A stretch of 62,502 bases of DNA, filler included. It is 3 parts of 3 records of this genome, joined end to end, with 100 filler letters (N's around TTAATTAATTAA, not from the genome) between each part and the next. Parts side by side here need not be neighbours in the genome. Positions count along the whole stretch, not along the records: positions 1 to 22,381 come from SRR20825019_379; 2 more parts are not named here. The stretch is one strand, 5' to 3'. A program made the translations under genes and the position numbers. The notes beneath the pieces were generated by a model. That model worked only from the letters and a program-made list of their open reading frames with translations, was not told the origin of the DNA and searched no databases. Below, one piece after another: positions 1-62,502 of the stretch. Each line of letters begins with the position of its first letter. Position 1 is the stretch's first letter.

Positions 1-306
1 GGAATCCGCACCGAGATCATCGATCAAGTCACGCGTGACCACACTGATGGTCTGGGGCACATCGACAATTTTCTGGGCGGATTTACCACCGATCAACGTG
101 GAAGACGCCACGTAGCCTTGATAGCTGTCAGCGGCGACGCTGAAGGTGGAGAGTTTAACCACTTCATCATCGGTTGCTTTTTCATCAACCTCCTGCGCAT
201 GCGCAGAGTGGTTGCTCAGGGTTACTAACAAAAGAGCGGCCGTAGACGCTCTGACCAGATCACTGACAAATCGGCCGTCAGGCCGGAATTTGCGGTAGGA
301 GTTCAT
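1..306 (-). CDS. TonB-dependent receptor, N-terminal part (runs off window start)
   Basis: Manual translation from ATG at 306: MNSYRKFRPDGRFVSDLVRASTAALLLVTLSNHSAHAQEVDEKATDDEVVKLSTFSVAADSYQGYVASSTLIGGKSAQKIVDVPQTISVVTRDLIDDLGADS. Signal peptide ends AHA, followed by the plug start; closely paralogous to 436..2913. Not in the ORF track. Confidence 0.9.
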   Translation of the reverse strand, partial: MNSYRKFRPDGRFVSDLVRASTAALLLVTLSNHSAHAQEVDEKATDDEVVKLSTFSVAADSYQGYVASSTLIGGKSAQKIVDVPQTISVVTRDLIDDLGADS

Positions 307-400
307 TTTATGTTTAGATCCACAGACAAATGTATGCAGAGCTGAGATCTAAGACGGACTGATTTGAACGATGGCTATGGCCGGATTAAAAATATCCGCG

Positions 401-426
401 AAAAAGTTGCGGCCTATAACGGCCGC
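401..426 (-). terminator. Possible intrinsic terminator or attenuating hairpin between the two TBDR genes
   Basis: Minus strand GCGGCC-GTTATA-GGCCGC followed by AACTTTTT, just after the stop of 436..2913. Confidence 0.35.
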
Positions 427-435
427 GATGATCGA

Positions 436-2913
436 TCACCAGGAATAACGAGCCGAAACCTTAATCCGGCGGCCTTCTTCGCGAAAAACCGTAGATGCCC
501 CATTCATTCGGAAAACGGCATCGTCATCCGTAAGATTGGAAATACCAACGCGATAGCTCATAATTCCGCGACTCACCGGCAGCTGGTAGGAAATAAACAG
601 ATCACCTGTCGTAAATGGATCGGTCGTAAAAAGACGATCATTGGAAATCGTATTCCCCATGTGCTTGAAACCTCCACCAATGCTGAATCGATCCGTAAGA
701 TTGAATTTTGCCCAGAGGTTCCACGTCGTTAGGGGCACGGATACCGCACGCTCTCCCGTCAATTTATCGATAGGGCCGTCGGCATTAAAGTATCCCAGGA
801 TCACGGACAGTTTTTCATTGGTGTAAGTCATCTGAACATCCAGGCCTTTGCTCTCCTGCTCCCCATCCTGGATGAAAAAACCCGTATTGTCCGGATCGCT
901 GCGCCATTTGTTGACCACGTTGATTTTAAAAAGCGCGCCCGTGAATGAGAAGTTTCCACCCCACGCCTCGAATAGATCGAGTTTCACACCCAGTTCCTCG
1001 TTTCTACCGGTCTCCGGGCTCAAACGACTCCCATCCACCCTGAAGATCGCTCCCACCGCGAGAAAGGCTTCGGTCGATCCGGCATAAATCGACATCTGAT
1101 CAATCGGTTTGTAAACGACCCCAAAACGCTTGGTGATCTTCTCATTAATATTCGTGGGGCTGGGATCACCCACATAAACCCCACCGGGGTTCTGATTGCG
1201 GGGCTCGCGCCATACCGTATGGCCAGAACGATTGTCGTAGTTAAATCGCACGGCAGCGGACAAGAGCAGCCTGTCGTCGAAGAATCCGAGGACGTTTTCA
1301 ATCACCGCGCCGCCAAGCCACTCAATATTGTAATAAATGTAGCGGGTCGGATAGATCAGTTCGCTTCGAGCCGGCAGGAGCGACCAGTCCGGATTGGTCG
1401 GATCCATTCGTCGCACGTCCCATGGAGAATACTGGGTCGTATCGAACAATGTGTAAGTATTATCCCAGTGGTCCATACTGAGAGCCCCTACCGCCAGATA
1501 GCTGATTCCCGTATTGCCGATCTCTTCGTTTTGGTAAGCGACCGAAAAATCCACGTAAAAATTCTTCCAATGGTAATCACGCGTGTAAGGGCTGATCAGG
1601 TAATCCTGGGCGACCGTCGTCGAGCTACGCAGATTATTGGCATGCCAATCGATTGAGCCCAGTGCTCCGAAGACATTCATCTTCATGCTCCACTCATCAT
1701 TGAGTTCCGTTTCCCAGACCATCTGCATCGACTGGCCATCCTCAAGGTTATGAAACTCATCGCCGGGACCATTACTGGAAAAATCCCGAACGAGATCGCC
1801 GTTCACATCCAAGGCCGTGGAGCTGTTTCGACTGTCGGTCTCCGTGAATGCAAAACGAACACGGACTCGTGAAGTGTCACTGAAATCATAAGCAAACGAA
1901 GGCGCCACAATCGTCGCTTTCTCATAATCGTAGTTCCAACCGGCCCGGTCATAGGACTGCGAACCCACGACCAAGCGATACTGGAGATTGCCTCCCTCAC
2001 CATACATCCCGCCCACATCGACCATCCCCGAGTAAAGGCCCTCTGTTCCGGCGGAAAATTCGATTTTGTTTGTGTGGTTACGGTTGGCGTATTTCGGCAA
2101 CAGACTCACATAGCCGCCGTAGGCCGCAAAAGCCCCGAATGTCACTGAAGCTGGTCCTTTGATCACTTCGATCGCATCGATGTTAAACGTGGTCAGTCCA
2201 TTGAGTGAACGCATCGTCGCACCATCCACCGCCCAGTTTTGAGCACGAAAACCCCGGATATAAGCGCCGGCAGCTGAGCTACCGTTGGAACTCACATTAC
2301 TCACACCCGGGACGAGTCGCGTGAGCGCATCCGCCGGCGAAGTAGCGCCGATATCATCGATCAAATCCCGGGTCACCACACTGACCGTTTGGGGAACATT
2401 CAGGATTTTCTGAGCCGTCTTGCCCCCAATCAGGGTCGCTGAGGCCACATAACCACGATAGGTATTCGCATCGACACTAAATGCCGAGAGCTGCACTACC
2501 TGATCTTTCGGTTCCGACTTCTTTGGCACTACGGACACCGATTCAGAGGGCACAACACCCTCCAGACGATGCACTAAAATAGCCCCGGATCTTTTATCCC
2601 GCACCGGATACAATACCGTGCCCGACAGCATCAGATCCAAAGCCTCATCGGCTCGATAAAAACCACTGACCGCATTGGTCCTGACTCCGGATACCTTATT
2701 GACCAAATAGATGATCTGCTCTCCCGAAAGATCGATAAACTGTCTCAGAGTGTCCGCAGCATCGTTTTCGGGAATTTCATAGACTCTCTTTTCAGTATTC
2801 ACGTAAGTGAAGCCAGTCGAAGCACCCAAGGCCACGCCGACCAACATGACCACACACCACCGCGTGATCCCTAGGCGGGAGCTGGCAGGATGGGATGGAC
2901 GTAAAAAGGGCAT
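436..2913 (-). CDS. TonB-dependent receptor/transducer with N-terminal signalling (STN-like) extension
   Basis: 825 aa. N-terminal extension (YEIPENDAADTLRQF...VSGFYRADEALDLMLSGT), plug motifs (PQTVSVVTRDLI, IEVIKGPASVTFG), C-terminal aromatic residue (ARYSW). Lies downstream of FecR and ECF genes. Confidence 0.92.
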   Translation of the reverse strand: MPFLRPSHPASSRLGITRWCVVMLVGVALGASTGFTYVNTEKRVYEIPENDAADTLRQFIDLSGEQIIYLVNKVSGVRTNAVSGFYRADEALDLMLSGTVLYPVRDKRSGAILVHRLEGVVPSESVSVVPKKSEPKDQVVQLSAFSVDANTYRGYVASATLIGGKTAQKILNVPQTVSVVTRDLIDDIGATSPADALTRLVPGVSNVSSNGSSAAGAYIRGFRAQNWAVDGATMRSLNGLTTFNIDAIEVIKGPASVTFGAFAAYGGYVSLLPKYANRNHTNKIEFSAGTEGLYSGMVDVGGMYGEGGNLQYRLVVGSQSYDRAGWNYDYEKATIVAPSFAYDFSDTSRVRVRFAFTETDSRNSSTALDVNGDLVRDFSSNGPGDEFHNLEDGQSMQMVWETELNDEWSMKMNVFGALGSIDWHANNLRSSTTVAQDYLISPYTRDYHWKNFYVDFSVAYQNEEIGNTGISYLAVGALSMDHWDNTYTLFDTTQYSPWDVRRMDPTNPDWSLLPARSELIYPTRYIYYNIEWLGGAVIENVLGFFDDRLLLSAAVRFNYDNRSGHTVWREPRNQNPGGVYVGDPSPTNINEKITKRFGVVYKPIDQMSIYAGSTEAFLAVGAIFRVDGSRLSPETGRNEELGVKLDLFEAWGGNFSFTGALFKINVVNKWRSDPDNTGFFIQDGEQESKGLDVQMTYTNEKLSVILGYFNADGPIDKLTGERAVSVPLTTWNLWAKFNLTDRFSIGGGFKHMGNTISNDRLFTTDPFTTGDLFISYQLPVSRGIMSYRVGISNLTDDDAVFRMNGASTVFREEGRRIKVSARYSW

Positions 2914-3033
2914 TAGCGGGGAATTCTAACCTAATCCTAAAACCAGACAAGCCACCGCTCAAAATGTTCGTGGTCAACCTTACATCCAAACGAACCCCTC
3001 GAAAATTCAATCGAGGATGAGGTTGAAGCGAAA

Positions 3034-4098
3034 TCAGCGGGCTTGCTGCAATACGACAACATCAGCCGATGGCCGAGTAACCCGGAAACCTCTGGCCCCA
3101 GCAATCAGGCGGATGAACGCTTCGCTATTATCAGCCTGAAAACTACCTTCGATCAACACGGCAGCCAAGTCGGAGTCGTTAATCTGAATCTGCACCCGAT
3201 TCCGGCGATTAAATTGCTCCACGGCTTCTGCCAACGGAGTCTTGATGAAGACCAAACGATTTCCCTGCCACGAAAGCATATCACGCATCGTATCGGACGA
3301 GAGCCGCTGAACACCCGGCATGGAGGTTCTGTCCTGAAGAGGCACCGAGGCCCAGTCTCCTGCAACCATCGCTGGCCAAGATTCGGTCGGCGCCTGCTGA
3401 TCAAGTTGTCCCTGCAGCTGCACGGTTCCTTCTGTCACCAAAACCTCCACTGCACTCTGATCCATTTTAACATTAAAGGCCGTGCCGACCGCTCTGACAT
3501 CCAAGCCAAAGGCTTCGACCACAAACGGGCGCTCTTTATTTTTCGCTACCGAAAAGTGCACTTCGCCACGGCGTAATTTGATCCGCCGTTCATTCGTGGA
3601 AAATATCAGATCAATTTCACTGTTTTCATTGAGCTCCACGACCGAACCATCGGGTAATGTCGCCCGTTGGTATCCGCCAACCGTTGTCTCGTAATGCGTT
3701 TGCGCAGCAATGACGTTCTGCATTTGAGGTTCCTCCTCAGTCGGCAGCTGGCGATTCCAGGAAAAGAATACCGTCACCGCCAAAGCGGCCGCCGCCGCCG
3801 CCGCCAAAACAGGTTTCCAAGGGAATGGCACCACTTTGGGGTCTTCGGTCGGCGCGAGCAAATCGGGATCGGGATGCAGTCGGGCCTCAGGACGAAATTC
3901 ACGCAGTTGACTCAACGAGTTCCACGCCGACTCCAATCGCGACACCGCGGCCTCATGTCGCGGATCTTCCGCCCGCCACGCGGTAAAATCGCTCTCCTGC
4001 TCTGGGGTGAGCCCGGCATCGCACTCCGCCAGCCAGGCGGCTGCACGTGCTTCGATTGATTCGTGCTTGCTTGCACGAGATGTGGATTCTGAATTCAT
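3034..4098 (-). CDS. FecR-family anti-sigma factor / transmembrane sensor
   Basis: AAAWL...W...DPRH N-terminal motif, one TM helix, LPDGSVVELN, GEVHFSVAKNKERPFVV, VRAVGTAFNV. Confidence 0.95.
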   Translation of the reverse strand: MNSESTSRASKHESIEARAAAWLAECDAGLTPEQESDFTAWRAEDPRHEAAVSRLESAWNSLSQLREFRPEARLHPDPDLLAPTEDPKVVPFPWKPVLAAAAAAALAVTVFFSWNRQLPTEEEPQMQNVIAAQTHYETTVGGYQRATLPDGSVVELNENSEIDLIFSTNERRIKLRRGEVHFSVAKNKERPFVVEAFGLDVRAVGTAFNVKMDQSAVEVLVTEGTVQLQGQLDQQAPTESWPAMVAGDWASVPLQDRTSMPGVQRLSSDTMRDMLSWQGNRLVFIKTPLAEAVEQFNRRNRVQIQINDSDLAAVLIEGSFQADNSEAFIRLIAGARGFRVTRPSADVVVLQQAR

Positions 4099-4099
4099 C

Positions 4100-4651
4100 T
4101 TATTTGCCCTTTACTTGCGTCTGACGCTCAGGGACCACTCCGCGTTCAGAAAAATAATCCGCACAACGCCGCATACCCTTAGCTAACTGAGCTTTCACGG
4201 TATGAGGTGATATGTTGAGTTCGGCGGCAATATCCTTCTGTGGCATTCCATAGAGCAATCTGAGCGTAAGCACCTTACGACAGCGATCCGGCAAAGTGCG
4301 AACCGCTTCCGCAAGTAGATCGAGTTCCTGTTGCTTGCTAACAGTTTCAGGAACACTCGGTCTATCTTCTGTGACGGGCAACGCCTCCAAATCGGCTACC
4401 CCATCTATGGAAACAACTTTGCGACGGCGGAAAAAATCCAGTGCAGCATTCCGGGCAGTCGTAAAGAGAAACGCCTTCACATAGCTAATCCGGCCTTTCT
4501 CCTTCGCCCGAATCAATCGCGCATACGACTCCTGCACGTAGTCGTCGATATCAGGGAGGGTCGGGAATAAATTCCGCAAGTAGGACTTCAGCGAAGCCTC
4601 ATGCGGCTGCACTTCCTCGACAAACCAACGTGTATTTTCAGGGTGTGACAT
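4100..4651 (-). CDS. ECF sigma-70 factor (FecI-like)
   Basis: DIDDYVQESY region 2, AFLFTTARNAALD, region 4 LPDRCRKVLTLR...IAAELNISPHTVKAQL; 1 nt upstream of FecR. Confidence 0.95.
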   Translation of the reverse strand: MSHPENTRWFVEEVQPHEASLKSYLRNLFPTLPDIDDYVQESYARLIRAKEKGRISYVKAFLFTTARNAALDFFRRRKVVSIDGVADLEALPVTEDRPSVPETVSKQQELDLLAEAVRTLPDRCRKVLTLRLLYGMPQKDIAAELNISPHTVKAQLAKGMRRCADYFSERGVVPERQTQVKGK

Positions 4652-4794
4652 ACTTGGGGTAGCTCAATGCACGTTGCATTCCATCCCTCGGGAAAGGGGC
4701 CCCTGTCCAGCAGTAATTACCCGTTTTTTTGATTTATCCCTTTTTTGTAGCCCATTACCCAGACTCAACCGTCTTAATTCTTTCGCCACAACAA

Positions 4795-6300
4795 TCACTC
4801 CCACCATATCGGGCTGGCCCAGGCCGTGTGACCATCTCCCTGAGTGATTCGCGCGTAAACGTAGCCCGTCTTCTCATCCGAAAAATGCGGCGTATAATCC
4901 TCATCAAAACGGAAGGAGAATTCCCGCTCCGGCACCGCCCGGTGAACTTTGAGCGCGGGAGAGGAATAACCGTCGATGGCGCTACCCGCCGAGCTTTGCG
5001 CCAGATCAGTCAAGCGGTGATCGCAGGAAATCGAACCGCACTTGGTCTGCAGCCGTGTTTTCGCATTCCCCTCGATTTCCAAAATGACCGACTGCGTGCC
5101 CGAAGCATTGAAATGCGTGCCGCCCATCAGGCCTGAAGGGTTCGGCACTGTCCGTCCGGTCCAAGTCAACTGTCTCGCGTCCTGCGAGATAATGCGCTCC
5201 GTGGAGCTTTCCTCGGTCATCGGATAAGGACAGTGGCGGAAACAAGGCTGCACGCTGAGCAAGCGACCGCCAATCACCCGATGCTGCACCAGCCATTCGG
5301 TCACGCTGTCGCCCGAGCCCCAGCCACATTCCACTTTTACAACATGACGGCCCGGGGTGAATCGTGAATCGATCACATTACCCGCCAAACGGCGCACGCG
5401 ACTGCCGCTCGCATCGCCTTCGATTAGATCCACCGATTGAATCGAAGCGGTGCCCTCGACTTCGAGACGCAGGCGTGAGCCATCCTTTCGTGAAGCCACG
5501 CCACCCATCACCGCATCCCCAAGTCGGGTTTCCACGCGGATGCGGGCACCCGTTGAAGCGATCGTGCGGCGCTCCTTGAGTGCCTTCCAAAGCGTTTTTT
5601 GATCCAGCTTATCCGCCCACACTCCCACGCGACCGTGGCCGTAATGCCCCGGGTAACCATCGTGGCTATCGGTGCTCGCAATAAACCCAAACCGATGCCC
5701 GGCCTGCAGTCCCGTGCGCACCAGCGATTCCCCGACCCGCGGCCCCATGCTGTGATAATAATCGTAAGGCGCTTCTTCGCCTTCACTCGAACCATGGTTC
5801 GAATAGATCTCGACCAAAGGTGAACGCGTGGCATCGAACTCCGCCCAATTCGTTCCCCGGTGGCCGCGCAGATAACCGCAGTGATGCGGCAACAACATAA
5901 ACTCCTTTTCCCGCCGTCTGATATTGCGGGTCAGCGATTTTAAATCGGGCCCATCCACCAATTTGAGATCAAAATTCGGTGCATAACAGTTGTGATCCCC
6001 AAATTCCCGCGAGTGCCATTCGTAACTGGGTATGGTGACAAACTTGCCGGGCACATTGGCCGCTTCCATCTCCGCCATCAACTGCGGCCAGTAACGTTGT
6101 AACTTGGCAAACCCGCCCAGATGGATCCCGATCCCTTTGCTGTATCGCGACAGGTTCGTCATCATGTCAGGCCAGAACGCGTGACCCGTAATCGTGCAAA
6201 AATCCAGATGCTGTTTTGCGTTGTCCAGCGTCCGGGCGGCCGTGCCACTGCCATAACTCACCGCGCAATGATTGTGTAGATCGCCCCAATATAAATTCAT
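4795..6300 (-). CDS. PHP-fold metallohydrolase (DUF3604/CehA-McbA-like)
   Basis: Likely start MNLYWGDLHNH (ATG at 6300); motifs DLHNH, ITGH, YEW, GDHN, PHH, STDSH; C-terminal YVYARITQGDGHTAWASPIW. Confidence 0.75.
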   Translation of the reverse strand: MNLYWGDLHNHCAVSYGSGTAARTLDNAKQHLDFCTITGHAFWPDMMTNLSRYSKGIGIHLGGFAKLQRYWPQLMAEMEAANVPGKFVTIPSYEWHSREFGDHNCYAPNFDLKLVDGPDLKSLTRNIRRREKEFMLLPHHCGYLRGHRGTNWAEFDATRSPLVEIYSNHGSSEGEEAPYDYYHSMGPRVGESLVRTGLQAGHRFGFIASTDSHDGYPGHYGHGRVGVWADKLDQKTLWKALKERRTIASTGARIRVETRLGDAVMGGVASRKDGSRLRLEVEGTASIQSVDLIEGDASGSRVRRLAGNVIDSRFTPGRHVVKVECGWGSGDSVTEWLVQHRVIGGRLLSVQPCFRHCPYPMTEESSTERIISQDARQLTWTGRTVPNPSGLMGGTHFNASGTQSVILEIEGNAKTRLQTKCGSISCDHRLTDLAQSSAGSAIDGYSSPALKVHRAVPEREFSFRFDEDYTPHFSDEKTGYVYARITQGDGHTAWASPIWWE

Positions 6301-6435
6301 GCCCACGATGACAGATCGTTTTTTCGCCGAGTGCAAACCCGCACCGAATGTCCACCCATGAACATCATTGTCATCCGGCATCCGCACCCCAAGGTTTCCG
6401 CTAACAAACACCCCTCTTAATCTCCCGGCATCCCT

Positions 6436-9258
6436 ATGATTTTTCTTGGTCGTCTTTTTTTTCTCGGTCTCGTGTGCGCCGTTGCCCTCAACGCCACGGT
6501 GCCTCTTCCCGAACTCCCACCCCGCGTCGTCGCGCCGACCGATAAGGCCGAATTCCGGCACCTCGTTCTCGAGAACGGTCTTCGCGTCATCCTCGTTTCA
6601 GATCCGAAGTTCAACAAATCCGCCGCCTCGCTCGTCGTGCCCACCGGACAGATCGACGATCCCTTCGACATGGTTGGGCTCGCCCACTTCACCGAACACA
6701 TGCTGTTTCTCGGCACGGAGAAATATCCCGATGTTGCCGGCTACAGCGCCTTCATTTCCAGCAACGGCGGTAGTCGCAACGCCTACACCGCGAGCGATCA
6801 CACCAACTACCAATTCGAAATTCGCCACGAAGCATTCCCTGAAGCACTCGATCGATTCGCGCAGTTTTTTATCGCTCCTCTCTTCAACGCCGATTTCACC
6901 GCGCGCGAGGTCAATGCCGTTAATAACGAGGCGATGCGTCACGTCCAAAACGACGGACGCCGCATTATGAATGTGCGCCGCGAGCTCTACGATCCCACTG
7001 CCGGCGAGAGTAAATTTTCAACTGGCAACAAAGAGACCCTCGCCCACGCCGACGCCGATGCCGTGCGCGCTTTTTACGAAGCTCACTACTCATCCGAACG
7101 CATGGCGCTGGCACTGACGGGAACCGCCTCGCTCAACGAGCTCGAAAAGCTCGCCCGAGACATTTTTTCCGCCATCCCCAGGCGCGATCTACCCACCGTC
7201 ACGCGCGAGCCGCTCTTTCTGCCCCGCAAGGAGACCCTCCGCATCGCCACGATCGAACCGGTTAAGGAACTTCGGAGTCTTGAACTCGAGTTTGTCGTGC
7301 CCCCGACCCGCCCTGATTTTACAAGCCGCTCCGACGCAATTCTGGTCGCGTTGATTAATTACGCGGGACCCGGCGGTCTCACCCAATACCTTAAGGATGA
7401 AGGTCTGGCGACCGGGGTGGACTCCGGTATCTGGGAACGCACCCCCGGCTACGGTTCATTTTTCCTCGAAGTCGATCTCACGGTTGAAGGTGAAAAAGAA
7501 ACCGACCGGATCATGGAAACCATTTTCGCCTACCTCCAGCACCTGCGCGACGCTCCCTTCCCTACCGCTTTTTTCGAAGATCAGGCGCGCATTGCCGCCC
7601 TCACCGAAACCTACACCGATCGTGGCGAAGGCACCGGTCTCGCCACCGCTCTCGCCAATCAGGCGCTCTTCTACCCTCTCGAAATCGCCGAACGCGCCCC
7701 CTATGTCTGGGGGCAACCCAATGAAGCCTTTTACCGCGAACTTCTCGACGTGCTGACGCCGGACAATCTCCTCGTCACGCTCGCCGCAAAAGGCGTGCCG
7801 ACCGATCGGCAGGAAAAAATCTACGGCACCCAATACGCTTACACCGAAACCAGCGGTGAAGCCTACGAAGCCCTCCTCCATCCCGCACCCATCGAAGAAT
7901 TTTCACTCCCCGGCATCAATCGTTTCATGCCGCGCGCCACCCCGATTCTCGCCGAGCGCCCTTTGCCATTGATCGACGAGCCCGGTTTAAAACTTTTCTA
8001 CGCGGCTGATGTTGAATTCCAACGCCCGCAAACCACGCTGATCTTTCGTTTCGTGCCCCAGCGCAGCATCGCCGGGATGGAAAGCGACCTCCTGCTGCAA
8101 TTTTATGAAGCCTGCTTGCTCGACGCCCTCGAACCCGCCGCCAACGACGCGGCTATCGCCGGCGTCCGGTTCGACCTCTCAGCCAGCCTCGAAGGGCTCA
8201 CCCTAATCGTTACCGGTTTCGGAGAATCACCGGCCAAGTTTGCCGAATATGTGGCCGACCAACTCCTCGATTTCGAAATTTCCAAACAACGCTTCGCCGC
8301 CCTGAAAGAGCGGGTTGTTCGCGGGCTCCGCAGCTACGAACAAACCGAAGCCTACCGGCTCGCCCGGGACCGCGCCAACGCAGTCGCCCGGGAGTTTCTC
8401 TATCTGCCAGACGAGCAACTCACCCGCGCGCCCACGGTCACCTTCGACGAGATCCGCGACTTCGCGGCAAACTTTTTCGCCACCGGCAAAATCGAATCCC
8501 TCATTCACGGTCACACCACGTCTGGGCAGGCGATCGAGATCACCCGTAATTTCGCAAACTACCTCAACGCACAATCGGCTGATGAAGAAACGCTCCTGCG
8601 CCGACACCATCTCGATCTCATCGCCGGATCTCCGGTCATCGATACCGGCAAAATCAAAGGTGCCAACTCAGCCTACTGGTCACTCCATCTGCTGCCCTCC
8701 GACTCACCACGCGATTGGGCGACCTCCGTCGTGCTCGGCAATTTTGTTTCCGAACCTTTCTACACCGAACTGCGCACCAAGCAGCAACTCGGCTATATCG
8801 TCGGTTCGGGCGGAGGCGTCTCCGGACAACAGCTTCAACAAATCTTCGTCATTCAATCGAGCACCCACGCCCCTGATGAACTCCGTGCAAAAGCCGAAGC
8901 CTTCATGCAAACCCTGCCGGGCACACTCGATGAGACATCCGACGAAGCCTTCGCTACCCTGATCGCCGGGGCGCGTTCGCAAATCGAAGAGAAGCCGAAA
9001 AGCATCGCCGAAAAAGCATCCAAGCTTTTCGCCAGTGCCTACGAATTCGGCGGGAATTGGGAACGCCGTGCCGAAATCCTCACGGCGCTTGACCATCTCA
9101 CCAAGGATGATGTTGCCCAGCTCCTCGCCAAGATCATCTCACCCGATTCATCCAAGCGGATCGTCGTGCTCCTCTCCGGCGAGCCACATGATGCCAGCCA
9201 AGCCGAACCCACGCTCACCGAACGAGAAATGTGGAAGTCTAAACAGACCTATCGTTGA
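6436..9258 (+). CDS. Secreted M16A metallopeptidase (insulinase/pitrilysin family)
   Basis: Signal peptide; inverted zinc motif HFTEH (GLAHFTEHMLFLGTEKYP), NAYT, and C-half LRTKQQLGYIV. Confidence 0.95.
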   Translation: MIFLGRLFFLGLVCAVALNATVPLPELPPRVVAPTDKAEFRHLVLENGLRVILVSDPKFNKSAASLVVPTGQIDDPFDMVGLAHFTEHMLFLGTEKYPDVAGYSAFISSNGGSRNAYTASDHTNYQFEIRHEAFPEALDRFAQFFIAPLFNADFTAREVNAVNNEAMRHVQNDGRRIMNVRRELYDPTAGESKFSTGNKETLAHADADAVRAFYEAHYSSERMALALTGTASLNELEKLARDIFSAIPRRDLPTVTREPLFLPRKETLRIATIEPVKELRSLELEFVVPPTRPDFTSRSDAILVALINYAGPGGLTQYLKDEGLATGVDSGIWERTPGYGSFFLEVDLTVEGEKETDRIMETIFAYLQHLRDAPFPTAFFEDQARIAALTETYTDRGEGTGLATALANQALFYPLEIAERAPYVWGQPNEAFYRELLDVLTPDNLLVTLAAKGVPTDRQEKIYGTQYAYTETSGEAYEALLHPAPIEEFSLPGINRFMPRATPILAERPLPLIDEPGLKLFYAADVEFQRPQTTLIFRFVPQRSIAGMESDLLLQFYEACLLDALEPAANDAAIAGVRFDLSASLEGLTLIVTGFGESPAKFAEYVADQLLDFEISKQRFAALKERVVRGLRSYEQTEAYRLARDRANAVAREFLYLPDEQLTRAPTVTFDEIRDFAANFFATGKIESLIHGHTTSGQAIEITRNFANYLNAQSADEETLLRRHHLDLIAGSPVIDTGKIKGANSAYWSLHLLPSDSPRDWATSVVLGNFVSEPFYTELRTKQQLGYIVGSGGGVSGQQLQQIFVIQSSTHAPDELRAKAEAFMQTLPGTLDETSDEAFATLIAGARSQIEEKPKSIAEKASKLFASAYEFGGNWERRAEILTALDHLTKDDVAQLLAKIISPDSSKRIVVLLSGEPHDASQAEPTLTEREMWKSKQTYR

Positions 9259-9312
9259 TCGGTTCTCGGCCAAGCTTTGCGCATTTTAAATAATCACAGA
9301 GCTATCCCGAAT

Positions 9313-9419
9313 TGTCATTCCGTGCCCCCAACGACGGGAAAAGAATCTAGTAGGATCCGCGTTAAAGGAAGAGCTTGACGAACAACTGCCTGGATCCTTC
9401 GCCATGGCTCAGGATGACA
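9313..9419. repeat. REP/RPE-like palindromic element
   Basis: Ends TGTCATTC...GGATGACA with internal GAATCT/GGATCC(TTCG) arms; lies between convergent genes. Confidence 0.6.
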
Positions 9420-9488
9420 GAGGTGTTTCGAGAACGAATCAGATCCGTGTAAACTTAAGGTGCTGTGGAGCAACTCAACACATCGCAA

Positions 9489-11432
9489 CTACTTAGCTTC
9501 CATCCCCAGCTCGCGTTTCACTGATTCAATGAGTATTGCGCGGGTCATCGGTTTAGCGAGCAAGCGCGCGCCGGACTCCGCCAATTTTTCCTTATCCTCA
9601 ACCACCGGACTGCCGGTGAGTGCGAGAATCGGCATGGTATGTCCTTTATTTCTGACCGTTTGAATCAACTCGCGGCCATCCATCCCCGACATCCGCAGGT
9701 CGGAAATCATCAAGTGTATCTCGGAACTACGCGTCTCCAATATCTCGAGCGCCGTCTCGCCGCTGTCTGCTGCGAACACGCGGTAACCTTCGGCTTTGAG
9801 CAGCAGCATAAGGGTAGTGCGCACCATTTCCTCATCGTCAACCAACAGAATACCCGAGGCAAACGGTGTGCCGGAAAGCCCGCTGCCAACCGTCGCACCA
9901 TTTACCGGCAGGTAGGCCCGAAAGGTCGTCCCTTCGTTGGGTTTGCTGTCGACCGTGATAAATCCACCGTGACCTTTGATAATCCCGCGCACGGTCGCCA
10001 AACCCAGGCCCGTGCCGCGAGTCGAATCCTTGGTCGTGAAGAACGGATCGAAGATTCGCTCAATCACTTGCGGTGAAATGCCTTCTCCTGTATCCGCAAC
10101 ACTCATCACCACATAGGAACCGGGAAACGCTTCCGGAAGAAGCTTTGCCGCATTTTCGTCAATCTCCACGAGATCCACGGTGATCGCAATCGCCCCTCCC
10201 TCGGGCATCGCATCACGTGCATTGATGCATAAATTCATCAGCACCTGCTTAATTTGAGTAGCGTCCACCCGCACTGGCGGAAGTGACTCGGTAAAGGATA
10301 TTGAAAGATCCACATCCCCCCGGAGGGTTTTGCCCATAAACTCGACAAACTCGGTGAGCAGCGAACGTAAATCGACCTCGACGTGTTCGCCTTCCGCACC
10401 ACGGGCAAACGCGAGCAGTTGCTTGACCAAGGCCGCCCCATTTTTAGCACTCCGGTGCATCGTGCCGATCAAATCGTTCAACTCGGATTGCTCCACATTG
10501 CTTTGCAAAATGTCCACCGACATCAGGATCGGCGCGAGCATGTTATTTAAATCATGAGCGATGCCGCCGACCATCATTCCCATGCTCTCCATCCGCTGGG
10601 ATTGCAAAAACTTGGACTCCAGCAAGCGGTTCTCGGTGACATCGGTATTGATCACCAAAAATGATTTGGGCCGGGCATTCGCATCCTCGACCAATGTCCA
10701 GCTGCTCTGCGTGACGACCTCACGGCCATCCTTCGTATGATGATGCAATTCGCCGCGCCATTCTCCATTCGCACACGTATGATCACGGGCAAATTGGCAT
10801 CGTGCGTAATCAGCCCCCAGCAACTCCATCACATCGCGCCCCATCGCTTCCTCACGGGACCACCCATATAGGCGTTGCGCACCGAGATTCCAATACGTGA
10901 TGCCACCATCCACCCGCTGCACGATGATCGCGTCCTGTGCATGATCGAGTAGGGTTGATTGTTCTTCGATTCGAGCTCGCGCCTCGCGCAACGCTTCCTC
11001 CGGATGCGACACCGCTTTGACATGGGACGCCTGTTGAATGGCCCGACGCACCGCAGAGCCCAAACGCCCGAGACGTTGCTTCACCACCAAATCGCTGGCC
11101 CCTTCTCTGAGCCATTCCACGGTGCGCTCCTCGCCAACCGGTTCGGTTAACACAATCGCCGGTTTTTCCGGACTTATCTTTCGCGCCAAACCCAACGCGC
11201 TCGTGCTCTCCAATTCGATCAATCCGTCGTCGATCAAAACCAAATCAAACTCCCGACGCGCTAGCGCCACGGAAAAATCCACCACCGTGGAAACCACCTG
11301 CACCAGGCAATCGGGCCATTCCCGACGCAAAATTTTCACGCCCCCCCCAGAAGCACTCAACGCCTTCTCCAGAAGAAGAAAGCGCAGTGGGGGTTGAGTT
11401 TGAGCGGTTTGTTGATCCCGCTTCTCTGTCAC
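9489..11432 (-). CDS. Cytoplasmic hybrid histidine kinase (REC-PAS-HisKA-HATPase-REC)
   Basis: PAS (DAIIV...ITYWNLGAQRLYGW), H-box GIAHDLNN, QVLMNLCINARDAM, DTGEGI, PFFTTK, GTGLGLA, C-terminal REC (LVDDE...ISDLRM...KP). No TM helix. A GTG start at 11432 is preferred over the track start 11534, which overlaps ycaO. Confidence 0.92.
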   Translation of the reverse strand: MTEKRDQQTAQTQPPLRFLLLEKALSASGGGVKILRREWPDCLVQVVSTVVDFSVALARREFDLVLIDDGLIELESTSALGLARKISPEKPAIVLTEPVGEERTVEWLREGASDLVVKQRLGRLGSAVRRAIQQASHVKAVSHPEEALREARARIEEQSTLLDHAQDAIIVQRVDGGITYWNLGAQRLYGWSREEAMGRDVMELLGADYARCQFARDHTCANGEWRGELHHHTKDGREVVTQSSWTLVEDANARPKSFLVINTDVTENRLLESKFLQSQRMESMGMMVGGIAHDLNNMLAPILMSVDILQSNVEQSELNDLIGTMHRSAKNGAALVKQLLAFARGAEGEHVEVDLRSLLTEFVEFMGKTLRGDVDLSISFTESLPPVRVDATQIKQVLMNLCINARDAMPEGGAIAITVDLVEIDENAAKLLPEAFPGSYVVMSVADTGEGISPQVIERIFDPFFTTKDSTRGTGLGLATVRGIIKGHGGFITVDSKPNEGTTFRAYLPVNGATVGSGLSGTPFASGILLVDDEEMVRTTLMLLLKAEGYRVFAADSGETALEILETRSSEIHLMISDLRMSGMDGRELIQTVRNKGHTMPILALTGSPVVEDKEKLAESGARLLAKPMTRAILIESVKRELGMEAK

Positions 11433-11443
11433 TGTTGAAGCCT

Positions 11444-12334
11444 CTACCAAAAGAAATACCTTTCGTCGTCTTCCATAAAACGGCGGGATGGCGGCTTGAG
11501 CACAAACCGCCACACTGTCGTGTAGTCGGACCACGGCCCTGTCAGCTCGCTATCGCTAACAACCTCGGGTTTTGGCGTTGGACCGGAACGGCATTTGCGC
11601 CCCAGTCTTTCGCGAAACATTTCATGCCCCTCTTCCGTGGCGAAGAACCAGGAACGCTTTTCCAGACGCTCCGTCAGCGGCTCGACTTCACCAACGCCCA
11701 TCGCGAGCAACCGCGTGCGCAACACCCACTCCTGTCGGGTGAGTTCGAGCATCGCTTTTTCACAAGCCCGGGTGAAGGACTCGGCGGCGGCATGGCCGTA
11801 AACGTGGAAACCCCATTCTGAACGGGCAAAGAGTAAAACCGCCACACCACCAAGGGGCGGTTCAAAAGCCAAGGCGCTAACCCCGGGCCACTCCGTATCA
11901 CGTAACTGGCCATCGAGTTCGCCTTCCCACCAATGCAGAAGACAAAATCGCTCCAGCGATTCAAGGACCGCCGAGCGGCGCGCGGGGCCCTTCGACAGCC
12001 CTGGAAAGGCGGCCATGCCATTTGATGTTTCATCAACATCAAAGCCAAATTCTTCACGACGATCCGAACGAACCGTCGCATGAAAGGCCCAACGCTCCAA
12101 GGCTTCGGACACCGCCATATGCCTCGCCACCATCGGTGAGTCATGTGCCCCCGTCCCATCCATATCACTGTAGAGTTTAGCCCGACCCCGTGGCACCAAC
12201 CCGGCCCGCAAACGGGCATTGGATTGGAATTGCCGACGACCAAACATCGGGAATTCCCCCGATTCAATATGCTCAATCGGCCCACCGTGTGAGGCCATCA
12301 CATTGCGATACCGAAATGAAGCTAGGCTAAACAT
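11444..12334 (-). CDS. Compact YcaO-like ATP-dependent peptide backbone-modifying enzyme
   Basis: YcaO motifs in order: GTG...ARHMAVSEALER, TSNGMAA...ARRSAVLESLER, GHAA...ACEKAMLELTRQ. Only 296 aa; no C-terminal PxP tail. Confidence 0.82.
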   Translation of the reverse strand: MFSLASFRYRNVMASHGGPIEHIESGEFPMFGRRQFQSNARLRAGLVPRGRAKLYSDMDGTGAHDSPMVARHMAVSEALERWAFHATVRSDRREEFGFDVDETSNGMAAFPGLSKGPARRSAVLESLERFCLLHWWEGELDGQLRDTEWPGVSALAFEPPLGGVAVLLFARSEWGFHVYGHAAAESFTRACEKAMLELTRQEWVLRTRLLAMGVGEVEPLTERLEKRSWFFATEEGHEMFRERLGRKCRSGPTPKPEVVSDSELTGPWSDYTTVWRFVLKPPSRRFMEDDERYFFW

Positions 12335-12346
12335 AAAGTGAGATGA

Positions 12347-12532
12347 TTAGTTGGAATCGGAAGGAGCACCACACGGAGCATTGCAGGGACCGATCGAAGT
12401 CAATGTGTTCTTGCTCAGTTCAGGAGATAATTCTTGAACGGAAAGATCCACTCGATCAGCGGCGCGGGCAAAGCCCACAGACAACAAAAGGCTGGCAACC
12501 AGCCCGAGCACGAGATGTTTAATATTTTTCAT
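12347..12532 (-). CDS. Small secreted peptide, putative RiPP/signal precursor
   Basis: 61 aa MKNIKHLVLGLVASLLLSVGFARA-ADRVDLSVQELSPELSKNTLTSIGPCNAPCGAPSDSN. Basic n-region, hydrophobic h-region, A-x-A site, Cys/Ser/Thr/Pro-rich C-terminus; stop 12 nt before ycaO. Confidence 0.75.
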   Translation of the reverse strand: MKNIKHLVLGLVASLLLSVGFARAADRVDLSVQELSPELSKNTLTSIGPCNAPCGAPSDSN

Positions 12533-12577
12533 AACACCACAATTTGAAGCGTATTCAGCCCTCATACCAAGTGAGCT

Positions 12578-12621
12578 GGGTAACGATTTTTACCCGACCA
12601 TACTGAAATTACAGTATGGTC
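12578..12621. promoter_or_regulatory. Two abutting inverted repeats in the divergent peptide/kinase promoter (putative operators)
   Basis: GGGTAA-CGATTT-TTACCC (12578-12595) and GACCATACTG-AAATTA-CAGTATGGTC (12596-12621). Confidence 0.6.
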
Positions 12622-12654
12622 TTTCAGGCACGATTTGATCTATGATCGACTGTT

Positions 12655-15600
12655 GTGTGTCTCACCCGTTTAGGTTTTTTGTTTATCACCTGGCCGCTTA
12701 TCATGTTCTCCGGAGCGGATGCGGCGGTGAATACTAACGCAAGTAACGACGGGCTACTGATTTCCATTATTGATTCCTCGGATATCGGGACCGATGCCGC
12801 CATCTGGTGCACTACCCAAGACGCCGATGGCACATTATTTTTCGGCGGAAACGAACTGCTCGTGAATAACGGGGAGTCTTGGACCTCTTATAAAATGGGC
12901 GACTCCTACGCCATTCGCTCGCTGGATTTCTCTGACGACGGACGTCTTTGGGCCGCAGCTTTCAACGAAATAGGTTGGTTCGCCAAAACGCCCGAAGGGG
13001 GTTGGATCTACCACTCCCTAAAACCAAAACTGCCCGAGGCCATCAAACAGCTGGGCGATGTCTGGAATGTTTATGCCCAAAACGGAGGTGTTATCTTTGT
13101 CACTAATGATCGGATCATTCGATGGGACGGTGAACACTTCACTTGGTGGAGTTACCATGTTTCTCGCAGATTAGTTTCCACCAGGAACCAAAATGTAGTC
13201 TATGTCTCCCACCCTCCCTCAGGGTTATTGAAGATGACGCCCGAGGGTCCTGAAGTAACCTATTCGTCCGCAATTACTGGTTCGTCGAAAGTTTTTTGGC
13301 TGGGTAACATCGGCCAAGAAAAAGCCATGGTCACGACCGCTGGCGTTGGCACAATCACAGATGGTCGTCTTCAATACGTGGACCCGGAACTTTCCACCTA
13401 TCTCGAATCTAATATTCTCACCTCGGTCCAAGCACTGGCAAATAAACATCTGGCTTTGGGCACTCTGCGGGGGGGGATTGTCATCGTGGGTCCCGACTTA
13501 CATCTGAAGCGGGTCATCGGAACTCAAAACAGCCTGCCTACAAGTGAGGTCTACAGCCTTTATCTCGCCAAAGATAATGAGCTATGGGGGACTTCCAGCA
13601 CCAATATATTCCGAATCGATGGCTTGGAAAGCACGGTGGTATTCAACAAAAATCAAGGCCTGCCCGAAACGGGTATTATCGATATCGTCATTCATGACCA
13701 GAAACCCATCGTGCTTACGGCCGATGGTGTTTATCAAACCGTAGATGCCACCGGTAAGTTCTCTCTGAGCAATGCCAGCTATGGTTCCTACCGTGATATC
13801 ATTTCTACTCCGACAGGGTTGTTGATCAGCGCAAGTTATGGGGTATACGGTTTGGGTGATAGCGACTCATCCACCTATTACCAAACTGCCAACGATGTCT
13901 CCAAAATCGGACCGAGCCCGAAGAAAGATCACTATTACGCAGTAGAAACTGGGCGGATCGTTGAATTTTCCATCAACGATAAATCCTCTCGGACTGTCAC
14001 CAACACACTCCCGGACAGCTCTGACAACATTGTGCTCGATACCCAAGGACGACTATGGATCAACACGGGCTCCAGTGGTCTCTACGTCATCGCTCCAGCC
14101 ATCGACCACCCGGTCGATCCGGTATCCGCCCACCTCCATCACGGCTTCCCCTATGCCAAAGGGTATCCAAAACTCGCGCAGCTCGCCGATACGATCATCG
14201 CTACTGGGCCGGAAGGGGCCTACTGGTTGAACTCCGAAACGGATCAATTTGAAAAAGTCGCAAACTACCCCAAGGGCGAAACCATCGCTTTTTCAAATAC
14301 CGACAAACAGGAACGTATCTGGGCTGCTTTAAAGGGCGTGCAGAATGGGATGCCCGCCCGCATAGGACAGCTCGAACGCAGCACTACAGGTGTAAGGTGG
14401 ATTCCCCGTTCCATCGATGGACTGGCTACGGTCGGCCACCTCCGCACTCTGCGAATCGAACAAACCAAGGACGACAACCGGCTTTGGATCGCCGGCAATA
14501 AAGGCCTGATGCGTATCACTAAGCCGGAAACCATGCAGGCGCGGCCACCCTCACAACCGCAGCTCAACGCAATCGTTCGCGATAATCAGGATGCCCCGGC
14601 TCTCCCCATCACTTCTGAACTTCCCTATAACACCAAACGCATCCATCTGGAATTCAGCACCACCGAATTCGGGCAACGCGATTCGCTGCGCTACCAAACG
14701 ATGCTGACGGGAGTCGATCCGGATTGGTCGGCCCCCACCAACACCCCTGAGCTCGAACTCGCCAATCTGCGGGAGGGAAACTACACCTTTAAAGTGCGCG
14801 TCATCGCCGACACCGGTTTGGTAAGTGTCCCCAACGAACTTCGCTTCTCGATTGCAGCACCTTGGTGGCGCACCCCTTATGCTTATAGCGGTTACGTCCT
14901 CTTTTTCGGAATTTCGCTGACCGGACTTTACCGGTTGCGGATCCGCTCAATCCGACGTCGATCCGAACTGCTCGAAGTAACCGTGCAACAACGCACCACT
15001 GAACTCGAGAAAGCCAATGCCGCCAAGACCGAGTTCGTCGCCAGCATGAGCCACGAAATTCGCAATCCGATGAACGGGATCATCGGTTCCGCGCATGCGC
15101 TCGATCAGACCAAACTCGACGAAGAGCAGCGTGAACTCGTTTCGACCCTCCGCAACTGCGCCTCGTTCCTCGGCTCCCTGGTTGAAGACGTGCTCGATTT
15201 CTCCTCGATTGAAGCCGGCGCTTTTACCGTCCAGCAACAACCCTGCTACCCGCGCACCATTCTGGAAAACGTTTCCAAAATGCTCGCCGGACAAGCCGTC
15301 GTCGCGGGGGCTCATTTCGAACTGGAAATCGATTCCACCCTCCCCACCCAGATTCTCGCGGATGCTTCACGTATCCAGCAAATCGTCGTCAATTATGCGA
15401 CCAACGCCCTCAAATTCAGCGGTGGTGGACGGGTGCGTCTCTCGGCTTACAACGATAATAACAACATCGCCTTTGCCGTCACCGATAATGGACCCGGCAT
15501 CAGCACCGATGAACAAGCCGTCCTCTTCACCCGCTTCTCACGCCTGAAAACCGCCCGTAAAGCAGGCATCGCCGGCACTGGTCTCGGCTTGGCGGTTTGT

Positions 15601-16497
15601 CGCGCACTCGCCGAAAACATGGGCGGCACCGTGGGAGTTGCCAGTGCTCCTCGCCGTGGTGCGACTTTCTTCCTGCGGATTCCCTTGCATAAAGTGCAAC
15701 CCAACCAACTCGCTCCGAAACCTGCCCTTCCCTCAATGGAAGGCGCCCGCGCTCTCATCGTTGAAGATATTGATTACAACGCCCGGGCTCTTTCCACGAT
15801 GCTGAAGCAGTTGGGCTTCTCTGTTGATCTCGCGCCCGACGGAGCCACCGCGCTGAAGCACCTCGCCTCACGCACTTATCATACCGTTTTTCTCGATTAC
15901 GATCTTCCCGATATGAGTGGACTCGACGTCGCCCGTCGGCTTCGCCTGCGGGAAGACGATGACCGACGTGCCCTCGTCATCGCCACCACCGCCTACTCGA
16001 CAGTGGAAGATCGGCGCGCCTGCTTGGATGCCGGCATGGACATCTTTCTCGGCAAACCGATCACTCCGGAGAAACTCCAATCCGTGCTCGCGGGCATGCC
16101 ACCGATTACCCTTCCATCAGCCTCGATTGATCTCCCGATCGATCCTCAGTCGGGAATCAACCTCCGGATGCTCAGCTATCTCGCCGATAATCAGCCCGAC
16201 GGTTTGAAGCGCGAAATCAAACGCTATCTCGATGCCCTCACCTCGACTCACGGTGAAGTCTTGGAAGCACTGCTCACACGCAATCGTCCCGCCCTGGGCA
16301 AAGCCGCTCATCGCATGCTTTCGCATGGTCGTATGGTTGAAGCCACAACCCTGATCACCATCGCCGAGGAAATCGAAGCCGAGGCCGACTACGCCGAAAT
16401 CCGGCGCCTCGAAGAACTGGGTGATGAACTCGCCACCGCCATCACCGAACTCAGGAAAACGCTGGTCCGCCATCACCAGGCGCAGACACCTGCGTGA
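12655..16497 (+). CDS. Membrane hybrid sensor kinase (periplasmic beta-propeller + Y_Y_Y, TM, HisKA, HATPase, REC, HPt)
   Basis: Propeller-type repeats (DGRLWAA, DTQGRLWI), Y_Y_Y (RYQTMLTGVDPDWS...LREGNYTFKVR), TM after PWWRT, H-box SMSHEIRNPMNG, NALKF, DNGPGI, GTGLGL, REC (VEDI...LDYDLPDMSG...KP), HPt AHRMLSHGRM. Exact start uncertain. Confidence 0.93.
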   Translation: MCLTRLGFLFITWPLIMFSGADAAVNTNASNDGLLISIIDSSDIGTDAAIWCTTQDADGTLFFGGNELLVNNGESWTSYKMGDSYAIRSLDFSDDGRLWAAAFNEIGWFAKTPEGGWIYHSLKPKLPEAIKQLGDVWNVYAQNGGVIFVTNDRIIRWDGEHFTWWSYHVSRRLVSTRNQNVVYVSHPPSGLLKMTPEGPEVTYSSAITGSSKVFWLGNIGQEKAMVTTAGVGTITDGRLQYVDPELSTYLESNILTSVQALANKHLALGTLRGGIVIVGPDLHLKRVIGTQNSLPTSEVYSLYLAKDNELWGTSSTNIFRIDGLESTVVFNKNQGLPETGIIDIVIHDQKPIVLTADGVYQTVDATGKFSLSNASYGSYRDIISTPTGLLISASYGVYGLGDSDSSTYYQTANDVSKIGPSPKKDHYYAVETGRIVEFSINDKSSRTVTNTLPDSSDNIVLDTQGRLWINTGSSGLYVIAPAIDHPVDPVSAHLHHGFPYAKGYPKLAQLADTIIATGPEGAYWLNSETDQFEKVANYPKGETIAFSNTDKQERIWAALKGVQNGMPARIGQLERSTTGVRWIPRSIDGLATVGHLRTLRIEQTKDDNRLWIAGNKGLMRITKPETMQARPPSQPQLNAIVRDNQDAPALPITSELPYNTKRIHLEFSTTEFGQRDSLRYQTMLTGVDPDWSAPTNTPELELANLREGNYTFKVRVIADTGLVSVPNELRFSIAAPWWRTPYAYSGYVLFFGISLTGLYRLRIRSIRRRSELLEVTVQQRTTELEKANAAKTEFVASMSHEIRNPMNGIIGSAHALDQTKLDEEQRELVSTLRNCASFLGSLVEDVLDFSSIEAGAFTVQQQPCYPRTILENVSKMLAGQAVVAGAHFELEIDSTLPTQILADASRIQQIVVNYATNALKFSGGGRVRLSAYNDNNNIAFAVTDNGPGISTDEQAVLFTRFSRLKTARKAGIAGTGLGLAVCRALAENMGGTVGVASAPRRGATFFLRIPLHKVQPNQLAPKPALPSMEGARALIVEDIDYNARALSTMLKQLGFSVDLAPDGATALKHLASRTYHTVFLDYDLPDMSGLDVARRLRLREDDDRRALVIATTAYSTVEDRRACLDAGMDIFLGKPITPEKLQSVLAGMPPITLPSASIDLPIDPQSGINLRMLSYLADNQPDGLKREIKRYLDALTSTHGEVLEALLTRNRPALGKAAHRMLSHGRMVEATTLITIAEEIEAEADYAEIRRLEELGDELATAITELRKTLVRHHQAQTPA

Positions 16498-17113
16498 AAC
16501 CCTGATCGATTGCGAAACGAATCAACTTCGGGGTGCTGTGCACCCCGAGCTTGTTCATGATCCGGCTCCGGAAAGTCGCCGCCGTCTTGTCCGTAATCGA
16601 CAGCTTCTTCGCAATCTCATCATCGGACAACGATTGTCCGATCAAGGCCAACACCACGCGCTCACGCTCCGTTAGCACTTTATCAAACGAATGCGGGTTC
16701 GCCGTGCGCTTGGCCTTCGCTTCTTCGTAGGAAGCCGCGAGATAACGCTTACCCGCCGCCACGGTTTCAATCGCTTCCCTTAAGCTTTCCAGGCTGTTGG
16801 CATTCTTATCCACGAATCCCTGAATTCCGGCGCGCTCCACACGATACAGGGTGTAGTCGCCACGCGCCGAGGTGATCGCGATGATCGGGAGCTTCGGCAA
16901 AACCTTGCGCACCGTTTCAACGATCGTGAAACCGTCCATATCCGGCAGGTGCAAATCCAAGAGCAATAAATCCGGCTGCTCGGCCATAATCACCCGCAGC
17001 GCTTCAGCACCATCACCCGCTTGTCCGACCACATCATAGCCGAAGTCGCTCACGCACACTTTGTGTATGACCTCCCGAAACATCTGATGGTCTTCCACGA
17101 TCACGATGCGCAT
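16451..17113 (-). CDS. NarL/LuxR-family response regulator
   Basis: Start MRIVIVEDH (ATG 17113), LLLDLHLPDMDG, HTH LTERERVVLALIGQSLSDDEIAKKLSI...IMNKLGV; overlaps the kinase 3' end by 47 nt. Confidence 0.95.
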   Translation of the reverse strand: MRIVIVEDHQMFREVIHKVCVSDFGYDVVGQAGDGAEALRVIMAEQPDLLLLDLHLPDMDGFTIVETVRKVLPKLPIIAITSARGDYTLYRVERAGIQGFVDKNANSLESLREAIETVAAGKRYLAASYEEAKAKRTANPHSFDKVLTERERVVLALIGQSLSDDEIAKKLSITDKTAATFRSRIMNKLGVHSTPKLIRFAIDQGFTQVSAPGDGGPAFS

Positions 17114-17220
17114 GCGGAATTCATTGGCGAAACTCACCGATTTAACAATCGGCAAATGAGTCATCTCCTGCCAGTTGCCTGCAAATCCGACCGGTCACTG
17201 CCTCTAAATCGCTCAACGTC

Positions 17221-17234
17221 TTGATCTTCATCAA
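17221..17234. promoter_or_regulatory. FNR/DNR box
   Basis: TTGAT-CTTC-ATCAA, a perfect TTGAT-N4-ATCAA site 35 nt upstream of the YwiC-like gene. Confidence 0.8.
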
Positions 17235-17269
17235 AGCGGATTGAGATCAACCAAACTAGAATTCGTCGC

Positions 17270-18073
17270 ATGAATCCGGCACTCCGTCTCTCTCCAACGT
17301 CCTTTGGGCGCAGCTCCCAGAATCGCACCCGTTCTCAGCGTAAGGTATTTTTACCGAAAGAACACGGTTCATGGTCACTCGCTCTCGAGCCAATTTTTTT
17401 TGGATTATTGATTGTTCCGAGTCATGCCGGAGTCGCTTTAGGTCTGAGTGCCGCGGCGGCGTTCTTGATTCGCCGACCGATGAAAGCCGTGCTCAAGACG
17501 ACTGATCACGCTTCCCTTATCGCGCTGGGCCTACTTTCCTCGGCAGCCTTATTAGGGATTTTCCAAGTCGTGATGCTAAGCGGAGTCGCGCCATTCTGGC
17601 CGCTCCTTCCCGCCATCCCGATGGGTGCGCTCTATTTGTATTGGGATCGCGAAAACGAAAGTCGTGCCGCTTCCGCCGAGCTCATCGGCAGTGGCTTGTT
17701 TGCGCTCATCCCTGCGGTCATGGCCACCCTTGCCGGACACAACGCGATTTTTGCGCTAAGCCTGACTTTTATCATGCTCGCGCGCAGCATCCCCACCGTC
17801 TTAACCGTGCGCTCGTGGTTGCGGCAACGAAAGGGCGAATCGTCCAGCTACCTTCCCGCGGTGGCGACCACAGCCCTCGCCGTGGCCATCATAACCTACC
17901 TCACCCGCGAAGGCCACACGCCTGTCGTCGCCCATGCACTCGTCCTCTTTTCCTCCCTTCGCCTCGCGTTGCTTTTCACGCGCACGCCCCATTGGTCGGC
18001 TAAACAAATCGGCATCAGCGAAGCAGTCTTTGGACTACTTTATGTTCTCCTCATCGCATTCGGATACCGCTAA
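17270..18073 (+). CDS. YwiC-like membrane protein
   Basis: Multi-TM protein with N-terminal PKEHGSW (YwiC-like PxxHGxW) and C-terminal AKQIGISE. Confidence 0.75.
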   Translation: MNPALRLSPTSFGRSSQNRTRSQRKVFLPKEHGSWSLALEPIFFGLLIVPSHAGVALGLSAAAAFLIRRPMKAVLKTTDHASLIALGLLSSAALLGIFQVVMLSGVAPFWPLLPAIPMGALYLYWDRENESRAASAELIGSGLFALIPAVMATLAGHNAIFALSLTFIMLARSIPTVLTVRSWLRQRKGESSSYLPAVATTALAVAIITYLTREGHTPVVAHALVLFSSLRLALLFTRTPHWSAKQIGISEAVFGLLYVLLIAFGYR

Positions 18074-18090
18074 AATCTCTTCCGTAAACC

Positions 18091-18104
18091 TTGATGTGTA
18101 TCAA
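18091..18104. promoter_or_regulatory. FNR/DNR box upstream of nirK
   Basis: ccTTGAT-GTGT-ATCAAgg, a perfect consensus with extended dyad. Confidence 0.85.
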
Positions 18105-18161
18105 GGCGCCACCCTACCCCCTGCGCTAAACTACTCCCTGTCATTCAACCCAGTGTTTCCT

Positions 18162-19682
18162 ATGAAAACGCCACAATCCAAAATTATCCCCTCGCTCATC
18201 ACCGCCACGCTTTTAAGCGTCTTCGCTTCAGCCCTCCACGCCGTGGAAGGTGCCGGCGTCAGTGCCGAAGGTCTCGTGGAGCTTCCACCCGAAATCAAAG
18301 CGTTGCCCATCGAGGAAGCCATCCTCACCTCACCGCCGCACGTGCCCCCTCCAATCACTCGTGATCACGCGGCCCGGGTCGTCGTTCATCTCGAAGTGCG
18401 GGAAGTGGAATCCCGCATGTCCGATGGCGTGACTTACACCTTCTGGACCTTCGGTGGCACCGTTCCCGGCTCCTTCATCCGGATTCGCGAAGGCGATGTG
18501 GTTGAGTTTCACCTCAACAATCACCCCTCCTCCAAGCTGCCGCATAACATCGATTTGCACGCTGTCACCGGTTCGGGTGGTGGCGCCACCTCGTCCTTTA
18601 CGGCTCCGGGCCATAGCTCGCAGTTCACGTTCACCGCCCTGAATCCCGGCCTGTTTGTCTATCACTGTGCCACTGCTCCCGTGCCCATGCACGTCGGCAA
18701 CGGCATGTATGGTCTCATCCTGGTTGAGCCCAAGGAAGGCCTGCCACCCGTCGATCGCGAATACTACGTGATGCAGGGTGATTTCTATACTCAAGGCAAC
18801 TACGGCGAGTCCGGATTGCAGACCTTTGATATGGCCAAATCCATCGATGAACGTCCCACCTACATCGTCTTCAACGGTTCGGTCGGTTCCATGGTCGGCG
18901 ACAACGCCATCAAGGCCAACGTCGGCGAAACCGTGCGTCTCTATCTCGGCGTTGGCGGTCCTAACCTCACGTCCTCATTTCATGTGATCGGCGAGATCTT
19001 TGATACCGTTTATCCGGAAGCGAGTCTCTCCCATCCCACGCAGAATGTGCAAACCACCCTGGTGCCTCCCGGTGGGGCTACGGTGGTCGATTTCAAAGTC
19101 GAAGTGCCGGGCACCTTCATCCTCGTGGATCACGCACTGTCCCGGGCCTTTAATAAAGGCGCCCTCGGGATGCTGAAAGTTGAAGGCGAAGCCGATCGGG
19201 TCATCTATTCCGGCAAGGAAATCGATGCGGTCTATCTCGGCGCTCAAGCCGAAGCCGGCACCGAGGCTCAGAAACGCGAAGTCGAATTGAAGAAGAAAAT
19301 CGCCACGGAAATCAAAAACAATCCCGCCATCGCCAGCCTGACCAAGGAAGTGCAGTTTGAACGCGGCAAGCAGGTCTACATGCAGCTCTGCTTCGCCTGC
19401 CACATGCCCGACGGCAAGGGATTGCCCAAGGTGTTTCCGGGGCTCGCCCAGTCTGACTACCTGCTGGAAGACAAGGATCGGGCGATCCGCGTCGTCACCA
19501 AGGGCCTCACCGGTCCGATCACGGTGAATGGAGAAACCTTCAACAGTGCCATGCCTGCTCAACCGCAACTCTCCGACGAGCAAGTCGCCGATGTCGTTAC
19601 TTACATTCTCAATGAATGGGGCAACGATGGCGGCAGCGTCACCGTCGATGACGTCCGCCGCGTGAAGAGCGAAAGCAACTAG
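18162..19682 (+). CDS. nirK: Copper-containing nitrite reductase with C-terminal cytochrome c fusion
   Basis: Signal peptide from MKTPQSK; Cu ligands PHNIDLHAV, YHCATAPVPMHVGNGM, SFHVIGE, LVDHAL; C-terminal heme motif CFACH with distal MPA. Confidence 0.95.
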   Translation: MKTPQSKIIPSLITATLLSVFASALHAVEGAGVSAEGLVELPPEIKALPIEEAILTSPPHVPPPITRDHAARVVVHLEVREVESRMSDGVTYTFWTFGGTVPGSFIRIREGDVVEFHLNNHPSSKLPHNIDLHAVTGSGGGATSSFTAPGHSSQFTFTALNPGLFVYHCATAPVPMHVGNGMYGLILVEPKEGLPPVDREYYVMQGDFYTQGNYGESGLQTFDMAKSIDERPTYIVFNGSVGSMVGDNAIKANVGETVRLYLGVGGPNLTSSFHVIGEIFDTVYPEASLSHPTQNVQTTLVPPGGATVVDFKVEVPGTFILVDHALSRAFNKGALGMLKVEGEADRVIYSGKEIDAVYLGAQAEAGTEAQKREVELKKKIATEIKNNPAIASLTKEVQFERGKQVYMQLCFACHMPDGKGLPKVFPGLAQSDYLLEDKDRAIRVVTKGLTGPITVNGETFNSAMPAQPQLSDEQVADVVTYILNEWGNDGGSVTVDDVRRVKSESN

Positions 19683-19711
19683 TCGTTACACCGAAAACCA
19701 GAAACTGCCTC

Positions 19712-20527
19712 ATGTCTCTCTCCGTCCAATTTCCCCGTCGCTTGCGGCGCTCGGCCCTCTGCGGAGTGGCTGCGCTGAGCTTGATCGGCAGCGGGATCTT
19801 GCGCGCAGCACCGGAGGGCATGACGGCGGTTCCCGCCGGGGACTATGCTCCCCTTTTTACCGGTCCGGATGACCCCGCCACGCTTCCCGTGGCGGCATTC
19901 TTTATCGAGACTCTGCCTGTTACCAATGGCGAATTTCTCGCCTTCGTGCAGGCCAATCCCAAATGGCGGCGCTCTCAGGTGAGTCCGCTTTTCGCTGATG
20001 AGACCTATCTCGCTCACTGGTCCGGCGAACTTCAACTCGGGCCACGCGCGCCCGCCGATTCTCCCGTGATCAACGTTTCCTGGTTCGCCGCCCGCGCTTA
20101 CGCCCGGTCAATCGGCAAACGCTTGCCGACCACGGCGGAATGGGAACGTGTCGCCGCCGTCGGTTATACGCATCCCGACGGGAAAAACGACCCTGAACTC
20201 AGCGGTGATATCTACCGCTGGTTTGCCCGGCCCACTCCCGATATCCTTCCGCCCGCCACGAACGCTCGTGCCAACCTCCTCGGTGTGCGCGGTCTCTTCG
20301 GCTACGTCTGGGAATGGGTTTCCGATTTTAATACCGCCATGGTCACCGGCGAATCACGCGGTGACAGTAGTCTCGACCGCAATCTGTTTTGCTCCGCCGG
20401 TTCCGTCGGCGCCAAGGATACCAGCGACTATGCCGCCTTTATGCGCATGGCTCTGCGCAGCTCCCTCCGCGCCAGCAACAGCACCAGCTCCCTCGGCTTC
20501 CGCTGTGCCCGCGACCTCAATCCCTAA
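19712..20527 (+). CDS. Formylglycine-generating-enzyme-like protein (NirV-like)
   Basis: PVTNGEF, PVINVSWFAARAY, RLPTTAEWE, VWEWV, LGFRC; directly after nirK. Confidence 0.88.
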   Translation: MSLSVQFPRRLRRSALCGVAALSLIGSGILRAAPEGMTAVPAGDYAPLFTGPDDPATLPVAAFFIETLPVTNGEFLAFVQANPKWRRSQVSPLFADETYLAHWSGELQLGPRAPADSPVINVSWFAARAYARSIGKRLPTTAEWERVAAVGYTHPDGKNDPELSGDIYRWFARPTPDILPPATNARANLLGVRGLFGYVWEWVSDFNTAMVTGESRGDSSLDRNLFCSAGSVGAKDTSDYAAFMRMALRSSLRASNSTSSLGFRCARDLNP

Positions 20528-20553
20528 CCATCATGCATCCCACCACTCAATCT

Positions 20554-20667
20554 TGTCATTGCGAAGGAGTCCCGCCTCGGGGGACGACTGCGGCAATCCA
20601 CGATTACTCTGCATTTCCCACTGTCACCCTGTGGATTTGCCGCGTCGCTCCGATCCTCGCAATGACA
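20554..20667. repeat. RPE/REP-like nested palindromic element
   Basis: Perfect 11-bp terminal IR TGTCATTGCGA...TCGCAATGACA and inner arms GCGGCAATCCAC...GTGGATTTGCCGC. Confidence 0.75.
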
Positions 20668-20681
20668 CCCAAATTTCCGTC

Positions 20682-21293
20682 ATGAAAATAAAACCCCTCC
20701 TCACTTTCACCACGAGCCTCCTGGCTGCTACGATCGCCCTGACCGCGGTCGCTGGTGAAGAGCTCGATGCTTGCTGCCAAGTTGAAGTCGAGAACGCACC
20801 GTTTTCCCGGCACTCGCTTTATCAACTCGAAGCGAGCTACACCGACACCAACGGACGCGAGATCAACCTCGCAGCGTTTCGGGGACGTCCGGTCGTCCTC
20901 ACCATGTTCTTCGCTTCGTGCGGTTACGCCTGCCCGCTCCTCGTCAGTGATGTGACGCAAATCCGCGAGTTACTCCCCGCTGAAATCCGCGATCAGGCCG
21001 CCCTCGTGCTCGTTACCTTCGATCTTGAGCGCGACACTCCCGAAGCGTTGAAAAAATATAAAACCGAGCGCCTTCTCGACGATCAATGGACGCTCCTCCA
21101 CGGCAACGACGATGCCGTGAGCGAACTCGCCGCCCTCCTCGGCGTGAAATACAAATTGGAAAACAACGGGATGTTTTCCCACTCCAACCTGATCACGATT
21201 CTCAACGCCGAAGGTGAAATCGTGCATCAACGAGAAGGGCTCAAGGGAGGACTTGAGGAAACCGCCCGCGCCATCGTCGCCGCCACGAATTAA
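20682..21293 (+). CDS. SCO/SenC-family copper chaperone
   Basis: Start MKIKPLL; FFASCGYACP (CxxxC), D.ERDTPE.L, conserved His in FSHSN. Confidence 0.92.
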   Translation: MKIKPLLTFTTSLLAATIALTAVAGEELDACCQVEVENAPFSRHSLYQLEASYTDTNGREINLAAFRGRPVVLTMFFASCGYACPLLVSDVTQIRELLPAEIRDQAALVLVTFDLERDTPEALKKYKTERLLDDQWTLLHGNDDAVSELAALLGVKYKLENNGMFSHSNLITILNAEGEIVHQREGLKGGLEETARAIVAATN

Positions 21294-21303
21294 TAATAGA
21301 CTA

Positions 21304-21534
21304 ATGCCCTCGCCAAAATCCTTCACTCTCGATGTCCGTCCCCTCATCGCTCAAGGCGAGGATCCCTTCTCCACCATCCGGACAAAAGTAGATAGCCTTG
21401 CCTCTGAAGAATCGCTCGAAGTCATCGCTCCTTTCCTCCCCGCTCCCTTAATCGAACTCCTCAAGGCCGAAGGCTTCACGGTCACGATAGAACATCACTC
21501 CGATTCATCGTGGTCCGCTCATTTTCGACGCTGA
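21304..21534 (+). CDS. DUF2249-like small protein
   Basis: LDVRPLIAQGEDPFSTI...LEVIAPFLPAPLIELL...GF pattern. Confidence 0.7.
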   Translation: MPSPKSFTLDVRPLIAQGEDPFSTIRTKVDSLASEESLEVIAPFLPAPLIELLKAEGFTVTIEHHSDSSWSAHFRR

Positions 21535-21612
21535 CTGTTCAATCCTATACCTTAGGGGATTAGGGCTAGTGAACAGCTTGCGCATAATGGCGCGGTCTTG
21601 TTGCCTTTCGAA

Positions 21613-22320
21613 ATGGCTTCATCAGATCTGAAAATTATCGGTGTCGCGGGCTCCCTACGCAGTTGCCAGTTGTTTTCGGGCCTCACCAGCGAAGACATCA
21701 CCGCCATCGCGGGATTCACCGTCCTGCGCAATCTCGCGCGCGACGAATATCTCTTTCGACAGGGTGATGATTCGACCGGCTTCTACGTCGTGCAACGTGG
21801 CGCAATCAACGTGCATCGCGTCAATCCGGCCGGGAAAGAACAGGTCATCCATGTTTTCCGCGTGGGCGAATCGCTCGCCGAAGCCGCGTTGGCGTCGCCC
21901 ACCGGCTACCCGGCCGATGCCCGTGCCGTTGAAACAAGCACGGTGCTGTTGATTCCCAAGACTCCGTTTCTTGATTTCATCGGCCGCCGACCCGATCTCG
22001 CCCTGCGCATGCTCGGTTCCATGAGCGCGCACCTGCGCGTGCTCGTGGGGATGCTCGACGATCTCACCCTCAAGGATGTCGAATCACGCCTCCTCAATTG
22101 GTTGATCAAGCAGAGCCGCCACGCAGCCGAGGGTGTGATTACCCTCCCCGGCACCAAACGCGTCCTCGCGGCTGAGCTCAGCACCAGTAGTGAAACGCTC
22201 TCCCGCACGCTCGGAAAACTTCGCGACGAAAAACTCATCTCCGTGGCCGCACGCACGATCACCGTCCACGACGCCGAGGCCCTTGCCGCGATGCTCCAAC
22301 GCAATCTCGGCGGACAGTAG
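21613..22320 (+). CDS. Crp/Fnr-family transcription regulator (DNR/NnrR/HcpR-like; no N-terminal Cys cluster)
   Basis: cNMP-binding fold (LFRQGD...GFYVVQRG...GKEQVI), HTH LAAELSTSSETLSRTL; the ExxSR recognition helix fits FNR boxes. Confidence 0.92.
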   Translation: MASSDLKIIGVAGSLRSCQLFSGLTSEDITAIAGFTVLRNLARDEYLFRQGDDSTGFYVVQRGAINVHRVNPAGKEQVIHVFRVGESLAEAALASPTGYPADARAVETSTVLLIPKTPFLDFIGRRPDLALRMLGSMSAHLRVLVGMLDDLTLKDVESRLLNWLIKQSRHAAEGVITLPGTKRVLAAELSTSSETLSRTLGKLRDEKLISVAARTITVHDAEALAAMLQRNLGGQ

Positions 22321-22351
22321 TGGCGGGGCTCTGACCCGCCATACACCTGCA

Positions 22352-22381
22352 TGTCATTGCGAGAAGGCCATAGGCCGACGC
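22352..22381. repeat. Truncated copy of the TGTCATTGCGA palindromic repeat at the contig end
   Basis: TGTCATTGCGAG matches the 20554 element start; the contig breaks inside it. Confidence 0.65.
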
Positions 22382-22481
22382 NNNNNNNNNNNNNNNNNNN
22401 NNNNNNNNNNNNNNNNNNNNNNNNNTTAATTAATTAANNNNNNNNNNNNNNNNNNNNNNNNNNNNNNNNNNNNNNNNNNNN
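22382..22481. other. Artificial contig spacer
   Basis: N-run, TTAATTAATTAA (stops in all frames), N-run. Confidence 0.99.
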
Positions 22482-22566
22482 TCCAGATAAACCTGCGCTA
22501 CTCGTCAGCACTAAAGGGGATGAAAGGCCGGAGCAGCCTATAGTTCAGGAATTAATAACTCTCTCT

Positions 22567-22589
22567 CCCTCTCCCTCGAAGGGAGAGGG
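22567..22589. repeat. CCCTCTCCC-type REP hairpin
   Basis: CCCTCTCCCT-CGA-AGGGAGAGGG, a perfect 10-bp stem. Confidence 0.55.
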
Positions 22590-22639
22590 TGAAACCGCCT
22601 AATGGCAGAATCAGGCTGAGTAGATAAAAATCTAACGAA

Positions 22640-23140
22640 TTAAATACGATCAGATTGACTATCCAAAAGCCTCACCGTTGACTGTGTGGTCAACATTATC
22701 AACAACACCGCCGCCCCGAATACATACAAACCAGGGTGAATCTTGATACTGGCGATGGCGCCCATCTTGACGGTGACAATCAGCATTGCCACCACCATCA
22801 CATCCAGCATTGCCCAGCGCCCATAATCATGCATCAGTCGCAACAGCTTCATTTTTACCGGGTGAGGTTTGTCATCGGGTTGCAGCAACTTGAACAGCAG
22901 GGCAATTTTGGCAAAGGGTATCAACACACTGAAGCAGCCGATGATGATAAACAGAATGAACTGGCCCGCTTTCCAGAGTTCGATGATGCCGGAGATGACG
23001 GAAAATTCGTTACTGATAACCATAAGCTGGGTAATCGTCAGCATGGGCAGAAACAGGCCGGCCAGCAGCAGGCCGCTGCTGATAAGCAGCAGCCAGCGCA
23101 GTAACAAGCGTTTGCGAGGCGTTGTGAGGCTGTCAGGCAC
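22640..23140 (-). CDS. Paraquat-inducible protein A (PqiA)-like membrane protein, single domain
   Basis: SVISGIIELW, FSVLIPFAK, GRWAMLDVMVVA, PGLYVF; GTG start at 23140 inferred. Confidence 0.8.
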   Translation of the reverse strand: MPDSLTTPRKRLLLRWLLLISSGLLLAGLFLPMLTITQLMVISNEFSVISGIIELWKAGQFILFIIIGCFSVLIPFAKIALLFKLLQPDDKPHPVKMKLLRLMHDYGRWAMLDVMVVAMLIVTVKMGAIASIKIHPGLYVFGAAVLLIMLTTQSTVRLLDSQSDRI

Positions 23141-24332
23141 GATCTTTTTTGGCAATATAGCGCGGTTTGTCTTTATTCTTCTTCTTGTTGCTCTTGGCCT
23201 GTGGTGCCAAGCCCTGCATTTTTCGCACCGGTAGGGCCTTGCCGATATGATGCTCAACCCGTTGCAGGTTTTTCTGATCATGAGGTTCGACCAGGTTGAC
23301 CGCATTGCCGGGCTGACCGGCACGGCCAGTGCGGCCGACACGGTGAATATAGATATCACCGCGGAACGGCACATCGTAATTAATCACATGACTGACCTGC
23401 GGCAAATCCAGACCACGTGAAGCGACATCGGTCGCGACCAGAACCTTGATCGTTCCCTGACGGAATTTGCGGGTGCGTTCGCGGCGATCGGCCTGTGAAT
23501 AATCACCATGAATCACCTGCGCCGAAATATTCTGTGACTGCAGATAATCAGCGACTTCCATTGCGCGTTCTTTTTTATTGCAGAAAACCAGCGCGCTCTG
23601 ACATTCAGGCAGTTGGATTGTCGCCTTGAGCAGGGCGAGTTTGTGCTCTCTGTTATCGGCCAGATACACGGTTTGACTGACCTGCTGCGCATACTGATTA
23701 GCCGCATCAATTTCGATGCGGTGGGCTTCCGGCAGTAGCGCTTTGGCAAATAAATCAACACCGGCGCCAGCCAGCGTGGCAGAGAATAATGAGGTCTGGA
23801 ATGCGGTCTGGATAGCGGCCAATACAGTGGCGACATCCGGCCCCTGACCCATGTCGAGCATGCGGTCGGCTTCATCAATAACCACATATTCCACTGCGGA
23901 CAGATCGGCCTGTTCCTGTTCAAGCAGTTGTAGCATGCGACCCGGTGTCGCAATGATAATGTCACAGCCCGCTTGCATGTACGCCACCTGCGCCGCCGGC
24001 GACTGCCCGCCAGTCACCATTGCCACACGGGGTGAAATGGCGCTGGCCATACGTTGAATCACATGCTGGGTCTGGAACGCGAGTTCGCGGGTCGGAGCCA
24101 GAATAAGCGCCCTGGCAATGCGACCATCAGCGGGTTCATCCAGCAGTTTCTGCAATAGCGGCAAGACAAACGCCAGGGTCTTACCGGTACCGGTGGCAGC
24201 ACAGGCCAGCACATCCTCACCTGCCAGCAGGGGCGGAATGGCCTCCTGCTGGACCGGGGTGGGGGTGGTAAAGCCTTCAGCAGCCAACGACTCAAGCAAT
24301 GGCTGGTCAAGCATCAAGTCATCAAAGGTCAT
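23133..24332 (-). CDS. DEAD-box RNA helicase
   Basis: Q motif PTPVQ, GTGKT, PTRELA, TPGR, DEAD, SAT, SRGLD, HRVGRTGRAG. Confidence 0.96.
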   Translation of the reverse strand: MTFDDLMLDQPLLESLAAEGFTTPTPVQQEAIPPLLAGEDVLACAATGTGKTLAFVLPLLQKLLDEPADGRIARALILAPTRELAFQTQHVIQRMASAISPRVAMVTGGQSPAAQVAYMQAGCDIIIATPGRMLQLLEQEQADLSAVEYVVIDEADRMLDMGQGPDVATVLAAIQTAFQTSLFSATLAGAGVDLFAKALLPEAHRIEIDAANQYAQQVSQTVYLADNREHKLALLKATIQLPECQSALVFCNKKERAMEVADYLQSQNISAQVIHGDYSQADRRERTRKFRQGTIKVLVATDVASRGLDLPQVSHVINYDVPFRGDIYIHRVGRTGRAGQPGNAVNLVEPHDQKNLQRVEHHIGKALPVRKMQGLAPQAKSNKKKNKDKPRYIAKKDRA

Positions 24333-25201
24333 TGATGGGAAATCCTGAAAGCCTGCACCTGGTTTTGCATCATCATCGGCACGATGACCAGATTTTTCTC
24401 CGGCATCACGGTGTGATCGGCGCTGCCCTGTTCAAACTCAATCAGGGTCTCACTGCTACCGGTTGGTGTGATCAAAAGCAGACGGCCTTTCATCCAGTCA
24501 GTCACGAGGTAGTTACCTCTGCCATCGGCTTCAACACCATCAAGATTACCCACCGGGCTGCCGTCACCCAGGCTCTGAATGTCCCGGCTTTCCAGATCAA
24601 TCACCTTCAGGTGTCCCGGGACTTCGGTGGCAAAGCCATCGCTCATTTCACCCCAACTGCCCACGACCAGTTTATTGCCTTCGACCAGCAGGCCGTTAGG
24701 TGCTTCCAGTTGTGAGTCATCCATCCATAATGAAAATTCACCATCGGCCAGCCGGTAAATCCGGTTGGTCATCATGTCACTGACATACACACGACCCTGT
24801 TGATCGATGGCGACATCATTAAGAAATTTGGCCTGCTCAGCGGGATAGCGTTCAGTGATGGTTCTGCTGTTCATATCAATCACCACCAGTTCATCGATAT
24901 CCGCTACATAGAGCAGGTCGTCCTTGATGGCGAGCCCTTTGGGCGCATCCAGGCCGTCGATCCAATACAAATCTTCAATCTCACCTTCATCAGAAAGCTG
25001 GCTGATAAAGCCGTTGCCATCAACCGCATCCGGGGCGCCGTTGACGTTGGACACATACAACGCATCACTACCCGGATGGTAAATCACGGATTCCGGAGCC
25101 TGCAGTTCAGTGGTGGTTTTCCAGGCTGGGGTCAGCGTGGTCGAGGCACTGGCAATTGAGGTGCTGAGCACCGTCGCCAGCAGCGTGGATAAAAGTTTCA
25201 T
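24329..25201 (-). CDS. Periplasmic SMP-30/gluconolactonase-like beta-propeller protein
   Basis: Signal peptide; PESV, LYVSN, GLDAPKG, FLNDV, PNGL, LDGVE repeats. Confidence 0.8.
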   Translation of the reverse strand: MKLLSTLLATVLSTSIASASTTLTPAWKTTTELQAPESVIYHPGSDALYVSNVNGAPDAVDGNGFISQLSDEGEIEDLYWIDGLDAPKGLAIKDDLLYVADIDELVVIDMNSRTITERYPAEQAKFLNDVAIDQQGRVYVSDMMTNRIYRLADGEFSLWMDDSQLEAPNGLLVEGNKLVVGSWGEMSDGFATEVPGHLKVIDLESRDIQSLGDGSPVGNLDGVEADGRGNYLVTDWMKGRLLLITPTGSSETLIEFEQGSADHTVMPEKNLVIVPMMMQNQVQAFRISHQ

Positions 25202-25255
25202 TGTTACCTCCCTTATTCAGATAAACGCATAATAACAGGCACCTGTCATCAATGC

Positions 25256-26122
25256 TCAGGCGCTCAATACCATCAGACTGCCGCCGACCATGACCAGGCA
25301 CGCAGCGAGCCGTCTTAACACCTGTTTTTCATTGAAAATGCGGTAGCCCAGGAATACCTGTAAGACCATACTCAGTTGAAACAGTGCCAGTGAATAAGCC
25401 ACCAGTAACTGCGAAAACACCAGCATGGTCATAAACTGCATCAGAAAAATCAGGCAGCCAAGATAGATAAAGGGATAAACCTGGTCGCGTGCCAGGGCCA
25501 TATCGGCCTTGAAGTTGTCATGGACAAACATTAACTGGGCAAGTCCCGCCAGCGGCAGACCCAACAGACACCAGAATACGGTGGTAGGCAGTGCGCCACC
25601 ATCGACCACCGCATTTTTGAGGGGCAGGGTCCCAACCGAAAATAACAGAATCGACAGAAAGCGGAACTGTACGCCTTTTTGCAAAAACAGCTGCCATACG
25701 CCGCCCTGACGCGTTTTGGGCGGAAACAGAAACACACTGCCGGCCACAATCACAAACACCCCGGCAAACCCCTGCAGGCTGGGCACCTCTCCCAGAAACA
25801 GCAGTGCCAGCAGCATGGAGATCACCACCTTGTAAGCATTCAGCGGACCGAATACCGACAGGTCGGTTTTTGATAGTGACATCACCAGAAACAGGGTGCC
25901 GGCCATATCCAGCAGCGCAGCAAAAAAAATATTGACCCAGAAATGCGACGTTAACTGAAATGGGTTAAACGTAAACAGCAGCGGCAGGCAAATGATTGCC
26001 AGCACGACATAGGAAGCGAAAACAATAAAAAACGGGTGCAGCCCCCGATGAGTCAGCTGTTTCTGAAAAACATTGGCAAAGGCCGAGAACAGCAGGCGCC
26101 CCAGCACCACGAGAATTTCCAA
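25256..26122 (-). CDS. DMT/EamA-family transporter
   Basis: About 10 TM helices in two repeats; SLSKTDLSVFGPL, LFLGE, IFNEK. Confidence 0.82.
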   Translation of the reverse strand: MEILVVLGRLLFSAFANVFQKQLTHRGLHPFFIVFASYVVLAIICLPLLFTFNPFQLTSHFWVNIFFAALLDMAGTLFLVMSLSKTDLSVFGPLNAYKVVISMLLALLFLGEVPSLQGFAGVFVIVAGSVFLFPPKTRQGGVWQLFLQKGVQFRFLSILLFSVGTLPLKNAVVDGGALPTTVFWCLLGLPLAGLAQLMFVHDNFKADMALARDQVYPFIYLGCLIFLMQFMTMLVFSQLLVAYSLALFQLSMVLQVFLGYRIFNEKQVLRRLAACLVMVGGSLMVLSA

Positions 26123-26128
26123 CGGTGA

Positions 26129-26638
26129 TTATTCCCCGCTGGAAACGCTGCGATATTGCTGATTAGGACTGACCTGGTAACGGTTAAAAATACGGAATTG
26201 ATTGTCTTTATCAAAGCTGACAACAGTAAAGTTGTCTTTCTTGGTACCCATCTCCATACCGGGTGTACCGACCGGCATTTGTGGTACCGAAAGACCGGTA
26301 ACAGGGGGCTTTTCGACCAGCAATCGTTTGATATCCTGTGCCGGCACATGACCTTCAATCAGGTAACCATTGATCACCGCAGTGTGGCATGAGCGCATCA
26401 CTGTCGGTACGTTTTGCCGCGGTGCGACGGCTTCAAGATTATGAGTGACTTCGTCGACCACGGCAAAGTCGTGTTTTTTCAAGTGCTCAATCCACTTATG
26501 GCAGCACTGGCAATTGGGGCTGCGATAAACGGTGATTTGAGTCGGTTCAGTCAGCGCTTGCTGGACTTTATCCCATTCGCTGTCGGCAGCCAGCGGCAGG
26601 CTGATCAGCATCATAAGCGCAATTAAATATTTCATCAT
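26129..26638 (-). CDS. DUF411 (CopG-like) periplasmic metal-binding protein
   Basis: YRSPNCQCCHKW, SCHTA, IEGHVPA, PQMPVGTPGME. Confidence 0.9.
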   Translation of the reverse strand: MMKYLIALMMLISLPLAADSEWDKVQQALTEPTQITVYRSPNCQCCHKWIEHLKKHDFAVVDEVTHNLEAVAPRQNVPTVMRSCHTAVINGYLIEGHVPAQDIKRLLVEKPPVTGLSVPQMPVGTPGMEMGTKKDNFTVVSFDKDNQFRIFNRYQVSPNQQYRSVSSGE

Positions 26639-26886
26639 AGGTATTCAACCAATATATCTTTATCGTGGCTCTGTGCTTCCACATGTGACAGGGCGGTCAT
26701 CACCGCTTTTTCATTACTGCCGTCAATCTCTTCGGGCAAAGTATGGACGTTGATAGCTGCCTGTTCGAACAGAGATAAATCAGACTGATTTTTCAGGCTG
26801 GGGTTCAGCCATAATTCGGCTTTGTTGCTCAGCACTTCTTCCTGCGCTTGTTTGAGCCCCTCTGCTGTAAAAATAAGAAACAGCAT
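26635..26886 (-). CDS. Hypothetical protein
   Basis: 83-aa ORF translationally coupled on both sides. Confidence 0.7.
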   Translation of the reverse strand: MLFLIFTAEGLKQAQEEVLSNKAELWLNPSLKNQSDLSLFEQAAINVHTLPEEIDGSNEKAVMTALSHVEAQSHDKDILVEYL

Positions 26887-27986
26887 TAATTTTTCTCAAT
26901 CGCGAGATAGGATTTCTCGGAAATCGCTGTCCAGGCATCATCTTTCTCACGGAAAGCCTGATAGGCGTCATAGATACGCTTGAAGGCGGGGTCAGCGGCG
27001 GCTTCCTCGGCCAGTGTTTCGTCAGTCATGGTTTGCAGTTTTGCCAGCACATCATCCGGGAAACGCTGGATCTGAATATCCTCACGGCCCTGCAATTCTT
27101 TCAGTGCCGTCAGGTTTTTTTGTTCCATTTCCGACAGCATCAATACATTCTCAGATTCAGCAGCATGGGTGATGATAGCCTGTAAATCCGGTGTCAGGCT
27201 GTCCCAGGCGCGCTTGTTGACGGTCAGTTCCAGTACAGTGCCCGGTTCATGCCAGCCGGGATAGTAATAGTGTTTGGCAGCACGATACAGCCCCATGCGC
27301 TGATCATGGTAGGGGCCAATCCATTCAGTGGCATCAATCGTATTGCGTTCCAGCGCCGTATAGACTTCGCTGCCTGCCAGTAACACCGGATTACCACCGG
27401 CTTTGGCCAAGACTTTACCGCCAAGCCCGGGGATCCGCATTTTCAGACCTTTAAGATCTTCAACCGAATTGATTTCCTTGTTAAACCAGCCGCCCATCTG
27501 CACGCCGGTATTTCCGAGAGGGAAAGGCACGACGTGGAATGGTTCATAGACTTCACGCCACAACTCCAGACCACCACCATGATAGAGCCAGGCATTCATA
27601 CCCCGCGGTGTCATGCCGAAGGGAACAGTTGAGAAAAACTGTGCTTCCGGGACTTTACCGGCCCAGTAATAGGCGCTGCCATGCCCCATCTCCACGGTGC
27701 CCTGAGACACCGCATCAAAAGTCTGTAATGCCGGGATCAACTCGCCGCCGGCATAGACTTTGATGTTAATACGGCCATTGGACATGGCGTGTACATGTTC
27801 GGCAAAACGCTCTGCACCTTCCTGCAATACCGGGAAACCCGGTGGCCAGGTGGTCACCATTTTCCAGTTATAGGTTTTGTTACTGACAGCGGCACTGGTG
27901 CCGGCTTCGTCTTCGGGGCCACAGGCGCTCAGCATCAGTGCCAGCAGGCCCGGCAGCAAATAACGCAGAAAAGCAGGCTTTAACAT
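26886..27986 (-). CDS. TRAP transporter substrate-binding lipoprotein (DctP/TakP-like)
   Basis: Lipobox LSAC; WKMVTTWP, GNTGVQMGGWF, LKMRIPG, YYYPGWHEP. Confidence 0.93.
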   Translation of the reverse strand: MLKPAFLRYLLPGLLALMLSACGPEDEAGTSAAVSNKTYNWKMVTTWPPGFPVLQEGAERFAEHVHAMSNGRINIKVYAGGELIPALQTFDAVSQGTVEMGHGSAYYWAGKVPEAQFFSTVPFGMTPRGMNAWLYHGGGLELWREVYEPFHVVPFPLGNTGVQMGGWFNKEINSVEDLKGLKMRIPGLGGKVLAKAGGNPVLLAGSEVYTALERNTIDATEWIGPYHDQRMGLYRAAKHYYYPGWHEPGTVLELTVNKRAWDSLTPDLQAIITHAAESENVLMLSEMEQKNLTALKELQGREDIQIQRFPDDVLAKLQTMTDETLAEEAAADPAFKRIYDAYQAFREKDDAWTAISEKSYLAIEKN

Positions 27987-27996
27987 GGTGGTTTCC

Positions 27997-30168
27997 TTAT
28001 AAGACGTCTAACTTAGCATAGGCCAGCACCAGCCATTTACTGCCAGCATGTTTGAAATTGACCTGTACCCTAGCATTTTTTCCGGCACCTTCGGTATCAA
28101 TGACAGTACCGGGACCGAATTTCTGATGCATAACCTGCTGACCGGTTCTGAGACCGGCCTCATTGAGCTCCGCACCGGCGGCATTGCTGACCGTTTTCAG
28201 GCCGGGGGTGATGCGATTACTCCGGGCCCTGACTTCTTCGATACATTCCATCGGTAATTCCGCAAGAAATCGTGACGGCCGTTGAATCAACTCCTGGCCA
28301 TAGAGAAAACGCTGCTCGGTATAAAGCAGATAAAGGGTCTGGCGGGCGCGGGTCATACCCACATAACAAAGGCGGCGTTCCTCGGCGAGCCGCAGCGGAT
28401 CATCACTGGATTTCTGCCCCGGAAACAGGCCTTCCTCCATGCCCACCATGAACACCACCGGGAATTCCAGCCCCTTGGCTGAATGCAATGTCATCAATTG
28501 AACGCAGTCTTCCCAGCGGTCACCCTGATTTTCACCGGCTTCCAGTGCGGCATGGGCGAGGAAGGCATCCAGTTCAGTGAGGTTTTGTTCTTCCTCTTCC
28601 TGCGGGCGGACAAACTGACGGGTCGCACTGATGAGCTCATCCAGGTTCTCAATGCGGCCCTGGCCTTTTTCGCTTTTGTCTTTGGCAAAGTGATCGCGCA
28701 GGCCTGATTCGTCAATAACCAGTTGGGTCAACTCATGCAGCGGCATATCCGGCTGTTCGGGTGTCAGCGAATCAATCAGCGTGATAAAGCCGGCCAGTGC
28801 GTTACCGGCGCGGGCACTGAAAGCTTTAGCCTCCAGCATCTCCAGCGCGCTCTGCCACATCGACAGGTCGCGTTCACGGGCAACCTGACGCAGCTGGGTT
28901 AGCGTCGCAGCGCCGATACCACGGGTAGGGGTGTTAACGATACGTTCAAACGAGGCATCATCACGACGGTTGGCAATCAAACGCAGGTAAGAGAGTACAT
29001 CCTTGATTTCGGCGCGTTCGAAGAAGCGTAAGCCACCATAAACCCGGTAGGGCATCGCGACCTGCAACAGGGCTTCTTCAATGACTCGTGACTGAGCGTT
29101 GGAACGGTAAAGTACCGCACAGTCACTGCGGCGACCGCCATCATCGACCCATTTTTGTACCTGACCGACCAGATAGGATGCTTCATCCCGTTCATTGAAA
29201 GCGTTGTAAACCTGTATAGGGCAGCCGTCGTCATCTTCGGTCCAAAGCTCCTTGCCCAGACGTTCACTGTTATTGGCAATGACCGCATTGGCGGCTTTCA
29301 GAATATTGCCGGTGGAACGGTAATTCTGCTCCAGCCGCACGGTGGCAGCACCGTGGTAATCCTTGTCGAACTGCTGGATATTCTCGATGCGGGCGCCGCG
29401 CCAGCCGTATATCGACTGATCGTCGTCACCGACGATAAACAGTTTGCCGCTGTCGCCGGCCAACAGCCGCAGCCAGGCGTATTGCAGGGTATTGGTATCC
29501 TGAAACTCATCGACCAGGATCTGGCCAAAGCGTTGCTGGTACTGCGCCAGAATATCGGGGCGTTTCAGCCAGAGCTCATGGCAGCGCAGCAGGATTTCAC
29601 CGAAATCAATCACCCCGGCACGCTGACAGGCTTCCTCGTAGGCCTTATAGATAGCCAGCATTTTTTGCGAGTAGGGATCATTACCGGCCTGGATATCTTT
29701 GGCGCGTAAGCCTTCATCCTTCTGCGCATTGATATACCACTGGGCTTGTTTCGGCGGCCACTGGGCTTCATCCAGTTCCATGCCACGAATAATACGTTTG
29801 AGCATGCGCAACTGATCATCACTGTCCAGGATTTGAAAGCTCTGTGGTAAATCCGCATCTTTCCAATGCGCCCTCAACAGACGGTGTGCCAAACCGTGGA
29901 AGGTACCTACCCACATACCACCGGGCGGATAGCCGAGCATGTCTTCAATCCGGCCGCGCATTTCCGCCGCCGCTTTATTGGTAAAAGTGACTGCGAGAAT
30001 ATTCGCGGGGGAAAAACCTTCGGCCTGAATCAGCCAGGCAATGCGGTGCACCAGAACGCGGGTCTTACCACTGCCGGCACCGGCCAGAATACGGGCATGA
30101 CCCAATGGCGCGGCGACGGCCTCACGTTGGGGTTTGTTCAGATCGTTGAGTATTTCGGAAACATCCAT
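27997..30168 (-). CDS. uvrD: DNA helicase II
   Basis: Start MDVSEIL; LAGAGSGKT, FTNKAA, VDEFQD, GDDDQSIYGWRG, NYRS, TLHSAKGLEF, EERRLCYVG. Confidence 0.96.
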   Translation of the reverse strand: MDVSEILNDLNKPQREAVAAPLGHARILAGAGSGKTRVLVHRIAWLIQAEGFSPANILAVTFTNKAAAEMRGRIEDMLGYPPGGMWVGTFHGLAHRLLRAHWKDADLPQSFQILDSDDQLRMLKRIIRGMELDEAQWPPKQAQWYINAQKDEGLRAKDIQAGNDPYSQKMLAIYKAYEEACQRAGVIDFGEILLRCHELWLKRPDILAQYQQRFGQILVDEFQDTNTLQYAWLRLLAGDSGKLFIVGDDDQSIYGWRGARIENIQQFDKDYHGAATVRLEQNYRSTGNILKAANAVIANNSERLGKELWTEDDDGCPIQVYNAFNERDEASYLVGQVQKWVDDGGRRSDCAVLYRSNAQSRVIEEALLQVAMPYRVYGGLRFFERAEIKDVLSYLRLIANRRDDASFERIVNTPTRGIGAATLTQLRQVARERDLSMWQSALEMLEAKAFSARAGNALAGFITLIDSLTPEQPDMPLHELTQLVIDESGLRDHFAKDKSEKGQGRIENLDELISATRQFVRPQEEEEQNLTELDAFLAHAALEAGENQGDRWEDCVQLMTLHSAKGLEFPVVFMVGMEEGLFPGQKSSDDPLRLAEERRLCYVGMTRARQTLYLLYTEQRFLYGQELIQRPSRFLAELPMECIEEVRARSNRITPGLKTVSNAAGAELNEAGLRTGQQVMHQKFGPGTVIDTEGAGKNARVQVNFKHAGSKWLVLAYAKLDVL

Positions 30169-30325
30169 TCTTTGGTTTGCGTTGGCTTTTATTTCAGGCC
30201 GTTGCCGAATCGGCGGGCGGGCACGGCAGAGTGATAGACGGGCGCAGACAAGCGGGGGTTCCGCGCACAATAAGCATCAGCTGCGAGGCAGCCCCACACC
30301 CGGGGGGTGTGGGGAATGGACATCA

Positions 30326-30652
30326 TTACAGATTACTGTCCAGGAAAGCTGCCAGCTGGGATTTGGTTAAAGCACCCACTTTAGTCGCTTCCACTTCACC
30401 GTCCTTGAACAACATCAGGGTCGGAATACCACGGATACCATAACGTGGCGGCGTGTCCTGGTTTTCATCGATGTTCAGTTTGCACACTTTCAGTTTGCCG
30501 GCATATTCGCCGCCGATTTCTTCCAGCACAGGCGCAATCATTTTGCATGGACCACACCATTCTGCCCAGTAGTCAACCAAGACAGGAACGTCGGACTGTA
30601 ATACTTGGCTGTCAAAGTCGCCATCGGTCACGTTGGTGACGTTTTCGCTCAT
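30326..30652 (-). CDS. trxA: Thioredoxin 1
   Basis: WCGPC active site; divergent from rhlB as in Gammaproteobacteria. Confidence 0.97.
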
Positions 30653-30809
30653 GTTTTATCTCCAGTGGTATATAAAGTATCGTTGGATTATACCGATGCC
30701 TGGCGAGGCTGTATCTTCAAACCTGCATTTCAGGCTGACTTAGGTATATACTCCCATGCGATAGAGCCTAACATTTTTTCCTATCATCAACGCTAATGCA
30801 AGTATTTAT

Positions 30810-32123
30810 ATGAGTGCACATCTAACTGACCAGGCCTTCAAAACCCTGCCCCTTAACTCCGCTTTGCAGGCTGGCCTGGACCAGGCAGGTTTCGAGTTCT
30901 GTACCCCCATCCAAGCCCAGTCCCTGCCATTATTACTGCAGGGCAAAGACGTGGCCGGCCAGGCCCAGACCGGGACGGGTAAAACCATCGCTTTTCTGCT
31001 GGCCACTTTTCAGCGCCTGCTGGAAACGCCGGCCCCTGAAAACTGGGATGGTAAACAGCCACGCGCGCTGATTCTGGCGCCAACCCGCGAACTGGCGATT
31101 CAGATTATGAAAGATGCCGAGTTGCTGAATGCGGAGGCTGGTCTGCGCATTGCCATCGCGCACGGTGGCAAGGATTACCAGAAACAACGTGATGCACTGA
31201 GTGACGGCTGCGATGTTTTAGTCGGTACCCCGGGGCGGCTGCTTGATTATCACAAACAGCGCGTATTCAGCCTGAAGTTTATCGAGGCGATGGTGCTGGA
31301 TGAGGCTGACCGCATGTTTGATCTGGGCTTTATCAAAGACGTGCGCTATTTCCTGCGTCGTATTCCGGCACCTGATAAACGTTTGGGCATGCTGTTCTCG
31401 GCCACGCTCAGTTACAAGGTCAGTGAGCTGGCTTATGAGCATATGAATAACCCGGAAAAAGTGCAGGTCGAGCCGGAAAAGATGATGGGCGATCGCATCG
31501 AGGAGTGGGTCTATTACCCGGCCAATGATGAAAAGGTCCCGTTGCTGCTGGCATTGATTGAGCGTTTGCAGCCAGAGCGCAGCATTATTTTCGTTAATAC
31601 CAAGCATGTCGCAGACAGGGTCTGGGGCTATCTGGAAGGTAATGGACACAAGGCTTCTTTGCTGTCGGGCGATGTACCACAGAAAAAACGTGAGCGCTTA
31701 TTACAGCATTTTCAGGATGGCGAATTTCCGTTCCTGGTGGCCACCGATGTCGCCGCGCGGGGACTGCATATTCCCGCTGTGAGTCATGTGTTCAACTTTG
31801 ATCTGCCTCAGGATGTCGAAGATTATGTGCATCGTATCGGTCGAACCGCCCGTGCCGGTGCCAGCGGTGTGGCTATCAGTTTTGCCTGCGAGGAATTTGT
31901 GTTCTCGCTGCCCGATATTGAAACTTATATCAAGCATAAATTGCCGATAGCTTCGACTGCTGATGAAACTCTGATTAAACCTCAGCCGCCAGTAAAACGC
32001 GAAAAAAATCCTGCTCATCATCGCGGCAGAAAAGAGGAAGGCAAGCGTCGTGGTCCGCGTCGGTCGGGAAGCCGACAGGGTAAGGCCGCGGCCTCAATGA
32101 ACAAACATGCAGATAAACAGTAA
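30810..32123 (+). CDS. rhlB: ATP-dependent RNA helicase RhlB
   Basis: [26 protein letters not shown]; synteny with trxA. Confidence 0.95.
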
Positions 32124-32448
32124 TCGCCCAGCCGACTTTTATCCGCTGGTTCCGGTCGATAACCGGAACAGTGCGCGGGCGCCGGTTATTTTTGATGTTG
32201 AGAAAATCAACACCAATCTGAGCCCTGATCGTGCCGACAACACTTCCGTCGTTGTTGCCCCCAACAGTAACGAAGACGGTCAGCAGGCACGTTTTGTCAG
32301 AAACTTTATCAGCAGTGACCGCCGCTTTGACGGTGATAATGAACAAGCAGCATTCCTGCCGCGAGCTGTACAAGAGTATCTGTACATCAATGAATTACCC
32401 ATGCAGTCATCGGTCGATAGAGGTCAGTTTCTGGATGAAATGGTTTAG
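32107..32448 (+). CDS. Hypothetical protein
   Basis: 113-aa ORF overlapping the rhlB end and the next gene start. Confidence 0.6.
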
Positions 32449-33121
32449 TCTGTTGCTCGCTGCCTGGTTGCTGACAGGCTGTGTAACGGCGACAGGGAAC
32501 AGTAATAACGGTATTGAGCGACTGGCTAAAAGCGATATCGATGAGGTTATCGAGCTGCACCAGGAGGTGGTGCTGCGGGATCTGAAAAAGCTGATGGTCA
32601 AGCTGTATAAACGTAATCCGGGGCTGCGTTATGACCGCGAGTTGCGTGATATCAAAGCCAGTGTCGAGCTGACATTTTCCCGCTCTTTTTACTTCAACTA
32701 TGCTGAGTTCAGTCACATCAAGCGACCGACCGATATTGTGCGCCTGGCGCTGGACGAGCAATACCAGGGAGACCGGATAAGGGCATTTATAGTCGGGCTG
32801 CGGCGAATGTTGATGGCTTCGTATGACAACAACACCGAGTTCTTTTACCTGACTTCGATTGACCAGCAAAAACTCTACAACAGTGCCCGTAATATCGAAA
32901 TCGCCGCCTGGCTGTTAGCCAAAAGCCGGGATAAACAGGGTAAGCTGCTGATACTCAGTGACAGCCTCAGTGACGAGCAGCGTAATCTGAGCTACCAGCG
33001 TCTGATCGGGCGCATGATTGCGACCCAGGATAATCTGGCCGAACTCATTTCGCGCAAAACCGGCCGCATCATCAAAACCTTTGTCGTGCGTGCGGCCACC
33101 GTCGTTTTCCTGCCTATTTAG
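32435..33121 (+). CDS. Hypothetical lipoprotein
   Basis: Start [16 protein letters not shown] (lipobox LTGC). Confidence 0.8.
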   Translation: MKWFSLLLAAWLLTGCVTATGNSNNGIERLAKSDIDEVIELHQEVVLRDLKKLMVKLYKRNPGLRYDRELRDIKASVELTFSRSFYFNYAEFSHIKRPTDIVRLALDEQYQGDRIRAFIVGLRRMLMASYDNNTEFFYLTSIDQQKLYNSARNIEIAAWLLAKSRDKQGKLLILSDSLSDEQRNLSYQRLIGRMIATQDNLAELISRKTGRIIKTFVVRAATVVFLPI

Positions 33122-33720
33122 TTTTTTTTGCCATTATGACCGGCAACCCCTGCGGTCAGCACAAAGCGCATCGCCTGTTCCATCGTCATATCTACGGGTC
33201 TCAGCCGTTTTTTAGACATCATCACCGGGTAGCCACCAATGTTGTAGCTCATGGGCAGAAATACCAATACCCGTTCTTCACCATCCTCATCTTCAATCGG
33301 CAGCGAATCAGACGAGTCGAGGGTAATAAAACCAATCAACTCCATGCCGTTGTCCAGTTTGACGGCCACCACCTGCTCAAATTCGCTCTGGCGAGCAGGT
33401 GAAAAATACTGGAAAAAGTCACGAATCGCACCATAGACGGATTTGATTAGCGGCATGTGATAAAGCAATTGCTCAATGTAGCGGAACAGGGCTTTAAACA
33501 CATAAAGCTGCATTAACAGGCCAATCATAAAAATCAGCAAGATAGCTGCAACGAAGCCCATACCGGGCCAGTACAGATAATCCGGCAGCATAAACTTGAT
33601 GACACCGCTGAGTGCCTTTTCAGTGGAAACAAAAAACCAGTAAATCAGGTAGGCGGTTAATGTCAGCGGCAAAATCGTGATTAGTCCGGTCAGGAACTGG
33701 CGGGAAATAAAGCCAACCAT
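33118..33720 (-). CDS. DUF502 membrane protein
   Basis: FLTGLITILP, PLIKSVYGAIRD, VFLP, DMTMEQAMRFVLTAG. Confidence 0.88.
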   Translation of the reverse strand: MVGFISRQFLTGLITILPLTLTAYLIYWFFVSTEKALSGVIKFMLPDYLYWPGMGFVAAILLIFMIGLLMQLYVFKALFRYIEQLLYHMPLIKSVYGAIRDFFQYFSPARQSEFEQVVAVKLDNGMELIGFITLDSSDSLPIEDEDGEERVLVFLPMSYNIGGYPVMMSKKRLRPVDMTMEQAMRFVLTAGVAGHNGKKN

Positions 33721-33814
33721 CTTTGCTCTCCGTTTGGATTTGAAAGCCAGTATTGGCCTGTTACGCATTTGCGGTCAAATGCAGTTTGAGCGTTATTTCA
33801 CACTTGGGCCGAAC

Positions 33815-35026
33815 TCAAAGGCGATGCGCTGATCGACTCAATGGTGGAGTCGCAAAAGGGCGACTGGCTGCCTGATGCATAAACAGGTTTTTCAGCCAGC
33901 GACTCTGATTCACGCCACGCAGACCATACTGACGCAGCCATCTGACTGGGGCCAGCCGGCTGCTGAAGACCCGTTTGAACATATCCATGCTGAATTGCAT
34001 CAGTAAATTGTCGGCATGACGCTGGCGCTGGTATTTCTGCAAGGTATGCAGGCTGCCGATATCACGTCCGTGCTGATGCGCATGCAAAATAACTTCAGAT
34101 AAAGTTGCTGCATCCAGCAGGCCGATATTCACGCCCTGACCGGCCAGCGGATGGATAATATGGGCGGCATCGCCGACCAGAGCCAGTCCCGGTTTGATAT
34201 AGCTGTCGGCGTGACGCAACTGTAACGGAAATGCGGCGCGCTCACTGATGGCCGTCACCCGGGCGGGCCTTTGCTGGCACGCATCATTCAGTTCCTTGAT
34301 AAAGTCGGCATCCGGCAACGCCAGCAAACGATCGGCACTTGCGTTGCTCAGTGACCAGACGATGGTGCATTTATTCTCATCAGGCAGGGGCAGCATAGCC
34401 AGTGGACCCTCGGGCAGGAAGCGTTGCCAGGCAGTATGCTGATGGCTGTGTTCGGTGGTCACGGTCGCGACCAGTCCTTTTTGATCGTAGGACCAGCCTT
34501 TTGATTTGATACCGGCCCATTCGCGAAGAGGAGATTGCGCACCGTCAGCTGCCACAATCAGTTTTGCCTGCAGTATATCGCCGTTATCCAGCGTGAGTTG
34601 GTGTGCTTCATAGGCGGTGGGTCTGGCCGGACTGATCAGTTTGACGTTGGGCAGCCGCCGGCACTGCGCCAGACTGGTCGTTTGCAGAACCCGGTTTTCC
34701 AGCAGGTGACCCAAACAGGGTTCTCCTAGATCGGCACTGTTGAAATGCAGTTCGCTGTCAGCATTTTCCCAGACCCGCATATCAGTGAAGGCACTGATTC
34801 GCTCAGCCGGTAACTGCGACCATAAACCGAGTTTGTTGAGCATCACCTCACTGCTGCGGGTTAAGGCACTGACTCTTAAATCATAGGTGGAACCCGTGGC
34901 CGGCGCGTCCGGAATCTGTGTCTCAATAAGGGCAATATTGAGTGCGGGTTCGGCAGCTAAAGCGACAGCCAGCGTGGCACCAACCATTCCGCCGCCGACG
35001 ATGACAATATCGAATTGTTGATTCAT
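33815..35026 (-). CDS. ubiI: Ubiquinone biosynthesis flavin monooxygenase (UbiI/VisC-type)
   Basis: GGGMVG, RVSAL, AADG, GDAAHIIHPLAGQGVNIG; position downstream of ubiH. Confidence 0.75.
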   Translation of the reverse strand: MNQQFDIVIVGGGMVGATLAVALAAEPALNIALIETQIPDAPATGSTYDLRVSALTRSSEVMLNKLGLWSQLPAERISAFTDMRVWENADSELHFNSADLGEPCLGHLLENRVLQTTSLAQCRRLPNVKLISPARPTAYEAHQLTLDNGDILQAKLIVAADGAQSPLREWAGIKSKGWSYDQKGLVATVTTEHSHQHTAWQRFLPEGPLAMLPLPDENKCTIVWSLSNASADRLLALPDADFIKELNDACQQRPARVTAISERAAFPLQLRHADSYIKPGLALVGDAAHIIHPLAGQGVNIGLLDAATLSEVILHAHQHGRDIGSLHTLQKYQRQRHADNLLMQFSMDMFKRVFSSRLAPVRWLRQYGLRGVNQSRWLKNLFMHQAASRPFATPPLSRSAHRL

Positions 35027-36255
35027 AAACCGACTCCTCTGCCCAGCCGCGGTTGCTTTGTCCCCAGCCCCATACTGCGTTCGGCCAGCAGGCGCTTAGC
35101 GGGTGGCAGTGTATCCAATAATGCCAGCCCGGCGCCACGCAGATGACCCAGCAGTCCAATATCATTACTGAACAGTCTCACCAGCTTGTCGGTCGCATTG
35201 ACTACCTGATCCTGATCTTTCTGTCGCCAGTTTTGATAGCGTTGTAATAAGTCCATGCGACCGCAATCGTCACCGGCATCGGCCAGACAATCTGCCAGTA
35301 CTGCGACATCGCGCAGACCGAGATTAAAACCCTGGCCGGCAATCGGGTGCAGACTGTGGGCGGCATTACCGATAAATACAATGCGGGGCTGTACCGGCAT
35401 ATCGGACTGCATCAAGATCAGGGGATGGCTATGGCGCTGACCAACCCGGGTGAAGCGGCCGGCACGGTAACCGAAACGTTGCTGAAGACAGTCGAGAAAA
35501 TCCTTATCAGTTAAAGCCAGCAGGTTTTGTTCTTCACCGGAGCGGACCGTCCAGACCAGGCTGCTGCGATTATCCGACATCGGTAGCAGCGCCATCGGGC
35601 CGGTGTCAGTGAAACGTTCATAAGCCCAGCCCTGGTGAGGCTTATCCGTACTGATATTGGCGGTCACCGCGGTCTGTTGATATTCCTGTTGCCAGGCGCC
35701 CAGCTTTAACAACTGGCGAATGGTGGATTCACGACCGTCAGCGGCGACCAGCAAGCGGGTGCGAATGCTCTCGCCATTATCCAGACTGACTTCAACATGA
35801 TCTGTGTGTTGCTTCAGTGCGGTGACCTGAGCGGGGCAGAACAGGGCTAACGAGTTCATTTTCTGCAGCTGCTGGTTCAGGGTTTGCCCCAGTTCCCTGG
35901 CCGTCATGACCTGGCCCAGGGCCGGGACGCGTTCTTTATCTGCGGACAGCCGTGTTACGCCAAAGCGGCCACGGTCGGAAATATGAATGTGTTTAATGGC
36001 CGTGGCGTAAGGGGCAATTTCCGACCACAGTCCCATACTCTGGAAAATGCGCTGTGAGCCGAAGCTCAGGGCGATACCGCGATCATCAAAACTGGGCTGA
36101 CTGTTACTCTGCAGGGACTGCGCTTCTACCAGACCGATCCTGAGCGCGCTGTTCTGTAGCGCGACAGCCAGACTGGCACCAACCATGCCACCGCCGACAA
36201 TCAGCAGGTCGAGGTCTTTGCTTGTAGCGTTTGCCGGACTGTCAGCCTTGTTCAT
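35023..36255 (-). CDS. ubiH: 2-octaprenyl-6-methoxyphenol hydroxylase
   Basis: PSFDDRGIALS, IHISDRG, AYERFT, GNAAHSLHPIAGQGFNLG; follows pepP. Confidence 0.92.
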   Translation of the reverse strand: MNKADSPANATSKDLDLLIVGGGMVGASLAVALQNSALRIGLVEAQSLQSNSQPSFDDRGIALSFGSQRIFQSMGLWSEIAPYATAIKHIHISDRGRFGVTRLSADKERVPALGQVMTARELGQTLNQQLQKMNSLALFCPAQVTALKQHTDHVEVSLDNGESIRTRLLVAADGRESTIRQLLKLGAWQQEYQQTAVTANISTDKPHQGWAYERFTDTGPMALLPMSDNRSSLVWTVRSGEEQNLLALTDKDFLDCLQQRFGYRAGRFTRVGQRHSHPLILMQSDMPVQPRIVFIGNAAHSLHPIAGQGFNLGLRDVAVLADCLADAGDDCGRMDLLQRYQNWRQKDQDQVVNATDKLVRLFSNDIGLLGHLRGAGLALLDTLPPAKRLLAERSMGLGTKQPRLGRGVGL

Positions 36256-36269
36256 GGTTTTCTCTTTAA

Positions 36270-37592
36270 CTATGCCGCGGCGGACTTCGCTTCAGCCATG
36301 ATGGCTTCGATATCAGCGATTTCCTTTGGTGCGGCTTCAGTCAGGACCTCGCAGCCCGCTTTAGTCACCAGCACATCATCTTCAATACGGATACCGGTAA
36401 AGTGCCATTTCTTATCGATGTGCTGCGGGTCGCGGATATACAGGCCCGGTTCCACGGTCAGCACCATGCCCGGCTCCAGCAGTCGCCATTCTTCATCAAT
36501 TTTGTAGTCACCGACATCATGCACATCCATGCCCAGCCAGTGGCCGGTTCGGTGCATAAAGAATTCACGATAGGCATGATCTGCAATCAGTTGCTGCAGT
36601 TCGCCTTTGAGCAAGCCAAGATCAATCAGACCCTGAGTCAGGACTTCCACCGCCGCTTCATGGGGCTGATTCCAGTGGTTGCCGGGCTTGACTGCGGCAA
36701 TAGCCGCTTTCTGTGCATTCAGCACGACCTGATAGAGTTGAGCTTGCGCTTCGCTAAATTTGCCGTTGACCGGGAAAGTGCGGGTGATATCAGCGGCGTA
36801 GCACTGGTACTCCGCACCGGCATCGATTAGCAGCAAGTCATTATTCTTGAGTTTGCTGCTGTTTTCGATGTAATGCAGGATGCAGCCGTTTTCACCGCCA
36901 CCGACGATCGATGGATAGGCTGGTGAGCGGCAACCATGTTTCATAAATTCGTGGATCAGCTCAGCCTCAACCTCATATTCCCATTTGCCGGGACGCGTGA
37001 ACTGCATGGCGCGGATATGCGCTTTGACTGATGCCTCGGCGGCGTGGCGCATAGCCTTGATTTCAGCGCCGGATTTAAACAGTCTCAGTTCGTTGAGGCT
37101 GTATTCAAGATCAACAATTTCATGGGGTGAATGTTTGCCGGCGCGGGCCGCCTGACGCAGATGATTGAGCCAGGACACCATATGCTGGTCGAAAGAGGCT
37201 TGATTGCCCATGGTGTAAAAGACTTTTTCCTTGCCTTCCAGCAGGCCGGGCAAAATATCATCCAGATCGCTGATGGGGTAGGAGTCGTCTGCACCGTAGT
37301 TTTCTACGGCACCTTCCTGGCCGGCGCGGTAGCCATCCCAGATTTCCTTATCCAGATCCCGCTCCCGGCAGAACAGGATATATTCACCATGCTCGCGACC
37401 CGGGATCAGCACCATGACTGATTCCGGTTCATCAAAACCGGTCAGATAATGGAAATGACTCTCGCTGCGATAAGGGAAATCGACATCGCGATTACGGGGC
37501 GCCACTGGGGCATTGGGCAGCACAGCAATGCTGTCTTGGCCCATGATTTCCATCAGGCGCTGGCGGCGTTTGGCAAATTCTTTCTTCAACAT
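36270..37592 (-). CDS. pepP: Xaa-Pro aminopeptidase
   Basis: IDAG, DITRT, HRTGHWLGMDVHD, TVEPG, IRIEDD. Confidence 0.96.
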   Translation of the reverse strand: MLKKEFAKRRQRLMEIMGQDSIAVLPNAPVAPRNRDVDFPYRSESHFHYLTGFDEPESVMVLIPGREHGEYILFCRERDLDKEIWDGYRAGQEGAVENYGADDSYPISDLDDILPGLLEGKEKVFYTMGNQASFDQHMVSWLNHLRQAARAGKHSPHEIVDLEYSLNELRLFKSGAEIKAMRHAAEASVKAHIRAMQFTRPGKWEYEVEAELIHEFMKHGCRSPAYPSIVGGGENGCILHYIENSSKLKNNDLLLIDAGAEYQCYAADITRTFPVNGKFSEAQAQLYQVVLNAQKAAIAAVKPGNHWNQPHEAAVEVLTQGLIDLGLLKGELQQLIADHAYREFFMHRTGHWLGMDVHDVGDYKIDEEWRLLEPGMVLTVEPGLYIRDPQHIDKKWHFTGIRIEDDVLVTKAGCEVLTEAAPKEIADIEAIMAEAKSAAA

Positions 37593-37661
37593 AGGACCTG
37601 TTTATCTTTCATCCTCTTCGCAGCGAGGCTTGATAGCCGCAGTGGAAGAAGCGTTTATTTA

Positions 37662-38213
37662 TTAGTGCTCAATACTCTTTTCTTCGGTCGGGTCGACGGG
37701 TTGTAGTTCACCATAGAGCAGGAATAAACCCATTCGCAGATACTCGACCAGTTCTTCGAAGTTAGCTTGTTCCTCTTCGCTATCCTTGATTTCCTCGAAG
37801 CTGACCTGACTGATTTTAATGACATCGGTCACAAATTCACGAGAATCATCAGACAAATCGGTTTCATTAGTCATACCGCTTGTCCCCAGCCCGTAAACCA
37901 GGCCCTGGCACCATTCAGCCATGGCTGACAGTCTCGACGCCAGCGGTGCATTATCGTCTGGCAGTTCCATTTCAAAATCAAAATCGAGGCTGTTGAGCGC
38001 CTGTATGGTGTCATCAAACAGATGAGTCAGATCCTGCTTCTCTTCCTCGCTGGGGTGAAAATCCTCAAACAGCTGGTTGTACCAGCTGGTGCGATCAGCC
38101 ATGGAATCCATGCATAGCAGACCACAGAGCGCACCCTGCAGTTCAGCCAGTGTTGCCGGGCCATCGCCCGTCTGTTTCTCCGGTGACAGGGAAGGGAAAT
38201 AAAGTTGTGACAT
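37662..38213 (-). CDS. UPF0149 (YgfB-like) protein
   Basis: AELQGALCGLLC, LPDD, WCQG, ELVEYLR; synteny with pepP and zapA. Confidence 0.88.
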   Translation of the reverse strand: MSQLYFPSLSPEKQTGDGPATLAELQGALCGLLCMDSMADRTSWYNQLFEDFHPSEEEKQDLTHLFDDTIQALNSLDFDFEMELPDDNAPLASRLSAMAEWCQGLVYGLGTSGMTNETDLSDDSREFVTDVIKISQVSFEEIKDSEEEQANFEELVEYLRMGLFLLYGELQPVDPTEEKSIEH

Positions 38214-38440
38214 AAAGCGAAAAGTCCTGAATTTGAGTCAGCGTTGGTTGGCTGTAGCAACAACGCTGAGGCAGTTAATCAACCACTATTATGACAGTTG
38301 TTGACCCGATTGGCAGGGCGCGTCTATAGTTATAGCCGAGTTACCCCCCAATCGGCAGGCCTGCGATATTAGTAAAGCGGCTTCCAGTTGGGGGTAAATT
38401 GATTACCCCTAATTCTCGCATAGCCAAGAACTTATAATAA

Positions 38441-38650
38441 ATGGATAAACACGCGATTCAACAATTGGAACAGCAAGTCGATGAACTGCTTCGTACCAGT
38501 CGCCGTTTGCGGGAAGAAAATATGCTGCTCAAATCACAGCAGGCAGCCTGGTTGAGCGAAAGGGCTCAACTGCTTGAAAAAACCGATGTGGCACGCAATC
38601 GTATTGAAAAAATGGTCAGTCGTCTGAAAGAATTGGATAGCGAATTATGA
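38441..38650 (+). CDS. Coiled-coil TIGR02449/ZapB-like protein
   Basis: LREEN.LL...W..ER..L..K...AR..IE.M..RLK pattern; upstream of zapA. Confidence 0.8.
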   Translation: MDKHAIQQLEQQVDELLRTSRRLREENMLLKSQQAAWLSERAQLLEKTDVARNRIEKMVSRLKELDSEL

Positions 38651-38952
38651 GTTCACCGGTTACGGTCACCATTCTCGGTAAGGAATATCAGATTGCCTGC
38701 CCGGAAGAAGAAAAAGAGGCTCTGATTGCCTCCGCGCGCATGGTGCACGAGAACATGGAAAAGATCCGCCACAGCGGTAAGGTGGTGGGTGTCGATCGTA
38801 TCGCGGTGATGGCGGCACTTAATATTGCGCACGAGCTGATACAAATCCAGCATGATGAGAATCATGACCTGGATAAAGTGAACAACAAAATTTTGCAGCT
38901 CAAAGAGCGGGTTAGTGCATTTCTGGACGAAGATCGTCAGCTCGAACTTTAA
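38647..38952 (+). CDS. zapA: Cell division protein ZapA
   Basis: ILGKEYQIACP, RIAVMAALNIAHE. Confidence 0.95.
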   Translation: MSSPVTVTILGKEYQIACPEEEKEALIASARMVHENMEKIRHSGKVVGVDRIAVMAALNIAHELIQIQHDENHDLDKVNNKILQLKERVSAFLDEDRQLEL

Positions 38953-38997
38953 AAAAATTTGGGCTTCACGTTTTAATATTGCGTATCATTCAGTTAT

Positions 38998-39176
38998 GTC
39001 CCTGCGGTGCTCGACAGCGACACTGTGTGTCTTGAGCCGATAAGCAAATGCTTAGGAAACCAAAATCTCGAAGTCGAAAAACAGGCCCGCTTCGACGGGA
39101 AGTTTGCCGGCTTCATGCGGTTTCCCTCTTGGACCCCATGGTTCAAGAACCCCCGTCGCATCGACACTGTGGGGCT
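38998..39176 (+). ncRNA. ssrS: 6S RNA
   Basis: Directly after zapA; contains TGAGCCGATA and CTTGGACCCCATGGTTCAAG, resembling gammaproteobacterial 6S. The 5' CCCTGCGGTG pairs with the 3' CACTGTGGGG. Ends approximate. Confidence 0.88.
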
Positions 39177-39272
39177 TAATTTTTCCCCTTATCCTCATCA
39201 ACTGTGAAAGCATTCATAATCAACAAACAAGAATGGCTGAACAGTGATGAGGATATTTTTCTTCAGGCTGCT

Positions 39273-40106
39273 TTAGCCTTCTTGTGATGTTCTATCCCGA
39301 AGCCGTTTGATCACGCTGCCACTGTCGGGCCTGATTCCGCGCCAGATATGGAAAGCTTCCGCCGCCTGTTCTACCAGCATTCCCAGACCATCAAGTGATT
39401 GCGCGGCACTGTGTTGTCGGGCCCAGCTGATAAAAGCAGTGTCGGTATCGCTATACATCATGTCGTAGCAGGCTGCGCCATCAGCCAGCAGATCATCAGG
39501 CAGCGGTGGAACCTCACCCTGCAGACTCGCCGCTGTGGCATTAATTACGATATCGAATACAGGGCTAATCTGCTCAAAACCACCCGCCTTAATATTGCCC
39601 AAATCATGGAACAGATCGGCGAGGTCTTTCGCCTTGCTCGCGGTACGGTTAGCAACAAATAGTTCGGCCGGCTGATAACTGAGCAAGGGTTCGATGACCC
39701 CCCTGGCTGCCCCTCCGGCACCCAGTAATAGAATGCGTTTGCCTCTGAGCGTAATGCCGTGGTTATGAATCAGATCACGACACAGGCCGATACCGTCAGT
39801 ATTGTCACCATAGACGGAACCGTCATCACCAAAAACAAGCGTATTGATGGCACCGGCACGCTCAGCCCGCTCGGATTTATTTTTCACCAGCTGCCAGGCC
39901 TGTTCCTTGAACGGCACGGTGATGTTAATCCCTTTTAATTTAAGTACGTCACGCAGCTGCGACAGGCTGCTTTCCAGACCGTCAACCGGCACTTCAATGG
40001 CTGTGTACTCAATTTCCTGTCCGGTCTGTCTGGCAAACTCGCTGTGAATCAGGGGGGACTTGCTATGGCTGATAGGGTTGCCGATGACGGCATATTTGTC
40101 TGTCAT
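39273..40106 (-). CDS. aroE: Shikimate dehydrogenase
   Basis: GNPISHSKSP, NITVPFK, NTDG, GAGGAA, MLVEQAA. Confidence 0.96.
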   Translation of the reverse strand: MTDKYAVIGNPISHSKSPLIHSEFARQTGQEIEYTAIEVPVDGLESSLSQLRDVLKLKGINITVPFKEQAWQLVKNKSERAERAGAINTLVFGDDGSVYGDNTDGIGLCRDLIHNHGITLRGKRILLLGAGGAARGVIEPLLSYQPAELFVANRTASKAKDLADLFHDLGNIKAGGFEQISPVFDIVINATAASLQGEVPPLPDDLLADGAACYDMMYSDTDTAFISWARQHSAAQSLDGLGMLVEQAAEAFHIWRGIRPDSGSVIKRLRDRTSQEG

Positions 40107-40112
40107 AAAAAT

Positions 40113-41258
<1,146 letters not shown>

Positions 41259-41298
41259 TCATGTTTGCCCCATTATTTTTATCTGGTGGAGGTCTCCC

Positions 41299-42429
41299 TT
41301 GCGAACGAGTGCATTACTTGCTCTTGAAGACGGCACGGTTTATCACGGCGAATCGATTGGAGCCATTGGCCAGTCAGTCGGTGAAGTGGTGTTTAACACG
41401 GCTATGACTGGCTATCAGGAAATCCTGACCGATCCTTCCTATACTCGTCAAATTGTGACTTTGACCTATCCGCACATCGGCAACACCGGTGTCAATGCGG
41501 AAGATGAAGAGTCCGATCAGGTTTTTGCGAGTGGTTTGATCATCCGCGATTTGTCACCAGTGGTCAGCAGCTGGCGTAGTGAAGAATCTCTGGATGCCTA
41601 TCTGACCCGCCACAATGTGGTCGGTCTGGCCGGTATTGATACCCGTGCTCTGACCCGTCGGCTGCGTGAAAAAGGTGCAATGAACGCCTGTATCGTGGCC
41701 GGTGATGATATCGATGTGAATGCGGCTATAGCAGCAGCAAAATCCTTCGAAGGTCTCAAAGGCATGGACCTGGCGAAAGTCGTCAGCACCAAGGAGAGTT
41801 ACAGCTGGGACCAGGGCATCTGGCACCTGGACGGCGAATCAAAAGCGGCTGAACCACGTTTCCACGTAGTGGCCTATGATTACGGTGCCAAGAAAAACAT
41901 TCTGCGCATGCTGGTGGAGCGCGGCTGCAAACTGACCGTTGTACCGGCGCAAACGTCGGCCGAGGAGGTGCTGGCACTGAATCCGGATGGTGTTTTTCTG
42001 TCCAACGGCCCCGGCGACCCGGAACCCTGTGATTACGCAATTAAAGCGATTCAGACTTTGCTGGAAAAAGACCTGCCGATTTTCGGTATTTGTCTTGGTC
42101 ACCAGTTACTGGGTCTGGCCTGCGGTGCCAAATCGGTAAAAATGAAATTCGGTCACCATGGTGCTAACCATCCGGTACAGGAACTGCTGGCAGGGCTGGT
42201 GATGATTACCAGTCAGAACCACAGTTTTGCCATTGATGAAGACACGCTGCCGGATACCTTGACGGCGACCCATCGTTCTTTGTTCGACGGTACCTTGCAG
42301 GGGATTCATCACAGCACCAAACCGGCTTTCAGTTTCCAGGGTCACCCGGAAGCCAGTCCCGGCCCGCAAGACGCGGCGCCACTTTTTGATCACTTTATCG
42401 ATTTACTCGAACAAGCGACAGGTAAATAA
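41299..42429 (+). CDS. carA: Carbamoyl-phosphate synthase small subunit
   Basis: [33 protein letters not shown] start. Confidence 0.97.
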
Positions 42430-42435
42430 TTCACG

Positions 42436-45400
42436 ATGGCGAAACGTACTGATATTCAAAGTATTCTGATTCTGGGCGCAGGTCCGATTGTTATCGGCCA
42501 GGCCTGTGAATTCGATTATTCCGGTGCTCAGGCATGTAAAGCCCTCACAGAGGAAGGCTATCGTGTCATCCTGGTGAACTCGAACCCCGCCACCATTATG
42601 ACCGACCCCAATATGGCCGATGCGACTTATATCGAGCCCATCAACTGGCAGGCGGTTAAAAAGGTTATTGAAGCAGAACGTCCTGATGCGATTCTGCCCA
42701 CCATGGGCGGCCAGACCGCACTGAACTGTGCGCTGGACCTGGAGAAAAACGGCGTACTGGCCGAGTTCGGCGTTGAAATGATTGGCGCTGACAGCGAAGC
42801 CATTAATAAAGCGGAAGACCGTGACCTGTTCCGTGAAGCGATGCGTAAGATCGGTTTGGATATGCCGCAATCTGATATCGCTCACAGCCTGGAAGAGGCG
42901 CTTGAAGTTCAGGAAAAATTCGGCTTCCCGGTGATTATTCGTCCGTCCTTCACCATGGGCGGCAGCGGTGGCGGTATTGCCTACAACAAGCAGGACTTCG
43001 TTGAAATTTGTCAGCGTGGTCTTTACCTGAGCCCGACCCATGAACTGTTGATCGAAGAGTCGATCATCGGCTGGAAAGAATATGAAATGGAAGTGGTGCG
43101 CGACCGTAAGGATAACGCCATCATTATCTGTTCGATTGAAAATCTGGATCCGATGGGTGTGCATACCGGCGACTCCATTACCGTGGCACCGGCGCAGACC
43201 CTGACTGACAAGGAATATCAAATCATGCGTAACGCCTCGCTGGCGGTATTGCGTGAAATTGGTGTTGATACCGGCGGCTCCAACGTGCAGTTTGCGGTCA
43301 ACCCGGATACGGGTCGCCTGATCATTATCGAAATGAATCCACGGGTGTCTCGCTCTTCTGCTCTGGCGTCAAAAGCCACCGGTTTCCCGATTGCCAAGGT
43401 CGCTGCCAAGCTGGCAGTGGGTTACACGCTGGATGAACTGCAGAACGAAATTACCGGCAATGCCACACCGGCTTCGTTTGAGCCTTCAATTGACTACGTG
43501 GTCACCAAGGTGCCGCGCTTCACCTTTGAAAAATTCCCCCAGGCCGATAATCGTCTGAGTACGCAGATGAAATCAGTCGGTGAAGTCATGGCCATTGGCC
43601 GCAGCTTTCAGGAATCATTGCAGAAAGCCCTGCGTGGTCTGGAAATCGATCGTGACGGTCTCAATGAAATTCTGGACCTGACTGAAGAAGGCACCGAGGA
43701 AACCCTGCGCCGCGAACTGAGTCTGCCGGGTTCTGATCGTCTCTGGTATGTCGCCGACGCCTTGCGTTATGGCTTCAGTTTTGAGGAAGTGCAGCGTCTG
43801 ACCCATATCGATCCCTGGTTCCTGGTTCAGATCCAGGAAATTGTGGAGATTGAAAACAGCCTGAAAGAACGCTCGCTCAATGATCTGGATCAGAACGAGA
43901 TGTTCCGCCTTAAACGTAAAGGTTTTGCCGACTCGCGTCTGGCCAAACTGTTGCAGAAAACCGAGAAGCAGGTGCGTGAATACCGTCAGGAAATGCAGGT
44001 GCGCCCGGTCTACAAACGCGTTGATACCTGTGCTGCCGAGTTTGCCACCACAACGGCTTACATGTACTCAAGCTATGATATTGAATGCGAGGCCAACCCG
44101 AGCGATCGTGACAAAATCATGATTCTGGGTGGTGGTCCTAACCGTATCGGCCAGGGTATCGAGTTCGACTACTGCTGCGTGCATGCAGCACTGGCGCTGC
44201 GTGAAGACGGTTTTGAGACCATCATGGTTAACTGTAACCCGGAAACGGTTTCCACCGACTATGACACCTCCGATCGTCTCTACTTTGAATCATTGACGCT
44301 GGAAGATGTACTGGAAATCGTTGATCTGGAAAAACCTAAAGGCGTCATCGTGCAGTTTGGTGGTCAGACACCGTTGAAACTGGCGCGCGCGCTGGAAGCT
44401 GCTGGCGTGCCGATTATCGGTACCTCGCCGGATGCCATCGACCACGCGGAAGACCGCGAACGCTTCCAGCAAATGGTTAACAAACTGGGGCTGCTGCAGC
44501 CACCAAACCGTCTGGCCCACTCGGTCGACAATGCCGTTAACCTGGCTGCTGAAATCGGTTACCCGCTGGTGGTGCGCCCGTCCTATGTGCTGGGTGGCCG
44601 TGCCATGGAAATCGTTTATAACGAGGATGAACTGCAGCGCTATATGCAGAACGCGGTAAAAGTCTCCAATGACTCACCGGTGTTGCTGGATCGCTTCCTG
44701 GATGATGCGATTGAGGTGGATGTCGATGCCATTTGCGACGGTAAAGACGTCCTGATTGGCGGCATCATGGAACATATCGAACAGGCCGGTGTGCACTCCG
44801 GTGACTCCGCCTGTGCGATTCCGCCATACAGTTTGAGCAATGCGGTTCAGGATCAGATGCGTGAACAGGTGCGTCAGATGGCTTTGGAACTTGGCGTTAA
44901 AGGGTTGATGAACACCCAGTTCGCTATCAAGGGTGAAGAGATTTTTATCCTGGAAGTGAATCCGCGTGCATCGCGTACCGTGCCTTATGTTTCCAAGTCT
45001 ATTGGTGTGCCGCTGGCGAAAGTCGCTGCCCGCGCCATGGCCGGCCGGAGTCTGGTTGATCAGGATGTGACCAAGGAAGTGATTCCGAGTTACTACTCGG
45101 TCAAAGAAGCAGTGTTCCCGTTCATCAAGTTCCAGAATGTGGACCCGATTCTGGGGCCGGAAATGAAGTCCACCGGTGAAGTCATGGGGGTCGGTCGTAC
45201 CTTTGGTGAAGCTTTTGCCAAATCACAACTGGCGGCATCAGTCACGCTGCCGACAGGGGGCACTGCTTTCATTAGTGTGCGAGAGGCTGATAAGGTAGCC
45301 GTGGTGCAAATCGCCAAAGACTTGGCGGCACTGGGCTTCTCGTTGCTCGCGACCCGCGGCACACAAAAAGTACTGGTTGAAGCCGGTGTTGAATGTGAGC

Positions 45401-45654
45401 CGGTCAACAAAGTGGCTGAAGGTCAGCCGCATATTGTTGATATGATCAAAAACGACGAAATCAATCTCATCGTCAATACTACCGAAGGACGTCAATCCGT
45501 TGCCGATTCGCGGGAGATTCGTCGTGCTGCATTACACCATCAGGTGAATTACACCACTACGCTGGCGGCGGCGCGTGCGACAGTGCAAGCCCTTAATAGT
45601 GAAGACATTGTTTCTGTGAACAGACTGCAATCTTTGCATGGAGAGTTAAATTAA
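42436..45654 (+). CDS. carB: Carbamoyl-phosphate synthase large subunit
   Basis: [17 protein letters not shown], duplicated ATP-grasp domains, MGS domain. Confidence 0.99.
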
Positions 45655-46130
45655 TGGCAGTACCAATTACCACGCGCGGTGCAGATGCACTGAAAGATGA
45701 ACTGAAACAACTGAAAACGGTAGCCCGACCTCAGGTCGTGGCCGCGATCGCGGAAGCACGTGAGCACGGCGATCTGAAAGAAAACGCCGAATATCACGCT
45801 GCCCGGGAGCAGCAAAGCTTTATCGAAGGCCGGATTCAGGAACTGGAGGGCACTCTGTCACAATCACAGATCATTGATCCGGCCTCATTGCCACAGGATG
45901 GCCGTGTGGTTTTCGGCGTGACTGTGACGCTGCTCAATATCGATACCGACGCTGAAGTGAAGTATCAAATCGTGGGTGACTATGAGTCCGATATTAAACT
46001 GAACCGTATTTCTGTTTCTTCACCTATTGCCCGTGCGCTGATCGGTAAGGAAATCGATGATGTGGTGACGGTACAGGCACCCAGTGGCAATATTGACTAT
46101 GAAATTATCGATATCAGCTATGAGAGCTGA
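45654..46130 (+). CDS. greA: Transcription elongation factor GreA
   Basis: [23 protein letters not shown]. Confidence 0.97.
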
Positions 46131-46138
46131 GCGTTAGA

Positions 46139-46600
46139 ATGCTGTCAGGCTATACTGGTGAACGCTTACTACTCACCCTGTGGGTAGGCAGTCTCTGGGC
46201 AATCGGTTATCTGGCTGTGCCCATGGCCTTCGCTAATCTGGAACTGCATATTGCCGGCAATTATGCCGGCAAACTATTTTATGCGGTTAATATTATCGGT
46301 GTGGTGTCAGCCACCATTTTGTTGGTCAGCCGCCTGTTCATTTTCGGTGTCCGTGCATTTCCCCGTTACTGGCGAAGTTGGCTGATATTGTTGATGTTGC
46401 TGGTCAGCCTCGCTTTTGTTGGCTTTATTCAGCCCGAAATGCAGGCACTCAAACAACTGGGACTGGAACAGGGTAATCACATCGAGCGATTCAACGAGTT
46501 GCACAAACTGAGCGAAAATCTTTATTTGCTGTTGAGTCTGTTTGGGTTAATGTTGGTACTGACTACTGACAAACGCGCTGAAGCGGCTAACGAGGCCTGA
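46139..46600 (+). CDS. DUF4149-like membrane protein
   Basis: LWVGSLWAIGYLAVP, AG.LF, F..LH; four TM helices. Confidence 0.75.
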   Translation: MLSGYTGERLLLTLWVGSLWAIGYLAVPMAFANLELHIAGNYAGKLFYAVNIIGVVSATILLVSRLFIFGVRAFPRYWRSWLILLMLLVSLAFVGFIQPEMQALKQLGLEQGNHIERFNELHKLSENLYLLLSLFGLMLVLTTDKRAEAANEA

Positions 46601-46603
46601 GTT

Positions 46604-47221
46604 ATGGCCAGAAGTAAATCCAGTCAAGGCTGGCTCAAAGAACACTTTGATGACCAGTATGTTAAGAAAGCCCAGCAGGCAGGGTATCGTTCGCGTGCGA
46701 CTTTCAAACTGGAAGAAATCGATCACAAAGACAAACTGCTCAAACCAGGCATGAGCGTGGTGGATCTGGGTGCGGCGCCCGGAGGCTGGTCAGATTACGC
46801 ACTGGACAAAGTCGGTGATAAAGGTACGGTGGTGGCACTCGACATTCTGGAGATGACACCGCTGACCGGTGTCCACTTTATTCAGGGTGATTTTCGTGAA
46901 GATGCCGTGCTGGATGAACTCAACAATGTGCTTGATGGTCGACAGATAGACCTTGTTTTATCGGATATGGCCCCCAATATGACAGGTGTAGGATCAATTG
47001 ATCAGCCGTCGAGCATGCATCTGGTGGAACTGGCACTGGATTTTGCCGTCACCAATCTGAGCAAACAGGGCAGTTTTCTGGTCAAAGTATTTCAGGGTGA
47101 AGGCTTTGATGAATTTCTTAAGGCCATGCGGGACAGTTTCAATAAAGTCGTCACCCGCAAGCCAGATGCGTCCAGGGCCAGGAGTCGTGAAGTCTACCTG
47201 CTTGGTCGCGGTCTTAAATAG
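46604..47221 (+). CDS. rlmE: 23S rRNA Um2552 methyltransferase
   Basis: [31 protein letters not shown]; upstream of ftsH. Confidence 0.97.
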
Positions 47222-47250
47222 CGTTTAATGGTAACCAGAGGTACCAAACA

Positions 47251-47640
47251 TTGAATGACATGATGAAAAATATTGTTTTGTGGGTCGTCATCGCCATTGT
47301 GCTGATGTCGGTGTTTAATAATTTTGGCCCGCAAAGCAGTTCGTCAAACGAAATGGATTACTCGACCTTTATCAGCAACGTTAAGAACGGGGCTGTCTCC
47401 AGCGTGGATATCCAAGGTCGGGAAATTCAGGGTAAGCTGACCGATGGCAGCCAGTTCACCACCTATAGCCCGGACTATGATCCTGGTCTTATCGGCGATT
47501 TGCTGGATAACGGTGTCAGCATTCAGGCCGAACCGGTCGAAAAAACCAGTCTGCTGATGCAGATCTTTATCTCCTGGTTCCCGATGCTGCTACTGATCGC
47601 TGTGTGGATTTTCTTCATGCGCCAGATGCAGGGCGGTGGC
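47251..47640 (+). CDS. ftsH: ATP-dependent zinc metalloprotease FtsH, N-terminal part (contig end)
   Basis: MNDMMKNIVLWVVIA...ISWFPMLLLIAVWIFFMRQMQGGG. Confidence 0.95.
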
Positions 47641-47740
47641 NNNNNNNNNNNNNNNNNNNNNNNNNNNNNNNNNNNNNNNNNNNNTTAATTAATTAANNNN
47701 NNNNNNNNNNNNNNNNNNNNNNNNNNNNNNNNNNNNNNNN
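47641..47740. other. Artificial contig spacer
   Basis: N-run, TTAATTAATTAA, N-run. Confidence 0.99.
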
Positions 47741-47741
47741 C

Positions 47742-48179
47742 CCGTTCTTTGGCACCGGCACCACCGGCGCCGTGGCCAAGATGCTGGGCCGCGAATTTAT
47801 CGGGATCGAGCGCGAAGAGGCGTACCGCAAGGTCGCCGCAAAACGCATTGCGTCCGTGCGCAAGTTCGACCGCGAGGCGCTGGCGGTCAGCACCTCGAAA
47901 CGCGCCGAGCCGCGCGTGCCCTTCGGCCAGCTGGTCGAACGTGGGATGCTGCGTCCGGGTGAACAGCTGTATTCGATGAACAACCGTCACAAGGCCAAGG
48001 TCCGTGCCGATGGCACGCTGATCGGTGACGACGTCAAGGGGTCGATCCATCAGGTCGGTGCCCATCTGGAAGGCGCACCCAGCTGCAACGGCTGGACCTA
48101 CTGGTGCTTCAAGCGCGAGGGCAAGACCGTGCCCATCGACGTGTTGCGCCAGCAGATCCGGTCGGAAATGCACGACTGA
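47742..48179 (+). CDS. ccrM: Cell-cycle adenine methyltransferase CcrM, C-terminal part
   Basis: PFFGTGTTGAVAK...IGIERE, RVPFGQLVE, GSIHQVGA, CNGWTYW. Confidence 0.93.
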   Translation, partial: PFFGTGTTGAVAKMLGREFIGIEREEAYRKVAAKRIASVRKFDREALAVSTSKRAEPRVPFGQLVERGMLRPGEQLYSMNNRHKAKVRADGTLIGDDVKGSIHQVGAHLEGAPSCNGWTYWCFKREGKTVPIDVLRQQIRSEMHD

Positions 48180-48273
48180 TCCCTGCGGGGTCGCTTCACT
48201 ACAGTTTTACCAACACCGCTGGTGCCCCCGCGACTTTCACCCATTGTCGCAATCACATGGGGCACTCACCTAT

Positions 48274-48300
48274 GCCCCGCCTTTATGGCGGGGCTTTTTT
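48274..48300 (+). terminator. Intrinsic terminator
   Basis: GCCCCGCC-TTTAT-GGCGGGGC-TTTTTT. Confidence 0.88.
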
Positions 48301-48317
48301 CGTTTCCGGATAGGGGA

Positions 48318-49466
48318 TTAGCGCGGGCGCGGGTTGGTCGCCTTGTTGTAGGCGGTCCAGTCCGTGATCTCGGGGTAATACATGTCCCGCCACGCCCGCA
48401 CGCGCGGGTGCATGATGCGCTTCCAGACACGCGGCAGCATCGCGGCCATAGTCATCACCGGATAGCCATAGGGCAGTTGCGGCGCGTCGGCCTCGGTGTG
48501 GTTTTGCAGTACGGGAAAGCGGCGGTCGGGTTTGTAATGGTGATCCGAATGCCGTTGCAGGTTGATCAGCAGCCAGTTCGACGCGCGGTGGGTCGCGTTC
48601 CACGAATGGCGCGGGTGGACGTGTTCGTATTTGCCGTCCCCCAGATGTTTGCGCGTCAGCCCGTAGTGTTCGATGTAATTGACCAGCTCAAGCTGCCAGA
48701 TCGCGACACCCGCCTGCATCAGGAACAGCCCCAGCCCCGCCCAGCCGCCAAGGGCAAAGGCCAGCACCAGAAAGGTGCCTTGCAGATACCAGTACTTGAA
48801 AAACGGGTTCGACATATCGCTCCACGGCAGGTCCTTGCGGGCCAGCATGTCCTTTTCGGCGTTCCACGCGCTGATCAGCGATTCCTTCAGCACGCGGGGG
48901 TAAAACCGGTAAAAGTTTTCGCCCATGCGCGCGGTGACCGTGTCGCGCGGGGTCCCGACATAGCGGTGGTGCACCAGCATGTGCTCGGACCGGAAATGCG
49001 AATACAGAACCATCGCCAGCAGCACGTCGGCACACCAGCGTTCCAGCTTTGACCGCTGGTGCATCAGCTCATGGGCATAGTTGATGCCCACGGTGCCGGT
49101 CACGGCGCCGACGCCAAAGAACAGCACCAGCTTTTCCAGCACGCCCAGATGGTCGGCGGGGGCCACGTACCAGATCAGCGCAAACAGGTTGATGAATTGC
49201 AGCGGTGCCCAGGCGATGGTGATGGCGCGGTACCAGAACAGATCGTCGTCGTCGGTGTCTGGGTCCGCGTTGTCGGGGTCCAGCCCCACGGCAAAATCCA
49301 GCGCCACGAACAGATACCACGTGAACAGCGGCAGCAGGATCACGGTCCAGCCGCCGGTCACGGCAGAGGCCCAGGCCAGCGGAAGCAGCAGCACCGACAG
49401 CGCATAGGGCGCGGCGCGGGTCAGCTTGGCCATGTCAGCGGCGGGGACGTAGGGCGATGATGTCAT
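48318..49466 (-). CDS. alkB: Alkane 1-monooxygenase (membrane di-iron)
   Basis: His boxes HELMH, EHMLVHH, NYIEHYG, LQRHSDHH. Confidence 0.93.
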   Translation of the reverse strand: MTSSPYVPAADMAKLTRAAPYALSVLLLPLAWASAVTGGWTVILLPLFTWYLFVALDFAVGLDPDNADPDTDDDDLFWYRAITIAWAPLQFINLFALIWYVAPADHLGVLEKLVLFFGVGAVTGTVGINYAHELMHQRSKLERWCADVLLAMVLYSHFRSEHMLVHHRYVGTPRDTVTARMGENFYRFYPRVLKESLISAWNAEKDMLARKDLPWSDMSNPFFKYWYLQGTFLVLAFALGGWAGLGLFLMQAGVAIWQLELVNYIEHYGLTRKHLGDGKYEHVHPRHSWNATHRASNWLLINLQRHSDHHYKPDRRFPVLQNHTEADAPQLPYGYPVMTMAAMLPRVWKRIMHPRVRAWRDMYYPEITDWTAYNKATNPRPR

Positions 49467-49534
49467 GATACACACTCGGCTGGGCGGTTGATTGTCTCGA
49501 ATATAGCGCAGCGTGCTTATGAACCAAAGGGTGC

Positions 49535-50578
49535 TTAATGCCGCGTCAGGTCAAAGGCCTTGCGCATCACGGTGGGCAGGTCCGAGGGGCCGAACTCGGC
49601 CTGGGTCAGAAAACGTCCCGTGTCGGGTTCCGCATCGGTTTCGGCCAGCATCACGGTCAGGATCAGGTGGAAATGGGTAAAGGTATGGCGCACCTCGCCT
49701 TGCAGAACAGTCCAGTCGGTTTTGACTGGCGGCGTGCCTGCGGGACGATCAAGGCTGACATCCACCCAATCCGATCCGGGCCAGCCCAGCATCCCGCCCA
49801 ACAGGCCTCGGTCGGGGCGGCGTTCCAGCAGATAGGCGCCATCAGGGCGGCGCGCGACATAGACGGTGCCGTGACGCACCGGCTTGGCCTTTTTCGGGGT
49901 CTTCTTGGGCAGTTCGGGCGCGGTGCCGCGCTGGCGGGCCAGGCAGGGTGTGCGCCAGGGGCAAATGCCGCAGGCGGGCGATTTCGGCGTGCAGATGGTG
50001 GCACCCAGATCCATCACCGCCTGAGCATAGTCACCGGGTCGCTCCACGGGCGTCAGCGCCTCGGCGTGGGCCATCAGGATCGGTTTGGCGGCAGGCAGGG
50101 CCGTGTGTTCGTCGTAGATTCGGGCCATCACGCGCTCGACGTTGCCGTCCAGCACTGCATGAGGCAGGTCAAAGGCGATCGAGGATATGGCGGCGGCAGT
50201 ATAGGGACCGATGCCCGGCAAGGCCAAGAGCGCCGCGTGATCGGCGGGAAACCGGCCACCATGCTGGGCCACCACGGCACGGGCGCATTTCAACAGGTTG
50301 CGGGCGCGGGCGTAATAGCCCAGCCCCGCCCATTCGGCCATCACGTCGCCGTCTTCGGCGGCGGCCAGATCGGCAACCGTGGGCCAACGTGTTGTGAAAC
50401 GGGTGAAATAATCCTTTACCGCGGCAACGGTGGTCTGTTGCAACATCACCTCGGACAGCCAGACCGCATAGGGATTGGGGCGTGTGCCCGCACGTTTGTC
50501 GGCGGGCGGCGTGCGCCATGGCATCACGCGGGCATGGACATCGTACCAGTCCAGCAGGTCTTTGGCGCGTTCACGCAA
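49535..50578 (-). CDS. mutY: A/G-specific adenine glycosylase
   Basis: SEVMLQQT, WAGLGYYARARNL, LPGIGPYTA, DGNVER, C..P.C..CP....C cluster. Confidence 0.97.
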   Translation of the reverse strand: MRERAKDLLDWYDVHARVMPWRTPPADKRAGTRPNPYAVWLSEVMLQQTTVAAVKDYFTRFTTRWPTVADLAAAEDGDVMAEWAGLGYYARARNLLKCARAVVAQHGGRFPADHAALLALPGIGPYTAAAISSIAFDLPHAVLDGNVERVMARIYDEHTALPAAKPILMAHAEALTPVERPGDYAQAVMDLGATICTPKSPACGICPWRTPCLARQRGTAPELPKKTPKKAKPVRHGTVYVARRPDGAYLLERRPDRGLLGGMLGWPGSDWVDVSLDRPAGTPPVKTDWTVLQGEVRHTFTHFHLILTVMLAETDAEPDTGRFLTQAEFGPSDLPTVMRKAFDLTRH

Positions 50579-50663
50579 GATTTATGCCCTTCTCTGGCGG
50601 CTATGTCTGGCAGCGGGCGCGCAAACCTTTATGATCCGCACCAACCTTTGGGGGAACATAGTC

Positions 50664-51170
50664 ATGGCGCGGCGTCCTGCCACCACAAAAGGGTTCAAAC
50701 GAACCTCCAGCTTGCTCACGGGGCGCATTCGCACCGCAAGCGAAAGCCGTGGCTTCGCCCAATCGCGCCTTTTGACCCATTGGGCCGAGGTGGTCGGCGA
50801 CGACATTGCCGCCATCGCCCACCCGGTCGAGGTCAGCTATGCGCGCGGGGGAATGGGGGCGACGCTGACGCTTTTGACCACCGGCGCGCAGGCCCCGATG
50901 CTGGAAATGCAAAAGGAACAGCTGCGCACCAAGGTCAACAGCGTCTATGGCTATAACGCCATTGCCCGCATCCGCGTGACCCAAACCGCGCCCACCGGCT
51001 TTGCCGAGGGGCAGGTGGCCTTTGGCCATCGCAAAGCGGACGCGCCGAAAGAGATCGACCCCAGCCTGAAAGCCAGGGCCGTAGAGACAACCGCCCCCGT
51101 GGCCGATGAGGGCCTGCGGGCCGCATTGGAACGTCTGGGCACCAATGTACTGACAAAAGCAAAACGCTAA
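50664..51170 (+). CDS. DUF721/DciA-like protein
   Basis: RGFAQSRLLTHWAEVVG, VNSVYGYNAI; canonical mutY-DUF721-dsbA order in Alphaproteobacteria. Confidence 0.85.
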   Translation: MARRPATTKGFKRTSSLLTGRIRTASESRGFAQSRLLTHWAEVVGDDIAAIAHPVEVSYARGGMGATLTLLTTGAQAPMLEMQKEQLRTKVNSVYGYNAIARIRVTQTAPTGFAEGQVAFGHRKADAPKEIDPSLKARAVETTAPVADEGLRAALERLGTNVLTKAKR

Positions 51171-51182
51171 GAGGTAAGTTTC

Positions 51183-51872
51183 ATGAAAAGATTGATCGCA
51201 ATTCTGGCCGCCGTCGCGGTCGTCGCCGTTGCGGCATGGTTCGTTGTCGGCCGCACCGCGCAGACCGAATCTTCGGCCACGCCGCTGGCCGCGACTGTGA
51301 CCACACAGCCCGCCGAAGGCGAAAGCGCCATCGACATTTCGGACGTGGAGGAGATGCAGCAAGGCAACCCAGACGCGCCGGTCACCATGATCGAATATGC
51401 CAGCTATACCTGCCCGCACTGTGCTGCCTTTAACACAGGCCCCTACAAGCAGTTGAAAAAGGACTATATCGACACCGGCAAGATCAACTTTATCTACCGC
51501 GAAGTCTATTTCGATGGTCCCGGCGTGTGGGCGTCGCTGCTGGCGCGCTGTGCGGGTCCCGAAAAGTTCTTTGGCATCACCGACCTGCTTTATGCCAGCC
51601 AGTCCAACTGGGCCAACGCCGGTGGGCGTGATCCCGGGGCGATCTCGGCCGAGCTGAAAAAGATCGGGCGTCTGGCGGGCATGGACGGCGACAAGATCGA
51701 AGCCTGCATGCAGGACGACGATCAGGCCAAGAAAATGGTCGAATGGTTCAAGGTGAACAGCGCCAAAGACGACATCACCGGCACGCCCAGCTTTGTCATC
51801 AACGGCAAAACCTACAGCAACATGTCCTATGCCGACATGAAAGAGATCCTTGACGCGGCGGGTGCCAACTGA
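51183..51872 (+). CDS. DsbA-family thiol:disulfide oxidoreductase
   Basis: EYASYTCPHC, GTPSFVING. Confidence 0.93.
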   Translation: MKRLIAILAAVAVVAVAAWFVVGRTAQTESSATPLAATVTTQPAEGESAIDISDVEEMQQGNPDAPVTMIEYASYTCPHCAAFNTGPYKQLKKDYIDTGKINFIYREVYFDGPGVWASLLARCAGPEKFFGITDLLYASQSNWANAGGRDPGAISAELKKIGRLAGMDGDKIEACMQDDDQAKKMVEWFKVNSAKDDITGTPSFVINGKTYSNMSYADMKEILDAAGAN

Positions 51873-52993
51873 TGACGGCACCGCTTGCTGGTCTGAAAGT
51901 TGTTGAACTGGCACGTGTTCTGGCCGGCCCTTGGGCCGGTCAGACGCTGTCGGACCTGGGTGCAGAAGTGATCAAGGTCGAAGCCGCCGCAGGCGACGAC
52001 ACGCGGCAATGGGGCCCACCCTTTGTGACGCGCGACGACGATGTGTCGGCCTCGTATTTTCACTCGGCCAACCGGGGCAAGGCGTCGATCATTGTCGATC
52101 TGCGCAGCGCCGAAGGGCAGGCGCGCCTCAAGGGGCTGCTGGCCGATGCCGACATCATGATCGAGAACTTCAAGGTGGGTGGACTGGCCAAATACGGGCT
52201 GGACTATGCATCGCTCAAGGATGAATTCCCCAAGCTGATCTATTGCTCGGTCACCGGCTTTGGCCAGACGGGGCCCTACGCGCACCGCGCAGGCTATGAT
52301 TTCATTATTCAGGGCATGTCGGGTCTGATGTCGATCACCGGCGAGCCGGACGGCCAGCCGCAGAAATCCGGCGTGGCGATCACCGATATTTTCACCGGCG
52401 TCTATGCGACCACCGCGATTCTGGCCGCCGTCCACCAGCGCAGCCAGACCGGCAAGGGACAGCAGATTGACATGGCCCTGCTGGATGTGGCCGTGGCGAT
52501 CACTGCCAATCAGGCGATGAACTACCTGACCAGCGGCACCCCACCGGGACGTATGGGCAACGCACACGTGAACCTGACGCCCTATCAGGTGTTCGATTGT
52601 GCCGACGGGCATATCATTATCGCCACAGGCAACGACGGCCAGTACCAGCGCCTGTGCCGCCTGCTGGGTCTGGACGATATGGCGACGGCACCCGAATTTT
52701 TGAAAAATTCGGACCGGATCGCGAATCGTGACGAGATGACCCGCAAGCTGACCGCCGCGACCGTATTGCGCGCGCGGGATGATCTGCTGGCGGCCTGCGA
52801 GGCCGAAGGCGTGCCGGCAGGGCCGATCAACGACATGGCCGACGTGATGGCCGACCCGCAGATCGTCGCACGCGGGATGCAGATCGAGCTGGACGGCGTT
52901 CCCGGTGTGCGCACGCCGATCGTGTTTTCGGATGCGGAGCTGTCGCTGCACCGGCCTGCGCCGAAGCTGGGCGAAGACGACAAACGGTTGTAA
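51872..52993 (+). CDS. CaiB/BaiF family III CoA transferase
   Basis: LAGP, DLGAEVIKVE, GDDTR, NRGK, ENFKVG, GYD. Confidence 0.95.
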   Translation: MTAPLAGLKVVELARVLAGPWAGQTLSDLGAEVIKVEAAAGDDTRQWGPPFVTRDDDVSASYFHSANRGKASIIVDLRSAEGQARLKGLLADADIMIENFKVGGLAKYGLDYASLKDEFPKLIYCSVTGFGQTGPYAHRAGYDFIIQGMSGLMSITGEPDGQPQKSGVAITDIFTGVYATTAILAAVHQRSQTGKGQQIDMALLDVAVAITANQAMNYLTSGTPPGRMGNAHVNLTPYQVFDCADGHIIIATGNDGQYQRLCRLLGLDDMATAPEFLKNSDRIANRDEMTRKLTAATVLRARDDLLAACEAEGVPAGPINDMADVMADPQIVARGMQIELDGVPGVRTPIVFSDAELSLHRPAPKLGEDDKRL

Positions 52994-53000
52994 GTGCGTC

Positions 53001-53059
53001 GGGGGCTCTGCCTCCGGCGCAACCGCGCCGCCCTCCGGGATTTTCTGAACCAGAGATGA
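53001..53059. repeat. Roseobacter-type short intergenic repeat
   Basis: GGGGGCTCTGCCTCC...CTCCGGGATTTTCTGAACCAGAGATGA between convergent genes; resembles the reverse complement of 62474-62502. Confidence 0.5.
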
Positions 53060-53062
53060 CGG

Positions 53063-54046
53063 CTAGGGCTGCGGCAGCGCCTTCAGAAGGGTGTCCAGCG
53101 CCGAGGCATCTTCGAAGTGCAGGCGCACGGGCAGGGTGATGACCCGCGACCGGAAGGCCGCAGGCAGGCGCGCCGCGTCTTTCTCCGTTGTGACCAGCTG
53201 CGCGCCACGGGCGCGGGCATCGGCGTCCAGCCGTGACAAGAGGGCAGTCGACAGGGTCTGGTGATCGCCCAGCGGTTCGGCGTGGACGATGGTGGCCCCC
53301 AGATCCCGAAGGGTGTCAAAGAACTTCTGCGGACGGCCAATGCCCGCAAAGGCAAAGACCGGCGTGTCGGTCCAGTCCATACCGGTTTGCAGCGGCTTCA
53401 GCTCCGCGCGCACATGGGGCAGGGCGGTGTCCGGCTGAAAGGTGGCCTGATCGCCGGCGTTGCCGATGCTCAGCAGGATGTCGGCACGGGCCAGCCCGGC
53501 GGCCACAGGTTCACGCAGGGGACCCGCAGGCAAACAACGCGCATTGCCAAATCCGGTGGCCGCGTCCACCACGACGATGCTGAGATCCTTGGCCAGATCG
53601 GGATTTTGCAGCCCGTCATCCATGATCACCACGGTTGCTCCGGCCTCTTGCGCTGCACGGCCCCCGGCGGCGCGGTCGCGGGCCACCCAGACCTCGGCAA
53701 AGGCGGCCAGCAGCAGCGGCTCGTCGCCCACCTGTTTCGCGGTGTGGCGGGCAGGGTCCACGCGCACGGGGCCGGTCAGCGACCCGCCATAGCCGCGCGT
53801 CACGATGTGGGGCGTGTGGTACAGGTCGCGCAGCTTTTCGGCCACGGCGATCACCGTGGGTGTCTTGCCGGTGCCGCCTGCATTGATGTTGCCGACGCAG
53901 ACCACCGGTATGTCCAGCCGCAGCGGCGTGCCCTTGGCCAGCCTGCGGGCGGTGGCGCTTGCATAGAGATGGCCCAGGGGTGCCAGCAGGCGGGCCTGCC
54001 ATGTAGGGCGTTCGGGCGGTGTGTTCCAGAAATCGGGCGCGCGCAT
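53063..54046 (-). CDS. lpxK: Tetraacyldisaccharide 4'-kinase
   Basis: [43 protein letters not shown]. Confidence 0.96.
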
Positions 54047-55263
54047 CAGCTTAATCCATCCTGTCGGGCATCAAGGCTGTCATTTAACAGGGTGATGATC
54101 CGCTCGACCGTGTCGGCCCCTTCGGTCACGACGTCCCAGCCCGCCATCGCCATCTTGGCGGCCTGATCCGGTGCGATCAGCCATGTCACCGCAGCGCCCA
54201 GGCTTTCGGCATCATTTACGATCCGGGCCGCGCCTGCATTGGCCAGCCTGCGATAGGCGTCCAGATGCTTGCCGACGCTGGGACCATACAGGACCGCCGA
54301 CCCCAGTGCCGCCGCCGCGAACGGATCCTGCCCGCCCTGGCCCGTTTCCAGCGAGCCGCCAAGGAAGGACACCGGTGCCACGCGGAACCACAGCCCGGTT
54401 TCATCGGGCAGATCAGCCAGCAGCACGGCAGTGTTGTCGTCGGGATAGGTGCCTTCGGACCAGCGCACCATGCGCAGGGCGTCCAGCACACATAAGTTGG
54501 CGGCAAACGCATCGGCGGCGGCGTCGCGCGGGTTCAGGATCAGCAGCAGCCGGTGCGACAGGCGCTGGGCGCGGCGGTGGGCCGTCAGCACGGCAGAGAC
54601 TTCGGCGGCCGTCACTCCCGAGGCGAACCAGACCGGGCGACCGGAAAGGGCTTGGGACAGGTCGTCTACATCCTGCGGCGACGCAGGCAGCGCCTGACCG
54701 CCCGGCACCAGCGGCGCGGTGCGGTCGATCTTGGCCTCGGGCACGCCCAGCTGCCGGACCCGCGCCTCGGCGGCATCGCTGCGGGCCAGCACGTTGTCGA
54801 AAAGCGCCAGCAACTGGCGCGGCACCTCGGTCAGCCAGCGGTCGCGGCGGGTGTCAAAGCCGTCGGCGCCCGCATCAATCAGAAACATCGGATGGCCCAG
54901 GGCTGCGGCGGCCTCAACCAGATTGGGTTGCAGCGCCCCCCAGGTCCAGATCACCGCATCGGGTTTCCAGTGGGCGACAAAGGCCGCCGTGGCCGCGGGA
55001 TGTTCGGGCGGAAGGGCGGCGGTCAGCAGGCAGGGATCGTCGCAGGCCGCAGGCTCGGTCGGGGCGGTCAGCAACACGTGCAGACCAAAGCGTGCGGCAA
55101 TCAGGCGGCGCGCCAGATCGCGCACCCGCACCTCGCTGCCCGGCTCGGCGGCGTGCAGCCACACCAGCTCGCCCTTGGGACGGGGCGCATAGTCGGGCAG
55201 CTTTGGCACCGGCCCGCGACGGGTCAGCGCCCTGTAGGCTGCAAATCCCAGCGAGCGGGCCAT
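54046..55263 (-). CDS. Kdo transferase (WaaA/KdtA)-like glycosyltransferase
   Basis: [22 protein letters not shown]...GGQDP, YGP; coupled to lpxK; several motifs are diverged. Confidence 0.78.
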
Positions 55264-55272
55264 GGGTGCGGA

Positions 55273-55515
55273 TCAGCCCAGTTCTTCGGTGGGCGTGGCT
55301 GCGTTTTCTTCGTCACGCAGGCGGTGCAGGTGGGCGATGTAATAGCGCATGTGCGCGTTGTCGACGGTGCGTTGGGCTTCGTTCTTCCAGGCGTCATAGG
55401 CGCTGGCATAATTGGGAAAGATGCCCACGATATGCAGGTCGTCGACGTTTTTGAACACGTTCTCGGAAGGTGTCACAAGCTCGCCTCCGAAAACGAGGTG
55501 CAGGCGTTGGGTCAT
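55273..55515 (-). CDS. DUF4170-like protein
   Basis: MTQRLHLVFGGEL...IVGIFPNY...WK..AQRTVDNAHMRYYI. Confidence 0.85.
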   Translation of the reverse strand: MTQRLHLVFGGELVTPSENVFKNVDDLHIVGIFPNYASAYDAWKNEAQRTVDNAHMRYYIAHLHRLRDEENAATPTEELG

Positions 55516-55582
55516 GGGATGGGTCCTTTGTTCGGGCGGCATGTCTGGCCGGGTGCAGTGTGCGCAAGGCCGCGTGTCGGGG

Positions 55583-56371
55583 TCAAGGTGATGGTGGTTT
55601 AAGGCCTGCAAACAGGCCTGCGTGCACCGCAGGCGTCGCGGCGATCACACCGTCCAGTGTGGGGTGCGGATTGTTGAACCGCAAGGGCAGGCCCGCGCGG
55701 TCGGTGATGGTGCCGCCCGCCTCGCTGACGATCAGCGCCCCGGCGGCGATGTCCCACTCCCAACTGTCGCGCAGGGTCAGCATACCGTCAAAGCGGCCCT
55801 CGCCCACCAGCGCCAGCCGGTAAGCCAGCGACGGGCGGTGCCCGCGTTTCAGCGCCGGGGGCGTGCCGCCACGCCAGTGGTGCGGTTGCAGCGCGGGCTT
55901 GGTCACCAGAACGGAACAGTCCTGCATCCGCTCGGTGTCCGAGACGGTCAACGGCGCGCCGTTCAGCGCGGCCCCCTGTCCCAGACCCGCCGTATAAAGC
56001 TTGTCCAGCATCGGCAGGTAGACGGCGGCGGCGGTGATCTGGCCGCCCTCGGCCACGGCGATGCTGTGCGCCCATGTCTTGCTGCCCTCGACAAAGCTTC
56101 GGGTGCCGTCGATCGGATCGATGATGAACACCGTGTCCCGTCCCAGCCGGGTTGCGGTGTCCTCGCTTTCCTCGGACAGCCAGCCATAGCCGGGACGTGC
56201 AGTGCGCAGCATGTCGGTCAGCATGTCGTTGACGGCCAGATCAGCCTCGGTCACCGGACCTGCACCGCCGGGTTTGTCCCAGCGTTGCGCGTCGGGGCCG
56301 GTAAAGCTGGTGGCGATCCGCCCCGCCGCACGCGCCGCGTCAATCAGCAGGGGAAGATCAGCTGCCGGCAA
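55583..56371 (-). CDS. Inositol monophosphatase / CysQ-family phosphatase
   Basis: PVTEAD, LSEE, DPIDGT, WDIAAG. Confidence 0.93.
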   Translation of the reverse strand: MPAADLPLLIDAARAAGRIATSFTGPDAQRWDKPGGAGPVTEADLAVNDMLTDMLRTARPGYGWLSEESEDTATRLGRDTVFIIDPIDGTRSFVEGSKTWAHSIAVAEGGQITAAAVYLPMLDKLYTAGLGQGAALNGAPLTVSDTERMQDCSVLVTKPALQPHHWRGGTPPALKRGHRPSLAYRLALVGEGRFDGMLTLRDSWEWDIAAGALIVSEAGGTITDRAGLPLRFNNPHPTLDGVIAATPAVHAGLFAGLKPPSP

Positions 56372-57704
56372 GGGTCATTCCCGGAACCAGAAGCGACGGC
56401 ACAACGCGGCTCAGGTGCGTGCGTGCATCGTTGGCGGGCACGATGGCGCGCAGCATGTCGCGCAGGTTGCCCGCGATGGTGCATTCGTTGACGGCATGGG
56501 TGATCTCGCCATTTTCAACCCACAGACCCGCCGCGCCGCGCGAATAGTCGCCGGTGTTGGGGTTGATGGTCGAGCCGATCATCGAGGTGACCAACAGCCC
56601 GGTGCCCATGTCGCGGATCAGGTCGTCGCGGCTGGCGGTGCCTTGGGTCAGCTCCACGTTCCAGATGCTGGGCGACGGGCCCGACGAGGTGCCGCGCGCC
56701 GCGTTGCCGGTGGAGGGCATTCCCAGCTTGCGGCCCGTTGCCAGATCCAGCGTCCAGCCGGTCAGCACGCCACCGTCCACGATGGCGCGGCGGGTGGTTG
56801 GCAGACCTTCGGCATCAAAGGGGCGCGAGGCCGAGCAGCGGGGGCGGTGGGGGTCTTCGATCAGTGACAGGTCGTCTGGCAGGATTTTCTCGCCCAATGC
56901 GCCCAGCAACCACGACGACCCGCGCGCGATGGCAGCACCGTTGACGGCCGACAACAGGTGGCCGATCAGGGTCGAAGAGACACGTTCGTCAAACAGCACC
57001 GGATAGGTGCCGGTGCGCGGCTTGCGCGGGTTCAGGCGGGCAATGGCCCGTTCGGCAGCTTCGCGGCCAATCTCTTCGGGGCTGCGCAGGTCGGCCTGAT
57101 AGATGCGCCCGTCGCCGGAATAGTCGCGCTCCATCCCGGCACCTGTGCCCGCGATGGCCACGCAACTGATTCCGCGATCGGTGCGCGCATAGCCACCGGC
57201 AAAACCGTTGCTGGCCGCGATATGCACCTGCCGCGCGCCGTAGGCTGCAGAGGTCTGCGACACCTGGCTGATACCGTCCTGTTCCAGGGCTGCGGCCTCG
57301 GCGCGGCGGGCGTTGTCTTCCAGCGTGGCGGCGTCGGGTTCAGGCGTGGGATCGGCCAGTTCCAGTACATCAACGTCCCAGTCTTGTACCAATTGTTCGG
57401 GATCGGCGAGGCCCGCATAGGCATCTTCGGGCGCTTCGCGTGCCATCGCCACCGCGCGCACGGCCATTTCGGAAATCGTCCGCTCCGAGATGTCCGAGGC
57501 CGACACATTCGCCACGCGCCTGCCGACAAAGACCCGCAGACCGATGTCCACGCCCTCGGACCGTTCCGCATGTTCCAGCGCGCCGGCGCGCACGTCGACC
57601 GACACCGAAGTGCCCTGAACCGCCATCGCGTCGGCGGCGTCTGCACCTGCATCGGCGGCGGCTTTGAGCAATTGGTCGGTCAACGCATCAAGGGAACGGG
57701 TCAT
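56358..57704 (-). CDS. TldD/PmbA-family protein (PmbA-like)
   Basis: Start MTRSLDA; GLRVFVG, PFDAEG, STGNA, NPNTGDYSRG, IAGNL. Confidence 0.92.
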   Translation of the reverse strand: MTRSLDALTDQLLKAAADAGADAADAMAVQGTSVSVDVRAGALEHAERSEGVDIGLRVFVGRRVANVSASDISERTISEMAVRAVAMAREAPEDAYAGLADPEQLVQDWDVDVLELADPTPEPDAATLEDNARRAEAAALEQDGISQVSQTSAAYGARQVHIAASNGFAGGYARTDRGISCVAIAGTGAGMERDYSGDGRIYQADLRSPEEIGREAAERAIARLNPRKPRTGTYPVLFDERVSSTLIGHLLSAVNGAAIARGSSWLLGALGEKILPDDLSLIEDPHRPRCSASRPFDAEGLPTTRRAIVDGGVLTGWTLDLATGRKLGMPSTGNAARGTSSGPSPSIWNVELTQGTASRDDLIRDMGTGLLVTSMIGSTINPNTGDYSRGAAGLWVENGEITHAVNECTIAGNLRDMLRAIVPANDARTHLSRVVPSLLVPGMTLAGS

Positions 57705-57981
57705 GAAAATCTCCGGCTGAATTGGGCATGAGGTAGCCCCCGCGCCCGCTGCGCACAAGGGGGCGGGCCTGTGGCGTCCGAAAAAGACGCGGCAAATGCG
57801 CGTGATGTCTGCGGATCGGGCAGTGGCGGGAGAGGGGCGGATATCCGCTGTAAGCAGGAGCTTAAAGCAGCCGAATAAGCGGGGGCGCAATGGTGCGGAT
57901 GCCCCGATGCGCTCAGATCAAGGCAAGACGACAGCATCCGTTGCCGTTCTTATCAAGCTTCAAACCGAAAACGAGGATACC

Positions 57982-58236
57982 ATGCGTAAAATTGCTCTGA
58001 TCACCCTTATGGCCTTTGCCGCCCCTGCTTTTGCCGCCGACCTGACCGCAGATACCATGCTGGGCAAAACGATGGACGAAGTGAAAACAACGCTGACTGA
58101 CATGGGTTACGAAGTGCGCAAAGCCGAGATGGAAGACGGCAACATCGAGGTCTATTTCGTCAAGGACGGCAAAATGGGCGAAGTCTATGTGGCCCCCGAA
58201 ACCGGTGCGATCACCAAGCTTGACTGGAAGAACTGA
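57982..58236 (+). CDS. PepSY-domain small secreted protein
   Basis: Signal peptide ending AFA; GYEVRKAEMEDGNIEVY...EVYV.PETGAI. Confidence 0.82.
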   Translation: MRKIALITLMAFAAPAFAADLTADTMLGKTMDEVKTTLTDMGYEVRKAEMEDGNIEVYFVKDGKMGEVYVAPETGAITKLDWKN

Positions 58237-58238
58237 CC

Positions 58239-58814
58239 GTGTCGGTTGGTACGCAACTGGAAAGCGGGCGCGAAGGCGCCCGTGACGTGGCGGTCTGGGA
58301 CCCGTTGGTCCGGCTGATCCACTGGTCGCTGGCGCTGATGATCCTGCTGAACGGTGCCTTTACCGATGACGAAGGCATGGTTCATCAATGGGTGGGCTAT
58401 GTGGCGCTGGGGCTGGTGGGCATTCGCGTCGTCTGGGCCGTGGTCGGCCCTCGTCATGCGCGATTCGCGGCCTTTCCGCCCAATCCGATGCGGGCGCTGC
58501 GCTATCTCAAGGCGGTGCGGGCGGGGGATCGTACCGTGCATCTGTCCCATAACCCGCTGGGCGCGCTGATGGTGTACAACCTGTGGCTGACGGTCATCGC
58601 CATGGGTGTGACCGGCTACATGATGACGACCCTGCGGTTCTTCGGAATTGATTGGGTGAAAGAGGCGCATGAACTGGCGTTCAACTGGCTTATGCTTTCG
58701 GTGGCGTTGCACGTGGCCGGTGTGGCGTTCGACACATGGCGATCCGGTGTCAATCTGCTGGGCGCCATGCTATTGGGACGCAAACGTATTCCCAAGGGAA
58801 CCTCGGTGGAATGA
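58239..58814 (+). CDS. Cytochrome b (Ni-hydrogenase cytochrome b / b561-like)
   Basis: VWDPLVRLIHW, HQWVGY, HNPLG, HE...LHVAG heme-ligand histidines. Confidence 0.9.
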   Translation: MSVGTQLESGREGARDVAVWDPLVRLIHWSLALMILLNGAFTDDEGMVHQWVGYVALGLVGIRVVWAVVGPRHARFAAFPPNPMRALRYLKAVRAGDRTVHLSHNPLGALMVYNLWLTVIAMGVTGYMMTTLRFFGIDWVKEAHELAFNWLMLSVALHVAGVAFDTWRSGVNLLGAMLLGRKRIPKGTSVE

Positions 58815-59359
58815 AGCGACCCGCGCGGCCCGCAAAGGCAAAGGAACGACGCGCCACAGTGCTTGCGGGGATCATCATCCTTCAGGCGCTGTGCGCGGCG
58901 TTTTTCATCGGTGACGTGCTGACCGACATGCGCGAGGGCGCGCATCTGAACCACGCTTTGCTGGCGGCGGAAAGTGTTGCCGCGATTGCCCTGTCGGGCG
59001 GGGTGATTTTCCTGATGATCGAATTGCGTCGCCTGCTGAACCGCATGAACGATATGGACGCGGGTCTGAGGGTGGCACAGGGGCAGTTGGCCGAGGTCAT
59101 GGACGGTTTGTTCGACGACTGGAACCTGACAGCGGCTGAACGCGACATTGCCGTGATGATCTGCAAGGGACTGGACAATGACGAGATCGCGCGTGTCCGG
59201 CAGACGGCGGCAGGCACTGTGCGCGCGCAGGTCACCAGCGTTTATGCCAAGTCGGGCGCGCATGGGCGCAGCCAGTTCGTCAGCCTGTTTCTGGAAGAAC
59301 TGATGGCCGGTGATTTCGGCGGAACGGGGCCACAGGACGCGCCGACACAGCTACCCTGA
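58811..59359 (+). CDS. Membrane-anchored LuxR-type HTH regulator
   Basis: Two N-terminal TM helices, coiled coil, WNLTAAERDIA...GLDNDEIA...TVRAQ...VYAKSG; ATG overlaps the cytochrome b stop. Confidence 0.85.
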   Translation: MKRPARPAKAKERRATVLAGIIILQALCAAFFIGDVLTDMREGAHLNHALLAAESVAAIALSGGVIFLMIELRRLLNRMNDMDAGLRVAQGQLAEVMDGLFDDWNLTAAERDIAVMICKGLDNDEIARVRQTAAGTVRAQVTSVYAKSGAHGRSQFVSLFLEELMAGDFGGTGPQDAPTQLP

Positions 59360-59365
59360 GACAGC

Positions 59366-59400
59366 AAAAAGGGGCAGCACCTGCGCGCCGCCCCCTCTTT
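59366..59400. terminator. Probable bidirectional intrinsic terminator
   Basis: AAAAA-GGGGCAGC...GCCGCCCCC-TCTTT between convergent genes. Confidence 0.6.
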
Positions 59401-59419
59401 GAAAACGTGGTGAGGTCGG

Positions 59420-60952
59420 TTACTTCAACCGCTGGCCGTTCGCCAGAACATGGCCCTCTTCGTTGATCTCAAGCTTGGACTTCAGCGAATCCGGCCCGTC
59501 TCCCGGTACGGTAAAAAGCCCCATCATCATCCGCGCGCCCATGGCCTGTTCTTCGGGCAGCAGGCCCATCGCCACCAGCTTGTCGATCAGCCCGTTGCCA
59601 CCGACCAGCGTCAGATCAAGGCTGCCCGTCGGTTTGGGCATGCCGTCAAAGGTGGTCATGTCGGTGTTGTCAAAGGTAAAGGCCCCCGAACCGTTCAGCT
59701 TGGCCCCTGCGGCCTCGACGGTCACATCCTTGACATCCAGCGCGTTCAACTCACCCGGTGCCTCTTCCGATGCTTCCATCGCGGCGGCCTCTTCCGGGTC
59801 CATATAATTGACCAACAGAGTTGCCTTGCCCGCCAGATCGACGGCGACAGTGGCCGGATCGCGCGGCAGCTGTGCCTGCGGATCGAACATGCCCCACAGC
59901 ACGTCGGACATTGTGAACCCTTCCAGCGCCAGCTTCAGGCCGAAATCCTGCTCTTCGTCGGATTTCTGCACGGGGAGCATCAGGCCGAACACCATGTTTT
60001 CCATGTTCAGATCAATCGGGATCGGCATCTGGGACATCAGCGCCTTGATCGCCAGACCCGATTGCGAACCGGAATAGGACAGTCCGTCCTCGGACATGCC
60101 CACGGTCAGCGCGCCGCCGGTCGACGAGGTGTTCACCGTGCCGCCGCCGTCGGGCCCGTCAAACTTGATGTCTGTCTTGCCGTTGCCATAGGTGAACTCG
60201 CCCTCAAATCCGAACCCGGCGTCGATCATCGCATTCACGTCCGAGGGATCGTCGACGGTGGGGATGTTGCCGCCACCTGTGAACGACATGCTGTCCAAGC
60301 CGCCGGTGAGGGTGGCCGATCCGTCATCTTCGGGGCTGGCAAAGGCCATGTCATAGGTCACGGGACCGGTTGTCATCGTCTGGCTGACATTGCGCAGATT
60401 GTCTTGAAGAATCCGCGACACGCCGCTGACATCGGCCAGCGATACATCGACGCGGGCGACGTCGGAACCGATGGGTTTGCCGTCAACGGTCAGCTTCGCC
60501 AGTTTCATTCCGACGCTGTCGGCGGAGTAGGTATAGGTCAGGTCATCGGGGTCGCCGGTGACGACCATGTCAAAACCGTTCTGGAGATAGTCGATGGCCA
60601 GATCAAACGGCTTCCCGTCCGCAGGAGTGCCGTCGACCGTGATCGCGCTGGTTTCGGGGACCTGGATTGACACGCTGCCATCGCCCACTTCGGTAAAGGT
60701 CACGCTGTCCATGGTCATCGCGGCTTTGACCGTGTCCACGTCGGTGGACAGGTCGATTTCCATGCGCACGTCGGACACGGTCAGCGTGTCGCCCGACTGG
60801 GCTTCGGTGCCGGTCACCTCGTAGCCCATATCGCTCATGTAATCGCGCCAGTTGTTCCAGACGTCTGCGGCGGTCACATCGGCATATGCGGCAGAAGTCC
60901 CAAGGCAAATGGCAAGGGCAGTACTGCTGGAATAGCGGGCAAAACGGGTCAT
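59420..60952 (-). CDS. DUF2125-like exported protein
   Basis: Signal peptide ending AYA; DVTAADVW..W, LPRDPA, LIDKLVAMGLLP..Q, ANGQRLK. Confidence 0.75.
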   Translation of the reverse strand: MTRFARYSSSTALAICLGTSAAYADVTAADVWNNWRDYMSDMGYEVTGTEAQSGDTLTVSDVRMEIDLSTDVDTVKAAMTMDSVTFTEVGDGSVSIQVPETSAITVDGTPADGKPFDLAIDYLQNGFDMVVTGDPDDLTYTYSADSVGMKLAKLTVDGKPIGSDVARVDVSLADVSGVSRILQDNLRNVSQTMTTGPVTYDMAFASPEDDGSATLTGGLDSMSFTGGGNIPTVDDPSDVNAMIDAGFGFEGEFTYGNGKTDIKFDGPDGGGTVNTSSTGGALTVGMSEDGLSYSGSQSGLAIKALMSQMPIPIDLNMENMVFGLMLPVQKSDEEQDFGLKLALEGFTMSDVLWGMFDPQAQLPRDPATVAVDLAGKATLLVNYMDPEEAAAMEASEEAPGELNALDVKDVTVEAAGAKLNGSGAFTFDNTDMTTFDGMPKPTGSLDLTLVGGNGLIDKLVAMGLLPEEQAMGARMMMGLFTVPGDGPDSLKSKLEINEEGHVLANGQRLK

Positions 60953-61111
60953 GAAATGAATCCTTCAAGGGGTCGGTTGAACGCGAGGTTGCACTATCGT
61001 GTTGCAGGCCCGTGTGCGCGTCAAGGGGGAGCAGGGTCGGGATTCTCCCCACTGGACGCGGGCCTTGTTGCGCACTACGCCTTGGGCGCAAACAAATAAA
61101 GGACCCGGCAA

Positions 61112-61861
61112 ATGGACATGACAGGACAAGTGGTGATGATCACCGGCGCGAGCCGTGGCATCGGTGCCGAAACCGCGCGGATTTTCGCCGGCGCGGGGGC
61201 CAAGGTGGCGCTGCTGGCGCGCAGCGAGAACGATATTGCCGAGCTGGCAGGCGAGATTGGTCCGGCGGCGATTGCGATTCCCTGCGATGTCAGCCGCTAT
61301 TGGGAGGTCGAGGCGGCGGTGAATGCAACGGTCAAAACCTTTGGCGGGCTGAACGTGCTGATCAACAATGCCGGCGTGATCGAACCCATCTCGCATCTGA
61401 TCGCGGCCGATCCTGCCGAATGGGCCAAGGTGATCGACATCAACCTGGGCGGCGTGTTCAACGGGATGCGCGCGGCGGTTCCGGTGATGATCAAGGGCGG
61501 CGGCGGTTCGGTGCTGACCATCAGTTCGGGCGCGGCCCATGGGCCGGTCGAGGCCTGGAGCCATTACTGCGCATCCAAGGCTGCCGTTCACATGCTGACT
61601 GCCTGCCTGGACAAGGAAAACGCCGCCGACGGCATCCGCGCCATGGGCCTGTCGCCGGGCACCGTTGCCACCCAGATGCAGCGCGAGATCAAGCAAAGCG
61701 GCGTGAATCCGATCAGCAAGCTGGACTGGTCCGACCACATCCCCGCCGACTGGCCTGCCAAGGCGCTGCTGTGGATGTGTTCCAAGGATGCCGATGGCTA
61801 TTGCGGTCAGGAAATCTCGCTGCGCGATGAAGAGATCCGCGCCAAGGTCGGCCTGTCGTGA
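61112..61861 (+). CDS. Short-chain dehydrogenase/reductase
   Basis: TGASRGIG, NNAG, YCASK. Confidence 0.95.
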   Translation: MDMTGQVVMITGASRGIGAETARIFAGAGAKVALLARSENDIAELAGEIGPAAIAIPCDVSRYWEVEAAVNATVKTFGGLNVLINNAGVIEPISHLIAADPAEWAKVIDINLGGVFNGMRAAVPVMIKGGGGSVLTISSGAAHGPVEAWSHYCASKAAVHMLTACLDKENAADGIRAMGLSPGTVATQMQREIKQSGVNPISKLDWSDHIPADWPAKALLWMCSKDADGYCGQEISLRDEEIRAKVGLS

Positions 61862-62472
61862 TCGAACTGGCCAAGGATGGCGGCGTCTGGACGGTTACGA
61901 TCAACCGTCCGGACAAAGCCAATTCGCTGACGCCGGACATGCTGGCCGAACTGGCGGACATCGCCGAAAGCGCCACTGAGGCCCGCGCCTTGATCCTGAC
62001 GGGGCGGGGCAAGGTGTTCAGCGCCGGTGCTGACCTCGATGCTGCGCGCGCGGGCATGGCCACCTCGCCCGATTGGGAACGGCTGTCGTCGGCCATTGCG
62101 CGGCTGCCGGGGCTGACCATCACTGCGCTGAACGGGACGCTGGCGGGTGGCGCCACGGGCATGGCGCTGGCCTGCGATCTGCGCATTGCCGTTGCGGGGG
62201 CCAGGTTCTTCTATCCGGTGATGAAGCTGGGGTTTTTGCCGCAGCCGTCTGATCCGGCCCGCATGGCGGCACTGATTGGCCCCGCGCGGACCAAGCTGAT
62301 CCTGATGGGCGGCCAGAAAATCGACGCCGACACTGCCCTTGCCTTCGGCCTGATCGACCGCATCGTAAGCGATGACCTCCTTGTGCAAACCGCAATGGAC
62401 ATCGCTGCCGACACGCTTGCCGCAGATCCTGCCATCGCCCGCCAGATCAAGATGATGTGCAGCCCCGGCTGA
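61858..62472 (+). CDS. Enoyl-CoA hydratase/isomerase family protein
   Basis: INRPDKANSL, FSAGADL, ALNG..AGG, ACDLRI. Confidence 0.92.
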   Translation: MIELAKDGGVWTVTINRPDKANSLTPDMLAELADIAESATEARALILTGRGKVFSAGADLDAARAGMATSPDWERLSSAIARLPGLTITALNGTLAGGATGMALACDLRIAVAGARFFYPVMKLGFLPQPSDPARMAALIGPARTKLILMGGQKIDADTALAFGLIDRIVSDDLLVQTAMDIAADTLAADPAIARQIKMMCSPG

Positions 62473-62473
62473 A

Positions 62474-62502
62474 CCTTCATCTTGCCTGATAAACTCCGGG
62501 GG
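62474..62502. repeat. Partial Roseobacter-type repeat at the contig end
   Basis: Reverse complement CCCCCGGAGTTTATCAGGCAAGATGAAGG resembles the 3' part of the 53001 element. Confidence 0.45.

Follow-up and report, generated by a model that had tools for sequence, protein, structure and literature searches.

The locus described here lies in a stretch of DNA of 62,502 nucleotides, referred to below as the window, and comprises five genes and a palindrome (Table 1). The genes for a precursor peptide, for a minimal YcaO-like enzyme (mini-YcaO) and for a cytoplasmic hybrid kinase follow one another on one strand, with 11 nt between the YcaO stop codon and the GTG at 11432. A divergent promoter region of about 120 bp is common to this group and to the gene for a 1280-aa hybrid sensor kinase, the 3′ end of which overlaps the convergent regulator gene by 47 nt. 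The conserved start of the peptide gene is the ATG at 12532. An earlier note on this DNA had described these five genes and their gaps, and ORF analysis recovered the same positions and spacings. Its recurrence in relatives with identities as low as 30-35% puts this arrangement far outside what chance would produce. Also in agreement with that note, a domain scan of the genes from 436 to 30270 found no ABC exporter, E1/ThiF protein or TfuA; a nitroreductase domain was likewise missing from the same genes, and the mini-YcaO locus showed no gene for a sulfur carrier. The host had been guessed to belong to the Opitutaceae, and the closest records are indeed Cephaloticoccus/Opitutaceae MAGs. Next door, in the window and in close relatives, lies a cluster encoding copper nitrite reductase, NirV and SCO1.

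Table 1. Positions of the genes and of the palindrome within the window.
Feature	Position	Strand	Remarks
Precursor peptide gene	12347..12532	-	61 aa from ATG at 12532; mechanical ORF reaches 12565
Stand-alone minimal YcaO-like enzyme	11444..12334	-	296 aa; 12 nt after peptide gene
Cytoplasmic hybrid histidine kinase	9489..11432	-	likely start GTG 11432; mechanical ORF 9489-11534, 681 aa
Palindrome, candidate operator	12596..12621	.	26 bp, core 12601-12616
Hybrid sensor kinase	12655..16497	+	1280 aa; divergent from peptide/YcaO operon
NarL/LuxR-family response regulator	16451..17113	-	REC + GerE HTH; likely start M18 at 17113; ORF to 17164

The N-terminus of the window peptide resembles a signal peptide, with MKNIKH, a 16-residue hydrophobic run and ARA-AD, an assignment made by simple rules without a dedicated predictor. 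After this leader comes a conserved RVD motif and then a variable tail ending P-C-x-x-P-C. No family in Pfam or NCBIfam matched the window peptide. The members of its family are about 60 aa long and combine a conserved leader (median hydrophobic run, 16 residues) with a hypervariable Cys/Pro/acidic tail that in some contains tandem repeats. Among 71 unique peptides, 66 carry Cys in the tail and five carry none, and C-x(1,2)-P-C occurs in 37. The tandemly repeated cores of four loci (L027, L061, L121 and L125) resemble multi-core RiPP precursors. Those of L027 and L121 contain no Cys, Ser or Thr, and azoline/thiazoline formation therefore cannot be the universal chemistry of this family.

The association of this peptide with the enzyme is close. 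Of the 68 metagenome loci that extend at least 230 nt upstream of the YcaO gene, 66 have a homologous peptide ORF there, at a distance of 0-82 nt, and in each of five genomes of relatives the peptide profile gave exactly one match, beside the YcaO gene. The specificity of the profile was determined with 301 genomes of the class; it matched 12 of the 14 that are YcaO-positive, always next to the YcaO gene, and none of the 287 that are YcaO-negative. The small upstream ORF, which had been proposed as a partner from the window sequence, is therefore a conserved one and is found only beside mini-YcaO.

YcaO enzymes carry out an ATP-dependent activation of backbone amides. The assignment of the 296-aa protein to this group rests on its fold, because its PF02624 score of 24.4 bits lies below the Pfam gathering cut-off of 25.7; the earlier call of a YcaO-like protein is thus upheld by the structure prediction but not by the HMM. 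A search of five relatives' genomes with PF02624 at E ≤ 0.001 likewise gave no match. The AlphaFold (AF2) model of the protein has a pLDDT of 96.8 and presents a complete YcaO fold, and the best 41 Foldseek matches to it are all YcaO structures. In the VIA comparison the model yielded Z values of 16.9 with McbD, 16.2 with LynD and 16.0 with Mk-YcaO, and the next unrelated fold gave a Z of 5.7. For McbD, LynD, MusD and the archaeal YcaOs as a whole, Z was 14-17 over 243-269 residues.

Of 401 genomes sampled from the phylum, 31 contain a member of the mini-YcaO family (about 295 aa, 734 clusters). The near-invariant residues of this family are S76, E77, E80, R81, E125, E128, R129, E197, R200, E225, R227, D261 and R276. 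For three groups of these (E77/E80/R81, E125/E128/R129 and E197/R200), which map to three long helices of the AF2 model, conservation is 96% or higher among 104 sequences with 30-57% identity to the window protein. In a weak alignment (E 0.2-1.3), the family profile pairs its E-x-x-E-R helix with the corresponding one in TruD, MusD and Mk-YcaO. In McbD, ATP is coordinated by three long helices, and the terminal Pro inserts into the enzyme's own active site (PMC6395948). Mini-YcaO ends in YFFW, at a position that is fixed in the family; this end is without the terminal Pro of the McbD type, which counts against reading it as a RiPP enzyme. No leader-binding E1/RRE partner is present at the locus or recurrent in the neighbourhood of relatives, and TfuA was not found in any of the five relatives' genomes. 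Together, the fold and the conserved acidic and basic residues suggest that mini-YcaO is catalytic.

The 1280-aa kinase contains the Pfam domains Reg_prop, Y_Y_Y, HisKA, HATPase_c and REC. The earlier description of a beta-propeller/Y_Y_Y hybrid kinase with HPt is borne out for the kinase and its sensor, but the Hpt match is weak (E 0.019) and below the cut-off. Its topology consists of an N-terminal hydrophobic segment, a periplasmic Reg_prop/Y_Y_Y region of about 700 aa and a second hydrophobic segment near residue 740. The regulator consists of REC and GerE domains. A hybrid kinase adjoins the YcaO/peptide pair in 31 of 32 species-level loci, with a recognisable sensor part in 24 of the 32, and a relative of the LuxR-type regulator is likewise found in 31 of the 32, so that the suspected co-occurrence of both genes with the pair holds across genomes. 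Among metagenome loci the kinase is divergent upstream in 41 of the 47 with at least 1500 nt upstream, and a regulator relative appears in 23 of the 26 with at least 5500 nt. The cytoplasmic kinase behaves differently. Its 681-aa ORF contains PAS, HisKA, HATPase_c and REC domains and a second REC-like stretch. Of the 37 metagenome loci that continue for at least 2500 nt beyond the YcaO gene, only 16 have a full-length relative on that side; this kinase is thus a variable member of the operon and does not belong to the core. A subclade of six metagenome loci (about four distinct sequences) has peptide and YcaO genes without an adjacent kinase. In the contigs of run X3 the depth is 32-47 over the YcaO and peptide genes and 2-4 over the kinase and regulator pieces, but the library type is unrecorded and depth is a poor measure of expression, so that this difference is a weak hint that the peptide and YcaO genes are expressed.

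The palindrome in the divergent promoter region has 12-nt arms with one mismatch and a 2-nt centre. A related 16-mer occurs 46 times, with at most 2 mismatches, in the 842,448 nt scanned, and 39 of these occurrences fall between -330 and -230 from the YcaO start, a single 100-nt window upstream of the peptide gene. The palindrome is most likely an operator of the NarL/LuxR-type regulator, although the incomplete spread of the 16-mer, which is present in 39 of 83 eligible loci, counts against this.

Comparison of the window with one relative, locus L001, bears on the relationship between peptide and kinase. Identity is 90% for YcaO, 90% for the regulator, 86% for the cytoplasmic part of the kinase and 97% for the leader, but only 59% for the kinase sensor and 55% for the peptide core. 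The sensor and the peptide core thus diverge far faster than the remaining parts (86-97%). Periplasmic sensor domains often outpace kinase cores in evolution anyway.

As a whole, these results lead us to propose, tentatively, that the locus encodes a RiPP-type module, common in Verrucomicrobiota, that may serve signalling. We found no description in the literature of a module of peptide, mini-YcaO, kinase and regulator. According to this proposal, translation would yield a precursor of about 60 aa, in which a conserved leader resembling a Sec signal is followed by a rapidly evolving Cys/Pro/acidic tail, and the co-transcribed 296-aa enzyme would modify it in the cytoplasm. The likeliest product would be a thiazoline at the C-x-x-P-C motif, without later oxidation. 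Sec would then export the modified peptide to the periplasm. The promoter region is shared with a two-component system dedicated to the module, in which a hybrid kinase with a periplasmic beta-propeller/Y_Y_Y sensor and a putative Hpt is paired with a NarL/LuxR regulator; this regulator would most likely bind the palindrome and control both divergent transcription units. In the version that we prefer, the modified peptide would be a ligand or modulator of the kinase periplasmic domain, closing an autocrine or cell-to-cell feedback loop. A pheromone is plausible; it counts against this reading that a peptide of about 35 aa, once in the periplasm of a diderm, has no evident way of leaving the cell.

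The main rival is a periplasmic metal- or stress-binding peptide. The earlier note had envisaged a secreted signalling RiPP in a Gram-negative host, and a precedent for the Sec signal exists in the bufferins, but these bind periplasmic copper through modified Cys, with no dedicated exporter, rather than signal (PMC11626156). Here, heterocycles or thioamides at C-x-x-P-C might bind a metal such as copper in the periplasm. What the two-component system detects would then be the metal or envelope stress instead of the peptide, and its role would simply be to turn the operon on. The Sec-like leader with no exporter at the locus, the frequency of Cys and of C-x(1,2)-P-C in the tails, a TonB-dependent receptor adjoining 6 of 79 loci and the neighbouring nitrite reductase cluster would all suit such a buffer. 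However, the hypervariability of the core, which in some members has no Cys at all, does not resemble that of a conserved metal site, the divergence of the kinase sensor keeps pace with that of the peptide core, the nirK adjacency is confined to close relatives, and MNIO and DUF2063 genes were absent from the domain scan of the locus genes. We consider metal or redox buffering possible but rather unlikely.

YcaO RiPPs are often antibiotics, and a bacteriocin-like product regulated by its own kinase and regulator, as in lantibiotic clusters, would account for the hypervariable core, the multi-core precursors and the dedicated regulator. We regard this as very unlikely, given that the recurrent neighbours in 79 loci include no immunity gene, ABC/PCAT exporter or leader protease, being otherwise limited to kinases, the TonB receptor and peptidases of the M3 (5 loci) and M16 (4 loci) types, and that a toxin exported by Sec would end up in the periplasm of the cell that makes it. 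Another possibility is suggested by MgrB, which modulates PhoQ: the peptide might be an unrelated secreted or membrane modulator of the kinase, with its hydrophobic run as an anchor, and mini-YcaO might modify a protein. The absence of an RRE/E1 partner and of TfuA is compatible with this, as E. coli YcaO thioamidates ribosomal protein uL16 without TfuA (PMC13063428). It is nevertheless highly improbable, in view of the strict one-to-one adjacency of a peptide family found nowhere else, the persistence of peptide and YcaO pairs where the two-component system is not adjacent, and repeated cores that suit a substrate better than a regulator. Finally, that mini-YcaO is a degenerate, non-catalytic scaffold or chaperone for the peptide, as its low HMM score, a domain about 100 residues shorter than McbD (296 versus 396 residues) and the missing proline tail might indicate, is hardly tenable, since the near-invariant Glu and Arg on all three helices and the fixed C-terminus point to selection on an active site.

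Among known systems, the RiPP YcaO cyclodehydratases (McbD of microcin B17 synthetase, LynD/TruD of cyanobactins, MusD) match the mini-YcaO model over the whole protein (Z 15-17, 257-269 residues), have the conserved E-x-x-E-R helices in common with it and, as here, have a small Cys-bearing precursor beside the enzyme. Mini-YcaO differs from them in having no E1-like/RRE partner, fused domain or dehydrogenase, in its C-terminal end and in its sub-threshold Pfam score, and where they have a classical leader the precursor here has a Sec-like signal. The thioamide-forming YcaOs, among them the archaeal McrA-modifying enzymes (PDB 6ci7/6cib and 6peu) and E. coli YcaO, match the fold comparably (Z 16.0 and 14.5) and are stand-alone like mini-YcaO, and the E. 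coli enzyme works without TfuA. They differ in that their substrates are large proteins and no small precursor is encoded beside them; in addition, the five relatives' genomes gave no TfuA and the present locus no sulfur-carrier gene. Bufferins resemble the present system in their N-terminal Sec-type signal, Cys modification before export and Gram-negative hosts (PMC11626156). They are modified not by a YcaO but by an MNIO (DUF692) that has DUF2063 as its partner, and their precursors are small folded proteins that are conserved, in contrast to the hypervariable core found here.

Bacteroidetes-type Reg_prop/Y_Y_Y hybrid sensors sense glycans and have a fused AraC output. The 1280-aa kinase has the same periplasmic architecture, but it ends in REC and the weak Hpt and is paired with a separate NarL/LuxR regulator. 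In the Gram-positive agrBDCA and comQXPA systems, precursor, modifying enzyme, sensor kinase and regulator are encoded in one locus. The gene logic is the same here, although the modifying enzymes are of unrelated kinds, the peptide would pass through Sec into a periplasm, and the part of receptor would fall to a phosphorelay hybrid kinase whose periplasmic domain is of the beta-propeller/Y_Y_Y type. In those systems the peptide core and the receptor sensor are hypervariable while the rest is conserved, and this is the pattern seen between the window and L001.

The five genes of the module lie in the window as the earlier note had placed them, and all of the open reading frames, together with the 12-nt and 11-nt gaps that separate the peptide, YcaO and downstream kinase genes, were confirmed (see the table). 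The start of the regulator was placed as shown there because homologues align from residue 18. Pfam searches detect PAS, HisKA, HATPase_c and REC domains in the 681-aa ORF and REC plus GerE domains in the regulator. In the 1280-aa protein Reg_prop, Y_Y_Y, HisKA, HATPase_c and REC were found, as would be expected of the long hybrid kinase that had been described, while the HPt domain also ascribed to it is matched only weakly (Hpt, E 0.019). Its sequence reads as having hydrophobic segments at the N-terminus and near residue 740, with about 700 periplasmic residues between them. None of the genes scanned from 436 to 30270 encodes an ABC exporter, E1/ThiF or TfuA domain, which agrees with the earlier note, and nitroreductase domains are likewise absent from this set. 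A scan of 9200-17400 for consensus promoters and terminators returned sites no more numerous than in shuffled sequence.

Table. Positions of the module, its candidate operator and other features of the window
Feature	Position	Strand	Remarks
Precursor peptide ORF	12347-12565	-	conserved Met at 12532, giving 61 aa
Mini-YcaO, 296 aa	11444-12334	-	TAG stop; ATG 12 nt past the end of the peptide gene
Cytoplasmic hybrid kinase, 681-aa ORF	mechanical ORF to 11534; likely start GTG 11432	-	AGAGG just upstream of the GTG; 11 nt after the YcaO stop
Long hybrid kinase, 1280 aa	12655-16497	+	convergent with the regulator gene, 47-nt overlap
NarL/LuxR-type regulator	ORF 16451-17164; start placed at 17113	-	start from alignments of relatives
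Palindrome, 26 bp	12596-12621		12-nt arms (one mismatch), 2-nt centre; in the ~120-bp region between peptide and kinase genes
Second palindrome-like site	26285-26300		set aside (see text)
Cell-surface-signalling set	436-4651		TonB-dependent receptor with STN domain, FecR-like anti-sigma factor, ECF sigma factor
940-aa ORF, presumed M16 peptidase	6436-9258		converges on the operon; hydrophobic N-terminus
Denitrification/copper cluster	17270-22320		directly beyond the regulator: YwiC-like membrane protein; copper nitrite reductase-cytochrome c fusion (582 aa); FGE-sulfatase/NirV-like; SCO1/SenC; Crp/Fnr-type regulator

That the 296-aa protein is a YcaO enzyme, as had been proposed, is not borne out by the profile PF02624, against which it scores 24.4 bits, under the cut-off of 25.7, with only profile positions 112-192 covered; for TIGR03604 the values are 24.6 vs 219. 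At E <= 0.001, PF02624 has no match in any of five genomes of relatives; a precomputed match is present on some homologues and on 47% of the members in the nearest Atlas clusters. With the single protein as query, phmmer finds no PDB sequence at E <= 10. A profile of the mini-YcaO family matches only TruD, MusD and the M. kandleri YcaO (Mk-YcaO), weakly (E 0.2-1.3), and in these weak alignments the E125-R129 helix and the E197 helix pair with helices of the three structures. Structure prediction, the other test proposed for this assignment, gives a YcaO fold. In an AlphaFold2 model built from a 104-sequence alignment (pLDDT 96.8, pTM 0.92), the best 41 Foldseek matches in the PDB are all YcaO structures (E 5e-7 to 3e-4). 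VIA-align superimposes 261 residues of the model on McbD with a Z score of 16.9 and an rmsd of 4.0, followed by LynD (16.2), Mk-YcaO (16.0), MusD (15.0) and E. coli YcaO (12.3), and the next unrelated fold reaches a Z of only 5.7. Since these matches are to YcaO structures only and their alignments cover residues 1-296, the protein is, according to the model, a YcaO domain that is complete yet compact, with about 100 residues fewer than McbD.

Three long helices in the model (67-88, 116-136 and 187-213) carry near-invariant residues. These are S76/E77/E80/R81 on the first, E125/E128/R129 on the second and E197/R200 on the third; among 104 sequences E77 is conserved in 101, E80 in 103, R81 in 100, E125 in 100, E128 in 103, R129 in 103, E197 in 101 and R200 in 100. 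E225, R227, D261 and R276 are near-invariant as well, each being kept in 97-104 of the 104. This pattern of conservation points to an active site, in which the conserved residues are presumed, from alignment and by analogy with other YcaO enzymes, to act as ATP ligands. The C-terminus ends in YFFW at a fixed position in the window protein and in 16 of 18 aligned relatives, and F294 is conserved in 102 of the 104 sequences. In McbD the ligands that surround ATP are supplied by "three long alpha helices", and a Glu that coordinates Mg is essential (PMC6395948); three ATP-binding motifs are described as common to all YcaOs (PMC8120280). A predicted complex of the YcaO with the 61-aa peptide, ATP and Mg scored 0.25 vs a mark of 0.34.

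A word-indexed search returned 677 relatives, and most of the best 120 of these are 291-297 aa long; the named sources among the relatives listed are Opitutaceae, Cephaloticoccus and Verrucomicrobia MAGs, and the closest named records of the window protein are Cephaloticoccus/Opitutaceae MAGs at 80-90% identity. An exhaustive profile search yields 734 clusters (50% identity) at E <= 0.001, of which 314 reach E <= 1e-30. When one genome per species was sampled, 14 of the 301 genomes from the class carried the gene, as did 31 of the 401 from the phylum, nearly always in a single copy. The nearest Atlas clusters carry a YcaO label and are commonest in Verrucomicrobiota. A related Atlas cluster of 339-aa YcaO-labelled proteins is commonest in Pseudomonadota, and the family may therefore reach beyond Verrucomicrobiota.

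In nearly every homologous locus a small ORF of the same orientation stops 0-82 nt short of the YcaO gene. It was found in four close loci and most of fourteen distant ones, in 10-12 of 17 further species-level loci, and in 66 of the 68 metagenome loci with at least 230 nt upstream, the remaining 12 of 80 being too short to judge. A profile was built from 17 of these peptides. Each of five genomes has exactly one match to it, and in every case this lies immediately ahead of the YcaO gene. Across the class sample of 301 genomes there are 13 matches in 12 genomes, all of them YcaO-positive and all beside the YcaO gene; the 287 genomes that lack YcaO have none. Two genomes carry YcaO but no match: G059, where locus L027 has a divergent repeat precursor, and G212, where locus L033 has only 154 nt upstream. 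Because the profile was built from the same loci, its matches beside YcaO arise partly by construction, and the informative part of this result is the absence of matches elsewhere. The suggestion that homologues would be linked to a small upstream ORF across genomes is thus upheld both by the 66 of 68 loci and by the YcaO-negative genomes.

A stricter ORF caller recovers the peptide in 79 of 103 loci, giving 71 unique sequences, and misses some that were found otherwise (e.g. at L046, L061 and L062). The first 30 residues are conserved, approximately as M-[KN]-x3-R-x3-G-x2-S-S-L-L-L-x2-G-F-x-R-A-A-[DE]-R-L-D-P. By rule-based reading of the 71 unique peptides, the n-region has a net charge of at least +1 in 62, the hydrophobic run has a median of 16 residues and is exactly 16 long in 42, and a small-x-small motif lies near its end in 57. 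The N-terminus therefore has the look of a Sec signal peptide that would be cleaved at an A-x-A site and, because it is unusually strongly conserved, it may also serve as a recognition leader. The tail is hypervariable, with Cys in 66 of the 71 and C-x(1,2)-P-C in 37, in many cases with acidic and Pro residues after it. The peptide matches no family in Pfam or NCBIfam. Four precursors, those of L027 (four repeats), L061, L121 and L125, carry tandem core repeats behind one leader, an arrangement that marks multi-core RiPP precursors. In L027 and L121 the repeats contain no Cys, Ser or Thr, so that the modification may vary in its chemistry from one subfamily to another, or may be something other than azoline formation altogether. 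At L122, about positions 7900-8100 upstream of the YcaO gene, four tandem 24-nt repeats would encode A-F-C-D-T-V-C-N-F four times with no recognisable hydrophobic leader; they may be non-coding, or they may belong to a multi-core precursor that starts elsewhere.

A two-component system lies beside the pair in most loci. The species-level set comprises 32 loci from 31 genomes, and in 31 of these loci a relative of the 1280-aa hybrid kinase is the neighbour, in divergent orientation, the exception (L033) being a 4.8-kb contig. A NarL/LuxR-type regulator is present in 31 of the 32 (exception L125), and the co-occurrence of divergent kinase and LuxR gene that the earlier note anticipated thus holds across genomes. 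The periplasmic part of the kinase is recognisably similar in 24 of the 32. Among metagenome loci, which include near-duplicates and so do not provide independent counts, 41 of the 47 that extend 1500 nt or more upstream have the sensor kinase there in divergent orientation, and of the 26 that extend 5500 nt or more upstream, 23 have both kinase and regulator. The cytoplasmic kinase downstream of YcaO is a facultative member (16 of 37 loci). The six exceptions among the 47 (L048, L057, L058, L060, L078 and L090) form a group that keeps peptide and YcaO beside unrelated genes, with no two-component system adjacent; their peptide tails carry Q-C-V-P-C or V-C-C-P-C, or in L090 the related Q-C-I-P-T. 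The core unit is therefore the peptide with its YcaO, and the two-component system lies beside it usually, not obligatorily.

When the ORFs of the 79 loci that reach 6 kb were clustered all against all, with shorter loci left out, few other recurrent neighbours emerged: additional kinases, a TonB-dependent receptor (6 loci), an M3 peptidase (5) and an M16 peptidase (4). The 940-aa ORF of the window was considered as a dedicated leader protease; it could process the exported peptide, and was not counted in the module, since it recurs in only those 4 of the 79 loci, where it is conserved beside the module in close relatives only. The TonB-dependent receptor, of about 920 aa, adjoins the YcaO or regulator genes in L028, L029, L031 and three further loci. 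These loci belong to the most distant clade, with peptides ending in P-T-C-[LV]-P, and their arrangement suggests that in this clade the product, or its metal complex, is taken up across the outer membrane. Of the denitrification/copper cluster, the YwiC and NirK genes likewise adjoin the module in L001, L003 and L004, which are close relatives, and not in distant loci.

The region between the divergent peptide and kinase genes contains a palindrome, and related palindromes occur at the same place in relatives, with a consensus close to CTACCGGAATTCCGGTAG. It reads as two 7-nt half-sites separated by a 2-nt spacer, the arrangement used by NarL-family regulators. A scan of 842,448 nt of window and loci with TACYGGAATTCCRGTA, allowing up to two mismatches, gave 46 matches, of which 39 lie at -330 to -230 from the YcaO start, that is in 39 of the 83 loci with enough upstream DNA. 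Four more are found further upstream of the YcaO gene (L048, L052, L066 and L090), and the palindrome is kept in L057, L058 and L060 although the two-component system is not adjacent there. The other 44 eligible loci lack the motif and may use a different site. The window has 6 motif matches in all, which is within chance (mean 1.84, maximum 7). One of its sites, TACCGGTCTTTCGGTA, with 2 mismatches, was set aside because of this number and because it apparently falls within a coding frame, ahead of the gene for an EamA transporter.

Between the window proteins and those of the closest relative, L001, the identities are 90% for YcaO, 90% for the regulator, 86% for the cytoplasmic part of the kinase, 87% for its Hpt region and 97% for the peptide leader, with 59% for the periplasmic sensor and 55% for the peptide core. 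For L002 they are 83 (YcaO), 77 (regulator) and 68 (cytoplasmic part) vs 42 (sensor) and 23 (core), and the ordering is the same in more distant loci, in comparisons where core alignments saturate and loci are phylogenetically dependent. Fast divergence of core and sensor is the pattern that ligand-receptor co-diversification would produce; periplasmic sensors are often fast-evolving for other reasons.

Among the sequencing runs with contigs over the window, X1 covers all of it and may be where it came from. In run X3, whose library type is unrecorded, contigs cover 11041-12334 at depth 32 and 12305-12514 at depth 47, and the long kinase and regulator are covered by fragments of depth 2-4 only; stretches without X3 cover are no evidence of silence. 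The loose ends of these contigs resemble what we take to be a template-switching oligo, which would make X3 cDNA. Contig depth is a poor measure of expression, and X3 thus provides a weak hint that the YcaO and peptide genes are expressed. A 240-nt contig of this run folds back at 12305-12334, at the start of the YcaO gene, and another ends exactly at 12334; the fold-back is probably an assembly artefact. The RNA-library runs X7 and X8 each offer one or two short contigs with 11-16 differences, which must therefore come from relatives and are uninformative about the window organism.

Taken together, these data suggest the following scheme. The mini-YcaO would modify the precursor in the cytoplasm, the window peptide probably yielding a thiazoline at P-C-N-A-P-C, with no dehydrogenase for further oxidation. 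The modified peptide would be exported by Sec and, once in the periplasm, act on the kinase through its Reg_prop/Y_Y_Y domain; the phosphorelay of the kinase would activate the regulator, which would bind the palindrome and drive both divergent units. That the processed peptide is released and switches on the kinase is hinted at only indirectly, by the palindrome in the promoter region that both units share and by how fast core and sensor diverge. We regard this full chain, from modification through sensing to control at the palindrome, as a tenable proposal that falls short of being probable. The narrower claim, that a genuine precursor/YcaO pair is controlled by the adjacent system, we consider reasonably likely.

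The strongest competing explanation is that the peptide is a bufferin-like periplasmic buffer of metals or redox state and that the two-component system senses the corresponding stress. The Sec-like leader and Cys motif of the peptide, the copper enzymes encoded nearby in the window and the TonB receptors of 6 loci are all in its favour, whereas the hypervariability of the peptide core is not, and we judge it rather unlikely. A regulated antimicrobial, for all that the peptide tails vary, is improbable in our estimation, and just as improbable is a YcaO that modifies a protein and stands beside an unrelated small modulator of the kinase, given how strictly peptide and YcaO are paired. A non-catalytic YcaO, set against the near-invariant helix residues, deserves the least credence of all.

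The mini-YcaO enzyme is a new, minimal variant of a known superfamily. The literature searched holds no description of the family or architecture, the supplementary tables of YcaO genome-mining studies, which may list the genes, lying outside that search; broader literature on YcaO with Verrucomicrobiota or two-component systems gave only genome-mining surveys or unrelated clusters, including PMC10352776. Nor did the literature searched contain a YcaO/precursor pair constantly coupled to a NarL-type regulator, a shared operator and a hybrid kinase that senses in the periplasm. That the module represents a new kind of peptide signalling is, in our view, doubtful at present. Equally tentative is the more specific idea of a first YcaO-dependent peptide signal, a pheromone circuit native to diderms in which a Sec-exported modified peptide is read by a periplasmic beta-propeller/Y_Y_Y kinase, core and sensor co-diversify as in staphylococcal agr, and TonB-dependent receptors possibly import the signal in some lineages.

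If the enzyme is active, it would have the smallest known YcaO architecture, 296 aa with no leader-binding partner and an aromatic C-terminal tail, and its products would form a new RiPP class with precursors on the general Sec pathway, in a module that is widespread in a poorly studied phylum (734 clusters; 31 of 401 species genomes sampled). Acyl-homoserine lactones are the textbook Gram-negative signal; if the kinase reads the peptide, the module would be an entry point to peptide communication in Verrucomicrobia and more broadly in Gram-negatives, and would provide the first non-glycan ligand class for Reg_prop/Y_Y_Y sensors. It is also readily testable, with two small genes to co-express and, in palindrome and promoter, a ready reporter.

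Azoline-forming YcaOs end in a proline tail that reaches the active site; in McbD it inserts into the enzyme's own active site with Pro396 involved (PMC6395948), whereas the mini-YcaO ends in YFFW. Azoline-forming TOMM systems have an E1-like/RRE leader-binding partner and usually an FMN dehydrogenase, and the module has neither, none being found in the genes of the locus, its neighbours or the recurrent families of the 79 loci. YcaO-TfuA thioamidation systems carry TfuA adjacent or elsewhere in the genome; TfuA (PF07812) was found in 0 of 5 relatives' genomes, which are perhaps incomplete MAGs, and the control matched in Methanosarcina acetivorans. Thioamidation is compatible with a missing TfuA because E. 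coli YcaO thioamidates uL16 without it (PMC13063428). Bufferins, so far the main documented precedent for RiPPs with Sec signals (PMC11626156), rely on an MNIO (DUF692) enzyme with a DUF2063 partner, and neither domain is among the genes scanned here. In agr/com-type loci, precursor, modifying enzyme, kinase and regulator are linked, and the same linkage is seen here, with the kinase in 31 of 32 loci and the regulator in 31 of 32.
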